Source: Planctomycetota bacterium
GTDB lineage: Bacteria; Planctomycetota; GCA-002687715; CAIWVZ01
Assembly: GCA_044222185.1 (NCBI GenBank)
Contig: JBGANV010000002.1
Span: forward strand, 224,001-288,000
DNA length: 64,000 nt
Direction of reading: 5' to 3'
Made by a program: the position numbers and the translations under genes. The stretch's first letter is position 1, and the number at the start of each line of letters is the position of its first letter. The notes below the pieces were generated by a model, which was not told the origin of the DNA, did no database searches, and worked only from the letters and a program-made list of their open reading frames with translations. Positions 1 through 64,000 of this stretch are shown in pieces.

Positions 1-1
1 C

Positions 2-706
2 GTCACGGAGCTCCTCGTCGGCGTCCCGTTCGCGGAGGTCTCGGCCGCCGCCAACCAGAACACGGGTCGCGTCCATCTCGTCTCGCTCACGAGCGGCGCC
101 GTACTCGACACGATCACGCGATCGGTGTCGCCGAACGCGGATTTCGGGACGGCCATCGCCACGGGCGACCTCACCGGCGACTGCCGCCCGGACTTCGTCG
201 TCAGCGCACCCGGCGACGTCCTCACCGGCCGGGTCTTCGCGGTGTCACGCTTCGGTCTGCCGAACGGGGCGAGCGTGTACGGCGCCGGCTCGCCGGGCGC
301 GGGCGGATACGTCCCCGGGATCGCCACCTTCGGCGGGACGCCGAACACGCAGGGTGCTCCCCAGTTCGGAATCGCCCTGACGTGCGCGCGCGGCGGCGCT
401 GCGGCGTATTTTCTCGGCGGCGGGTCCAGCACGGCGTGGGCCGGCGGATCGCTTCCACAGGACCTGACCGCGTTCGGCTTGAGCGGCTGCGTGCTGCTGA
501 CGTCGGCCGATTTTGGGATCCCGGTGATCGCGAACGGTGCCGGTGCCGGCGACGGCTTCGCCGCACTGCCCACGCCCGTTCCCGCGTCGCCCGCGCTCGC
601 GGGGCTTCACGCATTCGGGCAGTGGATCGTGTTCGACGACGGTGCGCCCAACGGCATCGCGGCCGTTTCACCCGGTCTGGAACTCGTCATCCAGACGATC
701 CCGTGA
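2..706 (+). CDS. FG-GAP (integrin-like) repeat protein, 5'-truncated, with a C-terminal lineage-typical domain
   Basis: The frame is open from base 2 (VTELLVGVPFAE...TGRVHLVS). It has FG-GAP-like repeats (FGTAIATGDLTGDCRPDFVVSAPG), then a C-terminal module YGAGSPGAGGYVP...PALAGLHAFGQWIVFD...SPGLEL. Confidence 0.8.
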   Translation, partial: VTELLVGVPFAEVSAAANQNTGRVHLVSLTSGAVLDTITRSVSPNADFGTAIATGDLTGDCRPDFVVSAPGDVLTGRVFAVSRFGLPNGASVYGAGSPGAGGYVPGIATFGGTPNTQGAPQFGIALTCARGGAAAYFLGGGSSTAWAGGSLPQDLTAFGLSGCVLLTSADFGIPVIANGAGAGDGFAALPTPVPASPALAGLHAFGQWIVFDDGAPNGIAAVSPGLELVIQTIP

Positions 707-793
707 CGAAGCCGGTGGTGCGGATGGAGCCGGTCGCATCGCATCGCCCCGTACGTCGAACGCGGGACGATACACTGCGCCGCCGAGACCTCC

Positions 794-3535
794 GTGACCA
801 ACGAACGGCCGCACGACGACTCCCTCGATGCCCGGGCGCAGGCGCTCCTCGAATTCTGGTTCGAGGCCATCGACCGCGGTGAGCACCCGGATCTGGCGGC
901 GCTCGCCGGGGGCGACGCGGAGCTCGCCTCGCACGTCGAACGGATGCTCGGGCGTCATTCGATCCTGGCAGACACGCTGACGTCGAACGTCGCGCCCGAT
1001 TCGCCACCGCCCCCGCCCGTCGACCGCATCGGGGACTTCCGCCTCCTCGCGCCGCTCGGTGCGGGCGGCATGGGTCGCGTCTTCATCGCGAGCCAGGAGC
1101 CATTGAAGCGTCTCGTCGCCGTCAAGCTCCTGAACCCACAGTCCCTCGAAGATGCGTCCGCTCGTGCGAGATTCCGGCGCGAGGCGGAGATCGCAGCGCG
1201 TCTCGACCATCCGAACATCGTCCCGGTCTACGGACTCGGCGAAGAAGGCGGCCACGCCTACATCGCCATGAAATGGCTCTCGGGTCCCGCGCTTGATGGC
1301 GTCGAGCTGCCACTCGCTCCGCGCGAAGCGGCCCGGATCGCGGCCGCCGTCGCACGCGGATTGGAGGAAGCCCATGCGTCCGGTGTCGTTCACCGCGACG
1401 TGAAACCCGCAAACATCATTCTCGACGACGGGGAGCCCGTGCTCGTCGACTTCGGACTGGCCCGCGGCGCGACCGATGTGTCGCTGACACAGGCGAATGC
1501 CGTCCCTGGCACGCTCCCCTACCTGGCGCCGGAACAACTTTCGCGAGGCGCGCCTCGCTTCGATCCGCGGGCGGACGTCTACGCGCTCGGAGCGACGCTG
1601 TACGAGCTCTTGACCGGGCGCCTCCCGTTCCAGGACGGGAGCACGGAGCGGCTCGTTCGACGGATCGTGGAGGAAGCCCCGCCGCCCCTGGGCATTCCGG
1701 GATCGCGGGAGCTGCAGACCATCGTCCTGCGCGCGCTGGACAAGGAGCCCGCGAGGCGCTTCCAATCGGCCGGCGCGTTCAGTGACGACTTGGAACGATT
1801 CCTCGACGACCGGCCCATCGTCTCGCGGCCGAGCGGAATCCTCACGCGCATCTGGAAGCTCGTGAAGCGTCGCCCGCGGGCGTCGATGGCGGTCGCGCTC
1901 TCCGTGGTCGTCGCCGGGACGGCGCTGGGCCTCGTGCTCTGGGAGTGGCGTGAGAAGACTGCGCGCTTCGAGAGCGACGCGCGCGAGGCGACGGCAGCGT
2001 TGCACTCGACGGATCTCCCAGCAGCGGCGGCGGCCCTGGCGCGGATGCAGCACGACCGACCGACGGATTCCGAGACGCAGAACCTCGCGATCCAGCTCGA
2101 AGCCATACGCGTTCGCGAGGATCTGATCGATCGCCTCATGAGTCGTGGCGACGCACAGGATGAAGCCTGGTTTGCGGACCTGCTCCGCCGCACAGACGCC
2201 ATCGCCCGCAACGACCCGGAACCGCGCATCGCCCAGCTCGCGCTCGTGCTTGCCGACCTGCGCCGCGGCGAGGTCGACGCCGCGACCCGACGCCTGGACG
2301 CGCTGGATGAGGACGCGCGGCAGCACGCAATGCCTGGCCGTGCGCTGGCAGCGCTGCGAGCGGCACTCATGAGCGACGTGACGGTAGACCTGACTCCGCT
2401 CCCGCACGGTGACGCCACGGACGCACTTTTCACGGCGCTCGCGCTGCACGAGCTCAGCCGCTCGGGCGCGAGTCAACGGGCGGAGCTCGAGGCCGGGCTC
2501 GCCGCGGCGTCGGGGCGCTCGGAGACGAGGCTGCGCCTGGCGATGGCGTTGTCGTTCATCGATGACGGCGACCTCGCCGAGGCCGAAGGCGGCCTGCGCT
2601 GCCTCGACGTGGACGATGCGTCGCGGCGGCTCGTCCTCACTTCGCTCGCATCCATCCGCCTCGCCCGGGGTGATCCCGCGGGGGCCAGTGCGATCCTGGC
2701 GTCGCTTCCACGGCACGAGGAGGACGTCATCGCACAGTTGCTCGAGTTCGAGGTCCGGTTGCGTTCGGAGCAGCGCGACGCGGCACGCGAACTCCTTCAG
2801 CGCACGATCGAGAAATGGCCGAGAGATCCAGACGTCCGGTTGATCGCCGCGGCCCGGGCCTTCGAGGCGGGCGACACGGCCGGTGCCGTCGAACATGCGC
2901 GGATCGCCGAGCGCTCGGCGTTGTTCGTGCGGCACCGTGAGCGGGCCGCCGCGGCGGCCGTCGCATTTCGCGTGTACGCGGTCCTGGGTACTGGCGAAGC
3001 GGGGCCCCCGCATGCGCCCGACGCGGCGACGGACCAGACGCTGCGCGACGTGGCTGGCGAAGCCGCGAGCCTCGCTCAGTCATTCCGCTTCGGCGCCGCC
3101 AGGCAGACGGCCCGCGCCGCCGCCGCGCTCGCCGAGCGTCGGCTCGGGCACACGATCGAGGCACGCCGCCTCATGGAGTCGGCCGCCGGTGAGCGAGCGA
3201 CCAACCCGGGCGTCCAGTTGCGTTTCGCCGATTGGGCCTGCGCCGACGCGAGCGACGGGCTGATCACGGATGCGGGAGAACGCGCGAGGACCCTCCGCGC
3301 GGCGACGGTCGCGGTGCGTAGTGTCATCGACGGTGGCCGCGGCGGCTCCTCAGCGGCGACGTTCCGCGAGACGCGTGACGCCTACCGGCTCGCTGCCCAG
3401 GCCTTCAGGCTCCTCGACGACCGCCCACGCTGCGCGGCGACCTGCCGCGAAGCGTTGGATCGCATGCGCTCGCGCCTGACCGACGCGGAGGTCTCCGAGT
3501 TCAACGAACAGTTGCGCTGGGCCGAGGAACCCTGA
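794..3535 (+). CDS. Hanks-type Ser/Thr protein kinase with TM segment and C-terminal TPR-like helical region
   Basis: Kinase motifs LGAGGMGRVF, VAVK, HRDVKPAN, DFGLA, GTLPYLAPE and DVYALG. A hydrophobic segment (MAVALSVVVAGTALGLVLW) is followed by Ala-rich helical repeats. Confidence 0.95.
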   Translation: MTNERPHDDSLDARAQALLEFWFEAIDRGEHPDLAALAGGDAELASHVERMLGRHSILADTLTSNVAPDSPPPPPVDRIGDFRLLAPLGAGGMGRVFIASQEPLKRLVAVKLLNPQSLEDASARARFRREAEIAARLDHPNIVPVYGLGEEGGHAYIAMKWLSGPALDGVELPLAPREAARIAAAVARGLEEAHASGVVHRDVKPANIILDDGEPVLVDFGLARGATDVSLTQANAVPGTLPYLAPEQLSRGAPRFDPRADVYALGATLYELLTGRLPFQDGSTERLVRRIVEEAPPPLGIPGSRELQTIVLRALDKEPARRFQSAGAFSDDLERFLDDRPIVSRPSGILTRIWKLVKRRPRASMAVALSVVVAGTALGLVLWEWREKTARFESDAREATAALHSTDLPAAAAALARMQHDRPTDSETQNLAIQLEAIRVREDLIDRLMSRGDAQDEAWFADLLRRTDAIARNDPEPRIAQLALVLADLRRGEVDAATRRLDALDEDARQHAMPGRALAALRAALMSDVTVDLTPLPHGDATDALFTALALHELSRSGASQRAELEAGLAAASGRSETRLRLAMALSFIDDGDLAEAEGGLRCLDVDDASRRLVLTSLASIRLARGDPAGASAILASLPRHEEDVIAQLLEFEVRLRSEQRDAARELLQRTIEKWPRDPDVRLIAAARAFEAGDTAGAVEHARIAERSALFVRHRERAAAAAVAFRVYAVLGTGEAGPPHAPDAATDQTLRDVAGEAASLAQSFRFGAARQTARAAAALAERRLGHTIEARRLMESAAGERATNPGVQLRFADWACADASDGLITDAGERARTLRAATVAVRSVIDGGRGGSSAATFRETRDAYRLAAQAFRLLDDRPRCAATCREALDRMRSRLTDAEVSEFNEQLRWAEEP

Positions 3536-3551
3536 ACCCGAGGGTCGCGCA

Positions 3552-4850
3552 TCATTGCGCGACGAGCGTGCCCCACGGCATTCCGGCACCGTACACCGTG
3601 TTCACGTCGTTAGTCAGCGAAACGATGTCGAACGAGCTCCCCTGAGTGATCAGGGCCGGCATCGGGAACCGGAAAGTCATGTGCGCGGCCAACGTGCCCG
3701 GGATGGTCCACGTGCGAATGCCCTGCCTGAGCACGACCGTGTAGGGGCCGATGGGAGTCCCCTTGACGGGAATCTCCAGGAAGTTCCCGGCCCTGCCGAC
3801 CGGGGAACTGACGCTGTGGGGAACGGAGTCGATCCCGACTTCGAGCGATCGGATGTACGTTCGGATGATGATGGACCCCGTCACGCGGATTCGCGGCGGG
3901 GGCGCGGGCGGCGCTGGCGGTGGCGGGTTGTTGATCTGCGGGCCGTTCACTCCGGGGATGATCGAGCTCAGCCCCGTCATCGATTGCTCGGCTGATGCAA
4001 CGGGTTGGTCGGCCACGTCGCGAATCGCAATGGCCTGGGCGTAGAGCACCAACGGGAAACCATTCTTGAAGTCGCTCTTGTCGAGGCCCTCGATGGGCTG
4101 ACCGTCGGCACCGATCCCGCCTTCCACCAGCGTCTTGATCCCGTCGAATCCGATCTGCTGGAGGAGTTGTTCGAGGATGATGCCGTTCGACGAGTAGGCG
4201 GTCACCGCCAGGTCCGGATCGGGATAGCCGAACAGCACGTTCTGGTAGTACGGCCACGTCGCCGGCGCGGACGGCCACAGGCGCGGCGCGGACAGGAGGG
4301 GATTCGAGGACGTGAACAGCGGCAGCATGGTCGCCTTCACCGTGCCCTGGACACCGCCGCCGATCGCATCATGGATCGCGGCCGCCATCACGGCGGGTTC
4401 GATCTTCACCTGCTGCCAGGCATCGCCGGTCGAGTCGAGCAGCGCCGCTCCGAATGCCGGTCCGTATGTCGTGAGCAGCCTGGACATCACCGTCTCACCC
4501 GACGTCGGAATCACGCCTGCCGTGCCGAGATACCAGTACGGAGGCAGGGGCTCTGCGTGCAGGTTCGCGAGCTGCGGGAGCTGGAACAGTGCCGTGTACT
4601 TGGCCTGAACCGTTGCCGAATCGTCGAGCTTGGACCAGTCCCAGTAGACCCGCAGAACCAGGCCCACCCACTCCCCGGCCTCGCCCTGGACGTAAAGATT
4701 GAACCTGTCGGGGTTCGCCGTTTCCGGCATCCAATAGCCGGCCCACATCTGGACGTGGGCTGGTGCCTGGGCGGGAGCGGACTGAGGCATCGCCAGGGTG
4801 AGGACCGCGCAGCAGGCGAGGGCTTTCGTGATCGTCCAGTTAGAGCACAT
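3552..4850 (-). CDS. Secreted hypothetical protein
   Basis: ATG at 4850 is preceded by an AAGGAG RBS. Signal peptide MCSNWTITKALACCAVLTLAMPQSAPAQ and a Pro-rich linker (PPPPAPPAPPP). The ORF track start at 4979 is probably too long. Confidence 0.75.
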   Translation of the reverse strand: MCSNWTITKALACCAVLTLAMPQSAPAQAPAHVQMWAGYWMPETANPDRFNLYVQGEAGEWVGLVLRVYWDWSKLDDSATVQAKYTALFQLPQLANLHAEPLPPYWYLGTAGVIPTSGETVMSRLLTTYGPAFGAALLDSTGDAWQQVKIEPAVMAAAIHDAIGGGVQGTVKATMLPLFTSSNPLLSAPRLWPSAPATWPYYQNVLFGYPDPDLAVTAYSSNGIILEQLLQQIGFDGIKTLVEGGIGADGQPIEGLDKSDFKNGFPLVLYAQAIAIRDVADQPVASAEQSMTGLSSIIPGVNGPQINNPPPPAPPAPPPRIRVTGSIIIRTYIRSLEVGIDSVPHSVSSPVGRAGNFLEIPVKGTPIGPYTVVLRQGIRTWTIPGTLAAHMTFRFPMPALITQGSSFDIVSLTNDVNTVYGAGMPWGTLVAQ

Positions 4851-4980
4851 GGGACGGAGTCTCCTTGGGGCAGAAGAGTGCGCTTCGGGTCCACCGCCGG
4901 TGAGGCCGAACCGTGGGGTCCGAGGAGCTTCGAACGTCGTTGGCGGATTTCCGGGGCCGGCGTTACAGACGCTTTTCATC

Positions 4981-5622
4981 TCACTCGCCCCCGCGAGGTG
5001 TCCGCTGGTTGGCGCGGTCCGACTTCAGGCGGTCGACCTGACAGATGAGTGCCGCGCGGGCGCGGCAGAGGAGGACCCTTACCGCGCCGACGGATTTGCC
5101 CATCGTCACGGCGGCCTCCTCCCGAGTCCTTCCCTCGTGAACGCACAGGTCGATGACTCGGCGTTGATCCTCCGACAGGTATGCCATCGCCTCCCTCGCC
5201 ACGGTCAAGTCGTCGGAGTCGGCGGCATCCGCGCTGGGACACCGCTGGCGATCGTCCATGACCGCCACGTCGGTCACGAGCCTCACACCGCGGGCCGCCT
5301 CGCGCTTGTCGGCTGCGAAATACCGCCCTTTGTCGTGCAGCGTGTGCTCGACGATCGTCCCCATCCAGGCGACGAACGCATCGTCGTCTTCACCGCGGAA
5401 CTGGGCGAAGTCGCGCACGGCATCGTAGTACGCGCTCTGGAGGAGATCCGACGGGCGTACCTTGCCGCGTAGCCCTCCGCGAAGGCGGGACCTGGCGACC
5501 TGCATCAGCCGCGCATGGTTACGGGCCAGCAAGTTGCTGAGCGCGTCGCGATCGCCCGCGCGTGCCGCCCGGATCTGTTCCGAACCGTTCTGTCGAGTCA
5601 CGGTGTCAACTTCGATTTGCAA
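4981..5622 (-). CDS. ECF sigma-70 factor (planctomycete kinase-associated type)
   Basis: Sigma region 2 (AARAGDRDALSNLL...VRPSDLLQSAY...FVAWMGTIV) and region 4 (LSEDQRRVIDL...EEAAVTMGKSVGAVRVLLCRARAAL). The start is uncertain (TTG at 5622 or a downstream GTG). Confidence 0.9.
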   Translation of the reverse strand: MQIEVDTVTRQNGSEQIRAARAGDRDALSNLLARNHARLMQVARSRLRGGLRGKVRPSDLLQSAYYDAVRDFAQFRGEDDDAFVAWMGTIVEHTLHDKGRYFAADKREAARGVRLVTDVAVMDDRQRCPSADAADSDDLTVAREAMAYLSEDQRRVIDLCVHEGRTREEAAVTMGKSVGAVRVLLCRARAALICQVDRLKSDRANQRTPRGGE

Positions 5623-5733
5623 CGGGTGGGGACGTGGGGGCTGCCGGAGATCCTACACCAACGATCGAGGTCGCGGGTATGCGACGGCTCCCGGCGCGTT
5701 TGCACGCCGACGGCATCGCGCGCTGGTGTCCGC

Positions 5734-6897
5734 TCACCGCGTGGCGTGCGACGGAAGCGCCTGGGCGCCGAACCCGCGCGCGGGCCCTGATTCGTCGACG
5801 CGGAAGTCCAGGTTCTCCGCGCCTCGGAACCGGGGATCCTCGCCGCCGACCGGTCGCGTCTCGGTCATGGGGAGCGACGGAATCGAGCGGGCCGGGGCAT
5901 CGATGCAAAACCAGAAGTTGTCGGCGAACTCGAAGGTCTCGGGCGCCGTGTGGGGGCCGACGTTCACGACCGTTCGCACCTCGGACTGCCGGTAGGCGAC
6001 GAGGTTGTTCGCAAAGACTCCCTTCCTGCAGGGGACGAAGTCCTTGGCGACCGTCTCCTGGAGGATCCGAATCACCCACTTCGCCGGACGGTGGAACGTG
6101 TTCCAACGCACGGTGGAGCCGTCGACTCCCACGAAGGCGATGGGCGCCATCGAGCCGGTGAACGTGCAACCCTCAACCGTGACGTCCTTCGCCTCGAACC
6201 CCTCGGGCCTGGGACGGAACCACGGAAGTCCCGTGGATCCCCCGATGTTCACGGCGCGCTGTCCCGCGTCCTCGAACCGGCACGAGCGGATCGTGATGCC
6301 GGAGGACCCGCCCTTCGCCTGGACTCCCGTAGCCGCCGAATCCGTCGCCCTGTCGCGGAACGTGCAACCGACGAGCGTTCCACGATGGCACCCGACCATG
6401 TCGACGGCCGATCCTCCCCGACCCCACCGGTCGACGGTGCAGCGCTCGAGGCGGAAGTCGTCGACTCCCGAGAGCTTGATGCCGTCGTCGTTTCCGCGGC
6501 CACCGCAATCGCGAACGATGACCCCCGTGAGCGTGACGTGATGCGAAGGAGTGTCGAACGTTCCTCCGTCATCGACGTTCAAGCCGTTCCCGGATGCGCC
6601 CTCGAACACCACGTCCTCGAGCCGGAAGTGTTCGACGTCGGACACGTGCACGCTCCCGCGGATGCGGGGTGGCGCCTTTGGGTCCGCGGCAGCCACCGCG
6701 ATCGCCCGCTCCGCGGTGCCGCGCAGGTTGGCGACCCGGAATCCGTCGTAGTCGCCGGGTGCCATGAGCACGCGCGTGCCCGGTCTGCACGCAGCGAGGG
6801 CGCGCGTGAGCTCCGCCGTGTTCGAGACCCGCACGTCTCCGTCCTGCGGAACGGCCAGGGCGGCGGCCACCGCACACACGACCATCGGGGCAATCAT
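5734..6897 (-). CDS. Secreted right-handed parallel beta-helix protein (pectate-lyase-like fold)
   Basis: Signal peptide, ELTRALAACRPGTRVLMAPGDY, and repeated beta-helix strands (DGIKLSGVDDF, AVDMVGCH, GVQAKGGS, AVNIGGSTG). Confidence 0.8.
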   Translation of the reverse strand: MIAPMVVCAVAAALAVPQDGDVRVSNTAELTRALAACRPGTRVLMAPGDYDGFRVANLRGTAERAIAVAAADPKAPPRIRGSVHVSDVEHFRLEDVVFEGASGNGLNVDDGGTFDTPSHHVTLTGVIVRDCGGRGNDDGIKLSGVDDFRLERCTVDRWGRGGSAVDMVGCHRGTLVGCTFRDRATDSAATGVQAKGGSSGITIRSCRFEDAGQRAVNIGGSTGLPWFRPRPEGFEAKDVTVEGCTFTGSMAPIAFVGVDGSTVRWNTFHRPAKWVIRILQETVAKDFVPCRKGVFANNLVAYRQSEVRTVVNVGPHTAPETFEFADNFWFCIDAPARSIPSLPMTETRPVGGEDPRFRGAENLDFRVDESGPARGFGAQALPSHATR

Positions 6898-6985
6898 GGG
6901 CGCAGGTTACCCCGAGGAAGGCGGTGGTCACGTTCTCGCTCGGCGCGGGAACCAAGGGCACCGGGTCTCCTCGCCGCGCCGCGAC

Positions 6986-8026
6986 TCAAAACTGATATTC
7001 GAGGCCGACCAGGCCCAGGATGTCGAGCCGCTCGGTGTTGGGCGGCGGATCGCCCTGGTAGTTCAGCTCCAGCGAGGTCCGCATGCGGATGGACTCGGAG
7101 ATGGGCACGGTGAAGATGGAACGCGCCTTCGCCAGGTAACGGCCCGGATCGTCGAACGGGACGAGGATTTCGAAGTCCTGTTCGAAGTGGAGGTCGGTGA
7201 AGAACACGTCCTTGTAGACGGTGGCCGCGCGTCCTGCGGGCGAGATGTCGGTGCTGCGACCTGCGCCCTTCTCGTAGATGCCGGCGATACCACCTTCCAC
7301 CGACCAATTGCGGTCGGGGCCTTCGCTCCACAGGACGTCACCGACACCGACGTTGAGGATGGCACGCACGTCGATGTTCTGGATCTCGTCGTGAAGCGCT
7401 TCGGCGCTCGCGTAGGTGTAGAGCGTGGCGTCGTAGAAGTGATCGAGTCGCGCCTTCCCACCGAACGACGACGCCGTGAGGTTGCCGTCGGTCTTGCCGT
7501 AGAGGACGTCTGCGGCAAGAGACACCTTGTCCGCGTCCCAGCTCTTCTCCGCTTCGGCGTGAAGTGCGGCGAGCACCGAATCCACGTTGCCCTGACGAAC
7601 CGTGCCTGAGAGCGCAACCTTGCCCTTCCAATCGCCGGCCGTCAGCGGTGGCTTGTTTGGATCGGGTGGCGCGTCCTTCTTCGGGGGCGGAGGCGGCGCC
7701 GCCAGAGCGCCGATGGGGATCTGCAACGCACCGAACGACCCGACCTCGATGGCGAGCTGGTCGCCGTTTCGTCCGCGGATGGTGCCAGTGATCTGGTCCC
7801 CGTTTGCGAGCGAGAGCTTGATCGGCTGCGTGACACGGACGTTCGCGACGGCCGCCCATGGGGTCCGCGTCTTCCCCCCGCCTACGGCCTCGATTTCCAC
7901 GCCCTCAGCGTCGATGGCGACGACGCGGCCGGTGACCACCGATCCGCCGGCGACCGCCACCTCGTCCGTCTGTCCGAACAAGCAGGCGCTGATCGCGATC
8001 ACCGCCACGCAGAGCTTTCCCTTCAC
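6986..8026 (-). CDS. DUF481/YdiY-family outer-membrane beta-barrel protein
   Basis: GTG at 8026 with a GGAGG RBS and a signal peptide. N-terminal L.NGDQITG motif, amphipathic strands (WKGKVALSG...GNVD), and a C-terminal aromatic ending GLEYQF. Confidence 0.85.
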   Translation of the reverse strand: MKGKLCVAVIAISACLFGQTDEVAVAGGSVVTGRVVAIDAEGVEIEAVGGGKTRTPWAAVANVRVTQPIKLSLANGDQITGTIRGRNGDQLAIEVGSFGALQIPIGALAAPPPPPKKDAPPDPNKPPLTAGDWKGKVALSGTVRQGNVDSVLAALHAEAEKSWDADKVSLAADVLYGKTDGNLTASSFGGKARLDHFYDATLYTYASAEALHDEIQNIDVRAILNVGVGDVLWSEGPDRNWSVEGGIAGIYEKGAGRSTDISPAGRAATVYKDVFFTDLHFEQDFEILVPFDDPGRYLAKARSIFTVPISESIRMRTSLELNYQGDPPPNTERLDILGLVGLEYQF

Positions 8027-8134
8027 GCGAACCTCCGATCCGGCGCAGGAATCGCTCCGACCGAGCGCCGATGGGTCGGAGCTTACAACACGTCGAGACA
8101 TCCGTCCCCGCGTCAGGTGATTACACTGGTCGCC

Positions 8135-9445
8135 ATGACAACGCTCATGCCACGCGTCGCTGTCTGTTGCCTGCTCGCCGCCACGCTCGCCTCACGCGCA
8201 CCGAGCCAGTGGGTGATGGTCGTCAACAACACCTTCCTGAATGCGCCGAACGGCTCGAGCATCGCACTGGTCAACCGATCCAACGGCTCGCTCGTCACGC
8301 GCAACTGGATCGTCCCGGGGACGGGCGCCGGCAACTGGAACGGCAACTGCTCGGCGCAGGACGTCGTGCAGGTCGGCAACCAGGTCTGGATCGGGAGCTC
8401 CAACTCCAACTGCGCGATCCCGGCCGCGATCTACATCTACGACGTCACCTTCAACGGCGCGGCGCCGCCCACGGCCACGTTCAACTCGGTGCGCTACCTC
8501 ACGCTCGCGGACGTCGGCGTCGCGTCGACGCAGCCGCGCGGGCTCTACTACGACGCGGCGGCGGGACGCGTTTACATGACCGACGGCAACGGCATCTTCG
8601 CGCTCGATCCGTCGTGCAACTACGTGGGGCCGTCGCAGCCCGGCAACTGCTGGGGCGTGACGCAGCTGCGCGACGGAAGGATCGTGTATTCGGTCATCGG
8701 GAGTGGTGGCATCAAGGCGACGGATCCGTTGCTTGCGACGCCACCGACGACGCTCGTGTCACCTTCGTCCGCGGGATTCTGGCCCTACGAGCTCGACATC
8801 GCGAACGACGGGCGGCTGCTCGCGTCGGGGTTCGCGTCGACGGGCTACAACATCCGCGCCTGGAACGCCTCGGGCGGATTCCTCTCGGATCCCTATCCCG
8901 GAGCTGCCAACCTCCGCGGCATGGCCGTGCTCGAGAACGGCAACTACCTGCTCGCGCGCAACGCGTTCCCCTACGATCTCATCGTGTGGAACGGATCGAC
9001 GGCCTCCGTGATCATCGCCGACGGCGGGCCCAATTCGCCGGCGCAAAACCAGTTCGGGCCTTACATGATGGGCTACCTCGATCAGCCGACGCCCGCCGCC
9101 GTGACCATGTCGCAGCCCGGTGGCACGGGGACGTTCCTCCTCACCGCGTCGAACCTCGTCACCGGGGCCGACACCTACACGGTCGTGAGCTTCGAAGCAG
9201 CGCCAGGGGGACCGGGAACCGGGCCATACCTGGGGCTCTACACGGCCAATCTCAACAACCTCCTGTCGCAGGTGGCGTTGCCGGTCGGCTTCGAACCGTT
9301 CCACTTCGTGCCGAGTCGCGGCGCCTACGCGTTCGGGCCGCTGTCCGGTATTCCGTCGGGGCTCCACCTGGAGGTCATCACCGTCCAGCTCGTGAGCGGA
9401 ACGCTCGCGACCGTGACTCCGGTCTTCGCGTTGACGACGTCGTGA
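8135..9445 (+). CDS. Secreted beta-propeller-like protein with a C-terminal lineage-typical domain
   Basis: Signal peptide MTTLMPRVAVCCLLAATLASRAPSQ. Propeller-like blades (PRGLYYD, WGVTQLRDGRIVYS, RGMAVLENGNYLLA). C-terminal module GPYLGL...GIPSGLHLEV. Confidence 0.75.
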   Translation: MTTLMPRVAVCCLLAATLASRAPSQWVMVVNNTFLNAPNGSSIALVNRSNGSLVTRNWIVPGTGAGNWNGNCSAQDVVQVGNQVWIGSSNSNCAIPAAIYIYDVTFNGAAPPTATFNSVRYLTLADVGVASTQPRGLYYDAAAGRVYMTDGNGIFALDPSCNYVGPSQPGNCWGVTQLRDGRIVYSVIGSGGIKATDPLLATPPTTLVSPSSAGFWPYELDIANDGRLLASGFASTGYNIRAWNASGGFLSDPYPGAANLRGMAVLENGNYLLARNAFPYDLIVWNGSTASVIIADGGPNSPAQNQFGPYMMGYLDQPTPAAVTMSQPGGTGTFLLTASNLVTGADTYTVVSFEAAPGGPGTGPYLGLYTANLNNLLSQVALPVGFEPFHFVPSRGAYAFGPLSGIPSGLHLEVITVQLVSGTLATVTPVFALTTS

Positions 9446-9512
9446 TCGGACGAGGAGTTCGAGGAAGTCGGCTGGCGAACCCGGGGCGAAGGGCACGGTT
9501 CGGACGATTCCG

Positions 9513-12143
9513 ATGCACCTGAGATGGGCACTGGCTGTCGGCGTCGCGGTCGCGGTCGCGGTCGGGATCTGCGTCTGGCTCCTGGCCGATGGCTTCGGTC
9601 CCGCGCGCAACGATCCGAGAGTTGAACACGACCGTCCCGCAGTTGCATGGCCGTCGGTCGCACCTGCGTCACGGCCCGTCGCCGCGATCACCGCGTCGCC
9701 ATTCCAGAATCCCGAGGCGGATGTGGCGCCGTCGCCGCTCCTGTCGCCGGTGCCCGACGGACCGAAGGTGCGCGTCATCGACGGCGAGACCGGGCAGCCC
9801 GTTCCGGGGGCCGAGATCGTCTGCTGTGACCGCGCGGCCTTCGACGCGGCAGCGCGTCTCGAGAGCCAGGACGCGCGCGTCGAGCAGGAGGACGCGCTCC
9901 GCAGCGTCGGCAAGAGATTCCTCGTCGGCGCGGACGGAACGGTCACGGTCGTGCCCGCCGACGGGGGGCTGTGGGTTTTCGCGCGCTTCGGCCTGGCTTC
10001 CGGCGCAGCCTGGCTCGTTCCGCCTCATCCGGAAATGACCGACGTCACCATCCGCAAGGACGCATCGATCACGGTGCGCGTCGTCGATGCGGTCGGCCGC
10101 GGCGCCGGCAACCTGGAGATCGTTTGCGCGCTGGTCCTCCAGGATCGGGTCACACGGCTTTCCGTTCGCCGAAGCCGCATCGAAGACGGTGTCGTCCAAT
10201 TCCGGAACGTATTTCTCGGGGTGGCTCCCGACACACTGCACGAGGCCGGGACGCTGGAGATATTTCCGCGGTATGCGCCCGTGCCGCCGACACGCGTCAC
10301 CGTGAGGGCCGACGCCATCCCCGTCGAACCGATCACGCTCACGCTGAAGCCGGTCGGAACGGTCGTCGTGAAGGTCGAGCCGGACGGCGGCACACCGCGG
10401 AGGAACTCCGAGGTGCACCTGCACGTGGGCGACGGTTCCACGCCGGCGGCAGGGGTGAGCGCACTGCAGTACCCATCCGTTCGCGCCGACTCGCAAGGCG
10501 TCGCGACGTTCGAGAACGTCTCGGCGGGAGTGCCCCTCGTCATCACGGCGAGAGTGCCGGGTCACTCCGGCTCGACCATCCGGTCGGAGGGCATCCCGAC
10601 TCACGGCGACACGATCACCGTGCCGATGGTCGCCGGCGCGGGGGTGCCCGCCATCCGGATCCGGCTGATCGACGAGTCGGCGAAGCCGTGCGCGCGCGTG
10701 CTACTTGCGTGCAAGGCCGCGCCCGCGGTGGACGACGCGCAGACCATCTTCGTCGATCGGACCGACGAAGACGGTCGGATCGAACGCAACCTGCCGACGC
10801 TTCCGGCTTCGATCACCGCGATCGAGCTGCGAAGCCAGTCGCGCGAGGACGGACCCGCACGTGTCGTGAGCGTGCCGCTTCCATCTCCGATGAAGCCCGG
10901 AATGATCGACCTGGGCGACGTCGTCTGGAAGACGTTGCCGCCGATCGTCTCCGGTCGCGTGGTCGATGGCGGGGGCGCGCCCGTCGCTGGCGCGTCGGTC
11001 GCGCTGCAAGGACGCAAGAGCGAGCGGTTCGGTTGGAATCACCTGGACGTCGACGCTGCGACTGCGGCACGCGATGGCTCGTTCACCATCGCGGGGAGCG
11101 CGCCGGACGGTGAGCTCGCGGCGATCTGCTGGGGGCAATGGGTCGTGCAGACCGAGCCCATCCCCGTCGTGCCGGGATCCACGGGAGTCACGCTCGTCGT
11201 CGAGAGGGCCGGTGGACTCCGTGGCCGGGTGGCGCTGCCGACCGGGTGGGACGCGCGCGAATTCCACGTGTCCGCGAAACCCGCGAACTCGATGGATGAC
11301 GAGTCGGTCAACCGCAGCATCCCCGTGCGGGTCGAGCCCGATGGATCGTTCGAGACCGATTCCGTGCCGGCGGGCGTGTTCACGTTCGTGGTGAGGCACT
11401 CCGGGTCGCCATTCGATCCACTGATCTCGATCCCGGGCATCGACATCGTCCGCGGGAAGTTCGCGACGGACCCGCGACTGGCGCCGTTGCGGCTCGAAGA
11501 ATCGTGTCTCTTCGTGACGATCCGGGCCAGGAACCAGGCGAACGAACCGGTGCCCCACCCCGTCGCAGGCGTCGAGCTGCCCGATTTCCCGAAGCTCACG
11601 AGCCATTCGTTCCACGCTGCGCAGCCGGGAGGCGGAATCCGCATCGTGATTCCCAGCCGGCGGCCGCGAACGATCACGGTCGGAGCGCCGGGATACCGCG
11701 CGGTGACGCTGACGGACGTCACGACGGATCGCGACGTCGTCCTGTCCGGCGGGCTGCGCGTCGACCTCTCGTTCACCAACGTGCCCAAGCTTCCCGAGGG
11801 GATGCACCTCCACGTCACGCTTCACCCGTCGCGCGCTGACCCCGACGCGTCGGTTCTCTACGACGTCGTCCGCTCGGGACTGTTTCAGTTGGACGAGTCC
11901 GGCGCGGCGTCTGGAACCGTGCCGTCCGCCGCATCCTACGACGTCTCGCTCGCACTCGTCGTCGACGACCTGGGCCCGGAACCGCGCGCGGGCCAATCGA
12001 TGTTCGGCCTTCCCCATTCCGGTCTCAAAGCAACGGTCGCCGACCAGGCCGATGTTCAACTCCTGCGTTTCACGCTCTCCGATTCGCTCCTCGCCGCGCT
12101 GTCGGAAACCCTCGAGTCCGCACGATCGTCCCGCCGCCGCTGA
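9513..12143 (+). CDS. Membrane-anchored protein with carboxypeptidase-regulatory-like (transthyretin-like beta-sandwich) repeats
   Basis: N-terminal TM helix and repeated motifs VRVIDGETGQPVPGAEI, VSGRVVDGGGAPVAGASV, TDEDGRI and ADSQGVATFENV. Confidence 0.8.
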   Translation: MHLRWALAVGVAVAVAVGICVWLLADGFGPARNDPRVEHDRPAVAWPSVAPASRPVAAITASPFQNPEADVAPSPLLSPVPDGPKVRVIDGETGQPVPGAEIVCCDRAAFDAAARLESQDARVEQEDALRSVGKRFLVGADGTVTVVPADGGLWVFARFGLASGAAWLVPPHPEMTDVTIRKDASITVRVVDAVGRGAGNLEIVCALVLQDRVTRLSVRRSRIEDGVVQFRNVFLGVAPDTLHEAGTLEIFPRYAPVPPTRVTVRADAIPVEPITLTLKPVGTVVVKVEPDGGTPRRNSEVHLHVGDGSTPAAGVSALQYPSVRADSQGVATFENVSAGVPLVITARVPGHSGSTIRSEGIPTHGDTITVPMVAGAGVPAIRIRLIDESAKPCARVLLACKAAPAVDDAQTIFVDRTDEDGRIERNLPTLPASITAIELRSQSREDGPARVVSVPLPSPMKPGMIDLGDVVWKTLPPIVSGRVVDGGGAPVAGASVALQGRKSERFGWNHLDVDAATAARDGSFTIAGSAPDGELAAICWGQWVVQTEPIPVVPGSTGVTLVVERAGGLRGRVALPTGWDAREFHVSAKPANSMDDESVNRSIPVRVEPDGSFETDSVPAGVFTFVVRHSGSPFDPLISIPGIDIVRGKFATDPRLAPLRLEESCLFVTIRARNQANEPVPHPVAGVELPDFPKLTSHSFHAAQPGGGIRIVIPSRRPRTITVGAPGYRAVTLTDVTTDRDVVLSGGLRVDLSFTNVPKLPEGMHLHVTLHPSRADPDASVLYDVVRSGLFQLDESGAASGTVPSAASYDVSLALVVDDLGPEPRAGQSMFGLPHSGLKATVADQADVQLLRFTLSDSLLAALSETLESARSSRRR

Positions 12144-12163
12144 CGAGTTTCGTCGCGGAGTGG

Positions 12164-12624
12164 GGAACGCCAGGCTTCTGCCTGGCCGGGGGGCGAGGCC
12201 TCCGGGCTCGCCGGGATCTCGCGGCGAACTTCCTGCTCGCAGCTGCGGTCGATCGCACCTCGCCGTTCCGGGCAGGGTGGAACCCTGCCGTCCAGCCGCG
12301 CCGGAGCGCGGCGTTCCGGAACGCCAGGCTCTGCCTGGCTGGGCGGCGAGTCCTCCGGGCTCGCCTGATCGCGCGGCGAACTTTCAGCGCGCGACCGCGG
12401 TCGATCGCACCTCACCGTGCCAGGCAGGGTGGAACCCTGCCGTCCAGCCGCGCGGGAGCGCGGCGCTCCGGAACGCCAGGCTCTGCCTGGCCGGACGGCG
12501 AGACCTCCGGGCTCGCCTGATCTCGCGGCGAACCTCCAGCGCGCGACCGCGGTCGATCGCACCTCACCGTGCCGGGCAGGGTGGAACCCTGCCGTCCGGC
12601 CGCGCGGGAGCGCGGCGCTCCGGA
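12164..12624 (+). repeat. Tandem array (3 copies, 152-bp period) of a multi-hairpin REP/BIME-like element
   Basis: GGCAGGGTGGAACCCTGCC recurs at 12271, 12423 and 12575. Each unit also has CCGCGC-N4-GCGCGG, GCCAGG-N5-CCTGGC and GGCGAG...CTCGCC stems. Confidence 0.9.
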
Positions 12625-12691
12625 GGGCGTGTGGTATGACGTCGCCATGCCATGCGGCGCCCGCAACGTGCGAAGCGCGTCGATCGACACG

Positions 12692-14962
12692 ATGCGGATC
12701 GGCATCGCGCTCGTCGCCCTCGGCGCATTCGGGTCTGCCGTCGCGGCGCAGGCGCCCCGCCGGCTCGTGGTCATGTGCGAGCAACGCGCTCTCGGGGTCT
12801 GGGAGGACCTGGAGGCCCTGTCCCGCGATTTCGAGAAGGACAATCCCGGTGTCGAGGTCCAACTGCTCGAGCAGGCCGGCGCGTCGACGGCCGACGACAA
12901 GATCAAGTTCATGCTCGCGGGAGATCTGCCGCTCGACGTCATGCGCGTGGACATCGGAGAACTGGCGGCGTTCCTCGACGAGAACGCGTTGTTCGATCTG
13001 GATCCGTACTTCAGCAAGGATCCCACGTGGCGGCCGGACGATTACTTCCGCCAGCCCATCGATGCATTGCGCGATGCCCGCGGCCACCTGTTCGGTCTGC
13101 CGTCGACCTTCACGCCCTACGTGCTCTACTGCAATCTGGATCTCCTGGCCCGCGCAGGACTCGGTCGCCCCAAACCCGACTGGACCTGGGACGACTTCCT
13201 GCGCTATGCGCGCGCGACGACGAAAGACCTCGACGGCGACGGCAAGCCGGACCAGTTCGGGATCTCGCTCACGCAATGGCTCCAGGCCGTCGTGCCGTGG
13301 ATCTGGCAGAACGGCGGCGAGCTCATCGACGCGACGAACACGAAGAGCCGGCTGGGCGAGCCCGCGGTCGTGGACGCGTTGCAGTTCCTCAACACGCTCC
13401 TGCACGTCGAGCGTGTCTCTTCATTCGACGCGACGTTCGAGAATCAACTGAGCCAGGGGTTGTTCCAGGCCGGTCGGGCGGCGTTCTTCGGTCCCACCGG
13501 CTACTGGGAGACGTGGCGCTTCAAACACATCAAGGACTTCCGCTGGGACGTGGTGCCGCTCCCCCGCGGCAAGCGCGCCGCGACGTCGATCGCCATGCAG
13601 GCGTACGTGGTGCCGCGTACGTCGCGCGAACCCGAGCTCGCCTACCGGTACATCCGGGCGCTGGGGTCCGATCGCTGGCAGCGCGTGCTGGCGAAGATCG
13701 GCAACGGCGTTCCAGCCATCAAATCGGCGGCGCAGTCCGACGCGTTCCTGAAACCCGACACGCCACCGGAGAGCGAGCAGGTCTTTCTCGACGTGTTGTC
13801 GACGGCGCGTTTCATGCCGCCGCTGGCGAACTGGCGCAAGATCGAAGCCCTATGCCAGGCCGAGTTCCAGGGCTCGCTCCTCTTTCGCGAGACGGACATC
13901 GCTCGCGCCTGCGCGCGCGCCGCGCAGAAGACCGACGACTACCTCGCACGGGTTCGAGATCGCAAGCAACGGCCCAGACTGTGGCGTTGGACGATGGAAG
14001 TCTCGATCGCCGCCGCCGTCCTCGCGCTGCTCGGGGGGTTCGTCGCGCGACGCGACCGCAAGCCATCGGCAATCGTGCGACGCCAGGAGCGCCAGGGCCT
14101 CGCCATGCTCGCTCCATGGGCCGTCGGCTTCGTCGCCTTCCTCTTTGGACCGGCGGTGTCCTCGATCGTCCTGTCGTTCTGCGAATGGTCGCCACTGCGC
14201 GACGTGCACGACATCGGCTTCGTCGGTTCGGGCAACTACGCACAGATCCTCACCGACGACACGTTCTGGACGTCACTGCGCGTCACGAGTCTCTACGCTG
14301 CGGGCAGCGTCCCGCTGGGCCTGGTCATCGCGCTCGCGCTCGCGCTACTCCTCGATGCCGAGACACGCACGGCGCGCGCGCTCCGGACGATCATCTACCT
14401 GCCGGCCATCGTGTCACCGGTCATCGTGGCAGCCGTGTGGCGCTTCATCCTCGATCCCGAGCGCGGGCTGCTGAACCGCGGGCTGGCTCAGCTCGGCATC
14501 GAGGGGCCCGCGTGGATTCGCAGCGAGACGTGGGTCGTGCCGTCGTTCGTGCTCGCGAGCCTCTGGGCCGTCGGTGGCCAGATGCTCGTCTTCCTCGCCG
14601 CGCTGAAGACGGTCGATCGCAGCCTTCTCGATGCGGCCCGCGTCGACGGGGCCGGCCCATGGCGGCGGCTCCTTCACGTGACGCTTCCGTCGCTCACGCC
14701 GGTGATCCTCTTCAACCTCTTGATCGGGCTCATCAACGCGTTCCAGATCTTCGCGCAGCCGTACGTGATGACCGGCGGCGGACCGGGCAACGCGTCGCGG
14801 TTCCTCGTGCTCTACATCTACGAGACCGGGTTCAAGCACCTGGAGATGGGCTACGCGTCGACGATCGCGTGGGTGATGGTCGCGATCCTCGCCGCACTTT
14901 CGCTCGTCATCATGCGGACGTCCCGACGGTGGGTTCATTACGCCGCGAGGATCCGCGAATGA
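12692..14962 (+). CDS. Carbohydrate ABC transporter: extracellular solute-binding protein fused to MalF/UgpA-type permease
   Basis: Signal peptide MRIGIALVALGAFGSAVAAQ. SBP family 1 motifs (LYCNLDLLARAGL...WTWDDFL, FRWDVVPLP), then TM helices with the EAA loop LLDAARVDGAGPWRRLLHVTLP in the same frame. The start is approximate. Confidence 0.9.
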   Translation: MRIGIALVALGAFGSAVAAQAPRRLVVMCEQRALGVWEDLEALSRDFEKDNPGVEVQLLEQAGASTADDKIKFMLAGDLPLDVMRVDIGELAAFLDENALFDLDPYFSKDPTWRPDDYFRQPIDALRDARGHLFGLPSTFTPYVLYCNLDLLARAGLGRPKPDWTWDDFLRYARATTKDLDGDGKPDQFGISLTQWLQAVVPWIWQNGGELIDATNTKSRLGEPAVVDALQFLNTLLHVERVSSFDATFENQLSQGLFQAGRAAFFGPTGYWETWRFKHIKDFRWDVVPLPRGKRAATSIAMQAYVVPRTSREPELAYRYIRALGSDRWQRVLAKIGNGVPAIKSAAQSDAFLKPDTPPESEQVFLDVLSTARFMPPLANWRKIEALCQAEFQGSLLFRETDIARACARAAQKTDDYLARVRDRKQRPRLWRWTMEVSIAAAVLALLGGFVARRDRKPSAIVRRQERQGLAMLAPWAVGFVAFLFGPAVSSIVLSFCEWSPLRDVHDIGFVGSGNYAQILTDDTFWTSLRVTSLYAAGSVPLGLVIALALALLLDAETRTARALRTIIYLPAIVSPVIVAAVWRFILDPERGLLNRGLAQLGIEGPAWIRSETWVVPSFVLASLWAVGGQMLVFLAALKTVDRSLLDAARVDGAGPWRRLLHVTLPSLTPVILFNLLIGLINAFQIFAQPYVMTGGGPGNASRFLVLYIYETGFKHLEMGYASTIAWVMVAILAALSLVIMRTSRRWVHYAARIRE

Positions 14963-15786
14963 GCCGCGCGCAGCGCATCGTCCGGAACGTCACCATGCTC
15001 GCGGCGGGCCTCCTGTTCCTGTGGCCGATCGTGTTCATGGTGGAGGTCTCGCTCCAGCGCGAGGGGACGGGATTGATGCGCTCGATCCCCGAACTCGTGG
15101 GCGACGTCCACCCGGAGAACTACCGCGAAGCACTCACGCGGATGGGGAACTTCCCACTCCTTTTCTGGAACACGGTGATGGTGACCGTGCTCTCCATCCT
15201 GGGTCAGCTGCTGACGACATCGCTCGCCGGCTACGCATTCGCGCGCGTCCCGTTCCGTGGACGCGACGCACTGTTCACGCTGGTGCTCGCGACCATGCTG
15301 CTTCCCGATCAGGTCACGGCGATCCCGCGATTCCTCCTCTTCCGCGTCCTGGGGATGGTCGACACGTTCCAGCCGCTCATCCTCCCCACCGTGCTCGGGG
15401 GCGCGCCGTTCTTCATCTTCCTGTTCCGCCAGTACTTCCTCTCGCTGCCATCCGAGCTCTCGGACGCCGCCCGGGTCGACGGCTGCGGGCACTGGCGGAT
15501 CTGGTGGCACATCATGCTGCCCCTCGCGCGTCCCATGCTGGCGACGGTGGGCATCTTCACGTTCCTCGCCGCGTGGAACGACTTCTGGAACCCGCTCATC
15601 TACATCCTCCTCCCCGAGAGACAGACCCTCACGCTGGCGTTGGCCGGCTTCAACCGCACGTACAACACGGCCGTCGAGCACATGATGGCCGCGTCCGCCG
15701 TCGTGCTCGCGCCCTGCGTGATCGTCTACTTCCTGGCACAGAAGCTCTTCCTTCGCGGTGTCGAAGTGGCCGCATCGAAACGGTGA
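14959..15786 (+). CDS. Carbohydrate ABC transporter permease (MalG/UgpE type)
   Basis: ATGA overlap with the upstream stop. Motifs LAGYAFARVPFRGRD, EAA loop ELSDAARVDGCGHWRIWWHIMLPL and WNDFWNPLIY. Confidence 0.93.
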   Translation: MSRAQRIVRNVTMLAAGLLFLWPIVFMVEVSLQREGTGLMRSIPELVGDVHPENYREALTRMGNFPLLFWNTVMVTVLSILGQLLTTSLAGYAFARVPFRGRDALFTLVLATMLLPDQVTAIPRFLLFRVLGMVDTFQPLILPTVLGGAPFFIFLFRQYFLSLPSELSDAARVDGCGHWRIWWHIMLPLARPMLATVGIFTFLAAWNDFWNPLIYILLPERQTLTLALAGFNRTYNTAVEHMMAASAVVLAPCVIVYFLAQKLFLRGVEVAASKR

Positions 15787-15793
15787 CCCTCAC

Positions 15794-16879
15794 ATGGCCC
15801 GATTGAAGCTCGAGCACCTCACGAAGACCTTCGGCGCCGCGACGGTGCTGAACGACGTCTCGCTCGATGTAGGCGATGGCGAGTTCCTCGTGCTCGTCGG
15901 CCCGAGCGGGTGCGGGAAGTCGACGCTCCTGCGGATCATCGCCGGCCTCGAGGCACCGACCCGTGGGCGCTGCATCCTCGACGGCGTCGACGTCACGGAT
16001 CGGGACCCGACGCAGCGGGACGTGGCCATGGTCTTCCAGAACTACGCGCTTTATCCCCACATGACCGTGCGGAAGAACCTCGAATTTCCGCTGCGGCTGC
16101 GCAAGTTCTCGACATCCGAGCGTGGGAGGAAAGTAGACGAGGTCGCCGAGATTCTCGGATTGGCGCCTCTCCTCGACCGCAAGCCGGGAACGCTGAGCGG
16201 CGGCCAGATGCAGCGCGTGGCCCTGGGCCGCGCCATCATCCGCAATCCACGGCTCTTCTTGTTCGACGAGCCGCTGTCGAACCTGGACGCAAAGATGCGC
16301 TCGGAAATGCGCAGCGAGATCGCGCGGCTCCATCGACGGCTCGGCGTGACGACGATCTACGTGACGCACGATCAGGCCGAGGCCATGACCATGGGTTCGC
16401 GGATCGTCGTGATGCAGAAGGGCTCGGTCCAGCAGGCGGGGGCGCCGCTCGCCGTGTTCGATGACCCCGCCAACACGTTCGTCGCATCCTTCATCGGAAG
16501 CCCGCCCATGAACCTCGTCCCTGGCGAGGTCGAGGGCGGGGTGTTCCGTGCCGGTCCGCTGGCGGTGCCATGTCCGCATGGCGCCCAGGGAGCGGTCATT
16601 CTCGGGATACGCCCGCACGCGTTCCTCGATTCGGGCTCCACGTCAGCTCCCGCGACCTACGTGGAGAATCTGGGCACTCAGACCGTGATCGAGGTCGACC
16701 TGGGAGGGTCGCGGCTCCTCGTCACCCGGGACGGCAATCGCGCGGTGACGCCTGGTGATCCGGTGCGACTCGGGATCGACCCGGCGACGGTCCGCTGGTT
16801 CGACGTCCGAACCGGAAACCGGGCTTGGCCACCGATTTCCGAAGCCGCCCCGTCCCAAGAAGCCTCCGGCTGTGCATAA
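15794..16879 (+). CDS. Carbohydrate ABC transporter ATP-binding protein (MalK/UgpC type)
   Basis: Walker A GPSGCGKST, VFQNYALYPH, signature LSGGQ, FDEPLSNLD, YVTHDQ, and a C-terminal TOBE-like region. Confidence 0.96.
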   Translation: MARLKLEHLTKTFGAATVLNDVSLDVGDGEFLVLVGPSGCGKSTLLRIIAGLEAPTRGRCILDGVDVTDRDPTQRDVAMVFQNYALYPHMTVRKNLEFPLRLRKFSTSERGRKVDEVAEILGLAPLLDRKPGTLSGGQMQRVALGRAIIRNPRLFLFDEPLSNLDAKMRSEMRSEIARLHRRLGVTTIYVTHDQAEAMTMGSRIVVMQKGSVQQAGAPLAVFDDPANTFVASFIGSPPMNLVPGEVEGGVFRAGPLAVPCPHGAQGAVILGIRPHAFLDSGSTSAPATYVENLGTQTVIEVDLGGSRLLVTRDGNRAVTPGDPVRLGIDPATVRWFDVRTGNRAWPPISEAAPSQEASGCA

Positions 16880-16914
16880 TCGGGTCACCCAGTTCGCACT
16901 GGAGGAAAAACTGC

Positions 16915-17790
16915 ATGCCCGCACGTGCTGACAAGGCCGCTCCCGTCAAACCCGGCAAGAAGCCTGGGGCGGGTCCGGCGAAGGGGGCTTCAAAGGCCAC
17001 CAGCGCCAAGCCCGCCCCCAAGAAGGTCGAGAAGAAACCACTGCCCGCACCCACCAAGGCTCCTTCCAAGGGCAAGCCCGAGAAGCCCGCGGCAAAGCCA
17101 CAACCAAAGTCCGCAGCGAAGGTTGCGGCTCCGACGCCGGCCCCGGTAGCGGAGAAGCCGGGAAAGGTCCCGCCGTCTTCCAAGGCACCAGCTTCAAAGG
17201 CGCCATCACCCCCGCCCGCCAAGGGCGCGGCGCCGTCCAACGCCAAGGCGGCGACAAAGGCTTCCGAAAAATCGTCAGCCAAGGGCGCCCCGGTCCACCC
17301 CGTCGCCGTTCCTGGGAGTGACTACAACCTGAGGGACGCCGTCCTCGGCGCCTTCGCCACCAGCAACCGGATCAATCGTTACCTGATCGAGAATCTGGCC
17401 GATGACGCGTGGCGCGCTCGGCCGCTCGACGGAAAGGGGCGGACGATCGCCTCGATCGTGGCGCACATCCACAACGTCCGGGTGATGTGGCTGCAGGCGG
17501 CGGGGGTCCAATCGAAGATTCCCGACCAGGTCGACAAGAACACGCTCACTCGAAAGGCGTCGGTGCGGGCGCTCGACGAGAGCCACCACGCCATCGAGAA
17601 GTTCGTCGCCGCGGCACTGAACGCCGATGGGGTAATCCCCAAGTTCCCGGCCGGTGTCGCGGGGTTCATCGCCTATCTCATGACGCATGACGCCCACCAC
17701 CGCGGCCAGATCTGCCTGATGGCGCGCCACTGCGGCAAACCCGTCCCGCAAGAAGTCATGTTCGGCATGTGGGAGTGGAGCAAGCGATAG
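16915..17790 (+). CDS. DinB/YfiT-family protein with an N-terminal Lys/Ala/Pro-rich (histone H1-like) extension
   Basis: GGAGG RBS before ATG 16915. About 130 aa of K/A/P/S low-complexity sequence precede a DinB-like domain with IVAHIHNVR and HDAHHRGQ. Confidence 0.85.
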   Translation: MPARADKAAPVKPGKKPGAGPAKGASKATSAKPAPKKVEKKPLPAPTKAPSKGKPEKPAAKPQPKSAAKVAAPTPAPVAEKPGKVPPSSKAPASKAPSPPPAKGAAPSNAKAATKASEKSSAKGAPVHPVAVPGSDYNLRDAVLGAFATSNRINRYLIENLADDAWRARPLDGKGRTIASIVAHIHNVRVMWLQAAGVQSKIPDQVDKNTLTRKASVRALDESHHAIEKFVAAALNADGVIPKFPAGVAGFIAYLMTHDAHHRGQICLMARHCGKPVPQEVMFGMWEWSKR

Positions 17791-17963
17791 CGCCCGCGCG
17801 ACCACGCGCGTGCGCCGGTCGGGCGTGAGTCGAATGCAGGGCGATCCGCGGCTCGGCAGACGCCGTTGCCGCAATGACGTTCGCCGCGCGTGGCGCCCGA
17901 CGGCGCCAGTCCGCGGGACGTGCGCCCGCGCGCTCCGCGACCTCCCTGTAAGATCGCCGGCCG

Positions 17964-19640
17964 ATGAACCGGGACGAGGCGGAGCGAGTGGCTCGCCGCA
18001 CCAGCGGAGCCGCAACGCGAGATCGGCATGGGGGGCGTGGCCTGGGGACCTTGCTGTTCCTGGTCGTGTTCGCCCTCGGCGTGGCACGTTACTGGCCGAT
18101 CATCGATCGCCCATGGGACGACGGGCTCGCGTCGACGAACAGCGCGCTCTACGTCGGCGGGTTCGCGCGGAGCTGGGAGCGCGTCGGGTTCGAGAGGCTC
18201 GCTGGGATCCCGTACCTGGCGGTGTTGCCGACGGATCCCCCCGTCGGCGCGCCGGACTACCACCACCCTCCGCTCTTTCGCTGGGCTGCCTACGCGGCCG
18301 TGAAGATCTGGGGGCTGAGCGAACGCTCGATCCGCATCGTGCCGATCCTCTTCTCTGCCCTCGGCGGCGCGGCCGTCGCGTGGCTTTGCCTGCGGAAGTT
18401 GGGCATGGGATGGGCATGCGTCGCCAGCGGGCTGTGGCTCGCGCTGCCCATGAGTGTCCTCTACGGATGGATGGCGGCGCCGGATCCGGCCGTGGTCGGG
18501 TTGGGCGCCCTGGCGTTCTGCGTGCAGGAGCACTTTCGCGGCCGACCCGGCCGGGGCTGGTTGTGGCTTCTGCCGATCCAATTCGTGGCGTCGCAGATGG
18601 ACTGGCAGGGGTGCTTCATCCCACCGGCGCTTCTCGTCCACGAGGTGATGCAGCCGCGGGGGGAACGCCGCATCGGTCGCGCCATCGTCTGCGGCATGGC
18701 GGGGGTCGCGTCGACGATCGTGGTCCTCGTGCTCTTCGGCTGGTGGACGGAGCGCATCGCCTTCGATGCGGACGCCGTGCTGGGTCGACGTTCGGGGGCG
18801 ATCCCATCAGCGGCGTTTCATTGGGAGCGCGTCGAGACCTACGTGAAAACGGCCCTTCGCCTCACGTTCGACGTGGCACATGACACGGCGACGGCCACGG
18901 GCACACACTCGATCGCAGGCGGGCTCTGCGCCATGGGCCGATTTGCGCTCGACATGTTCACGGCTCCCGTCCTGCTCGCAACCATCGCCTCGGCCTACAT
19001 CGCGCTTCGGCGCGACCGCCACCCCGCGGCGGCAAGCACGGCGCGGCTCGGCCTGTCGCTGCTCGTCCCCGGCGCGCTCAACACGATCCTGTTCCGCATG
19101 CACGCGTCCACCCACGAGTTCTGGTCGATGCACGCGTTGTGTGGGTTCGTCCTGTGCACCGTGGCCACCCTGTCGGCCATGGGCCGACCACGCGTCACCC
19201 TGCTGGTCCTGGGCGCGACCGCGTCGCTCGCGACCTCGACGATCAATCACCGCTTCACCGGTCAGCACGGCGAGGATCCGCGCGTGGCGGCCGCCGAACT
19301 CGACAGGCTCTGTGGCGCCGACGACACGCTCCTCTTCCAGGGCGACCTCACACCCGCGACCTTCTACTCCAAGCGATGGGTTCAGTCGGCAGTCCTCGGA
19401 CCTCCAGGGTTCCAGTGGCTCGCGCAGCTGATCGACGGGCACCGCCTGAAGTCCGGGAGGCTCATCCTCGTTCTGCCGGGCGATCTCGGAGATTCGACGA
19501 CGACGGAATCCATCCGCGCGTTCGCGGAACGGTACGGGAAGGTCGAGCACGTCGAAGGCTTGGCCCTCGCCCTCCGACTCGGTGCCGTCGCGCGCCGAGC
19601 GGCGGCCCGATCGCTCTGGATCGTGACGTGCAATCCGTGA
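17964..19640 (+). CDS. GT-C-fold membrane glycosyltransferase (ArnT/PMT-like)
   Basis: Multiple TM helices. First-loop acidic motif PWDD and HHPPLFRWAAYAAVKIWGLSERSIRIVPILFS, typical of ArnT/PMT_2 proteins. Confidence 0.75.
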   Translation: MNRDEAERVARRTSGAATRDRHGGRGLGTLLFLVVFALGVARYWPIIDRPWDDGLASTNSALYVGGFARSWERVGFERLAGIPYLAVLPTDPPVGAPDYHHPPLFRWAAYAAVKIWGLSERSIRIVPILFSALGGAAVAWLCLRKLGMGWACVASGLWLALPMSVLYGWMAAPDPAVVGLGALAFCVQEHFRGRPGRGWLWLLPIQFVASQMDWQGCFIPPALLVHEVMQPRGERRIGRAIVCGMAGVASTIVVLVLFGWWTERIAFDADAVLGRRSGAIPSAAFHWERVETYVKTALRLTFDVAHDTATATGTHSIAGGLCAMGRFALDMFTAPVLLATIASAYIALRRDRHPAAASTARLGLSLLVPGALNTILFRMHASTHEFWSMHALCGFVLCTVATLSAMGRPRVTLLVLGATASLATSTINHRFTGQHGEDPRVAAAELDRLCGADDTLLFQGDLTPATFYSKRWVQSAVLGPPGFQWLAQLIDGHRLKSGRLILVLPGDLGDSTTTESIRAFAERYGKVEHVEGLALALRLGAVARRAAARSLWIVTCNP

Positions 19641-19656
19641 TCGCGCGCGAGGCGCC

Positions 19657-20751
19657 TCACTCCGCGAAGAACGCCCGGTTCGTCTCCCAGATCTGCTCGC
19701 AGCGCTTCGGGTCGGGCTCCGTCGACGTCTCGCCGCGCTCGAACGTCCCGCCGAGCACGAGCGCATCGCTCCGCGGGAAGACGTACCCCCCGGCGAACAT
19801 CAGGAGATAAGGCAACCGCTCGGGAAACGAATGAACGAGCTGGCCGCGGATCGGCAGGACGGCCGCGTCCGCAAACACCACCTTGGCACCGAGCCCGAGG
19901 CAGTCGAACACGATCCGTTCGGGAAGACGCGCGACATCATCGGGCGAACCGAACGTCCTCGCCTCGAGGTGCGCGCCGCCACGCAGCACGCTCCGCATGA
20001 GCGCCGGCAGGTACCTCGGGGGCTCGATCAGGAACGTCTTGACGACGTGACCGGCGCGCGGTCGACCGGCGAAAGGCAGCCGATCGAGTCGCGTTCCTGC
20101 GGGCATCACGGCGCGCGCGAGGTCGTTCGATTTGGTTCCCGTGCTCTCGGCTTCGAAGGCCTCGCGGACGGACACGCCCCACGGATCACCCACCAGCGCC
20201 TCGAACCGCGCCCACGACCGACGCGCGATCTGCGCGAATAGCGCCTTCGCGGCGTCGGAATCACCGATGTCGACGCTCGCCGGCATCCACTCGGCGCCCG
20301 CCAGATTCGACGTGGTGTTCGGCGGGAAATCCTCCGCATACAGGCGAACGGCGAACCCTCGCTCTTGAAGGACCCGCGCGGTCGAGAGCCCGATGACGCC
20401 GGCGCCGAGGACGGCCACGGGCCCGGGCGGCTTCAGGTCGGTGATCAGATCGACGGCGGCCTCCGCACTCCCCCACGACAAGGTGAACCCGGCGCCGCCG
20501 TGCCCGTAATCGTGGACGATGGACTTGCCGGCGACTTCCTCCCGCTCGATCCGGATCCCGCCGGTCCGATATGGCCGCAGCCCGGCCACGAACCTGATGA
20601 CCCGCGACCGATCGAAGTTGGGCGTGGGGAGGATCCCCGGGCGGGAATCAGCGCGGGAGTCCTGCCGCTGGTCCGCAGTCACCGATCCCGCGATCGCGGC
20701 CCCGAACACCCCCAGCACGTCACGCCGACTCGGTGAGCGATGGCTCGTCAT
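19657..20751 (-). CDS. Tat-exported FAD-dependent D-amino-acid oxidase-like protein (circularly permuted motif order)
   Basis: Tat motif SRRDVL. GLRPYR...HDYGHGGAGFTLSWG precedes the Rossmann motif VAVLGAGVIGLSTA. TTSNLAGA, PIRGQ and LVLGGTF follow. Confidence 0.88.
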   Translation of the reverse strand: MTSHRSPSRRDVLGVFGAAIAGSVTADQRQDSRADSRPGILPTPNFDRSRVIRFVAGLRPYRTGGIRIEREEVAGKSIVHDYGHGGAGFTLSWGSAEAAVDLITDLKPPGPVAVLGAGVIGLSTARVLQERGFAVRLYAEDFPPNTTSNLAGAEWMPASVDIGDSDAAKALFAQIARRSWARFEALVGDPWGVSVREAFEAESTGTKSNDLARAVMPAGTRLDRLPFAGRPRAGHVVKTFLIEPPRYLPALMRSVLRGGAHLEARTFGSPDDVARLPERIVFDCLGLGAKVVFADAAVLPIRGQLVHSFPERLPYLLMFAGGYVFPRSDALVLGGTFERGETSTEPDPKRCEQIWETNRAFFAE

Positions 20752-20792
20752 GTCGGGAACATACGCGACGCCCCCAAACCGTCCCTGGTGCG

Positions 20793-21275
20793 TCAGGTCT
20801 TGGGCGCGGACGGCCGCCCGAACTTCCTGACCATCACCGAGTGTCGCCACGCGAACATCCGCTCGATCTTGCGGCGGGCGATGCCACTCCCGAACAGGCG
20901 CCCGAAGATCCAACCCGGCAGTTCGTACTCGATCCGATCCTCGAAGAGGCAGACCGATGGACCGCGGGCGGTGACTTCGTGACGGTGCTTCCACGATGCG
21001 AACGGTCCCTGCTTCTGCACGTCCACGAAGTACCCACCCTGGTCACCCAGGTCCTCGCATTCCGTGTATTCGGCGACCCAGCGACGCCGGAAGGGTCCCA
21101 CCTTCATCACGATGATGGCAGTCGCCCCGACCCTCATCGCCTCCGCAGGTTTCTCGACGACGGCCTGCTCCCACTCAGGAATCATCTCGCGGATGGCATC
21201 GGTGGATCCGAGCCAGGCGAAAACCTGGCGCGCGGGGGTGCTCAAGACGGATCGACAGGTGAAGAGCTCGGTCAC
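20793..21275 (-). CDS. SRPBCC (START-like/cyclase) family protein
   Basis: FVDVQKQGPFASWKHRH...FEDRIEYELP...MFAWRH. GTG start at 21275 is inferred. Confidence 0.85.
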   Translation of the reverse strand: MTELFTCRSVLSTPARQVFAWLGSTDAIREMIPEWEQAVVEKPAEAMRVGATAIIVMKVGPFRRRWVAEYTECEDLGDQGGYFVDVQKQGPFASWKHRHEVTARGPSVCLFEDRIEYELPGWIFGRLFGSGIARRKIERMFAWRHSVMVRKFGRPSAPKT

Positions 21276-21336
21276 GCGCGCAGCGTAGCAATCGGTTGAG
21301 AAGCGGTCGCCAGCGGCGGGGCGAGTCGATCTCGGC

Positions 21337-23394
21337 ATGCCGCGTACAATGCCGCCCTCCGCGACCGCCCTGAGCGCAATGACCCCCTCGATGCCGACAG
21401 AACACGCCGCGAACGATCGCAACCTGGCGACCGGCTCGGCCGCCCACGTGGCGGACGTCCTTCCGCCAATCGCGGCGCTCCTCCAGATCGTCGTCGGGCT
21501 CGCCGTCATGCTCGGCTGGTGCACGCATACGCCGCCCCTCCTCCGTCTGGGGATGGGGGCGCGGCCCATGCACTTCCCGGCGGCATTCGCGGTCCTTTGT
21601 GGCGGGCTCGCGCTCCTTTCGCTGATCCTCGACCGCCGCCGGCTCGCACCGTGGCTGACGATCCCGGTGTTCGTCATCGCCATCGCCGAGGTGCTCGAGC
21701 TCTATGCGGGACTGCCAACCTCGCTTCATCACCTCTGGCCCACGGGGTGGGCCGCCCCGGAGCGGTTCGGGATCAGCGATCAGATGGCGCCGGACACGAT
21801 CCTCAGCCTGTTGCTCATGGGCGCGGCCCTCATCGCATCGTCGCTGCCGCGGTTCGAGCAGCGGGGGACGTTCGTGGCGGTTTGCGGTGTCCTCGTCTGG
21901 GCGTTGAGCACCTCCGCGCTCATCGGCTTCGCGACCGGGCTGCCGCCCTCGACGGCGTTCGGCCGCTTCAACGGCATGCCGTTGTCGCTCGCCACCGTCT
22001 ACTTCGTCTTCGGCCTCGGCATGGCCGTTCGCGCCCTGCGGAAATCCAACCTCCAGGCGAGTGCCCGGCCGCGGTGTGCGGCGATCCTCGTGACGTCCGC
22101 GGCGGTCGCGGTGACCGTCTCGTTCTGGCATGGGCTCGTCGCACGCGAGCCCGGCACGCCGTGGGTGTTCAACACGCTGTTCCTCGTGGGAGGGTTGCTC
22201 CTCAGCTCGGTGTTCGGGTGGACCGTTTTCCTGTGGGTGCTGACAGGCCAGCGGCGACGCACGGCCGAGGACGCCTTTCGCGAGGTTGCTGCCGAAGCCA
22301 CCCGGCGTGAGCGTGCTCAGGCCGAAGCACGCGCCAGCGAACTGCGGCTGCGGGCGATCCTCGAGGGCGCAGGCGACGCGATCATCGCCGTCGATTCCGA
22401 CGGCAGGGTGGATTTCGTGAATGCGGCGGCCGAGGCCATGTTCGGCTACACCCGCGACGAGCTTCACGGACAGCCGATCGAGATCCTCGTCCCCGAACGC
22501 CATCGCGAAAAGCACCTGGCATATCGCCGCGAGTATTCCCGCGACCCGAAGACGCGCGCCATGGGCCTCCGCATGGATCTCTTCGGCCGGCGAAAGGACT
22601 GCACCGAGCTGCCCGTCGAGATCAGCCTGAGCCCGGTCATCGACGGGCCACGCACCCTGATCCTCACCGTGATCCGGGATGTGAGCGAGCGCCGCGCAGC
22701 CGAGCATCGCGAATCGACGATGCTCCGGGCCCTGGCGACGATCGGCGAGTCCGCCACGATCCTCGCTCACGAGATCAAGAACCCGCTCACGGCCGTCAAC
22801 GCGGCCCTCAAATCCCTCGCCTCCAAGCTCGGAATGGAGCAGGCCGAGGTGCTGGGCGATCTGGTCGACCGCATGCGCCGGGTCGAGATGATGATCCGCC
22901 GCACCCTCTCCTTCACGAAGCCGGTGGATCTGCGGCGCAGCAAGGTGTCGGTCGCCGACCTCTTCAAGCAGTCGCTCGCGGACGCACGCCCGGCGACGGC
23001 GGCGGGTGACATATCGACCGAGATATCGATCGAGCCTCCAGACATGGCTCTGATCGTCGATGGCCAGTTGATCCGCGAGGTCATCGTGAACCTGGTGGCG
23101 AACGCCGCCGAGGCCGCCCGCGGCCCCTCGCACATATCGTTGACGGCACGTGCGGTGAACGGCAAACAGGCCGTGATCGAAGTCCGCGACGACGGCCCGG
23201 GACTCCCCGACAGCATGCGCGCGAACCCCTTCCGCCCGTTCGTCACGACCAAGAAGACGGGTTCGGGGATCGGGCTTTCGATCTGCAAGAAGATGGTCGA
23301 AGAGCACGGCGGGAAGATCGTCTACACCGATGCTTCTCCGCACGGAGCGTGCTGGATCATCACGCTCCCCACGAGCACCGCTCCGGTCTCCTGA
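21337..23394 (+). CDS. Membrane PAS-domain sensor histidine kinase
   Basis: About eight TM helices, a PAS domain (DAIIAVDSDGRVDFVNAAAEAMFGY), H-box LAHEIKNPL, N-box NLVANA, and G-boxes DDGPG and GSGIGL. The start may lie slightly downstream. Confidence 0.93.
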   Translation: MPRTMPPSATALSAMTPSMPTEHAANDRNLATGSAAHVADVLPPIAALLQIVVGLAVMLGWCTHTPPLLRLGMGARPMHFPAAFAVLCGGLALLSLILDRRRLAPWLTIPVFVIAIAEVLELYAGLPTSLHHLWPTGWAAPERFGISDQMAPDTILSLLLMGAALIASSLPRFEQRGTFVAVCGVLVWALSTSALIGFATGLPPSTAFGRFNGMPLSLATVYFVFGLGMAVRALRKSNLQASARPRCAAILVTSAAVAVTVSFWHGLVAREPGTPWVFNTLFLVGGLLLSSVFGWTVFLWVLTGQRRRTAEDAFREVAAEATRRERAQAEARASELRLRAILEGAGDAIIAVDSDGRVDFVNAAAEAMFGYTRDELHGQPIEILVPERHREKHLAYRREYSRDPKTRAMGLRMDLFGRRKDCTELPVEISLSPVIDGPRTLILTVIRDVSERRAAEHRESTMLRALATIGESATILAHEIKNPLTAVNAALKSLASKLGMEQAEVLGDLVDRMRRVEMMIRRTLSFTKPVDLRRSKVSVADLFKQSLADARPATAAGDISTEISIEPPDMALIVDGQLIREVIVNLVANAAEAARGPSHISLTARAVNGKQAVIEVRDDGPGLPDSMRANPFRPFVTTKKTGSGIGLSICKKMVEEHGGKIVYTDASPHGACWIITLPTSTAPVS

Positions 23395-23637
23395 GATATG
23401 CGCGCCGCCCGCGACGGCGGCTGACTCGGCATCGCATCCGCGCGACCTCCCGCGCCGAGCGGTTTCCTTCTTCGAGCGACTTCAGTTCAGGCGAGTCGCA
23501 TACCGAGGAAAGCGTGACACCCCCGATGAGGAAGTCAGCTCGGGGATCGAACCGCCGAAGGAGACGCTCTGCACTCGGCGGCGAACGGCGTTTTCGATGG
23601 AGATTCGCGGCTCGCGGATCGGAAAGAGAGTTCCAAG

Positions 23638-26600
23638 ATGAGGTCATTCGTTCGGCTGGGACAGTGGTCAGTCCTCGCCCTCGCTCTTTGCATCACGAGC
23701 ACGGCGCTTGCCGCGTCCTCGAACGACGGCAAGGCTCTCAATGGCGGCCCTGTACGCCTCGTGCCCGTGCCGAATGTGCCGGTGATCACCGGCCCTTCAA
23801 TCACCAACGACAGCACGCCCAACATCACGGGAACCTGTGATCCGAGCGTGACGATCGAGATCTTCGAAGGCGTAACGAGCCTCGGGACCGCGGTCGCCAC
23901 CGTCGGCGGCACGTTCAGCGTGACGGTCTCCTCGCTTTCGGACGGCACGCATAGTCTGACGGCGACGGCGATGGACGGAACGGGGACGAGCGCGGCCTCG
24001 TCCGCCTTCTCCGTGATCGTCGACACGGCGGCTCCGTCGGCCCCGACGATCTCGGGCCCGGCAAACACCAACGACACCACCCCGGACATGACGGGAACGG
24101 CTGAGGCCAGCGCGACCGTCCAGATTCTCGAGGGCGGATCGGTCATCGGCTCGGGCACCGCTTCTGGCGGCGGCTCGTTCACGGTCACCGTGTCGACGCT
24201 TTCGGTCGGTGCCCACTCGCTCGTCGCGCGCGCCATCGACGCGGCCGGCAACGTGAGCGCCAGCTCGTCCGCGTTCACCTGCACCGTCGACACGACGGCT
24301 CCGTCGGCTCCGTCGATCTCCAGCCCGGCGATCACGAACGACACGACTCCGAACGTCACGGGAACGGCCGAGGCCAGCTCGACGGTCGAGATCCTCGAGT
24401 CCGGTTCAGTGATCGCTTCGGGAACGGCAACGGGCGGTGGATCCTTCACGATCACGCTCTCCACGATGTCGGAAGGCGTGCACTCGCTCGTCGCTCGCGC
24501 GACGGACGCTGCCAGCAACGTCAGCGCCAACTCGTCTGCGTTCAGCATGACGGTCGATGCGACGGCGCCCTCGGCCCCGTCGATCACCGGCCCGGCGGAT
24601 ACGAACGACACGACTCCGAACGTCGTCGGAACGGCGGAAGCCAACTCGACGGTGGAAGTCCTCGAGAGCGGCTCGGTCATCGGATCGGCGACGGCCAGCG
24701 CGGGCGGAACCTTCACGGTCACCGTCTCGACGCTCTCGGTCGGCGCCCACTCGCTCGTCGCTCGCGCGACGGATGCAGCCACGAACGTCAGCTCGAACTC
24801 GTCCGCGTTCACCTGCACGGTCGACACGACGGCTCCGTCGGCTCCGTCGATCACGGGTCCTGCGGTCTCGAACGACACGACCCCGGCGGTCGTCGGCACG
24901 GCCGAGGCGAACTCGACCGTCGAGATTCTCGAGAGCGGCTCGGTGATCGGCACCGGCACCGCGACGGGCGGCGGCACGTTCAGCGTGACCGTCTCCGTCC
25001 TCGCCGAGACGGCGCACTCACTCGTCGCTCGTGCGACGGATGCGGCCAGCAACGTCAGCGCCAACTCGTCCGCGTTCTCGTGCACGATCGACGTGACCGC
25101 CCCGTCGGCGCCGTCGATCACCGCGCCCTCCGTCACGAACGACACGACCCCGACCATCACGGGAACGGCGGAAGCCTCCTCGACGGTCGAGATCCTCGAG
25201 TCGGGATCCGTGATCGGCAGCGGCACGGCCACGGGCGGCGGCACGTTCTCGATCACGGTGTCCGTGCTCACTGAGGCCACGCACAGCCTCGTCGCCCGCG
25301 CGACGGACTCGGCGAGCAACGTGAGCTCGAACTCGGCCACGTTCTCGTGCATCGTCGACGTGACGGCTCCGGCCGCCCCGACGATCACGGGTCCGGCCCT
25401 CACGAACGACGCCACGCCGGACATCGTCGGCACGGCCGAAGCCAACGCCACCGTCCAGATCCTGGAAGGCGGCTCGGTGATCGGCTCCGGTACGGCTGAC
25501 GGCTCGGGCAACTTCACGGTGACGGTCTCGACCCTCACGGAAGCGACCCACAGCCTGGTGGCGCGCGCCACGGACGCCGCGGCGAACGTCGGTTCGAACT
25601 CGTCCGCCTTCAGCGTGACGGTCGACCTGACGTCCCCGACGACGCCCACGATCACGAGCACCAACGTCACGAACGACACCACCCCGACCGTCACCGGCAC
25701 GGCGGAAGCCAGCACGACGATCCAGATCCTCGACTCGGGGACGGTCGTCGGATCCGGCTCGGTGTCGGGCGGTGCGTTCTCGATCACGTGCTCGACCCTC
25801 ACCGAAGGCGCGCACAGCATCGTCGCGCGCTCGACGGACACGGCGACGAACCACACCGACTCGGCGACGTTCACGCTGACCATCGACGTCACGGCGCCGA
25901 CGGCCCCGGTGATCGTCACCCCCGCGTTCACGAACAGCACCACGCCCACCGTCACCGGCACGGCGGAAGCCAGCGCAACGGTCACCATCGTCGAAGGTCT
26001 CACGACCCTCGGCACCGGTTCGGCCGACGGCTCCGGCAACTTCTCCATCGCGGTGACGACCCTCTCGGTGGCCGCGCACAGCATCAGCGCTCGCGCGACG
26101 GATGCGGCCGGCAACGTGGGACCGAACTCGTCGACGTTCACGCTGACCGTCGATCAGACGGCTCCAGCGGCGCCGACGATCTCGAGCCCGGCGAACACGA
26201 ACGACACGACGCCGAGCGTCTCCGGAACGGCCGAAGCCTACGCGACGGTCGACGTCCTCGAGAGCGGCTCGACGATCGGCACGGGTACCGCTGACGCCTC
26301 GGGCAACTTCGCCGTCACCGTCTCGGCGCTGACCGAAGCCGCGCACAGCCTCGTCGCCCGCGCGACGGACCGCGCCGGCAACGTCGGCTCGAACTCGGCA
26401 GCGTTCATCGTCACGGTCGACATCACGGCCCCCGGCGCCCCCACGGTCACCGGCCCGACGTTGACGAACGACTCGACTCCGGACGTCACCGGTACCGCCG
26501 AGGCGAACTCGACGGTCGAAGTGCTGGACGGTGGCTCGCTCGTCGGCAGCGGCACGGCGGACGGCTCGGGCAACTTCACCATCACGGTGTCGTCGCTCGC

Positions 26601-27876
26601 GGACGGCGTGCACGCGATCACGGCTCACGCCATCGACGGCGTCGGCAACCAGGGCGTGGATTCGTCGTCCTTCAGCATGACGGTCGACACCACGCCTCCG
26701 GCTGCTCCGACGAACCTCGCAGGTGCGAGCCCGGTCGTCGCCAATCCGGCGTTCAGCTGGACGGCTTCGAGCGGCGCCGCGACGTACAACGTCTACCGCG
26801 ACGGCAGCCTCCTCGGCAACACGGCGTCCACGTCGTACACCGATTCGGCCTCGCTCGCGGACGCCACGTACGTCTACACGGTTTCCGCGATCGACGCGGC
26901 GACGAACGAAGGCTCGCAGAGCTCGGGTCTCTCGATCCAGGTGAGCTCGACGTGGCCGACGAACGTCGCGCTCGTCGGACCGACGGGTCAGTACGCGGAC
27001 GTCGCAGCGGCCTTCGCGGGCAACGCCTCGGCGAACCTCGTCATCCTGATGCAGGCGGGCACGTACCCGGCGTTCACCGTCGGCCGCACCGTTCGCATCA
27101 TGCCTGACGGCTCGGGCCCGGTGCTGATCGACACGTCGTCGGCGTCGGTCATCATCAACAGCGCGACCGCCAGCGATTCGATCGAGCTCGTCGGGCTCAC
27201 GATCGGATCCTTGACGGCTTCGCACATCGCCGTTCAGGTCGCCTCGACACCGGCAGCCGTCGTTCTCGATGGGTGCACCTTGTCGGAGAACCCGGTGCTC
27301 CCGTGGGCGGCTCTCGACATCGCGTCGTCGCGGCACGTGTCGGTGAACAACTGCACCATCACGCAGGGCATGTACGCCTACGGCTGGTCGTTCGTGATCG
27401 CCCAGAACGGGTCCGTCGATCACGTCATCGCGGATAACGCGAGCCTCGTGCGCTGCACGGGCGTGACGGTCGGGAACACCTCGCTCTACGACGCGAACTC
27501 GATCGTCGCGCAGCTCCAGGGCATCGCTCCCACGGTCACGATCCCGCGCTTCGTGAGCCTCGCGGGAACCGCCCAGCTCGACTTCCACGGTGTGGCCAGC
27601 TCGCCGTGGGCGTTGTTCGCGTCGACGGTGCAGGGCCTCTCCTGGACCGCCGATCCGATCAGCGGTGTCGAAGGCGTGCAGTACATGACGGACGCGAACA
27701 CGTACCCGCTCTACACGTCCACGACGGACGTGAACGGTGACGAGTCCATGCAGATCGGGTTCGGCAACGACCCGTACTTCCTGGGATACACGTTCGTGCT
27801 GCAGGCCGTCGGCTACGACGCGACGCAGTCGGTCTTCCGTCTGACGAACGTCGTCTCGGTGGTCGGCATCCCGTGA
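23638..27876 (+). CDS. Large secreted surface protein: 11 bacterial Ig-like repeats, FN3, beta-helix region and C-terminal lineage-typical domain
   Basis: Signal peptide. Eleven ~90-aa repeats (APxIxxPxxTNDTTPxVxGTAEAxSTVEILExGSVIG...HSLVARATDAAxN). FN3-like FSWTASSGAATYNVYRDG. C-terminus PYFLGYTFVLQAVGYD...LTN. Confidence 0.92.
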   Translation: MRSFVRLGQWSVLALALCITSTALAASSNDGKALNGGPVRLVPVPNVPVITGPSITNDSTPNITGTCDPSVTIEIFEGVTSLGTAVATVGGTFSVTVSSLSDGTHSLTATAMDGTGTSAASSAFSVIVDTAAPSAPTISGPANTNDTTPDMTGTAEASATVQILEGGSVIGSGTASGGGSFTVTVSTLSVGAHSLVARAIDAAGNVSASSSAFTCTVDTTAPSAPSISSPAITNDTTPNVTGTAEASSTVEILESGSVIASGTATGGGSFTITLSTMSEGVHSLVARATDAASNVSANSSAFSMTVDATAPSAPSITGPADTNDTTPNVVGTAEANSTVEVLESGSVIGSATASAGGTFTVTVSTLSVGAHSLVARATDAATNVSSNSSAFTCTVDTTAPSAPSITGPAVSNDTTPAVVGTAEANSTVEILESGSVIGTGTATGGGTFSVTVSVLAETAHSLVARATDAASNVSANSSAFSCTIDVTAPSAPSITAPSVTNDTTPTITGTAEASSTVEILESGSVIGSGTATGGGTFSITVSVLTEATHSLVARATDSASNVSSNSATFSCIVDVTAPAAPTITGPALTNDATPDIVGTAEANATVQILEGGSVIGSGTADGSGNFTVTVSTLTEATHSLVARATDAAANVGSNSSAFSVTVDLTSPTTPTITSTNVTNDTTPTVTGTAEASTTIQILDSGTVVGSGSVSGGAFSITCSTLTEGAHSIVARSTDTATNHTDSATFTLTIDVTAPTAPVIVTPAFTNSTTPTVTGTAEASATVTIVEGLTTLGTGSADGSGNFSIAVTTLSVAAHSISARATDAAGNVGPNSSTFTLTVDQTAPAAPTISSPANTNDTTPSVSGTAEAYATVDVLESGSTIGTGTADASGNFAVTVSALTEAAHSLVARATDRAGNVGSNSAAFIVTVDITAPGAPTVTGPTLTNDSTPDVTGTAEANSTVEVLDGGSLVGSGTADGSGNFTITVSSLADGVHAITAHAIDGVGNQGVDSSSFSMTVDTTPPAAPTNLAGASPVVANPAFSWTASSGAATYNVYRDGSLLGNTASTSYTDSASLADATYVYTVSAIDAATNEGSQSSGLSIQVSSTWPTNVALVGPTGQYADVAAAFAGNASANLVILMQAGTYPAFTVGRTVRIMPDGSGPVLIDTSSASVIINSATASDSIELVGLTIGSLTASHIAVQVASTPAAVVLDGCTLSENPVLPWAALDIASSRHVSVNNCTITQGMYAYGWSFVIAQNGSVDHVIADNASLVRCTGVTVGNTSLYDANSIVAQLQGIAPTVTIPRFVSLAGTAQLDFHGVASSPWALFASTVQGLSWTADPISGVEGVQYMTDANTYPLYTSTTDVNGDESMQIGFGNDPYFLGYTFVLQAVGYDATQSVFRLTNVVSVVGIP
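23776..26700 (+). repeat. Intragenic tandem repeats (~270-bp period, 11 units) encoding Ig-like domains
   Basis: Recurrent AACGACACGAC(C/T)CCG and CACTCGCTCGTCGC motifs at about 270-bp spacing. Boundaries are approximate. Confidence 0.85.
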
Positions 27877-28149
27877 TGCACCGGCCGCCCGTGCGGCCAA
27901 CTCAGGACGGGTGAGCGGCGCACCGCCGCCGCCACCGTCCCCCCGCTCCGCAGCGTCGCGTGAAGGGAGACGCGCGGACCGGAAGCGGCCTGCGCCGGGA
28001 ATCCGCGGCGCGCCAGTTCACCGCCGTCTTGGCGGGAACTGGCCGGCTCGCCGCGCCTCCCGCGCCGACCATCGGGCATCGCTCGCCGCGCGCTGCGAGA
28101 TCACCCACGCGCGCCGTCCCCCCCCGCCTCCGTCGACCGACCCGGCGCC

Positions 28150-29694
28150 TCACTTCCACGCGATGTCGGACACGGTCGCCCCACCGGGCAGCGGCACCGA
28201 GGCAACGAGCGCAAGCGTCTGCGCATTGAACACGTGCAGAGTCAGCGGCGAGTAACTTCCCACGGCGATGAGATCCCCATCGGGACTGATCGCGTTGCGC
28301 CACGCGTTGGGCAGACCGACGGCAGTGATGGGCGTGTAGGAGAACACGTTCACGTTCACGGGGTCGATGTCGATGCGTCCAGCCCATCCGGAGCCCCCGA
28401 AGCCGGAGACGACGAGGAAATTCCCGCCGCGACGCGCGACGTTCAGATGCGTGGGAGCGGAGCCGAAGAGCGCCGGCGGCGACGCATTCGATCCGATGTT
28501 CTGTACGCCGCCCAAGCCCGGATTGTGGTCGATCCACGAGGTCGTGCTGATCCGGAAGCGCGCCAGCTCCGCCGGAGTCGTGCCGGCCCCCTGCCGCAGC
28601 ACGGAGACGATGTCCTCGTCGTTGCTGAACGCGACGTCCGTGTTGATCCACAGACCGGAGATCGCACTCGATGGAATCACGCGCGAGAGCAGCGGAGTGA
28701 GGAACGTCGGACTCGCGGGGTCCAAGTCCCACACCGTGAGTGAACCGCCGATCAGCGAGGGCAGGGCCGCGAGATTCCCGGACGGGCTCAGGCCCCACAC
28801 TCCGATCAGGCCGTTGACGTAGAGACCGTTGGAGTAGTACCGGATCTGCCCATAAGTCGGGCTCGCATGATCCACGTCGAAGGCGACGAACTCGAGACCG
28901 CCCGTGCTGCCGATGTCACCGATGGCCCAAAGCAGCTTGCGCGCCTCGTCGAGTTGGAGGTTCCCCTCGGCCACCCCGCTGGAACCCGAGAAGTTGTAGA
29001 GCGTCGACCACACCGGTGTCCCCGTGCTGAGGTCCGCATGGTTCAACACGCCGAAGCCCGAACACACGTACATCTCACGGCCACCATCCGTGTAGACGAC
29101 GCCGTTCACGTTGTTGGTGTAGGTGCTGAGTGTCGCCGGAACCGACGGGCTCCAGCTCAACGGATCGACGATGGCGAATGGGTCGGCCGACCCGCCCACC
29201 GAGCTGCCGACGAAGATCTGCGGAGGCATCGTCAGCTCGACCGAGAGGCCGTTCGTCACCGTGACTCCGCCGGCGACCGACGGGTCCGTCACCGCGGCCT
29301 GCCAGTAGGCGACGAAACCTGCGAGGTACGGGATCACCCCGAACGACAGCGGCACGGGGACGAAGGCGGTCCCCGCCGCATTCGAACCCGGCAGTCCGCC
29401 CGCCGCGAACGGCAGCGTGAACAGCACCTGCGCGGGGTCGAGGTAGATCGGCAACCCCGAGCCCGTGCTGAACGTGATCTGCCCTGCGCTCACGGCGAGG
29501 ATCCCCGACGCCCCGCCCACGGCATTCGACACGTCGAGTCCCCAGTTCGCGTTGCCCATCCACGCCTGCTTCGCCGAGAGCGCCGGGACGAAGCCCCCGC
29601 TCCCGGCCACGCCCGGCCCGATCACGTCCTGCGCCGGCAGGACGGAAACCAACCCCGACGCAACCACCAAGGCTCCGATCGATCTCCAGGACAT
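28150..29694 (-). CDS. Secreted beta-propeller protein with the lineage-typical domain at its N-terminus
   Basis: GGAG RBS, ATG 29694 and signal peptide MSWRSIGALVVASGLVSVLPAQ. N-terminal module GPGVAGSGGFVP...PYLAGFVAYWQAAVTD...TNGL. YVTN-like blades (GVVYTDGGREMYV, GLSPSGNLAA, AISPDGDLIAV). Confidence 0.8.
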   Translation of the reverse strand: MSWRSIGALVVASGLVSVLPAQDVIGPGVAGSGGFVPALSAKQAWMGNANWGLDVSNAVGGASGILAVSAGQITFSTGSGLPIYLDPAQVLFTLPFAAGGLPGSNAAGTAFVPVPLSFGVIPYLAGFVAYWQAAVTDPSVAGGVTVTNGLSVELTMPPQIFVGSSVGGSADPFAIVDPLSWSPSVPATLSTYTNNVNGVVYTDGGREMYVCSGFGVLNHADLSTGTPVWSTLYNFSGSSGVAEGNLQLDEARKLLWAIGDIGSTGGLEFVAFDVDHASPTYGQIRYYSNGLYVNGLIGVWGLSPSGNLAALPSLIGGSLTVWDLDPASPTFLTPLLSRVIPSSAISGLWINTDVAFSNDEDIVSVLRQGAGTTPAELARFRISTTSWIDHNPGLGGVQNIGSNASPPALFGSAPTHLNVARRGGNFLVVSGFGGSGWAGRIDIDPVNVNVFSYTPITAVGLPNAWRNAISPDGDLIAVGSYSPLTLHVFNAQTLALVASVPLPGGATVSDIAWK

Positions 29695-29896
29695 GGCTGT
29701 CTCCAATCACGAGGCGCATCCCGCGCGTCTGCCAACGAGATCCCGCGGTCGATGGATTTCATACACCATCCCCAGGCTTTCGGGGGGACGCGCGGAGCGA
29801 GCCGTGACGACGCGCACGCTGCGCCCCTGGCCGTCCGCTCATTTTGTATGGACTGCGTCATCCGCGGGATCCATGATGCGAAGGCCCTCTTCGCCC

Positions 29897-32800
29897 ATGA
29901 CGTCCACGCCGCTCGACATCGAAGCGCTGATGGCGCACGCCCAGTTCGTGCGCGTGATCGCCCGATCGCTCGTGGCGGATGAACCGACGGCGGAGGACGT
30001 GGTGCAGCAGACGTGGCTTGCGGCACTGGAACACGCGCCGCGCGAGCGCCAGACGGCGGCCGGCTGGCTGCGCGCGGTGTGCCGCAACTTCGCCTTTCGG
30101 ACGCGACGGGAGTCGGCGCGACGCTCGAACCGGGAGCGAACCGTTGCGCGCCCGGAGGGGACGCCATCGACGGCCGCCATCGTCGACCGGGACCAGACGT
30201 TGCGCGCGGTGACGGCCGCCGTGGTCGGTCTGCGGGAACCATACAAGTCGGCGGTCATCCTGCGGTTCTACGAGGGCCTCCCGCCACGCGAGATCGCTCG
30301 CCGACTCGGCGTGCCGTCGACCACGGTGAGCAGCCGCCTTCAGCGCGGGATCGAGCAGATCAAGGCGTCGCTCGACGAACAGCACGGCGGCGCGCGGCGG
30401 ACGTGGTGCGAGGCCCTCGTCGTGCTCGCGGGGATCCGCCCTGGGGACATCGCGGCGCCCGCGATCGTCGCCACCGGAGGGGTTCTGCGCCTGGCCGCAC
30501 TGTTGCTCCTCGCCGGAGCCGTGACGTGGAAGTTCTGGCCCGACGACGGGTCGTCACGCTCGACGCCTACCGCCGATCCGCCGACGGCTTCGGCCCCAGT
30601 CGCGGTCGACACGACGGCGAAGCCCGCGATCACGCCGAACCCCATCCGCACCGATCCGGCGGCCGGCCCACGACAGGCGGAACACTTCGCCGTCGTCGCC
30701 ACGGGCAGGGTGGTCGGAGAGCATCGACGGCCGGCCGCGGGCGCGGTCGTCACGTCGTTCGGGTTCGACGGCGATCCCGTTCGCACCGTGACGGATGCTC
30801 GGGGTGAATTCCGCGTGGGCCTCGCGCGTCGCCCAGTCGAGAACTCGCAGGATTGCGGGATCCACGTCGAAGCGCGAGGCTTGACGGCGATCGTCGCCGT
30901 TCCCGTCGGCCCCCGATCCGGCAAGACGATCGACGTGGGCACGCTCACGCTCGTACCAGCGGCGGGAGTGCTGCAAGTCCTGGTGCGCGACGGCGGTCAC
31001 GACGCTGCGAATGCGCGCGTGCTCGTTCGTGCCGACGACTATCTCGCTCCGCGGATCGAGATCCCGTCGTCGAGCGACATCTACCTCGGGAGCCACCTCA
31101 CGAACGCAGTTGGCACGGTGGCCCTGCCGCCGCTTCCCGCCGGGAACTACGTCGTGCGTGCCGTCGCCTCCCATGGGAAGGCAGCCTCCACGATCGTCAC
31201 GCTGCCCGACGCGGCCGCCGCGCCCATCGTCCTCGCGCTCGGCGCCGTGCATGCGCTCGACGCGCAGGTCGTGGATGCGACGGACGGCAATCCGATCGCC
31301 GGCGTCGAGCTCGACGTCGTCGAGGCCTTCGCCGACGGGGCGCTTCCGCTGTGGAATCGCCTCGACGGACTGACGCCACCGAAGCCGACCGATGCCGAGG
31401 GACGCACACGCATCGAAGGGGTCCCCGATGGTTCGCCCCTCGTCCTGATGGAGCGCGCCGCGCGTCAGCTTCCGGCGACCTCCAACCGGCAGCGCTTCCC
31501 CGTCGCCGCGGGAGCCACGTGGATTCGCGTCGCGCTGCCGAACCATCGCAGCGCCGAATGGCCCATCGACACGGCGACCGGGATCGCACCTGGCGACGGA
31601 GTGCGCTGTCGACTCGAACAGGTTCTCGATGGCGCGCTCGTCGTGGGTGCCGATGCCGTCGTCGTCGGAAACGTCCTGCGGGCCGACGACGTGATGCAGA
31701 TGACCGGCTCGGCCATCGCTCGCAGCGAAGACGGGCTCGTGGCGCGGGTGAACTTCCCGCCGGCCGTCGATGACGCTCGACCGATCCGCTTCATTCGCCC
31801 GCGGACCGCCGTCATCCGCGCCCGGGATCGTGACGGCCAGCCCGTCGGGGGCGTGCCGATGGGGTTGAGCGAGGCCGACCTCGGCGGCGCCCTCGTGCAC
31901 GTCGTCGACACGAACGAGAACGGCGAAGCCCGGTTCGACGGCCTGCTCGCCGCGCGGTTCACGGTTCATCTGGCAAGCCGGTCCACGCTCGGCGACTTGT
32001 GGCGCGCCGCCGGCATCGTCGACGTCACGGAGGGCGACGCCCGCTCCGAGGTCACGCTGCCCTCGCGGGTCGACGTCACGGTACAGATCACGATCGACGG
32101 AGCGAGCCGCCTCCCCGAAGCGTTCTCGCTGATCACGCCGCGGGCGACGCACGGCCCGATCGTCGAGATCCCCGATGAAGGCGAGCTGCGTTTCTCGCTG
32201 TGGCCTCCCGACGGTGAGGCGTTCGCGGACGTCATCGTCATCGGACGGAGCGTCTGGCCGGAAGAGTCGGCGCGAGTGTTCGTGGGGAGCGGCGCCCGCG
32301 ACGCCACGTTGAGCGTCACGATGCACGCCGCGTGGCCGATCCTCGTCGAGGTCACTCCGCCCGACGACGAGTGGTTCTCGCTGGCGATCGAGCGCTTCCA
32401 GGAGCCGCTCGGCCGCTGGTTCGCAGACCTGGGCACCGTGGGCCGCAAGGTCGGCGCCAACCTGTACGCATTCGAGCTGGTGCAGGAGCGGCGGTTGCGA
32501 ATCGTCGACCGGGAGACCGGGTGGCGAAGCCCGGAGTTCGAGGTGACGAACGAGCCCGCGACGCGACGCATCCACGTCGATCTGCGCGGCGCTGGCTGGA
32601 TCCGAGGAGTCGTCGACGTTCCGCCAGGAGCGGCGCCCGGGCTCGCCGTCGTGGAAGTCGAGCGCGACGGCGAGGCCGTACCGGTGCTCACACCCGTGAG
32701 CGACGATGGGACGTTCCAGGTCCGTGCTGGCCGTGACCAGCGCGTGCGACTCACGGCGAAGCACGTCGCGCTCGCGCCCGACGGCGAACGCGCCACGGCC

Positions 32801-33376
32801 TTGGTCAGCGGCCCGGTCCAGGGCGTGCGATTGCGTCTCGTTCGAGGCGTGACGGTGCTGGGACGATTCGCCACGCGGCCTGGCTTCGCCGGCGAGGGAA
32901 TCACGGTCCTGGCATTTCGGGACGAAAGCCAGGAGGCGACGGTCGCGCTCACCGTCCGGCCCGACGTCGATGGCGCGTTCCGTTTCGGGGGCCTCGCGCC
33001 GGGGCGGTGGCGGTTGTGGTTCGACGCGCCGTTCGCCGCGCCCGTGAGCGTGGGCCCGCTCGACGTGTCGGAGCCTGTGCTCGACCTGGGCGAGCTTTCG
33101 CCCCCGGCAGGCGCCACGTTGACCGTGACGCCCGACCGGCCCGGCGATCAGCCCATCCCCGCGTTCGACGTCGTCGCACGATCGAAGTCCGTTCCCGTCT
33201 ACGAACGGAGGGCCACTTCGGTGGCTGGATCACCAGTCACCGTGCAGGGGCTGGGGCCAGGCACCTTCGAGATCACCCTTCGAACGGCTCGGAACACACT
33301 CATCCCCAAGTCCCAGCGAGCCGTCCTCGAGTGCGACGGGAGAGCCCCCCTTCGAATCGTGTTCGAAATGCGCTGA
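29897..33376 (+). CDS. ECF sigma-70 factor fused through a TM helix to carboxypeptidase-regulatory-like repeats
   Basis: Region 2 AEDVVQQTWLAAL...GWLRAVCRN and region 4 LREPYKSAVILRFYEGLPPREIARRLGVPSTTVSSRLQRG. TM LRLAALLLLAGAVTWKFW is followed by about 900 aa of beta-sandwich repeats. Start set at ATG 29897. Confidence 0.9.
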   Translation: MTSTPLDIEALMAHAQFVRVIARSLVADEPTAEDVVQQTWLAALEHAPRERQTAAGWLRAVCRNFAFRTRRESARRSNRERTVARPEGTPSTAAIVDRDQTLRAVTAAVVGLREPYKSAVILRFYEGLPPREIARRLGVPSTTVSSRLQRGIEQIKASLDEQHGGARRTWCEALVVLAGIRPGDIAAPAIVATGGVLRLAALLLLAGAVTWKFWPDDGSSRSTPTADPPTASAPVAVDTTAKPAITPNPIRTDPAAGPRQAEHFAVVATGRVVGEHRRPAAGAVVTSFGFDGDPVRTVTDARGEFRVGLARRPVENSQDCGIHVEARGLTAIVAVPVGPRSGKTIDVGTLTLVPAAGVLQVLVRDGGHDAANARVLVRADDYLAPRIEIPSSSDIYLGSHLTNAVGTVALPPLPAGNYVVRAVASHGKAASTIVTLPDAAAAPIVLALGAVHALDAQVVDATDGNPIAGVELDVVEAFADGALPLWNRLDGLTPPKPTDAEGRTRIEGVPDGSPLVLMERAARQLPATSNRQRFPVAAGATWIRVALPNHRSAEWPIDTATGIAPGDGVRCRLEQVLDGALVVGADAVVVGNVLRADDVMQMTGSAIARSEDGLVARVNFPPAVDDARPIRFIRPRTAVIRARDRDGQPVGGVPMGLSEADLGGALVHVVDTNENGEARFDGLLAARFTVHLASRSTLGDLWRAAGIVDVTEGDARSEVTLPSRVDVTVQITIDGASRLPEAFSLITPRATHGPIVEIPDEGELRFSLWPPDGEAFADVIVIGRSVWPEESARVFVGSGARDATLSVTMHAAWPILVEVTPPDDEWFSLAIERFQEPLGRWFADLGTVGRKVGANLYAFELVQERRLRIVDRETGWRSPEFEVTNEPATRRIHVDLRGAGWIRGVVDVPPGAAPGLAVVEVERDGEAVPVLTPVSDDGTFQVRAGRDQRVRLTAKHVALAPDGERATALVSGPVQGVRLRLVRGVTVLGRFATRPGFAGEGITVLAFRDESQEATVALTVRPDVDGAFRFGGLAPGRWRLWFDAPFAAPVSVGPLDVSEPVLDLGELSPPAGATLTVTPDRPGDQPIPAFDVVARSKSVPVYERRATSVAGSPVTVQGLGPGTFEITLRTARNTLIPKSQRAVLECDGRAPLRIVFEMR

Positions 33377-33452
33377 CTCCACCGCGCGCCCGGATCCGGC
33401 ATATGATCCACCGCGGCCGAATCCCGGCTTCGGCACGCAATCAGGGAGGCGA

Positions 33453-33943
33453 GTGAGAGCTCTCGAAGGGCGGTTGATCCTGTTGATCGCAGCGGCGCTC
33501 GCAGCGGGGACGTCCGCCGTCCGACTCGCGACACGCTGGGATTCACGAGACGTGAGCGCGATCCAGGCGAGTCTCCTCCGGACGGATGAGGAGCGCACGA
33601 ACAGCACCCTGCCCGCGTACGCCGTGCTGAGACGCGCCGTGCCAGACCACGGAACCGTGGTCGTCGTGATGGACCTCGATCCGGTGCAGATCAGGGACGG
33701 CGCCATGCTGCGGAGCGCGTCGTTCCCGCGGCGGTTCATCCCGTTCGTTCCCGGCGTCGTCAACTCGCCCCTGGGCATCCTCGGCAGCGAGGCGCAGCTC
33801 GAGCCGTTCCTCTCCCGAGCCTCTCCCGAGCCTTCTATGCGTTCGTCCTCGCCACGACCCCGCCGGCGTGGGTGAAGGCGGGGACGCCCGTCGCGACCGG
33901 TGACGGGTTCACGCTCTGGCGGATCGAGAGGCCCGGACGATGA
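33453..33943 (+). pseudogene. Small membrane-anchored hypothetical protein frameshifted by an 11-bp tandem duplication
   Basis: CCTCTCCCGAG is duplicated at 33809-33830. Removing one copy restores ...EPFLSRAFYAFVLATTPPAWVKAGTPVATGDGFTLWRIERPGR*, ending at TGA 33941-33943 in an ATGA overlap with the next gene. Confidence 0.7.
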
Positions 33944-35373
33944 TCGGCGAAGGTCTCTCGCTCGTCGTCGCCCTCGTCCTGCCGTGGGTGCTCGGAATCG
34001 CATCCGTCACCACGCTCGGCTTCCACATCAGAAGAGACGGGCCAACCGTCCTGGCCTGGGGATGGCTCGGCGGGATGTTCCTCGTGGCCGTCCTCACGTT
34101 TCTCGCGCTGGTGCTCAGGGTCCCGCTCGCGGTTCTGCCGTGGAGTGTCGCCGCCGTCTCCGCCGGACTGGCGGCGCCGCAGGTCATCGCAGCGATGCGC
34201 CGACGACGCGATGGACCGCAGCCGTGGACCGCGCCGCGAGCAGGCCTCGCCTATCTCGCGGGGATCGCCGTGGCGCTCATCCCCCTTCTCCACGGGATTC
34301 TCGTCACGAACGCCATCCCTGCAGTCGACGGGGATGCGGCCTTCATCTGGGCGGCGAAAGCCAAGCTCCTCTACCTCGAAGGTGGATTCACGGATCGTGT
34401 CGGCGAGCGCCTGGCATTCGCATCACGAATGATGCTGGACGTCGAGCATGCCGACTACCCCATGCTCCATCCGCTGAACCAGGTCTGGTTCTTCGCGTCA
34501 TGTGGAGACATCCGACTCTGTGACGCACGACTGCCGTCGCAGCTCGCCGGACTCGCGGCGGTCCTCGCCACGATCGGTGCCGTTCGCCGCGTCGCCGGGC
34601 GACTGCTTGCCGTGTTGATCGGGCTCGTGGTAGCCGCCGGTCTCACGAGGGCAACGGCGGCCGCCGACGGGATGGCGGACGGAATCGTGGGGTTCTGCTT
34701 CCTCGTCGCCGTTGACTGCGCGTGCCGCCACGTGGAATCTGGCGAAGTGCGCTGGTGGCGTCTGATGAACGTGGCGCTCGCATCATTGCTGTGGACGAAG
34801 AACGAGGGGGTGCTCCTCTCCGTGGCGCTGGTTAGCGGACTCGTGCTCGCCGCCGCACTGCGGAGGGTCCCATGGCGCGCACTCCGGCCTGCCCGGCGGA
34901 CTGAACTTCTTTGGGGCTCGCTCCTGGTGGTGGGACCGACCATCACCCTGTGGTTCACGACGCGCTACGGACTCGCCAACGACATGTTGCACGCGCCGTC
35001 GACGGGGAAGTCCTTCGTCGCGGCAGTGCCGGAGCACCTCGCAGACCGTGGCCCGGCCGTCCTGTCCTGGTTCGTTCGAAACGTGGTGCTCGACGTCGAG
35101 AACGTCTCCGGGATCTTCGCCGTGTGGCTGATCGGCACCGCCGTCTTCGCGCGTCGGGCCTGGACTGGCACGAGCTTCGTCGTGACGACGACCGCGCTCG
35201 CCGCGGCCGCGGGCATCGCGCTGGTGTTCATCGGAACTCCGCACTCCCTCACCTGGCACCTCGAGACTGCTGGCCTCCGGGTATGGAGCCAATCCCTCGG
35301 TGTCGTCGGCCTGGCCTTGGGTCTGCTGGCCGGCCCACCGCCATCGGCCAGCCGCCCCAACGCCCGCCCGTGA
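33940..35373 (+). CDS. Polytopic membrane protein, GT-C-like glycosyltransferase candidate
   Basis: About 12 TM helices with motifs DAAFIWAAKAK, HADYPMLHP, MAD and WTKNEG, a pattern recalled from GT-C/PMT-like membrane proteins. Confidence 0.7.
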   Translation: MIGEGLSLVVALVLPWVLGIASVTTLGFHIRRDGPTVLAWGWLGGMFLVAVLTFLALVLRVPLAVLPWSVAAVSAGLAAPQVIAAMRRRRDGPQPWTAPRAGLAYLAGIAVALIPLLHGILVTNAIPAVDGDAAFIWAAKAKLLYLEGGFTDRVGERLAFASRMMLDVEHADYPMLHPLNQVWFFASCGDIRLCDARLPSQLAGLAAVLATIGAVRRVAGRLLAVLIGLVVAAGLTRATAAADGMADGIVGFCFLVAVDCACRHVESGEVRWWRLMNVALASLLWTKNEGVLLSVALVSGLVLAAALRRVPWRALRPARRTELLWGSLLVVGPTITLWFTTRYGLANDMLHAPSTGKSFVAAVPEHLADRGPAVLSWFVRNVVLDVENVSGIFAVWLIGTAVFARRAWTGTSFVVTTTALAAAAGIALVFIGTPHSLTWHLETAGLRVWSQSLGVVGLALGLLAGPPPSASRPNARP

Positions 35374-35777
35374 CAGCCCCGGTGCCGAACGCCGATCGCC
35401 CTGCCGAACGGGCGAGAGAAAGAAACGGAGAGAGCGTGCGCACGAAGGGGTGAAGAAGCCCCACGTCCTCCGCCGTCCCCGGCGCGGACTGGCCGGACCG
35501 CCGCGCGCCTCGCGCGGTCCAACCGGCATGGGTTGCCGGCGCGTTCGAGATCACTGACCCTCGTTTGATCCTCGAAGCTCTGACCCCCGTGGACATCCCC
35601 CGCCGCGCTCGGTCCTCTCCCCCGCCTTGCGCGCGCTGCGGTGGAGCCGCGGTCCGGCGGTCGCGGCCCGCCCGCCGCCGGCGCCGAGCGGGTGGACGGG
35701 CGCTCCGTCCGCTCCGGACCCGCTGATTTCGCGTCGACCACTCGGACGGCGGCCAACGCCGCGTACCCTGCTCGGTC

Positions 35778-37187
35778 GTGAACGAGCGCCAGAGCGAGAT
35801 CATCGTCGTGGGAGCAGGGGCCGCAGGCCTCATGGCCGCCCTGGCCGCGCGCGGGGCCGTGGACGATCACGGCCGCTCCCAAACGCCGGCGGCCGATGGG
35901 CCGTCCGTCATCGCACTGGACGCGTCGTCGAAACTCGGGTTGAAGATCCTCGTCTCGGGCGGGGGTCGATGCAACGTTGCCAATGAGCGCGCGGACGAGC
36001 GCGACTTCGAGACCGACACTCCGCATCTTCTGCGCGGCTACCTCGCCGGCTTCGACGTCCAGGCCGTCCAGACGTACTTCGAGTCGCGCGGCTGCCCCCT
36101 CTACGCCGAACCTCTCGGGAAGCTCTTTCCACGCAGCGACGACGCGGCCGACGTGCTGGGCACCCTCTTGAACGCCTGCCGCGACGCCGGTGTCGACATC
36201 CGCACGGGCGCCGACGTCACGGAGATCACCGCCCACGATGCCGGCTGGCGCGTCGCGACGGCCGAAGGTCCGACGTTCCAAACCAGTCGTGTGATCGTGG
36301 CCACGGGCGGCAAGAGTCTGCCGAAAACGGGCTCACGCGGATTCGGATTCGAACTCGCGCGCCGCGTGGGTCACAAGATCGTGCCGCCGCTGCCTGCACT
36401 CACACCGCTCCTGTTCGACGAGGAGTCGCCGTTCTCGGATCTCGCGGGTGTGACGCACCCCGTGATCCTCACGCTGGTGCCTCGCACGATCACCATCGAA
36501 CAGGCCGCCGGCAAGAAGTTCAGACCGATGGCGCGCGCGGCAGGCAGTTGCCTCTTCACGCACCAGGGCGCAAGCGGGCCTGCGGCGCTCGACGTCAGCG
36601 GCGTCGCCGGAAGAGCGCTCCACGAGAAGCAGGACGTCGTCCTCCGCGCCGATGTCTGGTCGCTCACGCACCCGTCGGGAGCCTTCGCTCCGTTCCTCGA
36701 ACTCCCCAAACCGCCCGGAGCATCGCTGGCTGCCGCCGACGTTCCTCGCACGCCCACATTCGAGGAGTTCATCGCCGACGCGCGCAAGGAGGCCTTCGCC
36801 GGGTACCGCCAGCTCGGCAACGTGATCGCCCAGCGCGCCCCGAAGTCCCTCGTGGATGCGCTGCTCACGGAGGCCGGGGTGGATCCTGAACGTCCCGCGA
36901 AGTCGGCCACGCTCCACGATTGGCGCCGCACGCACGCGGCGCTCACGTTCTGCGACGTGCGCTTCGTGGGAACCGACGGCTACGAGAAGGCCGAGGTCAC
37001 GAGCGGCGGTGTTCCCCTGTCCGAACTGCGCCGCGGGACCCTCGAGAGCCGCCATGCACGGGGCCTCTTCTTCTGCGGTGAAGTCGTCAACGTCACGGGC
37101 CGGCTCGGCGGGTTCAACTTCCAGTGGGCGTGGTCGAGCGGGTTTGCCGCGGGCCGCGGTGCCGCGCAGCCGTCGCCGCCAGTGTGA
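35778..37187 (+). CDS. HI0933/YhiN (BaiN-like) NAD(P)/FAD-dependent oxidoreductase
   Basis: VVGAGAAGLMAA, KILVSGGGRCNVAN, ATGGKSLPKTGSRGFG, LFTHQGASGPA, AEVTSGGV and GRLGGFNFQWAWSSG. Confidence 0.95.
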   Translation: MNERQSEIIVVGAGAAGLMAALAARGAVDDHGRSQTPAADGPSVIALDASSKLGLKILVSGGGRCNVANERADERDFETDTPHLLRGYLAGFDVQAVQTYFESRGCPLYAEPLGKLFPRSDDAADVLGTLLNACRDAGVDIRTGADVTEITAHDAGWRVATAEGPTFQTSRVIVATGGKSLPKTGSRGFGFELARRVGHKIVPPLPALTPLLFDEESPFSDLAGVTHPVILTLVPRTITIEQAAGKKFRPMARAAGSCLFTHQGASGPAALDVSGVAGRALHEKQDVVLRADVWSLTHPSGAFAPFLELPKPPGASLAAADVPRTPTFEEFIADARKEAFAGYRQLGNVIAQRAPKSLVDALLTEAGVDPERPAKSATLHDWRRTHAALTFCDVRFVGTDGYEKAEVTSGGVPLSELRRGTLESRHARGLFFCGEVVNVTGRLGGFNFQWAWSSGFAAGRGAAQPSPPV

Positions 37188-37206
37188 CTCGGCGGACGAC
37201 CGCCGC

Positions 37207-39000
37207 CTAACGCAACGCCTTCCTCACCGCCTCGAGGAGCGTCGCCCGTTCGCGCAGCGGCGCCGAACACGCGTCCATCGTGCAGACGTAGGCCGCCGCG
37301 TCAGTCGCATCGCCACCCTCGGGCGGCCGGCGATCGATGAGAACGCGGGGATCACCGAGGCCGCGCAGGGCGGCGACGAGCCCGTCCGCCGCTGCATCGC
37401 CGGACGGGCCGGCGATCGCCACGTGCACCCACGGATCGAGAAGCTCGTCCAGCCCCAAGAGGTATTCGCCCACGAAACGCCCTTCCTCCTGCCAGATCCT
37501 GTCGGCTGCGAACGCCCGCAGGCAGCGCTCGCCTGCTGCCTGGAGCTGCTCGTCGTTCGTCATGCGACCGAGCCTGACGAGAAACCGGGCAGCCACTGCG
37601 TTCGGAATCAACGGGCGGCGCCGCAGCGCCAGGGATCCGACGGCGGCGGGATCGACCGTGCTCGCGAAGAACGCGCCGGTCTGCAGATCGAGGAAGCTCG
37701 TGACGAGGACGGCGGCGAGGCGTTGCGAACGCGCAAGCCATACCGAGTCGCCCGTGCTTTCGTACAGGCGCAGAAGCGCACGGCCCATCCACGCCTGGTC
37801 GGCGAGGTGCAGGACGCCAGAGCTTCGGTCCGATCCGTGATTGAATCCCCCGCCGACGGCAGCGTGCGAAACGATCACCCGTTCGGCCGCCCGGAGCGCG
37901 ATCGCCCGATACGCAGCGTCGGCCGTGGCGTCGAAGAGCCGCGCATACGCGTGGATCAGCTGCCCGTTGGCGTCCGCGTAGACGTGCTCGTCGACGCGCG
38001 GGATCCCGCGCCGCCGCCGCTCCTCCGCGTTCAACGCGTAGTACGTGTGGCCATCGACGAACGGACGCGTATCGCCGGGATGTGCGCCCACATCCGCGTC
38101 CTGGGTGACGTAGAAAGTCCCATCCGGCGCCGTGAGGAACGCCGCGACGTAACGGTGGATGTCTCGCGCCCGCGCGAGCCACACGGGGGTCCTCGTCGCC
38201 TGGAAGGCGTCGGCGAGGTTCTGGAGAGCTCCCGCCTGGATGCTCGCGAGCTTCTCGAAGTGCGGGTGGTCCCAGTCATCGGGAACCGAGTATTGATACA
38301 TGCCCCCAAAGACCGGGTCGATGAGCTTCGTCTCGGCGGTGAGCGTATCCAGCGCACGCCGGCGATCTGATTTCGACGAGGTCACGGCCCGCCAGAACAC
38401 CTCCTCGATCGGCGCAGGGAGCGGGTACTTCTGAGTCCGACCCCAACCGGCAAGGCGATCGTCGAAGAGCGAGTCCAATCTCGCGGCGACGCGGTCGCGC
38501 ACGGCGGCAAGATCCGCCTTGGGATCGACGGCGGGGCGGAGCGGATCCTGACGTCCACTCAGCTTCCCCTGATCGAGGTCGCGCACGACGCCTTGCAGGA
38601 GCTTCAGGAACACGTCCGGCTCCTGGAACCCGCGCCGCTCCGTCACCGGCTTCGCATCCGGCGTGAGGATCGCGTCCGCCGGCCACCCCCAATCGGCATA
38701 GCGCTCGGCGACGTCGGGGCGCGCGTCCGCGTCCACGCGGACGGCCATGAACCGCTCGTTCAGAAGTCGCGCCACGTCTGCCTGGGCGAAGGTGCGCTCA
38801 TCCATGACGTGGCACCAGTGACACCAGGCCGCCGCCACGTTCACGAGGATGGGACGGTTCTCCGCCTTGGCGCGGGCGAAGGTTTCGGCGCTCCATTCAT
38901 GCCACGAAACGACCGGGCTCACGGTCGGAGCCTGGGCCGTCCCCGGCACCAGTGCCGCACCGAGACAAACGACGAATCGCAAGAGCTGAGTCGGCTTCAT
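37207..39000 (-). CDS. DUF255 thioredoxin-domain (YyaL/SPATA20-like) protein with signal peptide
   Basis: WHEWSAETFARAKAENRPI, WCHWCHVM, GWP, GGMYQYSVPDDWDHPHFEK, and C-terminal AYVCTMDACSAP. Confidence 0.9.
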   Translation of the reverse strand: MKPTQLLRFVVCLGAALVPGTAQAPTVSPVVSWHEWSAETFARAKAENRPILVNVAAAWCHWCHVMDERTFAQADVARLLNERFMAVRVDADARPDVAERYADWGWPADAILTPDAKPVTERRGFQEPDVFLKLLQGVVRDLDQGKLSGRQDPLRPAVDPKADLAAVRDRVAARLDSLFDDRLAGWGRTQKYPLPAPIEEVFWRAVTSSKSDRRRALDTLTAETKLIDPVFGGMYQYSVPDDWDHPHFEKLASIQAGALQNLADAFQATRTPVWLARARDIHRYVAAFLTAPDGTFYVTQDADVGAHPGDTRPFVDGHTYYALNAEERRRRGIPRVDEHVYADANGQLIHAYARLFDATADAAYRAIALRAAERVIVSHAAVGGGFNHGSDRSSGVLHLADQAWMGRALLRLYESTGDSVWLARSQRLAAVLVTSFLDLQTGAFFASTVDPAAVGSLALRRRPLIPNAVAARFLVRLGRMTNDEQLQAAGERCLRAFAADRIWQEEGRFVGEYLLGLDELLDPWVHVAIAGPSGDAAADGLVAALRGLGDPRVLIDRRPPEGGDATDAAAYVCTMDACSAPLRERATLLEAVRKALR

Positions 39001-39181
39001 TGGACGTGAATCCCAACGAAAACACTACGCCTCCGTCGGCTGATTGGATTCTTCGCACTCCGACTACCGAAGCCCTACTGCTGCAACGCAGGGCGTCCGG
39101 TTAGATAATGAGCCCGCATGGAGGATCCCGCCCCCCGGACTACCGGCTGGCGGATTCGCCGCGCGGGAACGAGAATCAGCC

Positions 39182-40312
39182 ATGAAACCTTTCACGCGTG
39201 AAGACCTGCAGAACCTCCTCGCCAAGCATGCACAGCCTTGCGTGTCGATCCTCCTGCCCATGCAGCGACACGCGCCTGCATCGCACGAAAACCAGATCCG
39301 CTTCAAGAAGGCCGTGAAGACGGTGGAGGCGGCGCTCGCGCAGAAGCCGGAATACAAGGCCGGGGCGCCGGAGATCCTCACGAAGCTCGCCACGCTCGAT
39401 CGGGACGAAACGTGGGCACAGAACCGTGACGCCCTGGCGGTCTACTGCAGCCCCGAGTTCCTCGCGTGGTGGACCTTCGCCGAGACGATGCCGGAGACGG
39501 TGGCCGTTTCCGATTCCTTCTTCACCAAGCCGTTGCTCAAGTACCTCCAGGGCGAGGTGCGCTACTACGTGCTCGCCCTGACGAAGGACAACGTCACGCT
39601 GTTCGAAGGCGGACGCGAGTCCCTCGATCCCGTGCACGTCCCAGGGATGCCCCGCGGGATGCGCGAACTCGAGAGCAAGGCACACGGTCAGGGCGTGGCC
39701 GTCCGCTCCACCTCGGGACATGGGACGGTGCACTTCGGGACCAGCGGCAGCGAGGACGACGGCAAGCAGGACCTCCGGGCCATGTTCCGCCTGGTCGATC
39801 GCGCGCTCCTACCGCTCACGCATGATCAACGTGTTCCGCTGATCCTGGCCACGTTCGATCACTATCACGGCCTCTTCCACGAGGTTTCGAAGAACCCGGC
39901 CCTCCTCGACGAACGCATCGAGGGCGACCCTGAGCGGATGTCGCGTGAACAGATTCGCGACCGCGCGCTCGCGATGCTGACCCCGCGCCGCACGGAAGCG
40001 CTGAAGGCCGTCGCCGAGGCCTACGGCGTGGCGGTCGCGAGGCATCGGGGGACGAACTACCTGCCCAACATCGCGAAGGCGGCCACGCAGGGTCGGGTCC
40101 AGACGATGCTGATCGAGGACGGACGCCACGTGCCGGGCCGACTCGATCGGGCAACGGGCGATGTGTCGTCGCCGCGAACGGCCGAGGACGCGAGCACCGA
40201 CCTCCTCGATGACGTGGCCGAGCTGGTGCTCGCCGCCGGCGGAAATGTCTACGTCCTGCCGAAGAGCCTGATGCCGACGGACGTCGGCGCCGCGGCGATC
40301 TACCGCTACTGA
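39182..40312 (+). CDS. Bacterial archaeo-eukaryotic release-factor-like protein (baeRF3/baeRF7 type; Balon-like)
   Basis: PCVSILLP...NQIRFK, FFTKPLL, YYVLAL, PLILA, AATQGRVQTMLI, DLLDDVAELVLAAGGNVYVL and C-terminal AAIYRY. No GGQ motif. Confidence 0.85.
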   Translation: MKPFTREDLQNLLAKHAQPCVSILLPMQRHAPASHENQIRFKKAVKTVEAALAQKPEYKAGAPEILTKLATLDRDETWAQNRDALAVYCSPEFLAWWTFAETMPETVAVSDSFFTKPLLKYLQGEVRYYVLALTKDNVTLFEGGRESLDPVHVPGMPRGMRELESKAHGQGVAVRSTSGHGTVHFGTSGSEDDGKQDLRAMFRLVDRALLPLTHDQRVPLILATFDHYHGLFHEVSKNPALLDERIEGDPERMSREQIRDRALAMLTPRRTEALKAVAEAYGVAVARHRGTNYLPNIAKAATQGRVQTMLIEDGRHVPGRLDRATGDVSSPRTAEDASTDLLDDVAELVLAAGGNVYVLPKSLMPTDVGAAAIYRY

Positions 40313-40319
40313 ACCGAGG

Positions 40320-40344
40320 CGTCCCGACGCGCGGGACTCTTTTG
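40320..40344 (+). terminator. Possible intrinsic terminator
   Basis: GTCCC-N7-GGGAC stem followed by TCTTTT just after the stop codon at 40312. Confidence 0.4.
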
Positions 40345-40560
40345 CGGATCACGACTTAGAGCTGAGTCGCCCCGACGGCTCGGGAGTCCGGGCGGCGATG
40401 CCGTCCCCCCCGGTGAGTCACGCCGCCGGGGCCGGGACGCCCCACGAGCCGGGGCTGACATTGCGCTTGGCGGGGAGGATATACTCCTCAGCTCACCATT
40501 CCCCCCGGGTTCACCCACTCCGCAAAACCCAGTTCCCACGTTTGAAGGAGCCACCTCTCC

Positions 40561-42678
40561 ATGAGGCTTCGCCTTCCCGTTCGCTCATTGGCAATCGCAA
40601 TGCTCTCGGCGTCCTTGATGTTCGCGCAGACCGGCACGGGGCCTGACGTCATCGTCGGCGATCTCACGGGCCCGCAGGCCTTCGGTGTTTCCGGCGGCAT
40701 CGCGGCCTACTCGGTCGGTACCGATTCCTGCAACAACGGCACGCAAGTCGTCCAATGGCAGGGCGGCAACAACCTGCACCCGGTCATCGGACAAAACCTC
40801 TACCGCCTGAAAGGCGGACATTTCGAGCAGATCGGCATGTCGTGGCTCAAACATGGGTTCACGGCTCTCGCCAACAGCCTCTGCTTCCCATGCCAGAACC
40901 CGGGCACGGGCGCGTTGCTGGGCGTCGGTTGCTCAGATCCGTATGGCTCGGGCCTCAACGGCACCCAGTCGAATCTGGGACCCCGCAGCGAGGTGAACGC
41001 CGCGACGGGCGTGTTCCTCTTCCCGTTCGGCGGTGCGGCCGGGTATGACGCGACGATCGGTCGGCGTCTCCAGGCGGCGGTCGTCGACGTCGATCCCACC
41101 CAGAACGCGGGCGCGGTCTACGCCTTCGAAGCCCAGTACGTCACGCAGGACGACGCGCTCGCCGGCAACAAGAACAACAACTGCTCCTACCGTCGGGCCA
41201 CCTTCAACAACAACGCGACGTTCAGCTCGAGCTTCGCGGCGTCGACCGTGCGCATGCAGTCCGCCCTGTACTTCTGGAAGGCGATCGACCCCGCGGTGAC
41301 GATCCAGAACGTGGACATCCCGGGCGATGGCCGGTTCGAAGTCGCGTACAAGGTCGCTCCGGCCGGCGCAGGCATCTATCACTACGAATTCACCGTCCAC
41401 AACCTCAGCTCGGACCTCTCGGGCCAGGCGTTCCAGGTGAACTTCGCGGCGCCGACGTCGATCACCAGCCCCTACTTCCACGACGTCAACTACCACTCGG
41501 GCGAGCCCTACGACGGGACCGACTGGTCGACGACCACGACGCCGACCTCGATCAAGTGGGAGACGGCTCTGTGGTGCGCGAACCCCAACGCCAACGCGCT
41601 CCGCTGGGGCACGTCGTACACGTTCGCGTTCAACGCCTCCTCGGCGACATTCAGCGGCTACACCATCACGCCGTTCAAGCCCACCGCATCGTGCCCGGCG
41701 CAGCCCACGATCCCGCAGGTCGGGTCGTACTCGGTCAACACGAACGCTCCGTACACGTTCACGGACATCTCGGCGACCGGCACCGCCGGCCCCGTCGGCG
41801 ACGACGTCTCCTCGACCGTGACGCTCGGCTTCACGTTCCCGTTCTTCGGTGGATCGCTGACCCAGGTCAAGGTCTCGACGAATGGTTACCTGTGCCAGAC
41901 GAGCTCGAGCGGCACCGTGTTCAACCCGACGACGTTCCCGAACACCTCGGAGCCGAACGGCATGATCGCCGGCCTTTGGGGTGACCTCCTCCCGAACTCG
42001 GCCGCGAACGGAACCGTTCGCTATTCGACGACCGGCTCGGCCCCGAATCGGCAGTTCATCGCTCAGTGGACCAACGTGGCTCACTTCTCGAACACGGCGC
42101 TTCGCGACACCTTCCAGGTGGTCCTGAAGGAGAACGGCGAGATCCTGAACACGATGGTGTCCACGAACAGCGGGTCCTCCGGATTCACGCGCGGCGTCGA
42201 GAACTCGACGGGAACCGCCGGCATCAGCTCGACCGGACCGTACACGGGTGGAACGACCTGGTCGTACAACTACTCGACGACGGTTCTTCCGTCGGCGGAC
42301 ACCTACGTCCTCGGCAGTGGCGCGCCAAACACGAACCTCACGGTTCGCATCGTCAGCACGGCTCGCCAGGCGCCGGTGATTCTCATCGCCGACACGAACC
42401 CGGGCCCGACGTCGCTCGGCGCTCTCGGCAACCTGCCGATCGGTTTCGTCAGCCCGCTGGTCCTCGCGGACGGCGCTGGCGTGTTCGCTCCCGCCGACCC
42501 GGCGGCTCGCACGAACTGCGAGTGCGGCGTGTTCGACTGGACGTTCAACACCGGACCGGCGGGACTCCCGCCGGGATTGACGGTCTACTTCGGCGCCGTC
42601 GTGATCTTCAACGGTTCCGGCCCCACGCCACCGAACGGTCAGTTCCACATCGCACAGCAGGGCGTGCTGAACACGTGA
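40561..42678 (+). CDS. Secreted multidomain protein (Cys-containing N-domain, nidogen/NIDO-like middle, C-terminal lineage-typical domain)
   Basis: AAGGAG RBS and signal peptide. GPDVIVGDL...HPVIGQNLYRL...GMSWLKHGF...LGVGCSDPY, then DDVSSTVTLGFTFPFFG...VSTNGYL...IAGLWGDL (NIDO-like). C-terminal GLPPGLTVYFGAV. Confidence 0.85.
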   Translation: MRLRLPVRSLAIAMLSASLMFAQTGTGPDVIVGDLTGPQAFGVSGGIAAYSVGTDSCNNGTQVVQWQGGNNLHPVIGQNLYRLKGGHFEQIGMSWLKHGFTALANSLCFPCQNPGTGALLGVGCSDPYGSGLNGTQSNLGPRSEVNAATGVFLFPFGGAAGYDATIGRRLQAAVVDVDPTQNAGAVYAFEAQYVTQDDALAGNKNNNCSYRRATFNNNATFSSSFAASTVRMQSALYFWKAIDPAVTIQNVDIPGDGRFEVAYKVAPAGAGIYHYEFTVHNLSSDLSGQAFQVNFAAPTSITSPYFHDVNYHSGEPYDGTDWSTTTTPTSIKWETALWCANPNANALRWGTSYTFAFNASSATFSGYTITPFKPTASCPAQPTIPQVGSYSVNTNAPYTFTDISATGTAGPVGDDVSSTVTLGFTFPFFGGSLTQVKVSTNGYLCQTSSSGTVFNPTTFPNTSEPNGMIAGLWGDLLPNSAANGTVRYSTTGSAPNRQFIAQWTNVAHFSNTALRDTFQVVLKENGEILNTMVSTNSGSSGFTRGVENSTGTAGISSTGPYTGGTTWSYNYSTTVLPSADTYVLGSGAPNTNLTVRIVSTARQAPVILIADTNPGPTSLGALGNLPIGFVSPLVLADGAGVFAPADPAARTNCECGVFDWTFNTGPAGLPPGLTVYFGAVVIFNGSGPTPPNGQFHIAQQGVLNT

Positions 42679-42853
42679 TCGTCGGGCAGCGGTCGCCGCG
42701 GCGAACGTGCGCCGCGCGACCGCAGCGATCGTGCGGATTCGCCGCCACGCGATGATCTCGTGCCGCGACGCCATCCGTAGCCGTTGAACCGCGCGAGACG
42801 CGCGGCGGTCCGGCCGGGCCCCGCCGAGACGACGGTGGCCCGGCGCTCCCGCG

Positions 42854-44758
42854 CTATGGAAGGCCGAGGAGTTTGTCGACCGTCTGCTGCGAGATCGGGT
42901 GATAGCCCGGCCGCGCCTTGGAGTAGATCCGTCGCGCCATCGCGAGCCCATCGGGCGTCTTCACCAACTCGGTGTAGAGCGGCTTGAGGAACTTCCGCCG
43001 GCCGATCGAGATCAGGAACTCTTCCAGACGAGGGTACGCGGCTTCGTAGCGCGCGCGAATCGCGCATTGCAGCCAGCTCGCGGCCACCTCGGCGTTTCCG
43101 CGGCTCGTGAACCCGAGCGCACGGTCGAGTTCGGCGAGGCGCGACGCGTCCAGAGTCTCCGGCAGCTTCTCGAGGAAATGCAGCCACTCGGCGGTATTCC
43201 AGGCTTTCGTGTCGAGCTCCGCCGCGGCGCGGCGGCCTGCGATGAAGTCGGCGGCGGCCGTCGCCGGCGCGGCGAAGACTCCCTCATCGAACGCCGGGAC
43301 GTTCGGCGGGAGCAGCTCGTCGTAGAGCCACTCTCGAACGCGGATCGATGCCATCGCGGCTGCATCACCGCCGAACAACCGCTCGGTGAGGAATCGCTCG
43401 AACTGAGGCGTCGTGACGGATTGGAACGCGTGCTCGTCGAACCAGCTTCGCAGGAACGCATCGAATCGCTCCCGCCCGACCGTCCGCTCGAGCATCGTGA
43501 GGAAGAGCGCGCCCTTCTCGTAGGCGACGTCCGTCATGCCGTCGTCAGGGTCGCGTCCCTCGAGGTCGATGTAGAGCCGCGTGTCCTTCGGCTGGCCTTT
43601 CAGTTCCTCGAACGTCGACTGCAAGCTGCTCTTGCCCAGGATCGACTCCTGCGTCGCCGTTCGCGTGCCATACACGCGCTCGACGATTCGACGTTCGAGG
43701 TAGACGGTGAACCCCTCGTTCAGCCAGAAGTCGCGCCACGTCGCGTTCGTCACCAGGTTGCCGGACCAGGAGTGAGCGAGCTCGTGCGCGATCACGTTGA
43801 CGAGCGAGCGGTCTCCGGCGAGCAACGTCGGCGTGGCGAACGTCATCATGGGGTTCTCCATGCCGCCGAACGGGAAACTCGGTGGAAGCACCAACACGTC
43901 GTACCGATGCCACCGATACGCGCCGAACATGCTCTCGACGGCCTCGAGCATCTTCTCGAGGTCGGCGAACTCGCTGGCGGCGCTCGCGACGACCTGGGGC
44001 TCGGACCAGACGCCCGTTCGATCGCCGATGGAGAGGAACTTCAAGTTCCCCGCAGCGACGGCAATGAGGTAGGGCGGGATCGGGATGGGCATGGCGAAGC
44101 GGAATACGCCCGGCTCGTCGGAGCGTGATCGGTTCTCGGCCGACATCACGACCGTCGTCCCGACCGGCACGCGAACGACCGCGTCATAGGTGATCCGAAG
44201 CCCCGGCGAGTCCTGACACGGGATGAAACTCCGCGCGTTGATCGCCTGTGCCTGGGAGAAGAGGTACGGCCCGGTCTTCGACGCCGTCTGTTCGGGTGCA
44301 AGCCACTGCAGTCCCGAGGCCCCGTCGCCCGTGCGGTAGCGGATGCGCACCGCCGTCGTCTCCGCCGTGACGTCCACGATCAACGGCGTCCCCAAGTTGG
44401 CGTCGACGGTGCCGAACCGGAACGCGACCGGCCGTGGCCCGGCGGGCAAGATCAACTCGGCGGCCTCGACCGCGAGCCCCCGCGTATCGAGGATCAATCG
44501 GCCCGCCTTCACGGGAGCCGAGAGCGTCAACGTCGCCGTCCCGGCGATCGCCTTGCGTTCGAAATCGATGGTCCAATCCAGGGACACGTGGCTCGTGCGC
44601 ACGTCCTGGGGCCGGGCGAACGTGTGCACGTCCGTGAACGGCTCCTGCTCAACCCTCGAGCTCATCGGCGACTCCTTCGGGACACTGCATGAGACCGCCA
44701 GGCCGAGGGCGAGAGCGGTCAGGAGGATGGATCGTGCGATATCGGTGCCTTGGATCAT
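42854..44758 (-). CDS. M1-family zinc aminopeptidase (leukotriene A4 hydrolase-like), probable lipoprotein
   Basis: GGMEN, HELAHSWSGN...WLNEGF, YEKG and an LTA4H-like C-terminus (IGRRKFLKPLY). Lipobox-like LAVSC near the inferred start at 44758. Confidence 0.93.
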   Translation of the reverse strand: MIQGTDIARSILLTALALGLAVSCSVPKESPMSSRVEQEPFTDVHTFARPQDVRTSHVSLDWTIDFERKAIAGTATLTLSAPVKAGRLILDTRGLAVEAAELILPAGPRPVAFRFGTVDANLGTPLIVDVTAETTAVRIRYRTGDGASGLQWLAPEQTASKTGPYLFSQAQAINARSFIPCQDSPGLRITYDAVVRVPVGTTVVMSAENRSRSDEPGVFRFAMPIPIPPYLIAVAAGNLKFLSIGDRTGVWSEPQVVASAASEFADLEKMLEAVESMFGAYRWHRYDVLVLPPSFPFGGMENPMMTFATPTLLAGDRSLVNVIAHELAHSWSGNLVTNATWRDFWLNEGFTVYLERRIVERVYGTRTATQESILGKSSLQSTFEELKGQPKDTRLYIDLEGRDPDDGMTDVAYEKGALFLTMLERTVGRERFDAFLRSWFDEHAFQSVTTPQFERFLTERLFGGDAAAMASIRVREWLYDELLPPNVPAFDEGVFAAPATAAADFIAGRRAAAELDTKAWNTAEWLHFLEKLPETLDASRLAELDRALGFTSRGNAEVAASWLQCAIRARYEAAYPRLEEFLISIGRRKFLKPLYTELVKTPDGLAMARRIYSKARPGYHPISQQTVDKLLGLP

Positions 44759-44860
44759 GGCGGGAATGCTACCCAAATGCGCTCGCAGGCCAGGCTGCCC
44801 CACGGTCGCTTTGCGCCTGTACAATGCCCGGCCCGCCCCGCGGAACCATCGCTCACCACC

Positions 44861-45328
44861 ATGCTGAACCCAGAGTTGTTCGGAGACCTCCATCGCACGC
44901 GAACGATGGTCCGCATCATCGGTGCAGCCATGGCACTGAGTGCCGGAGTGTTCGCATTCGTTGTCGACGCCGCGATCGCACACGCGACGCCGACCGCGCC
45001 GCCACCTCAGGACGACCTGCTCAAGAACCCATGGCTCGGCGTCTGCGTCGCTCTCGCGCTGATGGGAAACCTGGTCGGCGCGCGCGTGCACGCGATCCAC
45101 GGTTCGATGGCGTATCGAACGGAGAAGTCGGCGCGCATCGTTCTCGTCACGCTCGGCATGTGCGAGGCCGCCACGCTGATCGGGCTCGTGCACGTGATGC
45201 TGTCCGGGAGCTGGGACGTGAAGCTCGCGCCGATCATCGGGGCCGTCGCCTTCATCCTTGCGTTCCTCCGGAGCGAAGTCGTGTTTCGGCACCTCATCCG
45301 AAGCGATGTGGGCCCCGCGGAGCTTTGA
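44861..45328 (+). CDS. Small hypothetical membrane protein (~4 TM)
   Basis: Four hydrophobic segments. It ends 6 bp before the ECF sigma gene, suggesting co-transcription. Confidence 0.65.
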   Translation: MLNPELFGDLHRTRTMVRIIGAAMALSAGVFAFVVDAAIAHATPTAPPPQDDLLKNPWLGVCVALALMGNLVGARVHAIHGSMAYRTEKSARIVLVTLGMCEAATLIGLVHVMLSGSWDVKLAPIIGAVAFILAFLRSEVVFRHLIRSDVGPAEL

Positions 45329-45334
45329 CCCACC

Positions 45335-45904
45335 ATGCCATCCCGCCACCCTGACGTCGGGCGCGATGAAACGATCGCTCCCGGAGCCTCCGGAATGACG
45401 ACGAGCGCGGCGAAGTTCCTCCCGCTCATCTACGACACGCTCGCGAGCCTCGCGACGAACATGTTGAAGCAGCAACCGCCTGACTTCACACCGCGCCCCA
45501 CGGACCTCGTTCACCAGGCGTTGTTGAAGGTCTGCCAGGTCGGCGGTGTCGACTTCCAGAGTGACAAGCACCTCTACTGCGTTGCGGCCCGGGCGGTCAG
45601 ACAAGTGCTGATCGATCATGCGCGGCGCCGTCAGCGCCAGCGCGGAGTCCTCGCCATGCGCGTCGAGTTCGACCAGATCGACAACCTCGCCATGCGCCGC
45701 TCGGTGGACCTGCTCCAGTTCTCCGGGCTCCTGGACGAGCTGGCGCGCATCGATCCTCGTCGCGCCGACTCGGTCGAGCTCCGGTACTTCGGAGGCTTGC
45801 AGGTCGAGGAGATCGCCCGCCTTCAGGGCGTCTCCAAGTCGACCGTCGAGCGCAACCTGCGAGCCGGCGTCGCCTGGCTCAAGCTCGGTATGCGCGATGA
45901 CTGA
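45335..45904 (+). CDS. ECF sigma factor, TIGR02999/ECF43-like (kinase-associated)
   Basis: LPLIYDTLASLA...RPTDLVHQALLK...AARAVRQVLIDHARR and LDELARIDPRRADSVELRYFGGL. Confidence 0.92.
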   Translation: MPSRHPDVGRDETIAPGASGMTTSAAKFLPLIYDTLASLATNMLKQQPPDFTPRPTDLVHQALLKVCQVGGVDFQSDKHLYCVAARAVRQVLIDHARRRQRQRGVLAMRVEFDQIDNLAMRRSVDLLQFSGLLDELARIDPRRADSVELRYFGGLQVEEIARLQGVSKSTVERNLRAGVAWLKLGMRDD

Positions 45905-48626
45905 CCTGACGGGCGAGCCGGCGGACGCGGTCCGAGAGATCTCCGCGCCGAGTGCTGCCGACGCACGGGTCCAACGGGCGCTGAACATCTTCGACGCGGT
46001 CTGCGATTTCGGTGCCGCGGAACGTGAGGCTGCCATCGCCGACGCCTGCGGAACCGACGCCGGCCTGGAACGACTCGTCCGCGACCTGATCGAAAACGAC
46101 GCCGATCCGGCGGACCCGCTGGCAGCCCTCCGCGCGATCATGCCGACTCCCCCGCCCGAGGCGAGTCTGCTGAACGCGTTCCCGACCATACCGGGCTTCG
46201 TGATCCTGCGCCGCGTCGGTGTCGGTGGGATGGGCTGCGTGTACGAGGCGCGACAGTTCACTCCGCCGCGTCGCGTCGCCATCAAGACACTGCGGGCGGG
46301 GATGCTCACCGCCGACACGTTGCGACGGTTCCACCTGGAGGCGGCCGCGCTCGCACGCCTGGACCACCCCTCGATCGCACGACTGTTCGAGGTCGGCTCC
46401 GTCGAGATGGCCGAGGGGACCCAACCGTTCCTCGTCATGGAGATGGTCGACGGCCAGCCCCTCGGCACATGGCTGAGCGCGGCCGGACCCGACCGACGCG
46501 CTCGGCTCACTCTCTTCGGCTGCGTCTGTCAGGCGGTGCAGATCGCCCACAACAAGGGCTTCATCCACCGTGACATCAAGCCCAGCAACATCCTCGTGGA
46601 CGAGACCGGGGCGCCCCATCTCATCGACTTCGGCCTCGCCGTCGCGCTCACGCCGGATGCCCTCGGTCCGATCGGCGTGACGAACCACGCGCCGGCCCTC
46701 GGCTCGTTTCCCTATGCGAGTCCCGAGCAGGTCGAGGGCTCCGTCGACGCGGACACGAGGTCCGACGTGTACTCACTCGGCGTCGTGTTGTTCGAGATGC
46801 TCGTCGATCGCACGCCATTCGACCTCGGCGGACGCGGCCTCCTCGGCGCGCTCGAATTCATGCGGTCAGCGGAGGCTCCCAGGCTCGACGCCATCGATCC
46901 CACGTGCGACGCCGACCTCTGCGCCATCGCGCAGAAGGCGCTCGAGCGTCAACCGGGCGATCGCTATCAGTCACCGCTCGCTCTCGCGGAGGACGTCACG
47001 CGATACCTGGCGGGCGAACCCGTGCTCGCGCGACCGCCGGAGTGGCGCGACGCCCTGCAGAAGTACCTGCGGCGCAACCGCCGGCGCGTGGTCCGCGTCG
47101 CAGCCGCCGCCGTCGTCGCCGCGTTGGGCATCGTCGTCGTGATCGTGCTCGCCGTCATCGCGATCCAATCCCGTTCGGTGGAGGCGGCGCTCACGGCCGT
47201 GATGGGCAGCGAGGTCGATGAGCACCTCACCGACGCCATGTCGAGCGCCGACGAAGCCGTGCCCGCTCCCGAGCGAGCGCGGATCTACGCAGCCGAGATC
47301 AAACGGGTCGACGCATGCCTTGCGAGCGTGCCTCACCTCGGCGGATTCCGACGACGACGCGCGCGCCTGCTCAGCGAACTGGGGGCCGCACACCTCGAAT
47401 GCGGAAACACCATGGCGGCGAACGAGAACCAGATGGCGGCGCGGGTCGCCGTCCGGCAGATCCTCGCCGACCGTCCGCACGATCGTGCCATACAGCGGCT
47501 CGACGCCCTGATCACCATCCGCCTCGGCGACCTCCAGAAGGACGTGAACCCGCTGCTCGCCGAGCCCTTCTACCGCGAGGCGATGAACGTCCACCGATCC
47601 CTCCTCAGTGAAGCGCCCGGTGACGACGAGATTCGCGATGACCTTTCGTGGAGCTACGAGCGACTCGGTGACCTGGAGCTCACGGCGGGCGACCTCCGCG
47701 CCGTCGACGCGCTGTGGAGAGAACGCGAACGCCTGGTCGATGACCTCCTCGCTCGGCGTCCAAACGACGCGAACACGCTCCGAGCGAAGCACTACGCGTT
47801 GGCCGAGCGCGCCCACATCGACGAAGTCCTGTTCGATCTCGAGGCGGCGCGCGCGCACAGGTTGGAGAGCCTGGACTACGCCCGCGCCGCGCTCGCTGCC
47901 ATGCCGCGCAGCCCGTTATGTCGCATGGCGTACCAGGGCGCCGTCGCGGCGACGATCCAATCGTCCGACGACCGCAGCAAGGAGTCGACGGCGACGGTCC
48001 TGGCGCGGATGCACGACAACGTCGCATCCATCGCGGCCAACGCCGAACTCGACCCCGCGAACTACCGCCAGCGGGAGCGGTTGTGCAGCGCAATCCACGG
48101 ACTCGGGAATCTCCTCGACGAGCACGGCGAACGAGCGGCGGCAGCCTACTGGTTCGAGTACACCATCGCCTTCGGGGAGGCGATCGCGTCCCGGTTCCCA
48201 CAAGCGGTCGAGGCGAGCGCGTTGATCGACCAGTCCCACCACCAACTCGCGATCGGGCTTCGGAATCTCGGCCGGCGCGCCGAAGCCGACCTTCACGCAG
48301 CACTGGCGCGGGCATCACACGTGGGGCCCCGTCGCCCGGCCGATCCCCCATCGGCATGGCTCCTTTGCAGCGAGTGCCAGATGTCGACGGCCCCGTCGAA
48401 TCCGGGCCTCGCTCCGATCTTCGTCGATCAACTGCGCCGCGCCCGCCGGATCTATCCGCGGAACTACGCGCTCGCGCGGCAGCTCGCGGAGCTGCTCGAG
48501 TCCATTCACGACCTTCCCGCCGCGGCGGACGCGTGGCGCGATGCCATCGTCACCCTGCCCGACCGCCCCACCCCGCGCCGTGCCGAATACGAACGGCACC
48601 TGCGGCGATGCCTGGGTGAGCCCTAG
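45897..48626 (+). CDS. Hanks-type Ser/Thr protein kinase with TM segment and TPR-like C-terminus
   Basis: VGVGGMGCVY, VAIK, HRDIKPSN, DFGLA, YASPEQ, DVYSLG, a TM segment and TPR-like DLSWSYERLGDL. The start overlaps the ECF stop. Confidence 0.95.
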   Translation: MTDLTGEPADAVREISAPSAADARVQRALNIFDAVCDFGAAEREAAIADACGTDAGLERLVRDLIENDADPADPLAALRAIMPTPPPEASLLNAFPTIPGFVILRRVGVGGMGCVYEARQFTPPRRVAIKTLRAGMLTADTLRRFHLEAAALARLDHPSIARLFEVGSVEMAEGTQPFLVMEMVDGQPLGTWLSAAGPDRRARLTLFGCVCQAVQIAHNKGFIHRDIKPSNILVDETGAPHLIDFGLAVALTPDALGPIGVTNHAPALGSFPYASPEQVEGSVDADTRSDVYSLGVVLFEMLVDRTPFDLGGRGLLGALEFMRSAEAPRLDAIDPTCDADLCAIAQKALERQPGDRYQSPLALAEDVTRYLAGEPVLARPPEWRDALQKYLRRNRRRVVRVAAAAVVAALGIVVVIVLAVIAIQSRSVEAALTAVMGSEVDEHLTDAMSSADEAVPAPERARIYAAEIKRVDACLASVPHLGGFRRRRARLLSELGAAHLECGNTMAANENQMAARVAVRQILADRPHDRAIQRLDALITIRLGDLQKDVNPLLAEPFYREAMNVHRSLLSEAPGDDEIRDDLSWSYERLGDLELTAGDLRAVDALWRERERLVDDLLARRPNDANTLRAKHYALAERAHIDEVLFDLEAARAHRLESLDYARAALAAMPRSPLCRMAYQGAVAATIQSSDDRSKESTATVLARMHDNVASIAANAELDPANYRQRERLCSAIHGLGNLLDEHGERAAAAYWFEYTIAFGEAIASRFPQAVEASALIDQSHHQLAIGLRNLGRRAEADLHAALARASHVGPRRPADPPSAWLLCSECQMSTAPSNPGLAPIFVDQLRRARRIYPRNYALARQLAELLESIHDLPAAADAWRDAIVTLPDRPTPRRAEYERHLRRCLGEP

Positions 48627-48683
48627 GCCCGAGGACGTGGGCGGCCGCGAGCGCGACGCATCGCCCGGTCCAGCTGCGCGGCG

Positions 48684-49913
48684 TCACATCCCCGATGAGC
48701 CAGTTCGATCGGCGTTCGTGTCGGAACCGGCGGCTGATTCCCGCACGAGTTGATAGGCGTCGCGGAACGGCAGGCCCTTTTCCACGACGAGGCGATAGGC
48801 CTTCTCGGCGGCATGAAGCGAGGGATCGATGGCCGCGCGCGTCTTCTCCGGAACGAACGAAATGCCCGCGACGGCATGGGCGAGGAGGCGCGCCGTGTCG
48901 CGAACGGCGTCGAGTCCACGGAACAGCGGCGCTTTGATCAGCTGGTAGTCGCGGTGGTAGCCAGACGTCATCTTCGTGGTGATCTGCATCACCTCGAACA
49001 AGGCCGTGACGGCGACGGCCGTACGTCCTCGGGCCAGTTCGAAGAGATCCGGGTTGCGCTTCTGGGGAAGCATCGACGACCCGGTCGTGAAAGCGTGCGG
49101 GAGCTTCACGAACCCGAACTCGGACGTGTTGAACAAACAGAGGTCCGCCGAAAGACGTCCCAGGTCCTGGCCCAACAGGGCGGCTTCGAACAATGCGGAC
49201 GCCTCCGCCTTCCCACGGGACAGCTGCACGGCCGTGACGGGCTCGTGAACCTCGGCGAACCCGAGCGTGCGAGCGGTCATCTGGCGGTCGAGGGTCAGCA
49301 CGGGAACGCCGTAACCCGCCGCCGATCCCAGCGGGTTCTTGTCGGCGCGGCGTGCGGCGAGCGCCAGCCCGGCCGCATCGTCCCGGATCTCCGACGCGAA
49401 ACCCCCGGCCCACAGTGCGACCGTCGACGGCATGGCGCGCTGCATGTGCGTGTATCCAGGCAGCGCCACGGCCCCCTGCCGCACGACCAGTCCGTCCAGC
49501 GCTGCGGCGACGTCGTTCGCCTCGCGGGCGAGCTCCGCGAGCGCCGCCTTCAGGAACAGGCGCACGGCCGCAAGGACCTGGTCGTTCCGCGATCGACCGA
49601 GGTGGATGCGGCGACCAGCTTCGCCGACCGCGGCGACGAGCCGATTCTCGAGCGCCGTGTGGCAGTCCTCGTCGGAAAGCGTGACGTGCCACTCGCCGCG
49701 TGCGTGCGATGCGGCGATGTCCGCGAGTGCACGGCTCAGTTTCTCGAGGTCCTCCGCGCTCAAGTACCCGGCCGCATTCAGCATGTCCGCGTGCGCGGCC
49801 GAAGCCTCGGCATCGAACGACACCAGTCGCTCATCGAGAACGTGATCCTCGCCCGCGGTGTACCGCAGGACGAGATCGTCGAGAGCCTCACCGCGATCCC
49901 AGAGCCGCGTCAT
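48684..49913 (-). CDS. argH: Argininosuccinate lyase
   Basis: EDCHTALE, IHLGRSRNDQV, PGYTHMQRAMP, TGSSMLPQKRNPD, GYHRD. Start set at MTRLWDRG. Confidence 0.95.
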   Translation of the reverse strand: MTRLWDRGEALDDLVLRYTAGEDHVLDERLVSFDAEASAAHADMLNAAGYLSAEDLEKLSRALADIAASHARGEWHVTLSDEDCHTALENRLVAAVGEAGRRIHLGRSRNDQVLAAVRLFLKAALAELAREANDVAAALDGLVVRQGAVALPGYTHMQRAMPSTVALWAGGFASEIRDDAAGLALAARRADKNPLGSAAGYGVPVLTLDRQMTARTLGFAEVHEPVTAVQLSRGKAEASALFEAALLGQDLGRLSADLCLFNTSEFGFVKLPHAFTTGSSMLPQKRNPDLFELARGRTAVAVTALFEVMQITTKMTSGYHRDYQLIKAPLFRGLDAVRDTARLLAHAVAGISFVPEKTRAAIDPSLHAAEKAYRLVVEKGLPFRDAYQLVRESAAGSDTNADRTGSSGM

Positions 49914-50994
49914 CGCTTCGCTCCTGTCTCGCGAACTCGAGCGCGAGATGTTCATAGAAATGCGCACCCTCGATGATCTCCGATTCGAGGACGAATTCGT
50001 CGGGCGTGTGCGAACGCTCCGTCCTTCCCGGTCCGACCTTGATCGTGGGGATGCCTCGGAAGAACACCATGTCCGACAGCGTCCGCGATCCGAAAGTCTC
50101 GGATTCGGGGCGCGCGCGCCGCGCTGCCTGCACGAGGGGATGATCGGGACGGATCTCGCACGGCTTCAGCCGATCGGAGATCACGCGCACCTCCGCCGAA
50201 GTCGCCTGGCGCAGCCGTTGCACGAGAACCTCGTGCCCGGGCTCGGGATTGGTGCGGACGTCGAACACGCACGTGGCCTCGGCCGGGACCGTGTTGCGAG
50301 CCGATCCCGCGGCGAGGACCGTCGGCTCCGCCGTGACGTCACCGAGCATCTCGTGCGCCGAGCCCCAGTCGACGTCGTGGGTGCCGACGATGTCCGCGGC
50401 GAGGCGGCGGATCGGATTCTCGATCCCCAGCGTGCGCGCATTCGCGGCGTGACAGGCCTTCCCCGACCGCTTCAGCTCGACGATCAGGAGGCCCTTCTGC
50501 GCCACGGCGACGTCGAGCGCCGTCGGCTCTCCCACGACGGCCGCCGCCGGCGCGAGACCGCGATTGCGCAGCTCCGGCACGAGCATTTCGGCGCCCTTTC
50601 CCCCGGTCTCCTCCTCGCACGTCAACGCGAGCATCAACCGCACGTCGAGCGAGGCCTGGCGTTGCTGCAGTCGCAGGAACGCGGCGGTCATGGCGGCGAC
50701 CGAGGCCTTCGCGTCGTTGCTCCCCAGCCCGAAGACCTTGCCGTCTTCGGCGCGGACGTCGTAGGGATCACGTGTCCATGCGGGGGTCGGCGGCACGGTA
50801 TCGAGGTGACTGTTCATGCAGAGGATCGGCCCGCGGCCGATCATGGCGAAGACGTTGTCACCGACCCGGTGAACGTCGACCCCGCGCTCGCCGAGCCATC
50901 CCTGCACGAAATCGCAGATCGCGCGCTCCTGGTGAGAGACCGAGGGCGTCCTCACCAGCGCTCGATGGAATGCCAGAAGCTCCGCGTCGTTCAT
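49888..50994 (-). CDS. argE: M20 deacylase (N-acylornithine/N-acylcitrulline deacylase)
   Basis: NSHLDTV, GLGSNDAKAS, EEETGG, VGEPT and GPGRTERSHTPDE, located inside the arg operon. Confidence 0.88.
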   Translation of the reverse strand: MNDAELLAFHRALVRTPSVSHQERAICDFVQGWLGERGVDVHRVGDNVFAMIGRGPILCMNSHLDTVPPTPAWTRDPYDVRAEDGKVFGLGSNDAKASVAAMTAAFLRLQQRQASLDVRLMLALTCEEETGGKGAEMLVPELRNRGLAPAAAVVGEPTALDVAVAQKGLLIVELKRSGKACHAANARTLGIENPIRRLAADIVGTHDVDWGSAHEMLGDVTAEPTVLAAGSARNTVPAEATCVFDVRTNPEPGHEVLVQRLRQATSAEVRVISDRLKPCEIRPDHPLVQAARRARPESETFGSRTLSDMVFFRGIPTIKVGPGRTERSHTPDEFVLESEIIEGAHFYEHLALEFARQERSDDAALGSR

Positions 50995-51968
50995 CCCCGC
51001 GTGCTTTCGGCGGATTTCAGGATCGCTTCCACGCGACCGTTACCCGTCTGCTCGGCCGGAAGCAGGTCACGCATCTCCATGACGATGAGCGTCCCCGCGC
51101 CTTCGTTCGTGAAGATCTCGACGAGAAGACTGTCCGGACCACCTCCGATCACGTGAACCCGCTTCACACCGCCGTAGAGCGCCTCCTTCGCCGCGTTCGC
51201 CTTGGGAAGCATGCCCGCGTCGAGCGCGCCGCGCTCGAGCAGCGTGTTCAACCCACGCACGTCCGTGTACGAGATCAGCGAGGAGGGATCGTTCTTGTCC
51301 TCGAGGATGCCGGGGGCCTCCTGGAGGAACACGAGTTTCTCGGCGCCCATCTCCCGGGCAAGCGTGGCTGCAACCGTGTCGGCGTTGACGTTCAGGATGT
51401 TGCCCTGGTCGTCGGCGGTGAGCGGGCTCACGACGGGCACGTACCCCGCGTCGAGCAGGCGCGTCAGCACGGACGCATCCACGGTGACGATGTCGCCCAC
51501 GTGACCGAAGTCGACGGTCGTGCGAACCTCGCCTGCGATCTTCACGCGCGGCGGGCGGCGGCGGGCGCGGATCAGCCCTGCATCGACTCCCGAGACTCCG
51601 ACGGTGGGCAGTCCCGCCGCGCGCGCCGCCGCGAGGATCGCCGTGTTGATGGCGCCGTTCATGGTCATGACGGCGACTTCGAGCGTCTTCTCGTCCGTCA
51701 CGCGCCGGCCGTCGACGAACAGGGTCTCGATGCCGAGCTTGGATGAGAGCGCGGTCGTCTGCGGCCCACCACCGTGGACGATGACGATGCGGACGCCGAG
51801 TTCTCGCAGGATGCTGACCTGCTCGGCGATGCTGCGCAGCCCGGCTGCGTCTCCACAAACGGCGCCGCCCATCTTCACGACGAACGTGCGGCCCTTGTAC
51901 AGGCGGATGTAGGGCAGTGCGCGCTTCAGCGCGTCCATCGTGGCGTTGCGATCATGAACCGAACTCAT
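50991..51968 (-). CDS. argB: N-acylglutamate kinase
   Basis: ALPYIRLYKGRTFVVKMGG, IVHGGGPQ, GRRVTD, NVNADTVA, GMLPK and EIFTNEGAGT. AAAGGA RBS before ATG 51968. Confidence 0.95.
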   Translation of the reverse strand: MSSVHDRNATMDALKRALPYIRLYKGRTFVVKMGGAVCGDAAGLRSIAEQVSILRELGVRIVIVHGGGPQTTALSSKLGIETLFVDGRRVTDEKTLEVAVMTMNGAINTAILAAARAAGLPTVGVSGVDAGLIRARRRPPRVKIAGEVRTTVDFGHVGDIVTVDASVLTRLLDAGYVPVVSPLTADDQGNILNVNADTVAATLAREMGAEKLVFLQEAPGILEDKNDPSSLISYTDVRGLNTLLERGALDAGMLPKANAAKEALYGGVKRVHVIGGGPDSLLVEIFTNEGAGTLIVMEMRDLLPAEQTGNGRVEAILKSAESTRG

Positions 51969-52058
51969 GGGTGTTCCTTTCCGCGGCCCCGAACAGGGGC
52001 ACCTGAATCTGTGCTTCGAGCGAACCAACGGCTTCCATCGCGCGCACCGGGCTGGGGG

Positions 52059-53075
52059 TCACGTGCTCCACTCCGGACGCGTCAGCATTTCATGAAGAAG
52101 GGCCTTCTGCGCATGCAGGCGGTTGCCCGCCTGCCGCACGACGATGCTTCGCGGCCCATCGAGAACCTGATCCGTCACCTTCACGTTGCGTCGAACGGGG
52201 AGGCAGTGCATGAACTTCGCGCCCGGCGCCGACTCGGCGAACCACGGCTCGTCGACGCACCAGCCCTTGAGCGGGGCGCGAAGGGCCGCCTCCTCCGCGT
52301 TCTGGCCGTAGCGCGACGGCGCCGTCCACGACTTGGTGTAGAGGACGTGCGCGCCCCGCATCGCGGCGCGGCGGTCGTCGGTCTCCTGCACCGAACCGCC
52401 GGAGGCGAGCGCGAGCGCACGGGCGTCGGCCATCACCTCATCCGGAAGGGCGAAGCCCTCGGGACGAAGCACCGTGACGTTCATTCCGCGCCGCGCCGCC
52501 ATGCGCACCGTCGACGACGCGACGGCGAGGGGCAGCTGCTTGGGATGCCACGCCCACGACAGCACGAACTTCCCGCCCTGCGCCGGAATCCCAACGTCGT
52601 CCAGGGTCTTCCAGTCGGCGAGCGACTGGCACGGATGCGTGATGGCGGATTCGAGGTTGATGAACGGGCGGGGTGAGAGCTCGGCCATGGCGTGGATCAC
52701 GGGATCGGCCAGATCCTCCGCCAGATCCTTGCCGCGGGCGAAGCACCGCGCCGCGAGGACGTCGCAGTACTGCGACAGAACGGGTACGGCCTCGCGGATG
52801 TGCTCCGCGGCGTCGCCGTCCATCACGACGCCACGACGCGTCTCGAGCTGCCAGGACCCCTGGCCCGGTGTGATCACGAACGACCCGCCGCCGAGCTGGA
52901 CGATCGCCGCCTGCATGGAGGCGAGCGTGCGCAGCGACGGATTCATGAACAGGAGTCCGACGACGCGATTGCGCCCGACGTCGCTGCGAGGCGCGCGCTC
53001 GAGCGCCTGCGCGCGTGCAAGCACCGCCGCCAGCTCATCCCGATCGAGATCCGATAGATCGATGAACTTCTTCAC
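52059..53075 (-). CDS. argF: N-acyl-L-ornithine carbamoyltransferase (ArgF' family: AOTCase/SOTCase)
   Basis: FMNPSLRT, MDGDAAEH, INLESAITHPCQ, SWAWHPKQLP and HCLPVRRN. These are signature insertions of ArgF', not canonical OTCase. Confidence 0.92.
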   Translation of the reverse strand: MKKFIDLSDLDRDELAAVLARAQALERAPRSDVGRNRVVGLLFMNPSLRTLASMQAAIVQLGGGSFVITPGQGSWQLETRRGVVMDGDAAEHIREAVPVLSQYCDVLAARCFARGKDLAEDLADPVIHAMAELSPRPFINLESAITHPCQSLADWKTLDDVGIPAQGGKFVLSWAWHPKQLPLAVASSTVRMAARRGMNVTVLRPEGFALPDEVMADARALALASGGSVQETDDRRAAMRGAHVLYTKSWTAPSRYGQNAEEAALRAPLKGWCVDEPWFAESAPGAKFMHCLPVRRNVKVTDQVLDGPRSIVVRQAGNRLHAQKALLHEMLTRPEWST

Positions 53076-54241
53076 GCCGGGATTTCCTTCAACGCCGCGA
53101 GCAAGCGATCGACGTGATCGTCCTCGAGGATCAACGGGGGGAGCAGACGCACGATGTTCGGGTCGTTGGCACCGCCGGCGAGGATGCCGCGCTTGCGCAG
53201 CTCGCCGAGTATCTCCTTGGCCGGCCGCTTCGTGCGCAGACCGAGCAGATAGCCCATGCCCTGCGTCGCGACGACGGGACCACCGATCGACTCGGAGAGG
53301 ATCCGCTTCGAGAGGCGACGCACCCGAGGCAGGAGCTGCTCCTCATCGATCGTGCGCAGCACGACGTCGACGAGCGCGCACGCCAGGGGCCCACCGCCGA
53401 ACGTCGTGCCGAGGTCGCCCTTCTTGACGATCGACGCGAGCGCATCGCCGAGCATCACGGCTGCCACCGGGAACCCGCCCGCGAGCCCCTTGGCGGTCGC
53501 GAGGATGTCCGGCGTGACGCCGTACCCTTGCGCCGCGAACGGGTACCCGCTTCGTCCGACTCCGCACTGCACCTCGTCGAAGATCAGGACCGCGCCGCGC
53601 TGGCGCGTGATTTCACGTGAGGCGTGCACGAATTCCTGGGAGAGCGAACGAGCGCCGGCGAGGCCCTGCACGGGCTCGAAGATCACGGCCGCCACGTCGT
53701 CGCCCACCGCCTCGTCGAGACCATGAACGTCGTCGAGGTCGACCGTCGTCGTCGCGAACGGCTTGTTCGGGAAGGCGTACCAGGCCTGGTTGCCATCCGT
53801 GATCGCCGCGGCGGCGGCCGTCCGTCCGTGGAATGCACCCTTCAACGCGACGACGCGCGGGCGCTTCGTCGCCAGGAACGCGACGCGAAGCGCGTTCTCG
53901 ATGGCCTCGGCGCCGGAATTCACGAAGAAGACCTTGGAGAATCCCGCCGGTCCGAAATTGATGAGCGCCGTCGCGGCCTTCTGGCGTACGGCGAGGTCGA
54001 CGGCGTTGGTCTGGAAGAACAACCTCCGGGCCTGCGCATCGAGCGTCGCGCAGAGCTTCGGATGGTCGTATCCCAGAAGCGCCACGGCGTGACCTCCATA
54101 GAAGTCCAGGTAGCGGCGCCCGTCGCGGGCCGTGATCCACACACCCTCGCCGCTGACGGGTTCCACGTCGATCTGGTGGAAGACGTCCAGCAGCGCCGAT
54201 GCCTTCGCGGGTTCCTTCTCCATTTGCGTTCCTGTCGTCAT
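53072..54241 (-). CDS. argD: N-acylornithine aminotransferase (class III PLP)
   Basis: YLDFYGGHAV, NSGAEAIENA, FHGRT, EPVQG, DEVQCGVGRSG, TAKGLAGGFP and GTTFGGGP. Confidence 0.93.
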   Translation of the reverse strand: MTTGTQMEKEPAKASALLDVFHQIDVEPVSGEGVWITARDGRRYLDFYGGHAVALLGYDHPKLCATLDAQARRLFFQTNAVDLAVRQKAATALINFGPAGFSKVFFVNSGAEAIENALRVAFLATKRPRVVALKGAFHGRTAAAAAITDGNQAWYAFPNKPFATTTVDLDDVHGLDEAVGDDVAAVIFEPVQGLAGARSLSQEFVHASREITRQRGAVLIFDEVQCGVGRSGYPFAAQGYGVTPDILATAKGLAGGFPVAAVMLGDALASIVKKGDLGTTFGGGPLACALVDVVLRTIDEEQLLPRVRRLSKRILSESIGGPVVATQGMGYLLGLRTKRPAKEILGELRKRGILAGGANDPNIVRLLPPLILEDDHVDRLLAALKEIPA

Positions 54242-54248
54242 GTCTCTC

Positions 54249-55325
54249 TCAAGCCCAACCGAGGCCGGGCAGTTTCAAACCGCACGAGTCGTCCAGGTCG
54301 AACAGCCTGTTCATCCACTGCACTCCGCCACCAGCCGCGCCCTTCGTCAGGTTGTCCACGACGGACGTGACGACGAGCGTTCGACCCCTCGTCGCGACAC
54401 CGATGCGAACGCGATTGGTACCGACGACCTCCGTGAGCTTGGGCGCAATCGTGCTGGCGCGGACGAAGCCCTCGCCATAGAACGCGTTGACCGCCGACGC
54501 GAGGTCCTTCGCATTCGCATCGCGCTTCAGCGTCATCCTGAGCGTCGCGTGGATGCCGCGCACGAAGGGGCCGGAGTGCGGCACGAACTGCACGTCCGGC
54601 TCCGCACCGGGACGCGCCGCGCCGATCAGCATGCGCATCTCGGCTTCGTGCCGGTGCCCGAGCGGGTTGTACGCGTACAGGTTCCCGCTGCGCTCCGGGT
54701 GATGGGTGTTCTGCGCCGGCGTGCGGCCACTTCCGGAGCTTCCCGTCACGGCGGCCACGAAGACGTCGGCCTCGACGAGGTCTGCGGCGAAGAACGGAAA
54801 GGCCGCGACGGTCACCGCCGTGGTGAAGCAGCCGGGCTGCGTCGCGTGTGCCGGCGGTCTCCCGCGGAAGTGCTCGGGCACGGCGCAGACGAACTGAGGC
54901 AGTCGCCCCGGGGCCTCGTGCTCGTGGGCGTAGATGGCCGCATACCGCGCGGGATCTCGGAAGCGGAAGTCCGCGGACAGATCCACGGCCTTCGCGTCCG
55001 CTCGCGCCGCTTCGGCTGCGGACAACACACGGTCGGCGAGCGACGCCGTGGCGCCGTGCGGCGTGGCGAAGAACAGTCCCACGGGCCTGCCCGAATGGAA
55101 CAGGGACGCGTGCTCGTCCTGCGACCGGAACGTCAGCCCGTCGACGGTCGTGCCGGCGAGATGGGGAAACGACGCCGTCACGGATTCGCCGCCCTGGGAT
55201 GTCGAGAACACGGCCGCGACACGGAAGCGCGGATGCAGCGAGAGGATCCGCAGCAGCTCGCCGGCCACGTAGCCCTGTCCACCGAACACGGCGACGTCGA
55301 TGAGTTCGCGGTCAGGCGCCGTCAC
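54249..55325 (-). CDS. argC: N-acyl-gamma-glutamyl-phosphate reductase
   Basis: GGQGYVAGELLRIL, DLSADFR, catalytic PGCFTTA, TGSSGSG, HRHEAE and DNLTKGAAG. Confidence 0.95.
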   Translation of the reverse strand: MTAPDRELIDVAVFGGQGYVAGELLRILSLHPRFRVAAVFSTSQGGESVTASFPHLAGTTVDGLTFRSQDEHASLFHSGRPVGLFFATPHGATASLADRVLSAAEAARADAKAVDLSADFRFRDPARYAAIYAHEHEAPGRLPQFVCAVPEHFRGRPPAHATQPGCFTTAVTVAAFPFFAADLVEADVFVAAVTGSSGSGRTPAQNTHHPERSGNLYAYNPLGHRHEAEMRMLIGAARPGAEPDVQFVPHSGPFVRGIHATLRMTLKRDANAKDLASAVNAFYGEGFVRASTIAPKLTEVVGTNRVRIGVATRGRTLVVTSVVDNLTKGAAGGGVQWMNRLFDLDDSCGLKLPGLGWA

Positions 55326-56406
55326 CCGAGCCTCCCAGGTTCTGGACCGAAGCCACCGACTTCATGGCCGACGTGCCGAGCACGACGGTGACGAGGCCGG
55401 GCGCATCCGACCGAGCGTTGTGAGCGGGCGTAGACGTTTCGCGTTCGACGAGCTTGGTGCCCGCGCTGTTGTCCGTCGCTGGACCGGTGACGACGGTCGT
55501 TTGGAGATCGTGGCGCTCGCGGAGCAGCCGCACGCCGCCCCACGCCGCCACCGGGTCGTTCGCCGCGAGCACGACGGCGCTGAACGTCTTGCGAACGGGC
55601 ACGTCGTCGAGAATGGCGTCGACTCCGTAGAGCCCCAGAAGTCCGTCACCCAGCTCGAGGACGATGACGTCCGGGCGCTCCGCGGCGAGCTTCGTGAGCA
55701 GCGTGCGCGCGGCACGGGGCGCGGACTCGGCGGTCGTCGTGACGATGCCGAGATCGGTGAAGATCATGGTGCGACGGGCGCCCGCATCCTCCATCGCCAG
55801 GATGTCACGACGAAGCGACACGCCCGTGGTCTTGCCCGCGGCGACGCGGAATCCGCGATGCGTGAGCTCCTGAACGAGCGCGCACGCCGCGGCCGTCTTG
55901 CCGGCGTTCATGCACGACCCGACGACGGCGATCACGGGAATGCCCTGGACGTCCAGGCGATCTTCGAGGTGAATGGCGCCCTGTGTGATGTGCGCCGGCA
56001 CTCCGATGCGCTCGCCGAGGTAGGGGAAATGGAGAACCTGCCCCAGCACCTCGCAGACGAAGGGCTGGCCGAGATCGGGGTTGACGCTGTCGCAGATCCC
56101 GATGACGCCGCCGAGGTTCAGGATGTTCACCTTGTCGCCCGGCTTCAGCGATTCGGGAAGGTGACCCGAATAGCCGAAAAGCGCCTTGCGGTGTCCCAAC
56201 GCGCCGGCGACGACGTCGCCCGGTTTGATCTGCGAGAAGCGGCCCGACGGCAGCTCGAGCTGGTTGTAGGTGCTCTTCGACGTCAACACGCGAATGGCGA
56301 CGACGCTCCCTTCCGTGCACGTGATGTCCGCGGAGACGCGGACTTCGCGCGACAGCTTGCAGTTCATCGTCACCGAACCGATCTTGTCGATCAGGATCGT
56401 CTTCAC
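55312..56406 (-). CDS. DUF1611/DgcN-related P-loop protein; candidate non-canonical N-acylglutamate synthase
   Basis: The GTG start overlaps the argG stop (GTGA) and the 3' end overlaps argC. Motifs VVGSCMNAGKT, AGKTTG and IVLELGDGLLG resemble DUF1611-type P-loop proteins. The function is inferred from context. Confidence 0.75.
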   Translation of the reverse strand: MKTILIDKIGSVTMNCKLSREVRVSADITCTEGSVVAIRVLTSKSTYNQLELPSGRFSQIKPGDVVAGALGHRKALFGYSGHLPESLKPGDKVNILNLGGVIGICDSVNPDLGQPFVCEVLGQVLHFPYLGERIGVPAHITQGAIHLEDRLDVQGIPVIAVVGSCMNAGKTAAACALVQELTHRGFRVAAGKTTGVSLRRDILAMEDAGARRTMIFTDLGIVTTTAESAPRAARTLLTKLAAERPDVIVLELGDGLLGLYGVDAILDDVPVRKTFSAVVLAANDPVAAWGGVRLLRERHDLQTTVVTGPATDNSAGTKLVERETSTPAHNARSDAPGLVTVVLGTSAMKSVASVQNLGGSGDGA

Positions 56407-57608
56407 GCCTGCGCTCCCTTCGCCCGTTGATGCAACATCCCGGGCAGCGCCAGAAGCCGCGAGAACCCGCGGGCATCGCTGGCCGTCCATTCACCCGTCG
56501 CCTCGCCGTACACGCCGCGGGATGCGGCCTTGAGCGAGTGGGGCGACGCCACTCCCTCCACGAAGCACGAGCCGGTGCGCAGACGGAACGTCACGGTGCC
56601 CGTCACGCGCTCCTGCGAACGAATGAACAGCGCTTCGGCATCGCGGCAGGCGGGTTCGAGGAATTGCCCTTCGTGGATCCAATCGCCGTAGATGGCGGCG
56701 ACCGTGTCCTTCAAACGCTGCTGGCGGCCGGTGAGCGTGAGTTTCTCCAGCTCGCGGTGCGTTTGGATGAGGATCGACGCGGCGGGCGCCTCGAACGCCA
56801 CACGGCCCTTGAGGCCGAAGATCGTGTCACCCAGGTGGATCCCGCGGCCGACGCCGAACGGCGCCGCGAGCGCGTCCAGTCGTTCCACGAGCGGAACGGC
56901 GCTCAATCGCGTGCCGTCGACCGCCATGGGAACGCCGGCGTCGAAGGAGACGGTGTGCACCTCCGATGCACGCGGCCGATCGAAGGCGCCGCGCGTCAGC
57001 ACCCACGCATCCTCGGGGAGCGTGGCGATGGTGTCCGTCGTCTCCTTCCCGCCGATCGTGCAGCCCCACAATCCGCGGTTGACCGAGTACGCGGCCTTCT
57101 CGGCGTTCACGGGATAGCCGTGGGATTGGAGGAACTTCACCTCCTGCTCCCGTGACAGGCCCAGGTCGCGAATGGGCGCGATGATGTCGAGTTCCGGAGC
57201 GAGTGTCCGCAATGCGACCTCGAACCGGACCTGGTCGTTGCCCGCCGCGGTGCATCCGTGCGCGATGGCTTTCGCGCCGAGCTGTCGCGCGACGTCAGCG
57301 ACGACCCGGGCCTGGAGTCCGCGCTCGGCGCCGACGCACAGCGGATACATGTTGCCCCGCAGCACGTTGCCCATGACGAGAAACCGGAGCGTTTCGTTGA
57401 AGAACGACTCGCGTCCATCCACGAGGATGTGTTTCTTCGCACCGAGCGCATTCGACTTGCGCTCGAGTTCGCGGCGCGCGTCGTCATCGAGGCCGCCCGT
57501 GTCCACGGTGACGGTGATGACGTCCGTGCTGTATTGCTCCTTCAGCCAGGGCACGCAGTACGACGTGTCGAGCCCGCCGCTGAAGGCGAGGACGATCGGA
57601 TCACTCAT
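56403..57608 (-). CDS. argG: Argininosuccinate synthase (Bacteroidota-like type)
   Basis: VLAFSGGLDTS, YPLCVGAER, HGCTAAGNDQVRF, YSVNRGLWG and GDTIFGLKGRVAFEAP. Confidence 0.96.
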   Translation of the reverse strand: MSDPIVLAFSGGLDTSYCVPWLKEQYSTDVITVTVDTGGLDDDARRELERKSNALGAKKHILVDGRESFFNETLRFLVMGNVLRGNMYPLCVGAERGLQARVVADVARQLGAKAIAHGCTAAGNDQVRFEVALRTLAPELDIIAPIRDLGLSREQEVKFLQSHGYPVNAEKAAYSVNRGLWGCTIGGKETTDTIATLPEDAWVLTRGAFDRPRASEVHTVSFDAGVPMAVDGTRLSAVPLVERLDALAAPFGVGRGIHLGDTIFGLKGRVAFEAPAASILIQTHRELEKLTLTGRQQRLKDTVAAIYGDWIHEGQFLEPACRDAEALFIRSQERVTGTVTFRLRTGSCFVEGVASPHSLKAASRGVYGEATGEWTASDARGFSRLLALPGMLHQRAKGAQA

Positions 57609-58074
57609 CGGTTCTCTTCTCCATCCACTGCTGGAGCCGCGCGTGCACGATGGCCTGATCGCGTCGGCTCTGAGTGGCAACGAACAACGTGTCGTCGCCG
57701 GCGACCGTGCCGACGACCTCGCTCCAACGTGCGTTGTCGACCGCGAGGCCGACGGCGGAGGCGCCTCCCGGCGTCGTCTGGACGACGAGGAGATGCGGAC
57801 CCGCAACCTTCACGGCGACGACGTGGCCGAAGACATCGGCTCCGTCCGTCGTCGCGGGCGGTGTCAGCCCGAGCTGATCGGGCAGGATGTAATGGCCGTC
57901 CACCTTCGCGACGCGCATCTCGCGAAGATCGCGTGAAACGCTCGACTGGGTGGCCGAGAGGCCCAGCTGTCGCAGACGCGCCAGCAGCTCCGTCTGGTTC
58001 GCGATGGATTCATCACGAAGCAGCGTGCGGATTGCAGCTTGTCGCTCTTGCCAGATCTCGGCCTTGACGGGCAT
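57601..58074 (-). CDS. argR: Arginine repressor
   Basis: RQAAIRTLL...NQTELLARL...ATQSSVSRDLREM and arginine-binding GTVAGDDTLFV. Confidence 0.96.
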   Translation of the reverse strand: MPVKAEIWQERQAAIRTLLRDESIANQTELLARLRQLGLSATQSSVSRDLREMRVAKVDGHYILPDQLGLTPPATTDGADVFGHVVAVKVAGPHLLVVQTTPGGASAVGLAVDNARWSEVVGTVAGDDTLFVATQSRRDQAIVHARLQQWMEKRTDE

Positions 58075-58137
58075 GGCGCACCCTGGCCCAAACAGCCGCG
58101 GCCCGCAGGACCGTCCCGCGGGCCGTGCTGAAACATG

Positions 58138-58171
58138 CGCATGTTGATACGAAGATGCGCATAAACATCCA
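58138..58171 (-). promoter_or_regulatory. Tandem ARG-box-like operator upstream of argR
   Basis: Minus-strand TGGATGTTTATGCG (58171-58158) and CGTATCAACATGCG (58151-58138) are two TGCAT-N4-ATGCA-like half-sites at a 20-bp period. They sit in an AT-rich patch about 65-100 bp upstream of argR. Confidence 0.65.
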
Positions 58172-58203
58172 GCTCCCCCCGCGAGATTTTCTCGCCGCCG
58201 CTC

Positions 58204-59433
58204 GGAACGCCACGCTCGGCGTGGCCGGTTGGCGAGACCGCCGGGCTCTCAATCGCGGCGAGGTGGGCCGGACGACGCGCCCGCTCTGGCACCGCACGCG
58301 GCGGGTTCCCGGCAGGGCGGGAGCCCTGCCGTCCAGCCGCGTGAAACGCGGCGCTCCGGAACGCCACGCTCGGCGTGGCCAGTTGGCGAGACCGCCGGGC
58401 TCGCCGGGGAATCGCCCGCGAGGTCTCAATCGCGGCGAGGTGGGCCGGACGACGCGCCCGCTCTGGCATCGCACGCGGCGGGTTCCCGGCAGGGCCGGAG
58501 CCCTGCCGTCCAGCCGCGTGAAACGCGGCGCTCCGGAGCGCCACGCTCGGCGTGGCCGGTTGGCGAGACCTCCGGGCTCGCCGGGGAATCGCCCGCGAGG
58601 TCTCGATCGCGGCGAGGTGTGCCGGACGACGCGCCCGCTCTGGCATCGCACGCGGCGAGTTCCCGGCAGGGCGGGAGCCCTGCCGTCCAGCCGCGTGAAA
58701 CGCGGCGCTCCGGAACGCCACGCTCCGCGTGGCCGGTTGGCGAGACCGCCGGGCTCGCCGGGGAATCACCCACGAGGTCTCAATCGCGGCGAGGTTGCCG
58801 CGCGACGCGCCCGCTCTGGCATCGCACTCGGCGGGTTCCCGGCAGGGCGGGAGCCCTGCCATCCAGCCGCGTGAAACGCGGCGCTCCGGAACGCCACGCT
58901 CGGCGTGGCCGGTTGGCGAGACCTCCGGGCTCGCCGGGGAATCGCCCGCGAGGTCTCAATCGCGGCGAGGTTGCCGCGCGACGCGCCCGCTCTGGCATCG
59001 CACGCGGCGAGTTCCCGGCAGGGCGGGAGCCCTGCCGTCCAGCCGCGTGAAACGCGGCGCTCCGGAACGCCACGCTCCGCGTGGCCGGTTGGCGAGACCT
59101 CCGGGCTGCCGGGGAATCGCCCGCGAGGTCTCAATCGCGGCTGCCGCGCGACGCGCCCGCTCTGGCATCGCACGCGGCGGTTCCCGGCAGGGCGGGACGA
59201 GCCGCGTGGTCTCGGAACGCCACGCTCCGCGTGGTTGGCGAGACCGCCGGGCTCGCCGGGGATCGCCCGCGAGGTCTCGATCGCGGCGAGGTGGGCCGGA
59301 CGACGCGCCCGCGCTGGCATCGCACGCGGCGGGTTCCCGGCAGGGCTGGAGCCCTGCCGTCCAGCCGCGTGAAACGCGGCGCTCCGGAACGCCACGCTCC
59401 GCGTGGCCGGTCGGCGAGACCGCCGGGCTCGCC
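58204..59433 (+). repeat. Tandem array (~7 copies, mostly 176-177-bp period) of the multi-hairpin REP/BIME-like element
   Basis: The GGCAGGGC-N4-GCCCTGCC stem starts at 58311, 58488, 58665, 58841, 59017, 59186 (degenerate) and 59339. Units are near-identical with no unique spacers. Confidence 0.93.
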
Positions 59434-59551
59434 GAGATTGACGGCCGGCGCCGCACCAGCGCCGGCGGAGTCAGCCTCGGGCGCGGTCATTGCACGCGGC
59501 GGTCCGGAACCTGGACAGCTCTCGGCTGTTCTGTTGCAGTGAGACTGCCTT

Positions 59552-62359
59552 ATGAGACTTCCCGTCGCCGCGAGTTCGTTGCTCATCCTGATGCCCGCCA
59601 TCCTCGCCGCGCAGGACTCGCGCTCATCGATTCCGCAAGCGTCGCGCGCTCCCACGGACTTGGCACGCGCGTTCGACCGCTACACCAACCACGTCCGCAC
59701 CCGGTGGGATGACAGTCTCTTCTTCGTCGAGTCCGACGGCATTCCCGACCACCAGATGATGGTGGGCATCACGGCGTGGCAGCAGCAGGTCCCATTGCCC
59801 CAGGTCTACACGGGTCAGAACGCGTGGCAGTTCCCCCTTCGACCGGCGGTCGCCGCGAACCCGACCTCGGCGCGCACGCACTTCTTCCGCGGAGCCATCG
59901 CCATCGCCGTGAACGGGGTACCGATCTTCAACCCCATCAAGAACGACGGGACGACGGACACGTTTCTCGCTGGCGAGCTCGACCTCTTCGGCGGCCACTC
60001 CGGTCGCGCAGACGACTACCACTACCACCTGGCGCCCGCGTTCCTGAACGCGGAGGACCCGGCCAAGCCCGTGGCCTACGCGCTCGACGGCTACCCCATC
60101 TTCGGGTTCAAGGAGCCGGACGGCTCGCCCACTCGCGCACTCGATCCCTTCAATGGCCACGATGACCCGAAGCTCGGGTACCACTATCACGCGACGAAAT
60201 CGTACCCCTACCTGAACGGCGGCTTCCACGGCGAGGTCACCGAGCGCGAGGGCCAGGTCGATCCGCAGCCCCATGCGCATCCGATCCGCCCGGCGACGAC
60301 TCCGCTGCGTGGCGCTCGCATCACGGACTTCAGGACCCTGGCCAGTGGCAAGTCCTTCGAGCTCACCTACGAGCAGGCCGGCAAGACGGGATCCGTGCAC
60401 TACACGATCGTCGGCGACGGGACACACCGGTTCACCTTCACGAACACGGACGGCACGACACACGAGGAAACCTACGCCGCCGGTCCCGTGCGCGCAGCCA
60501 CGCCCGCGCCCGCGTCCCGCCCCACCGACCGCCCCAAGCCGCCACGCGGCGGACCGGACCCTGCCGATCCGAATCGCAAGCCGTGGATCGTCGACCACGT
60601 GGCAGAGATGGACCAGAACCACGACGGAGTCCTCACACGGGCCGAGATGACGACCGAGATCCGAACGACGTTCACCGGCTACGACCGCGACGCGGACGGC
60701 AAGGTCACGGCCGCCGAGCGCGACACCCGCGACGGCGTCCGATCGGCCATGGGCGGGTTCGTGCGTGCGCACTGGGCCGAAGTCGACGCAGACCACGACG
60801 GCTCGGTCACCGCGGACGAACTCGAGCGGAGTGGCCTGTCCATGTTCGACAAGGCGGATCGGGATGGGAACGCATCCCTCTCCGCCGCTGAGCTCACTCA
60901 GCAGGCCCCGGCGCCGCCACAGGACGCGGGCCCCGCCAGCCGTCCCGCGCGCGGCGGCGGTCAGCGGCGCGGTGAGGGCCGAGGCGCCGAATCACGCCGG
61001 ACGACGCGCGCGCGCCCACCGGATGGATTCCGCCTCGACGTTCCGAACCGTCCCTTCGATCTGATCCTGACGCGCCCGACGAAGACTTCGATCACCGCCA
61101 GTCTCTACACCGCCGAGGACCTCGAAGGGTTCATCGAGTTCGGGCCCGAAGGAATTCGCGAGCGCAAGAAGTCACCCGTCCGGACGTTCTCCGCGGGCAA
61201 GCCCGCAGAGATCCTCATGGACGGCCTGAACGCCGACACGGCCTGCACGTATCGCTTCTTCCATCGCGCCGCCGGCACCAACGCCACGGACTTCGAGGGC
61301 AGCGAACCCAAGACGTTCCACACGCAGCGAGCGCGCGGCCAGTCCTTCGAATTCACCGTCCAGGCGGATTCGCACCTGGATCCCGGCACCGATCTCGCCG
61401 TGTACACCCGCACGCTCCAAAACGTCGTGATGGATCATCCGGACTTTCACGTCGACCTCGGCGACACGTTCATGACGGACAAACGCCGCGGCAACTTCCG
61501 TACGGCCCTGCTCCAATACCAGGCGCAGCGGTGGTACTTCGGGATCGTCGGTGTGGCTTCGCCGGTCTTCCTCACGGTCGGCAACCACGACGGCGAGATC
61601 GGCTGGCGCGATCAGGGCGATGCCAACGACATGCCTCACTGGTCGAATGCGCAGCGCAAGCTGTACTTCCCCGGGCCCGAACCCGGTGGGATCTACACCG
61701 GCAACACCACGCCGGATGCCGTGAACGGCCTGCTCCAGAACTACTACGCGTTCGAATGGGGCGATGCGCTCTTCGTCGTGCTCGACCCGTTCTGGGCGAC
61801 GCGCGATCACCGAGGCAAGGCCGATGACCGGTGGTCGTGGACACTCGGCGAAGCGCAGTATCGCTGGCTCACGAAAACCGTCACCGAGAGCCGAGCGAAG
61901 TTCAAATTCGTGTTCATCCACCACCTGGTCGGCGGGGCCGACGCCGAAGCCCGCGGCGGTTCGGAGGCGTCCGTGTTCGGCGAATGGGGCGGACGTGACG
62001 CTGACGGCACGCTCGCGTTCCCACAGCGCCGGCGTGGATGGGACGCGCCGATTCACGACCTGCTGCGCCGCGCCGGCGTGCAGGTCGTGTTCCACGGGCA
62101 CGACCACTTCTTCGCGGAGCAGGATCGGGACGGCATCGTCTATCAACTCGTGCCGCAGCCCGGACACCTGGGCAACGATGCCGAGAAGATGGCCGCCGAA
62201 TATGGCTATGCGTCAGGCACGATCCTCCCCCCGCCCGGGTACATGCGCGTGCGCGTCGCGCCCGAGGCGTCGGTGGTCGAGTTCGTACGCTCATCGGTGC
62301 GTGATGCCCGGTCGAACGGCCGCGTGGTTCATTCCTACACCCTGACGGCGCCGAAGTGA
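59552..62359 (+). CDS. Secreted fusion protein: YHYH domain, EF-hand repeats, and FN3 plus calcineurin-like metallophosphoesterase
   Basis: Signal peptide. GAIAIAVNGVPIFNP, DDYHYH, ALDGYPIFG and GYHYH. EF-hand loops DQNHDGVLT, DRDADGKVT, DADHDGSVT and DRDGNASLS. Phosphoesterase motifs ADSH, DLGD, GNHD and GHDH. Confidence 0.88.
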   Translation: MRLPVAASSLLILMPAILAAQDSRSSIPQASRAPTDLARAFDRYTNHVRTRWDDSLFFVESDGIPDHQMMVGITAWQQQVPLPQVYTGQNAWQFPLRPAVAANPTSARTHFFRGAIAIAVNGVPIFNPIKNDGTTDTFLAGELDLFGGHSGRADDYHYHLAPAFLNAEDPAKPVAYALDGYPIFGFKEPDGSPTRALDPFNGHDDPKLGYHYHATKSYPYLNGGFHGEVTEREGQVDPQPHAHPIRPATTPLRGARITDFRTLASGKSFELTYEQAGKTGSVHYTIVGDGTHRFTFTNTDGTTHEETYAAGPVRAATPAPASRPTDRPKPPRGGPDPADPNRKPWIVDHVAEMDQNHDGVLTRAEMTTEIRTTFTGYDRDADGKVTAAERDTRDGVRSAMGGFVRAHWAEVDADHDGSVTADELERSGLSMFDKADRDGNASLSAAELTQQAPAPPQDAGPASRPARGGGQRRGEGRGAESRRTTRARPPDGFRLDVPNRPFDLILTRPTKTSITASLYTAEDLEGFIEFGPEGIRERKKSPVRTFSAGKPAEILMDGLNADTACTYRFFHRAAGTNATDFEGSEPKTFHTQRARGQSFEFTVQADSHLDPGTDLAVYTRTLQNVVMDHPDFHVDLGDTFMTDKRRGNFRTALLQYQAQRWYFGIVGVASPVFLTVGNHDGEIGWRDQGDANDMPHWSNAQRKLYFPGPEPGGIYTGNTTPDAVNGLLQNYYAFEWGDALFVVLDPFWATRDHRGKADDRWSWTLGEAQYRWLTKTVTESRAKFKFVFIHHLVGGADAEARGGSEASVFGEWGGRDADGTLAFPQRRRGWDAPIHDLLRRAGVQVVFHGHDHFFAEQDRDGIVYQLVPQPGHLGNDAEKMAAEYGYASGTILPPPGYMRVRVAPEASVVEFVRSSVRDARSNGRVVHSYTLTAPK

Positions 62360-62408
62360 TGGCCAAGGGCGACGCGTCGGGCTGGAGCGCTCACAGGAGC
62401 TTTTTCGC

Positions 62409-63854
62409 ATGATCCTTCTTCGGTGGAGCCTCGCGGCGCTCGCAGCGGCGTTCACGCTTCTGCGCACCGTTCCGCCCGAGGACACGATCAACCAGATCCT
62501 GGGCCGTCCCACGGATCGATCCATCACGCTGAGCGTCCTGTCGTCCGCCGAGATCGAGGCCTACGTCGAGTTCGGCAAGACGCGGCAGACCTGGGATGGC
62601 AAGACCGCCACTACGATCGTGAAGGCCAACGCTCCCACTGAGATCGAGTTGAAGGGGCTTCAACCGAACACCCGCTACGTGTACCGCCTGATGTCGCGAC
62701 ATCCGGGCGAGCCCGGATATCGCGCCGGGACGGAAGGCACGTTCCACACGCAGCGGGCGCCGGGCAGCACCTACACGTTCGCCCTGCAGGGCGATTCCCA
62801 CCCGGAACGTTCGGGAAAGATGTACGGCGCCGACCTCTACCGCGTGACGATGCAGAACGTGGCGAAGGACCCACCCGACTTCTACATCACCCTCGGCGAT
62901 GATTTCAGCATCGAGCGTCTCATCAGCCGCAAGACGATCGATCAAACCGGCGTAGATCGCGTCTACGCGCATCAGCGGCCGTTTCTCTCCATGGTCGGTT
63001 CGTCGTCGTCGCTCTTCCTCGTGAATGGCAATCACGAACAGGCGGCCCGCTATCTCCTGGATGGCACGCCGAACAATCCGGCGGTGATGGCCGGCCGGGC
63101 GCGCACCAGGTATTTCCCGCTCCCCGCGCCCGATGGGTTCTACACGGGCGACGAGGAGATGGTCGACCACATCGGCCTCCTGCGTGATTACTACGCGTGG
63201 AGTTGGGGCGATGCGCTGTTCGTGGTGATCGATCCTTACTGGCACTCGTCCGTCGCCGTCGACAACGAGGCCGGAGCCGAGCATCAGGACAAGGACGCGA
63301 AGTCGAAAGGGCGGCGCGACCAATGGGACATCACGCTGGGTGATGCTCAATACAAATGGCTGACGAAGACGCTGACGGAGAGCCGCGCGCGTTTCAAATT
63401 CGTGTTCTCACATCACGTGCTCGGCACGGGCCGCGGTGGCGTGGAATGCGCGACGGGCTTCGAGTGGGGCGGTCTCGATCGGCGTGGAGTCTCCGCGTTC
63501 GCGCAGAAGCGGCCCGGATGGGAACTTCCCATCCACCAGCTCATGGTGAAGACCGGCGTGACGATCTTCTTCCAGGGGCACGATCACATCTATGCGCGTC
63601 AGGAGTTGGATGGCGTCGTGTATCAGTCGACGCCCAATCCGGCCGACTCCACGTATACGGCGTTCAATCGGCAGGCCTATCGCTCCGGTGACGTACTGCC
63701 CAACTCCGGGCACCTGCGAGTCACCGTGGCGCCCGAATCCGTGCGCGTGGATTACGTTCGCTCGTTCCTGCCGAAGGACGAGACGGAGAAGGTGCGAAAC
63801 GGCGAGGTGGCTCACAGCTACACCGTGAAGGCGCGGTTTCCTGTTGGGAAATGA
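62409..63854 (+). CDS. Secreted purple-acid-phosphatase-like metallophosphoesterase (FN3 plus calcineurin-like)
   Basis: Signal peptide, GLQPNTRYVYR (FN3), GDSH, TLGDD, GNHE, SHH and GHDH. It is a paralog of the C-terminal half of the upstream gene. Confidence 0.9.
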   Translation: MILLRWSLAALAAAFTLLRTVPPEDTINQILGRPTDRSITLSVLSSAEIEAYVEFGKTRQTWDGKTATTIVKANAPTEIELKGLQPNTRYVYRLMSRHPGEPGYRAGTEGTFHTQRAPGSTYTFALQGDSHPERSGKMYGADLYRVTMQNVAKDPPDFYITLGDDFSIERLISRKTIDQTGVDRVYAHQRPFLSMVGSSSSLFLVNGNHEQAARYLLDGTPNNPAVMAGRARTRYFPLPAPDGFYTGDEEMVDHIGLLRDYYAWSWGDALFVVIDPYWHSSVAVDNEAGAEHQDKDAKSKGRRDQWDITLGDAQYKWLTKTLTESRARFKFVFSHHVLGTGRGGVECATGFEWGGLDRRGVSAFAQKRPGWELPIHQLMVKTGVTIFFQGHDHIYARQELDGVVYQSTPNPADSTYTAFNRQAYRSGDVLPNSGHLRVTVAPESVRVDYVRSFLPKDETEKVRNGEVAHSYTVKARFPVGK

Positions 63855-63915
63855 CTGCTGGACCGGATCCGCTCTGGGCGCGCGGCGGCGATGTCAGACG
63901 CGATCATTGCTCGGT

Positions 63916-64000
63916 GCGGGTTCCCGGCAGGGCTGGAGCCCTGCCATCCAGCCGCGTGAAACGCGGCGTTCCGGAACGCCACGCTCCGCGTGGCCGGTTG
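63916..64000 (+). repeat. Further copy of the REP/BIME-like element (runs off the window end)
   Basis: GCGGGTTCCCGGCAGGGCTGGAGCCCTGCCATCCAGCCGCGTGAAACGCGGCGTTCCGGAACGCCACGCTCCGCGTGGCC matches the unit of the 58.2-59.4 kb array. Confidence 0.9.

Follow-up and report, generated by a model that had tools for sequence, protein, structure and literature searches.

The 64,000-nucleotide stretch of DNA analysed here (the window) carries on its minus strand an arginine biosynthesis operon in the order argG-X-argC-argD-argF'-argB-M20-argH, with gene identities assigned from Pfam and NCBIfam. The genes, and the parts of X on which the argument turns, are the following.

56403..57611, minus strand: argG, argininosuccinate synthase (TIGR00032, 304.8 bits, cut-off 268.2); its stop overlaps the start of X.
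55312..56406, minus strand: gene X, predicted non-GNAT N-succinyl-L-glutamate synthase (stop-free frame of 364 aa; homologs, slot in the arg operon, published family prediction).
55957..56406, minus strand: N-terminal domain of X, residues 1 to about 150, predicted all-beta from AF2 models, with S11 and R73 invariant.
55894..55920, minus strand: extended Walker A motif of X, GSCMNAGKT, residues 163-171 (G169, K170 and T171 invariant in 42 diverse members; aligns with the P-loop of BioD).
55372..55944, minus strand: C-terminal SIMIBI-type P-loop domain of X, residues about 155-345 (VIA-align Z values).
54249..55325, minus strand: argC (TIGR01850, 264 bits, cut-off 233.6); its start overlaps the end of X by 14 nt.
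53072..54241, minus strand: argD, class-III N-acylornithine aminotransferase (Aminotran_3, E 3.2e-87; argD-type NCBIfam matches all below their cut-offs).
52059..53075, minus strand: argF', knotted N-acylornithine carbamoyltransferase with A90 and P182 of succinyl type and K299 of acetyl type (NF003384, 381.6 bits; best PDB match 3l02).
50991..52028, minus strand: argB, N-acylglutamate kinase, start codon uncertain (TIGR00761, 218.8 bits; AA_kinase as the only Pfam domain).
49888..50994, minus strand: M20 deacylase, candidate N-acylcitrulline hydrolase, argE-like (Peptidase_M20 and M20_dimer; ArgE/DapE NCBIfam matches below their cut-offs).
48684..49967, minus strand: argH, argininosuccinate lyase (TIGR00838, 285.8 bits, cut-off 279.5).

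The original prediction described X as a 364-aa frame coupled between argG and argC, and the junctions agree with this at both ends, on the minus strand, which had been left unstated. The GTG start of X, preceded by AAGGGAG, shares its TG with the TGA stop of argG (GTGA), and the GTG of argC at 55325, preceded by GGGAGG, overlaps the final 14 nt of X. A longer frame that opens with ATG (55312-56490, 392 aa) is improbable, since each of the 20 aligned homologs with a preserved N-terminus begins at the MK(T/S) position. The three motifs singled out earlier are all present in the translation: GSCMNAGKT at residues 163-171, GKTTG within AAGKTTGVS at 190-198 and LELGDG at 250-255. Judged from its relatives, X is a genuine gene: it has more than 7,466 homologs, and at 50% identity there are 1,449 clusters with E<=1e-3 and 190 with E<=1e-30, numbers far beyond chance. 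No Pfam or NCBIfam family matches X above its cut-off, the Pfam MobB match being sub-threshold (24.6 bits against 26.6), and the same searches find in it no GNAT, ArgJ or amino-acid-kinase domain, in agreement with the earlier remark that GNAT motifs are lacking. X is thus the sole operon gene that Pfam and NCBIfam leave without an assignment, and glutamate N-acylation is the sole step without a gene, as first proposed; Pfam likewise gives no acetyltransferase domain fused to argB.

The search for a first-step enzyme elsewhere in the same genome (93.8% complete) bears out the supposed absence of ArgJ and ArgA: ArgJ has no match, and the ArgA model matches argB only, so that no classical ArgA is found. 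The NAT domain PF04768 also has no match in this genome, a result made uninformative by control genomes that are equally silent. Nine PF00583 GNAT genes lie outside the arg operon, and the highest score that any of them attains with an NCBIfam amino-acid N-acetyltransferase model is 29.6 bits, where the cut-off is 180. A stand-alone GNAT synthase may nonetheless be encoded in the genome, and this counts against the reading of X as the acylating enzyme.

The position of X is conserved well beyond the window. Among 80 related loci, argG adjoins the X homolog in 63 and some arg gene does so in 78, confirming the expected linkage of homologs to arg genes; argC adjoins in 69 of the 71 loci that have at least 900 nt downstream. 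For sampled Planctomycetota homologs of 40-62% identity, argG is the neighbour in all ten. Family members share 58-82% identity across five phyla, and 42 members reaching down to 27% identity all have S11, R73, G169, K170, T171, K192 and E251, with D218 nearly invariant; together these figures indicate enzyme-like conservation. Distant paralogs with 24-33% identity, examined in six genomes, all lie away from arg genes in neighbourhoods that differ from one another, and thus give no functional lead.

The phyletic pattern is one of mutual exclusion with ArgJ, as the original prediction anticipated. In 151 Planctomycetota genomes, with X counted at E<=1e-60 and ArgJ above its model cut-off, 51 have X, 64 have ArgJ, none has both and 36 have neither. 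Classical ArgA passes its cut-off in just one of these 151 genomes, which has ArgJ and is without X. A sample of 121 Acidobacteriota genomes gives X in 29, ArgJ in 28, both in none and neither in 64. Related genomes are not independent data points. Switches between the two enzymes are seen inside families, two of which (f8 and f20) each comprise two X genomes and two ArgJ genomes. The 36 and 64 genomes with neither gene show that other solutions exist.

This pattern bears on a view of X as a non-catalytic P-loop NTPase with a part in regulating or assembling the enzymes of the pathway, N-acylglutamate being supplied by an unrecognised GNAT elsewhere. The weak Pfam matches are to NTPases of the MobB, CbiA and MinD types, which include many adaptors without enzymatic activity, and would suit such a role, as would the nine GNAT genes elsewhere in the genome and the paralogs outside arg clusters. 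However, strict exclusion of ArgJ in 80 X-bearing genomes is what functional replacement predicts, not what an accessory protein would produce, none of the nine GNAT genes attains a synthase cut-off, and the conserved additional N-domain with its invariant Ser and Arg is as expected of a substrate-binding module. We therefore regard a purely accessory role as very improbable.

The neighbouring carbamoyltransferase gives an indication of the acyl group. Ala90 of ArgF' aligns with E92 of the Xanthomonas AOTCase, and the best PDB match of the protein, 3l02, is itself an E92A mutant. According to Appendix 2 of GapMind 2026 (bioRxiv version), replacement of E92 by A, P, S or V switches AOTCase to succinylornithine; the rule for the ArgF' markers comes from PMC4581275. 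Ala at this specificity position thus points to succinylated intermediates, and A, S or V occupies position 92 in the neighbouring ArgF' of all 55 scorable loci. P182 is also of succinyl type. Against a succinyl reading, the third marker, K299 (equivalent to K302), is of acetyl type, and the NCBIfam name of the protein is N-acetylornithine carbamoyltransferase.

Taken together, the conserved operon slot, the lack of overlap with ArgJ and the succinyl-type residue of ArgF' support X as the supplier of N-acyl-glutamate. We infer, with moderate confidence, that X is the first enzyme of arginine biosynthesis in this operon, a non-GNAT N-acyl-L-glutamate synthase that would stand in for ArgA or ArgJ, as originally proposed, and most likely forms N-succinyl-L-glutamate, probably from succinyl-CoA. 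In this scheme X would acylate L-glutamate to N-succinyl-L-glutamate, with succinyl-CoA as the probable donor. The remaining steps would fall, in this order, to ArgB, ArgC, ArgD, the succinyl-type ArgF', the M20 deacylase, ArgG and ArgH. The role proposed for X is that of ArgA (AAK plus GNAT), of ArgJ and of the Bacteroidetes N-succinylglutamate synthase, which is of GNAT type; X itself has none of the GNAT, ArgJ or amino-acid-kinase domains.

The catalytic chemistry is less clear from the fold. X had been described as a DUF1611/DgcN-like protein, with reference to DgcN (7XRJ), a DUF1611 protein described as an acetyl-CoA-dependent D-glutamate N-acetyltransferase. This description is not supported as a family assignment. 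The match of X to Pfam DUF1611 (PF07755) reaches 15.7 bits over 38 residues for a gathering cut-off of 25, and of the 42 family members 19 match, all sub-threshold (best E 2.8e-4). PF17396 (DUF1611_N) does not match X, and the Rossmann-like N-domain of DUF1611 proteins contrasts with an N-domain in X that is predicted all-beta and could be assigned to no known fold. Searched alone against 48,161 chains, the AF2 model of this N-domain gave a best Z of 3.5 and hence no solved relative, a conclusion limited by the moderate confidence of the model (pLDDT 73.6).

The structural comparison with DgcN stands for the C-domain and fails for the N-domain. By VIA-align the C-domain superposes on the DUF1611 structures 2obn (Z 17.4), 2g0t (16.7) and DgcN 7xrj (16.0), with rmsd values of 2.6-2.9 over 179-183 residues (2.9 over 183 for DgcN), a likeness that counts in favour of the synthase reading. 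This match is not specific, because CTP synthase 4zdj (17.1) and BioD 3of5 (15.9) tie with it. Foldseek with the full X model against the PDB places SRP GTPases, BioD and HypB at the top (E about 1e-7), and 7XRJ is absent among the matches listed, surfacing only after VIA re-alignment. At the profile level, hhalign finds the DUF1611 protein of the same genome to be closest (77.7%, E 1.9e-5; also 38.5%), with a similarity confined to some 90-100 residues, from the P-loop through the Walker B segment. Within it, ATGQTG of DUF1611 corresponds to AGKTTG of X and EGQGS to ELGDG. The link from X to an acyltransferase by way of DUF1611 is thin on these comparisons.

The DUF1611 protein just mentioned is a separate, true member of that family, with both DUF1611_N and DUF1611_C (197.8 bits; 84.6 bits for PF17396 alone) and homology to DgcN 7xrj (E 6.9e-26), and an MR_MLE gene adjoins it. 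The DgcN partner is said to racemise N-acetyl-D-glutamate to the L form, and N-acetyl-L-glutamate could accordingly arise from D-glutamate through this DgcN-like protein and its enolase-superfamily neighbour, with X doing something else. We find this extremely improbable: the succinyl-type markers of ArgF' speak against it, and it would leave the confinement of X to arg operons in five phyla unexplained.

The kinship of the C-domain with ATP-dependent enzymes raises another possibility, in which X makes the same product by other chemistry. As a ligase of the BioD/CTP-synthase/CobQ type, it would convert free succinate to an acyl phosphate and join this to the amino group of L-glutamate at the expense of ATP and without acyl-CoA. 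BioD and the amidoligase domain of CTP synthase are SIMIBI-type, ATP-dependent formers of C-N bonds with fold Z-scores of 15-17 to X, and they share with X an extended P-loop of the form GxxxxxGKT, acidic residues ending strands 3 and 4, and a Lys after strand 2. The last of these, invariant K192 of X, aligns with the Lys of BioD and of the PyrG encoded in the same genome, and no DUF1611 Lys is found there. The P-loop Lys, the second Lys and the acidic residues have catalytic roles in BioD and CTP synthase, and the 42 members of the X family keep K170, T171 and E251 throughout, with D218 almost as constant. A profile of 21 homologs has dethiobiotin synthetase as its sole match among PDB sequences (E 0.09), and CbiA is the commonest weak Pfam match of the family (22 of 42 members, with AAA_26 in 5 of 42, all sub-threshold). 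BioD itself (PF13500) was not found in the genome.

Several observations weigh on the other side. X differs from BioD and CTP synthase by its additional N-terminal beta domain, and neither the PDB match (E 0.09) nor hhalign against PyrG (2%, compared with 38.5-77.7% for DUF1611) is significant; likewise, X gives no significant family-model match to AAA_26, CTP_synth_N or CbiA. DUF1611 proteins have the same P-loop Lys and acidic residues, although DgcN is described as an acetyltransferase, so that conservation of these residues is not diagnostic. We know of no N-acyl-amino-acid ligase of the BioD/CTP-synthase fold. A ligase mechanism therefore appears rather unlikely to us. Were it correct, X would found a new class of enzymes forming N-acyl-amino acids, an ATP-dependent succinate:L-glutamate ligase that combines a BioD/CTP-synthase-like P-loop domain with a new beta domain, and arginine synthesis in several phyla would start without acyl-CoA; we put this forward as a speculative and doubtful extension.

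If the acylating activity proposed here is real, the "missing argA" of Planctomycetota, Acidobacteriota, Myxococcota, Eisenbacteria and Steroidobacteraceae/Woeseiaceae would be accounted for by a widespread family. Automated calls of arginine auxotrophy in these mostly uncultured groups would be corrected, and a second, non-GNAT route of glutamate acylation would be added. The idea is not new, and GapMind 2026 (bioRxiv 2024, PLoS Genet 2026) deserves the credit. The original prediction presented X as a candidate new synthase with the caution that prior description be checked, and this caution was warranted, since the same prediction had already been published for the family. GapMind 2026 predicts an N-succinylglutamate synthase for ACG33_RS14135 of Steroidobacter, a hypothetical protein of the arg cluster of S. 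denitrificans, whose genome is given there as lacking ArgA; the arguments presented are the ArgF' residue and a distant similarity in structure to DgcN 7XRJ, and the prediction is entered in its table as unconfirmed. X agrees with this protein in its arg-cluster location, in a genome without ArgA, in A/P/S/V at position 92 of ArgF' and in the remote likeness to 7XRJ. Full-length identity of X to Steroidobacteraceae proteins in the same arg slot is 58-61%, and its probable placement in the family of ACG33_RS14135 (A0A127FCT3) goes through these slot proteins rather than through direct alignment; S. denitrificans is not named among the best 120 matches of the Steroidobacteraceae homolog search.

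X differs from the Steroidobacter protein in its phylum and in the M20 deacylase of its operon, since Appendix 2 of GapMind 2026 reports S. denitrificans to be without a recognisable ArgE as well. This absence would suit an ArgJ-like transacylase: X would take the succinyl group of N-succinylcitrulline or N-succinylornithine and pass it on to glutamate, thereby recycling it. The exclusion of ArgJ by X in both phylum samples is consistent with such an activity, as is the lack of an M20 gene within the cluster at the gammaproteobacterial loci listed (L030, L033, L046-L053, L055-L078, L080-L082), an absence that covers the arg clusters only. Even so, we judge a transacylase to be quite improbable, as the P-loop fold gives no hint of an acyl-enzyme transferase, and the operon of the window contains an M20 deacylase, as do those at most loci of Planctomycetota, Acidobacteriota and Myxococcota, in keeping with a linear pathway.

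The gene at 55312-56406, here called X, is encoded on the minus strand, translates without a stop into 364 amino acids, and lies in an arginine operon with the following genes, each named by Pfam and NCBIfam models:

56403-57611 (-), argG
54249-55325 (-), argC
53072-54241 (-), argD, class-III aminotransferase
52059-53075 (-), argF', knotted N-acylornithine carbamoyltransferase
50991-52028 (-), argB
49888-50994 (-), M20 deacylase
48684-49967 (-), argH

As the original prediction held, X is the sole unassigned gene of the operon and glutamate N-acylation the sole step without a gene in these Pfam and NCBIfam assignments. The proposed coupling to both neighbours is borne out by overlapping junctions at each end: the GTG start of X, preceded by the Shine-Dalgarno-like run AAGGGAG, overlaps the argG stop codon TGA by two bases (GTGA), and the GTG of argC, preceded by GGGAGG, lies 14 nt ahead of the X stop. 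All of the motifs first read in the protein are present (GSCMNAGKT, 163-171; AAGKTTGVS, 190-198; LELGDG, 250-255), and Pfam finds no GNAT domain in it. X is predicted to make N-acylglutamate, probably N-succinylglutamate, and this functional reading is well supported by the comparative evidence. Upstream of the operon, the region 57864-59500 contains long repetitive frames on both strands.

The absence of argA and argJ, expected under this prediction, was found in the genome holding the window (7.08 Mb assembly, 93.8% complete): the ArgJ model had no match there, the ArgA model TIGR01890 hit nothing except the kinase portion of argB, below cut-off, and argB has no fused acetyltransferase domain in Pfam. 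Outside the operon are nine PF00583 GNAT genes, none of which reaches an amino-acid N-acetyltransferase cut-off in NCBIfam (best NF005921, 29.6 bits versus 180); the only one above any NCBIfam cut-off is an ArsN1-type protein. This check, which covers the PF00583 genes, makes a stand-alone GNAT synthase less likely. Separately, this 93.8% complete genome has no BioD-type (PF13500) match, whereas 12 of 14 control genomes have one.

The anticipated anti-correlation with the known enzymes is clear in two phyla, although these counts are only descriptive because related genomes are not independent. Among 151 Planctomycetota genomes, X (E<=1e-60) occurs in 51 and ArgJ (above cut-off) in 64, never together, and 36 have neither; classical ArgA exceeds its cut-off in a single genome, which is ArgJ-positive and X-negative. 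Families f8 and f20 of this sample each mix two X genomes with two ArgJ genomes, so the two genes have been exchanged more than once. Likewise, among 121 Acidobacteriota genomes, X (E<=1e-40) is present in 29 and ArgJ in 28, with no overlap; leaving out two unpublished X-bearing genomes, X is found in 27 of 119.

The family is large, with more than 7,466 homologs among 8,000 scored candidates and 1,449, 923 and 190 related clusters at E<=1e-3, 1e-10 and 1e-30, respectively, among 1.84 billion 50%-identity representatives. The best 120 homologs, the window's own protein (100%) aside, are 69-82% identical to X, and every source-named protein among them is labelled hypothetical. Relatives are encoded in 449 stretches (one-genome-per-species contigs), of which 80 loci were kept for synteny; these span Planctomycetota, Myxococcota/"Deltaproteobacteria", Eisenbacteria, Acidobacteriota (mostly Thermoanaerobaculia) and Steroidobacteraceae/Woeseiaceae. 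When the window's eight operon proteins were mapped onto them by tblastn, the order argG-X-argC-argD-argF'-argB-(M20)-argH was found almost throughout. An arg gene adjoins the homolog in 78 of the 80 loci (exceptions L050 and L070), and argG does so in 63 of 80. Of the 71 loci that extend 900 nt or more downstream, 69 have argC next to the homolog, and the other two have arg genes farther on. Even for Planctomycetota homologs of 40-62% identity in the phylum sample, argG adjoins in 10/10. The M20 deacylase gene is usual in Planctomycetota, Acidobacteriota and Myxococcota clusters; the gammaproteobacterial (Steroidobacteraceae/Woeseiaceae) clusters read argG-X-argC-(argD)-argF'-argB-argH without it, and the loci lacking it are L030, L052, L053, L056-L058, L060-L062, L065, L067, L072, L075, L076, L080 and L081.

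The original prediction had cautioned that the family might already be described, and the same prediction is indeed in print (GapMind 2026; PLoS Genet, Nov 2026, PMC13759103; bioRxiv version with Appendix 2). The functional reading stands, supported by comparative evidence, but its novelty does not. The published arguments parallel the original ones: conserved location in arg clusters, no co-occurrence with ArgA homologs, position 92 of ArgF' and a weak similarity to DgcN in Foldseek (7XRJ, E 1.4e-7). The paper tabulates the prediction as unconfirmed by experiment (PMC13759103). X probably belongs to the family of the Steroidobacter denitrificans protein named there, ACG33_RS14135 (A0A127FCT3), judging from Steroidobacteraceae proteins in the same operon slot that are 58-61% identical to X; S. 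denitrificans is not named among the best 120 matches of the Steroidobacteraceae-homolog search. The ArgJ exclusion counts, the GNAT check, the fold tie and the N-domain result appear to go a little beyond the published account.

The best PDB sequence match of the window's ArgF' is 3l02, the E92A mutant of the Xanthomonas N-acetylornithine carbamoyltransferase, and its Ala90 aligns with E92. Substitution by A, P, S or V at this position turns the Xanthomonas enzyme to N-succinylornithine (GapMind Appendix 2, bioRxiv, citing Shi et al. 2007), and the discriminating residues are reviewed as E92, N185 and K302 in the acetyl type versus A/S/P/V/Q, P and V/I/E in the succinyl type (PMC4581275). The window's triple is A, P, K, succinyl-type at two of three; of the ArgF' proteins encoded beside X homologs, 46 have A at the E92 position, 5 have S and 4 have V (55/55), and the triples at 54 loci are APV (32), APA (10), SPV (5), VPK (3), APK (3) and VAK (1). 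Because of these residues, the arginine-pathway intermediates are likely succinylated. An NCBIfam equivalog model names the window's ArgF' N-acetylornithine carbamoyltransferase (381.6 bits, cut-off 288), likely an automatic mis-naming given succinyl-type Ala and Pro at two markers, with the acetyl-type Lys kept at the third.

X had been described as DUF1611/DgcN-like, a label that exaggerates a generic P-loop likeness. Pfam gives no match above cut-off (best MobB, 24.6 bits versus 26.6; DUF1611, 15.7 versus 25), and sub-threshold matches among 42 diverse members are divided between CbiA (22), MobB (21), DUF1611 (19) and AAA_26 (5). The AlphaFold2 model (21 homologs, mean pLDDT 85.5) comprises an all-beta N-domain (~1-150) and a P-loop C-domain of alpha/beta type (~155-345). 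The top Foldseek hits are SRP GTPases, BioD and HypB; VIA re-alignment of its top 1,000 gives DUF1611 2obn (Z 17.4), CTP synthase 4zdj (17.1), DUF1611 2g0t (16.7), DgcN 7xrj (16.0) and BioD 3of5 (15.9), effectively tied and all spanning the C-domain alone. The likeness to DgcN is therefore not specific. Modelled alone (pLDDT 73.6), the N-domain has no solved relative among 48,161 chains (best Z 3.5). The hhalign match of the X family to the genome's own DUF1611 protein reaches 77.7% (E 1.9e-5) with a shallow and 38.5% (E 3.3e-4) with a diverse alignment, over only ~90 residues from P-loop to Walker B, versus 2% for the N-domain of the genome's PyrG. Thus X is a separate family in the SIMIBI P-loop class, outside DUF1611, which is only narrowly the closest to it. 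The genome's true DUF1611 protein (DUF1611_N + DUF1611_C) is homologous to 2g0t, 2obn and 7xrj (the last at E 6.9e-26); its gene overlaps an enolase-superfamily (MR_MLE) gene by 4 nt (L002, G000:C7:41470-45066; ORFs 1072-2142 and 2139-3203, both +), and the two look like a DgcN-type pair for acetylating and racemising D-glutamate.

In 42 members with identity as low as 27%, S11, R73, P84, G169, K170, T171, K192, A210, E251 and D284 are invariant and D201, D218, D246 and Y260 nearly so. K192 aligns with the Lys that follows strand 2 in BioD and PyrG, whereas DUF1611 proteins have ATGQTG there, without Lys. In BioD and CTP synthase, this Lys and that of the P-loop both work on the phosphate being transferred; the match would suit an ATP-dependent ligase making N-acyl (succinyl) glutamate, which we nevertheless regard as unlikely. 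DUF1611 also keeps the P-loop Lys and acidic residues, and DgcN is reported to be an acetyltransferase, so the conserved-residue pattern decides neither mechanism. We lean towards a CoA-dependent reaction, in which X would transfer the acyl (succinyl) group to glutamate.

A distant paralog of X (~33% identity) occurs in an ArgJ-negative planctomycete (L086, G034:C10; ORFs 6090-7265 and 7262-8269, both +), where the stop codon of an M20 peptidase gene overlaps it, an amidohydrolase precedes it and arg genes are absent nearby. This context hints at a wider X superfamily acting on other N-acyl amino acids.
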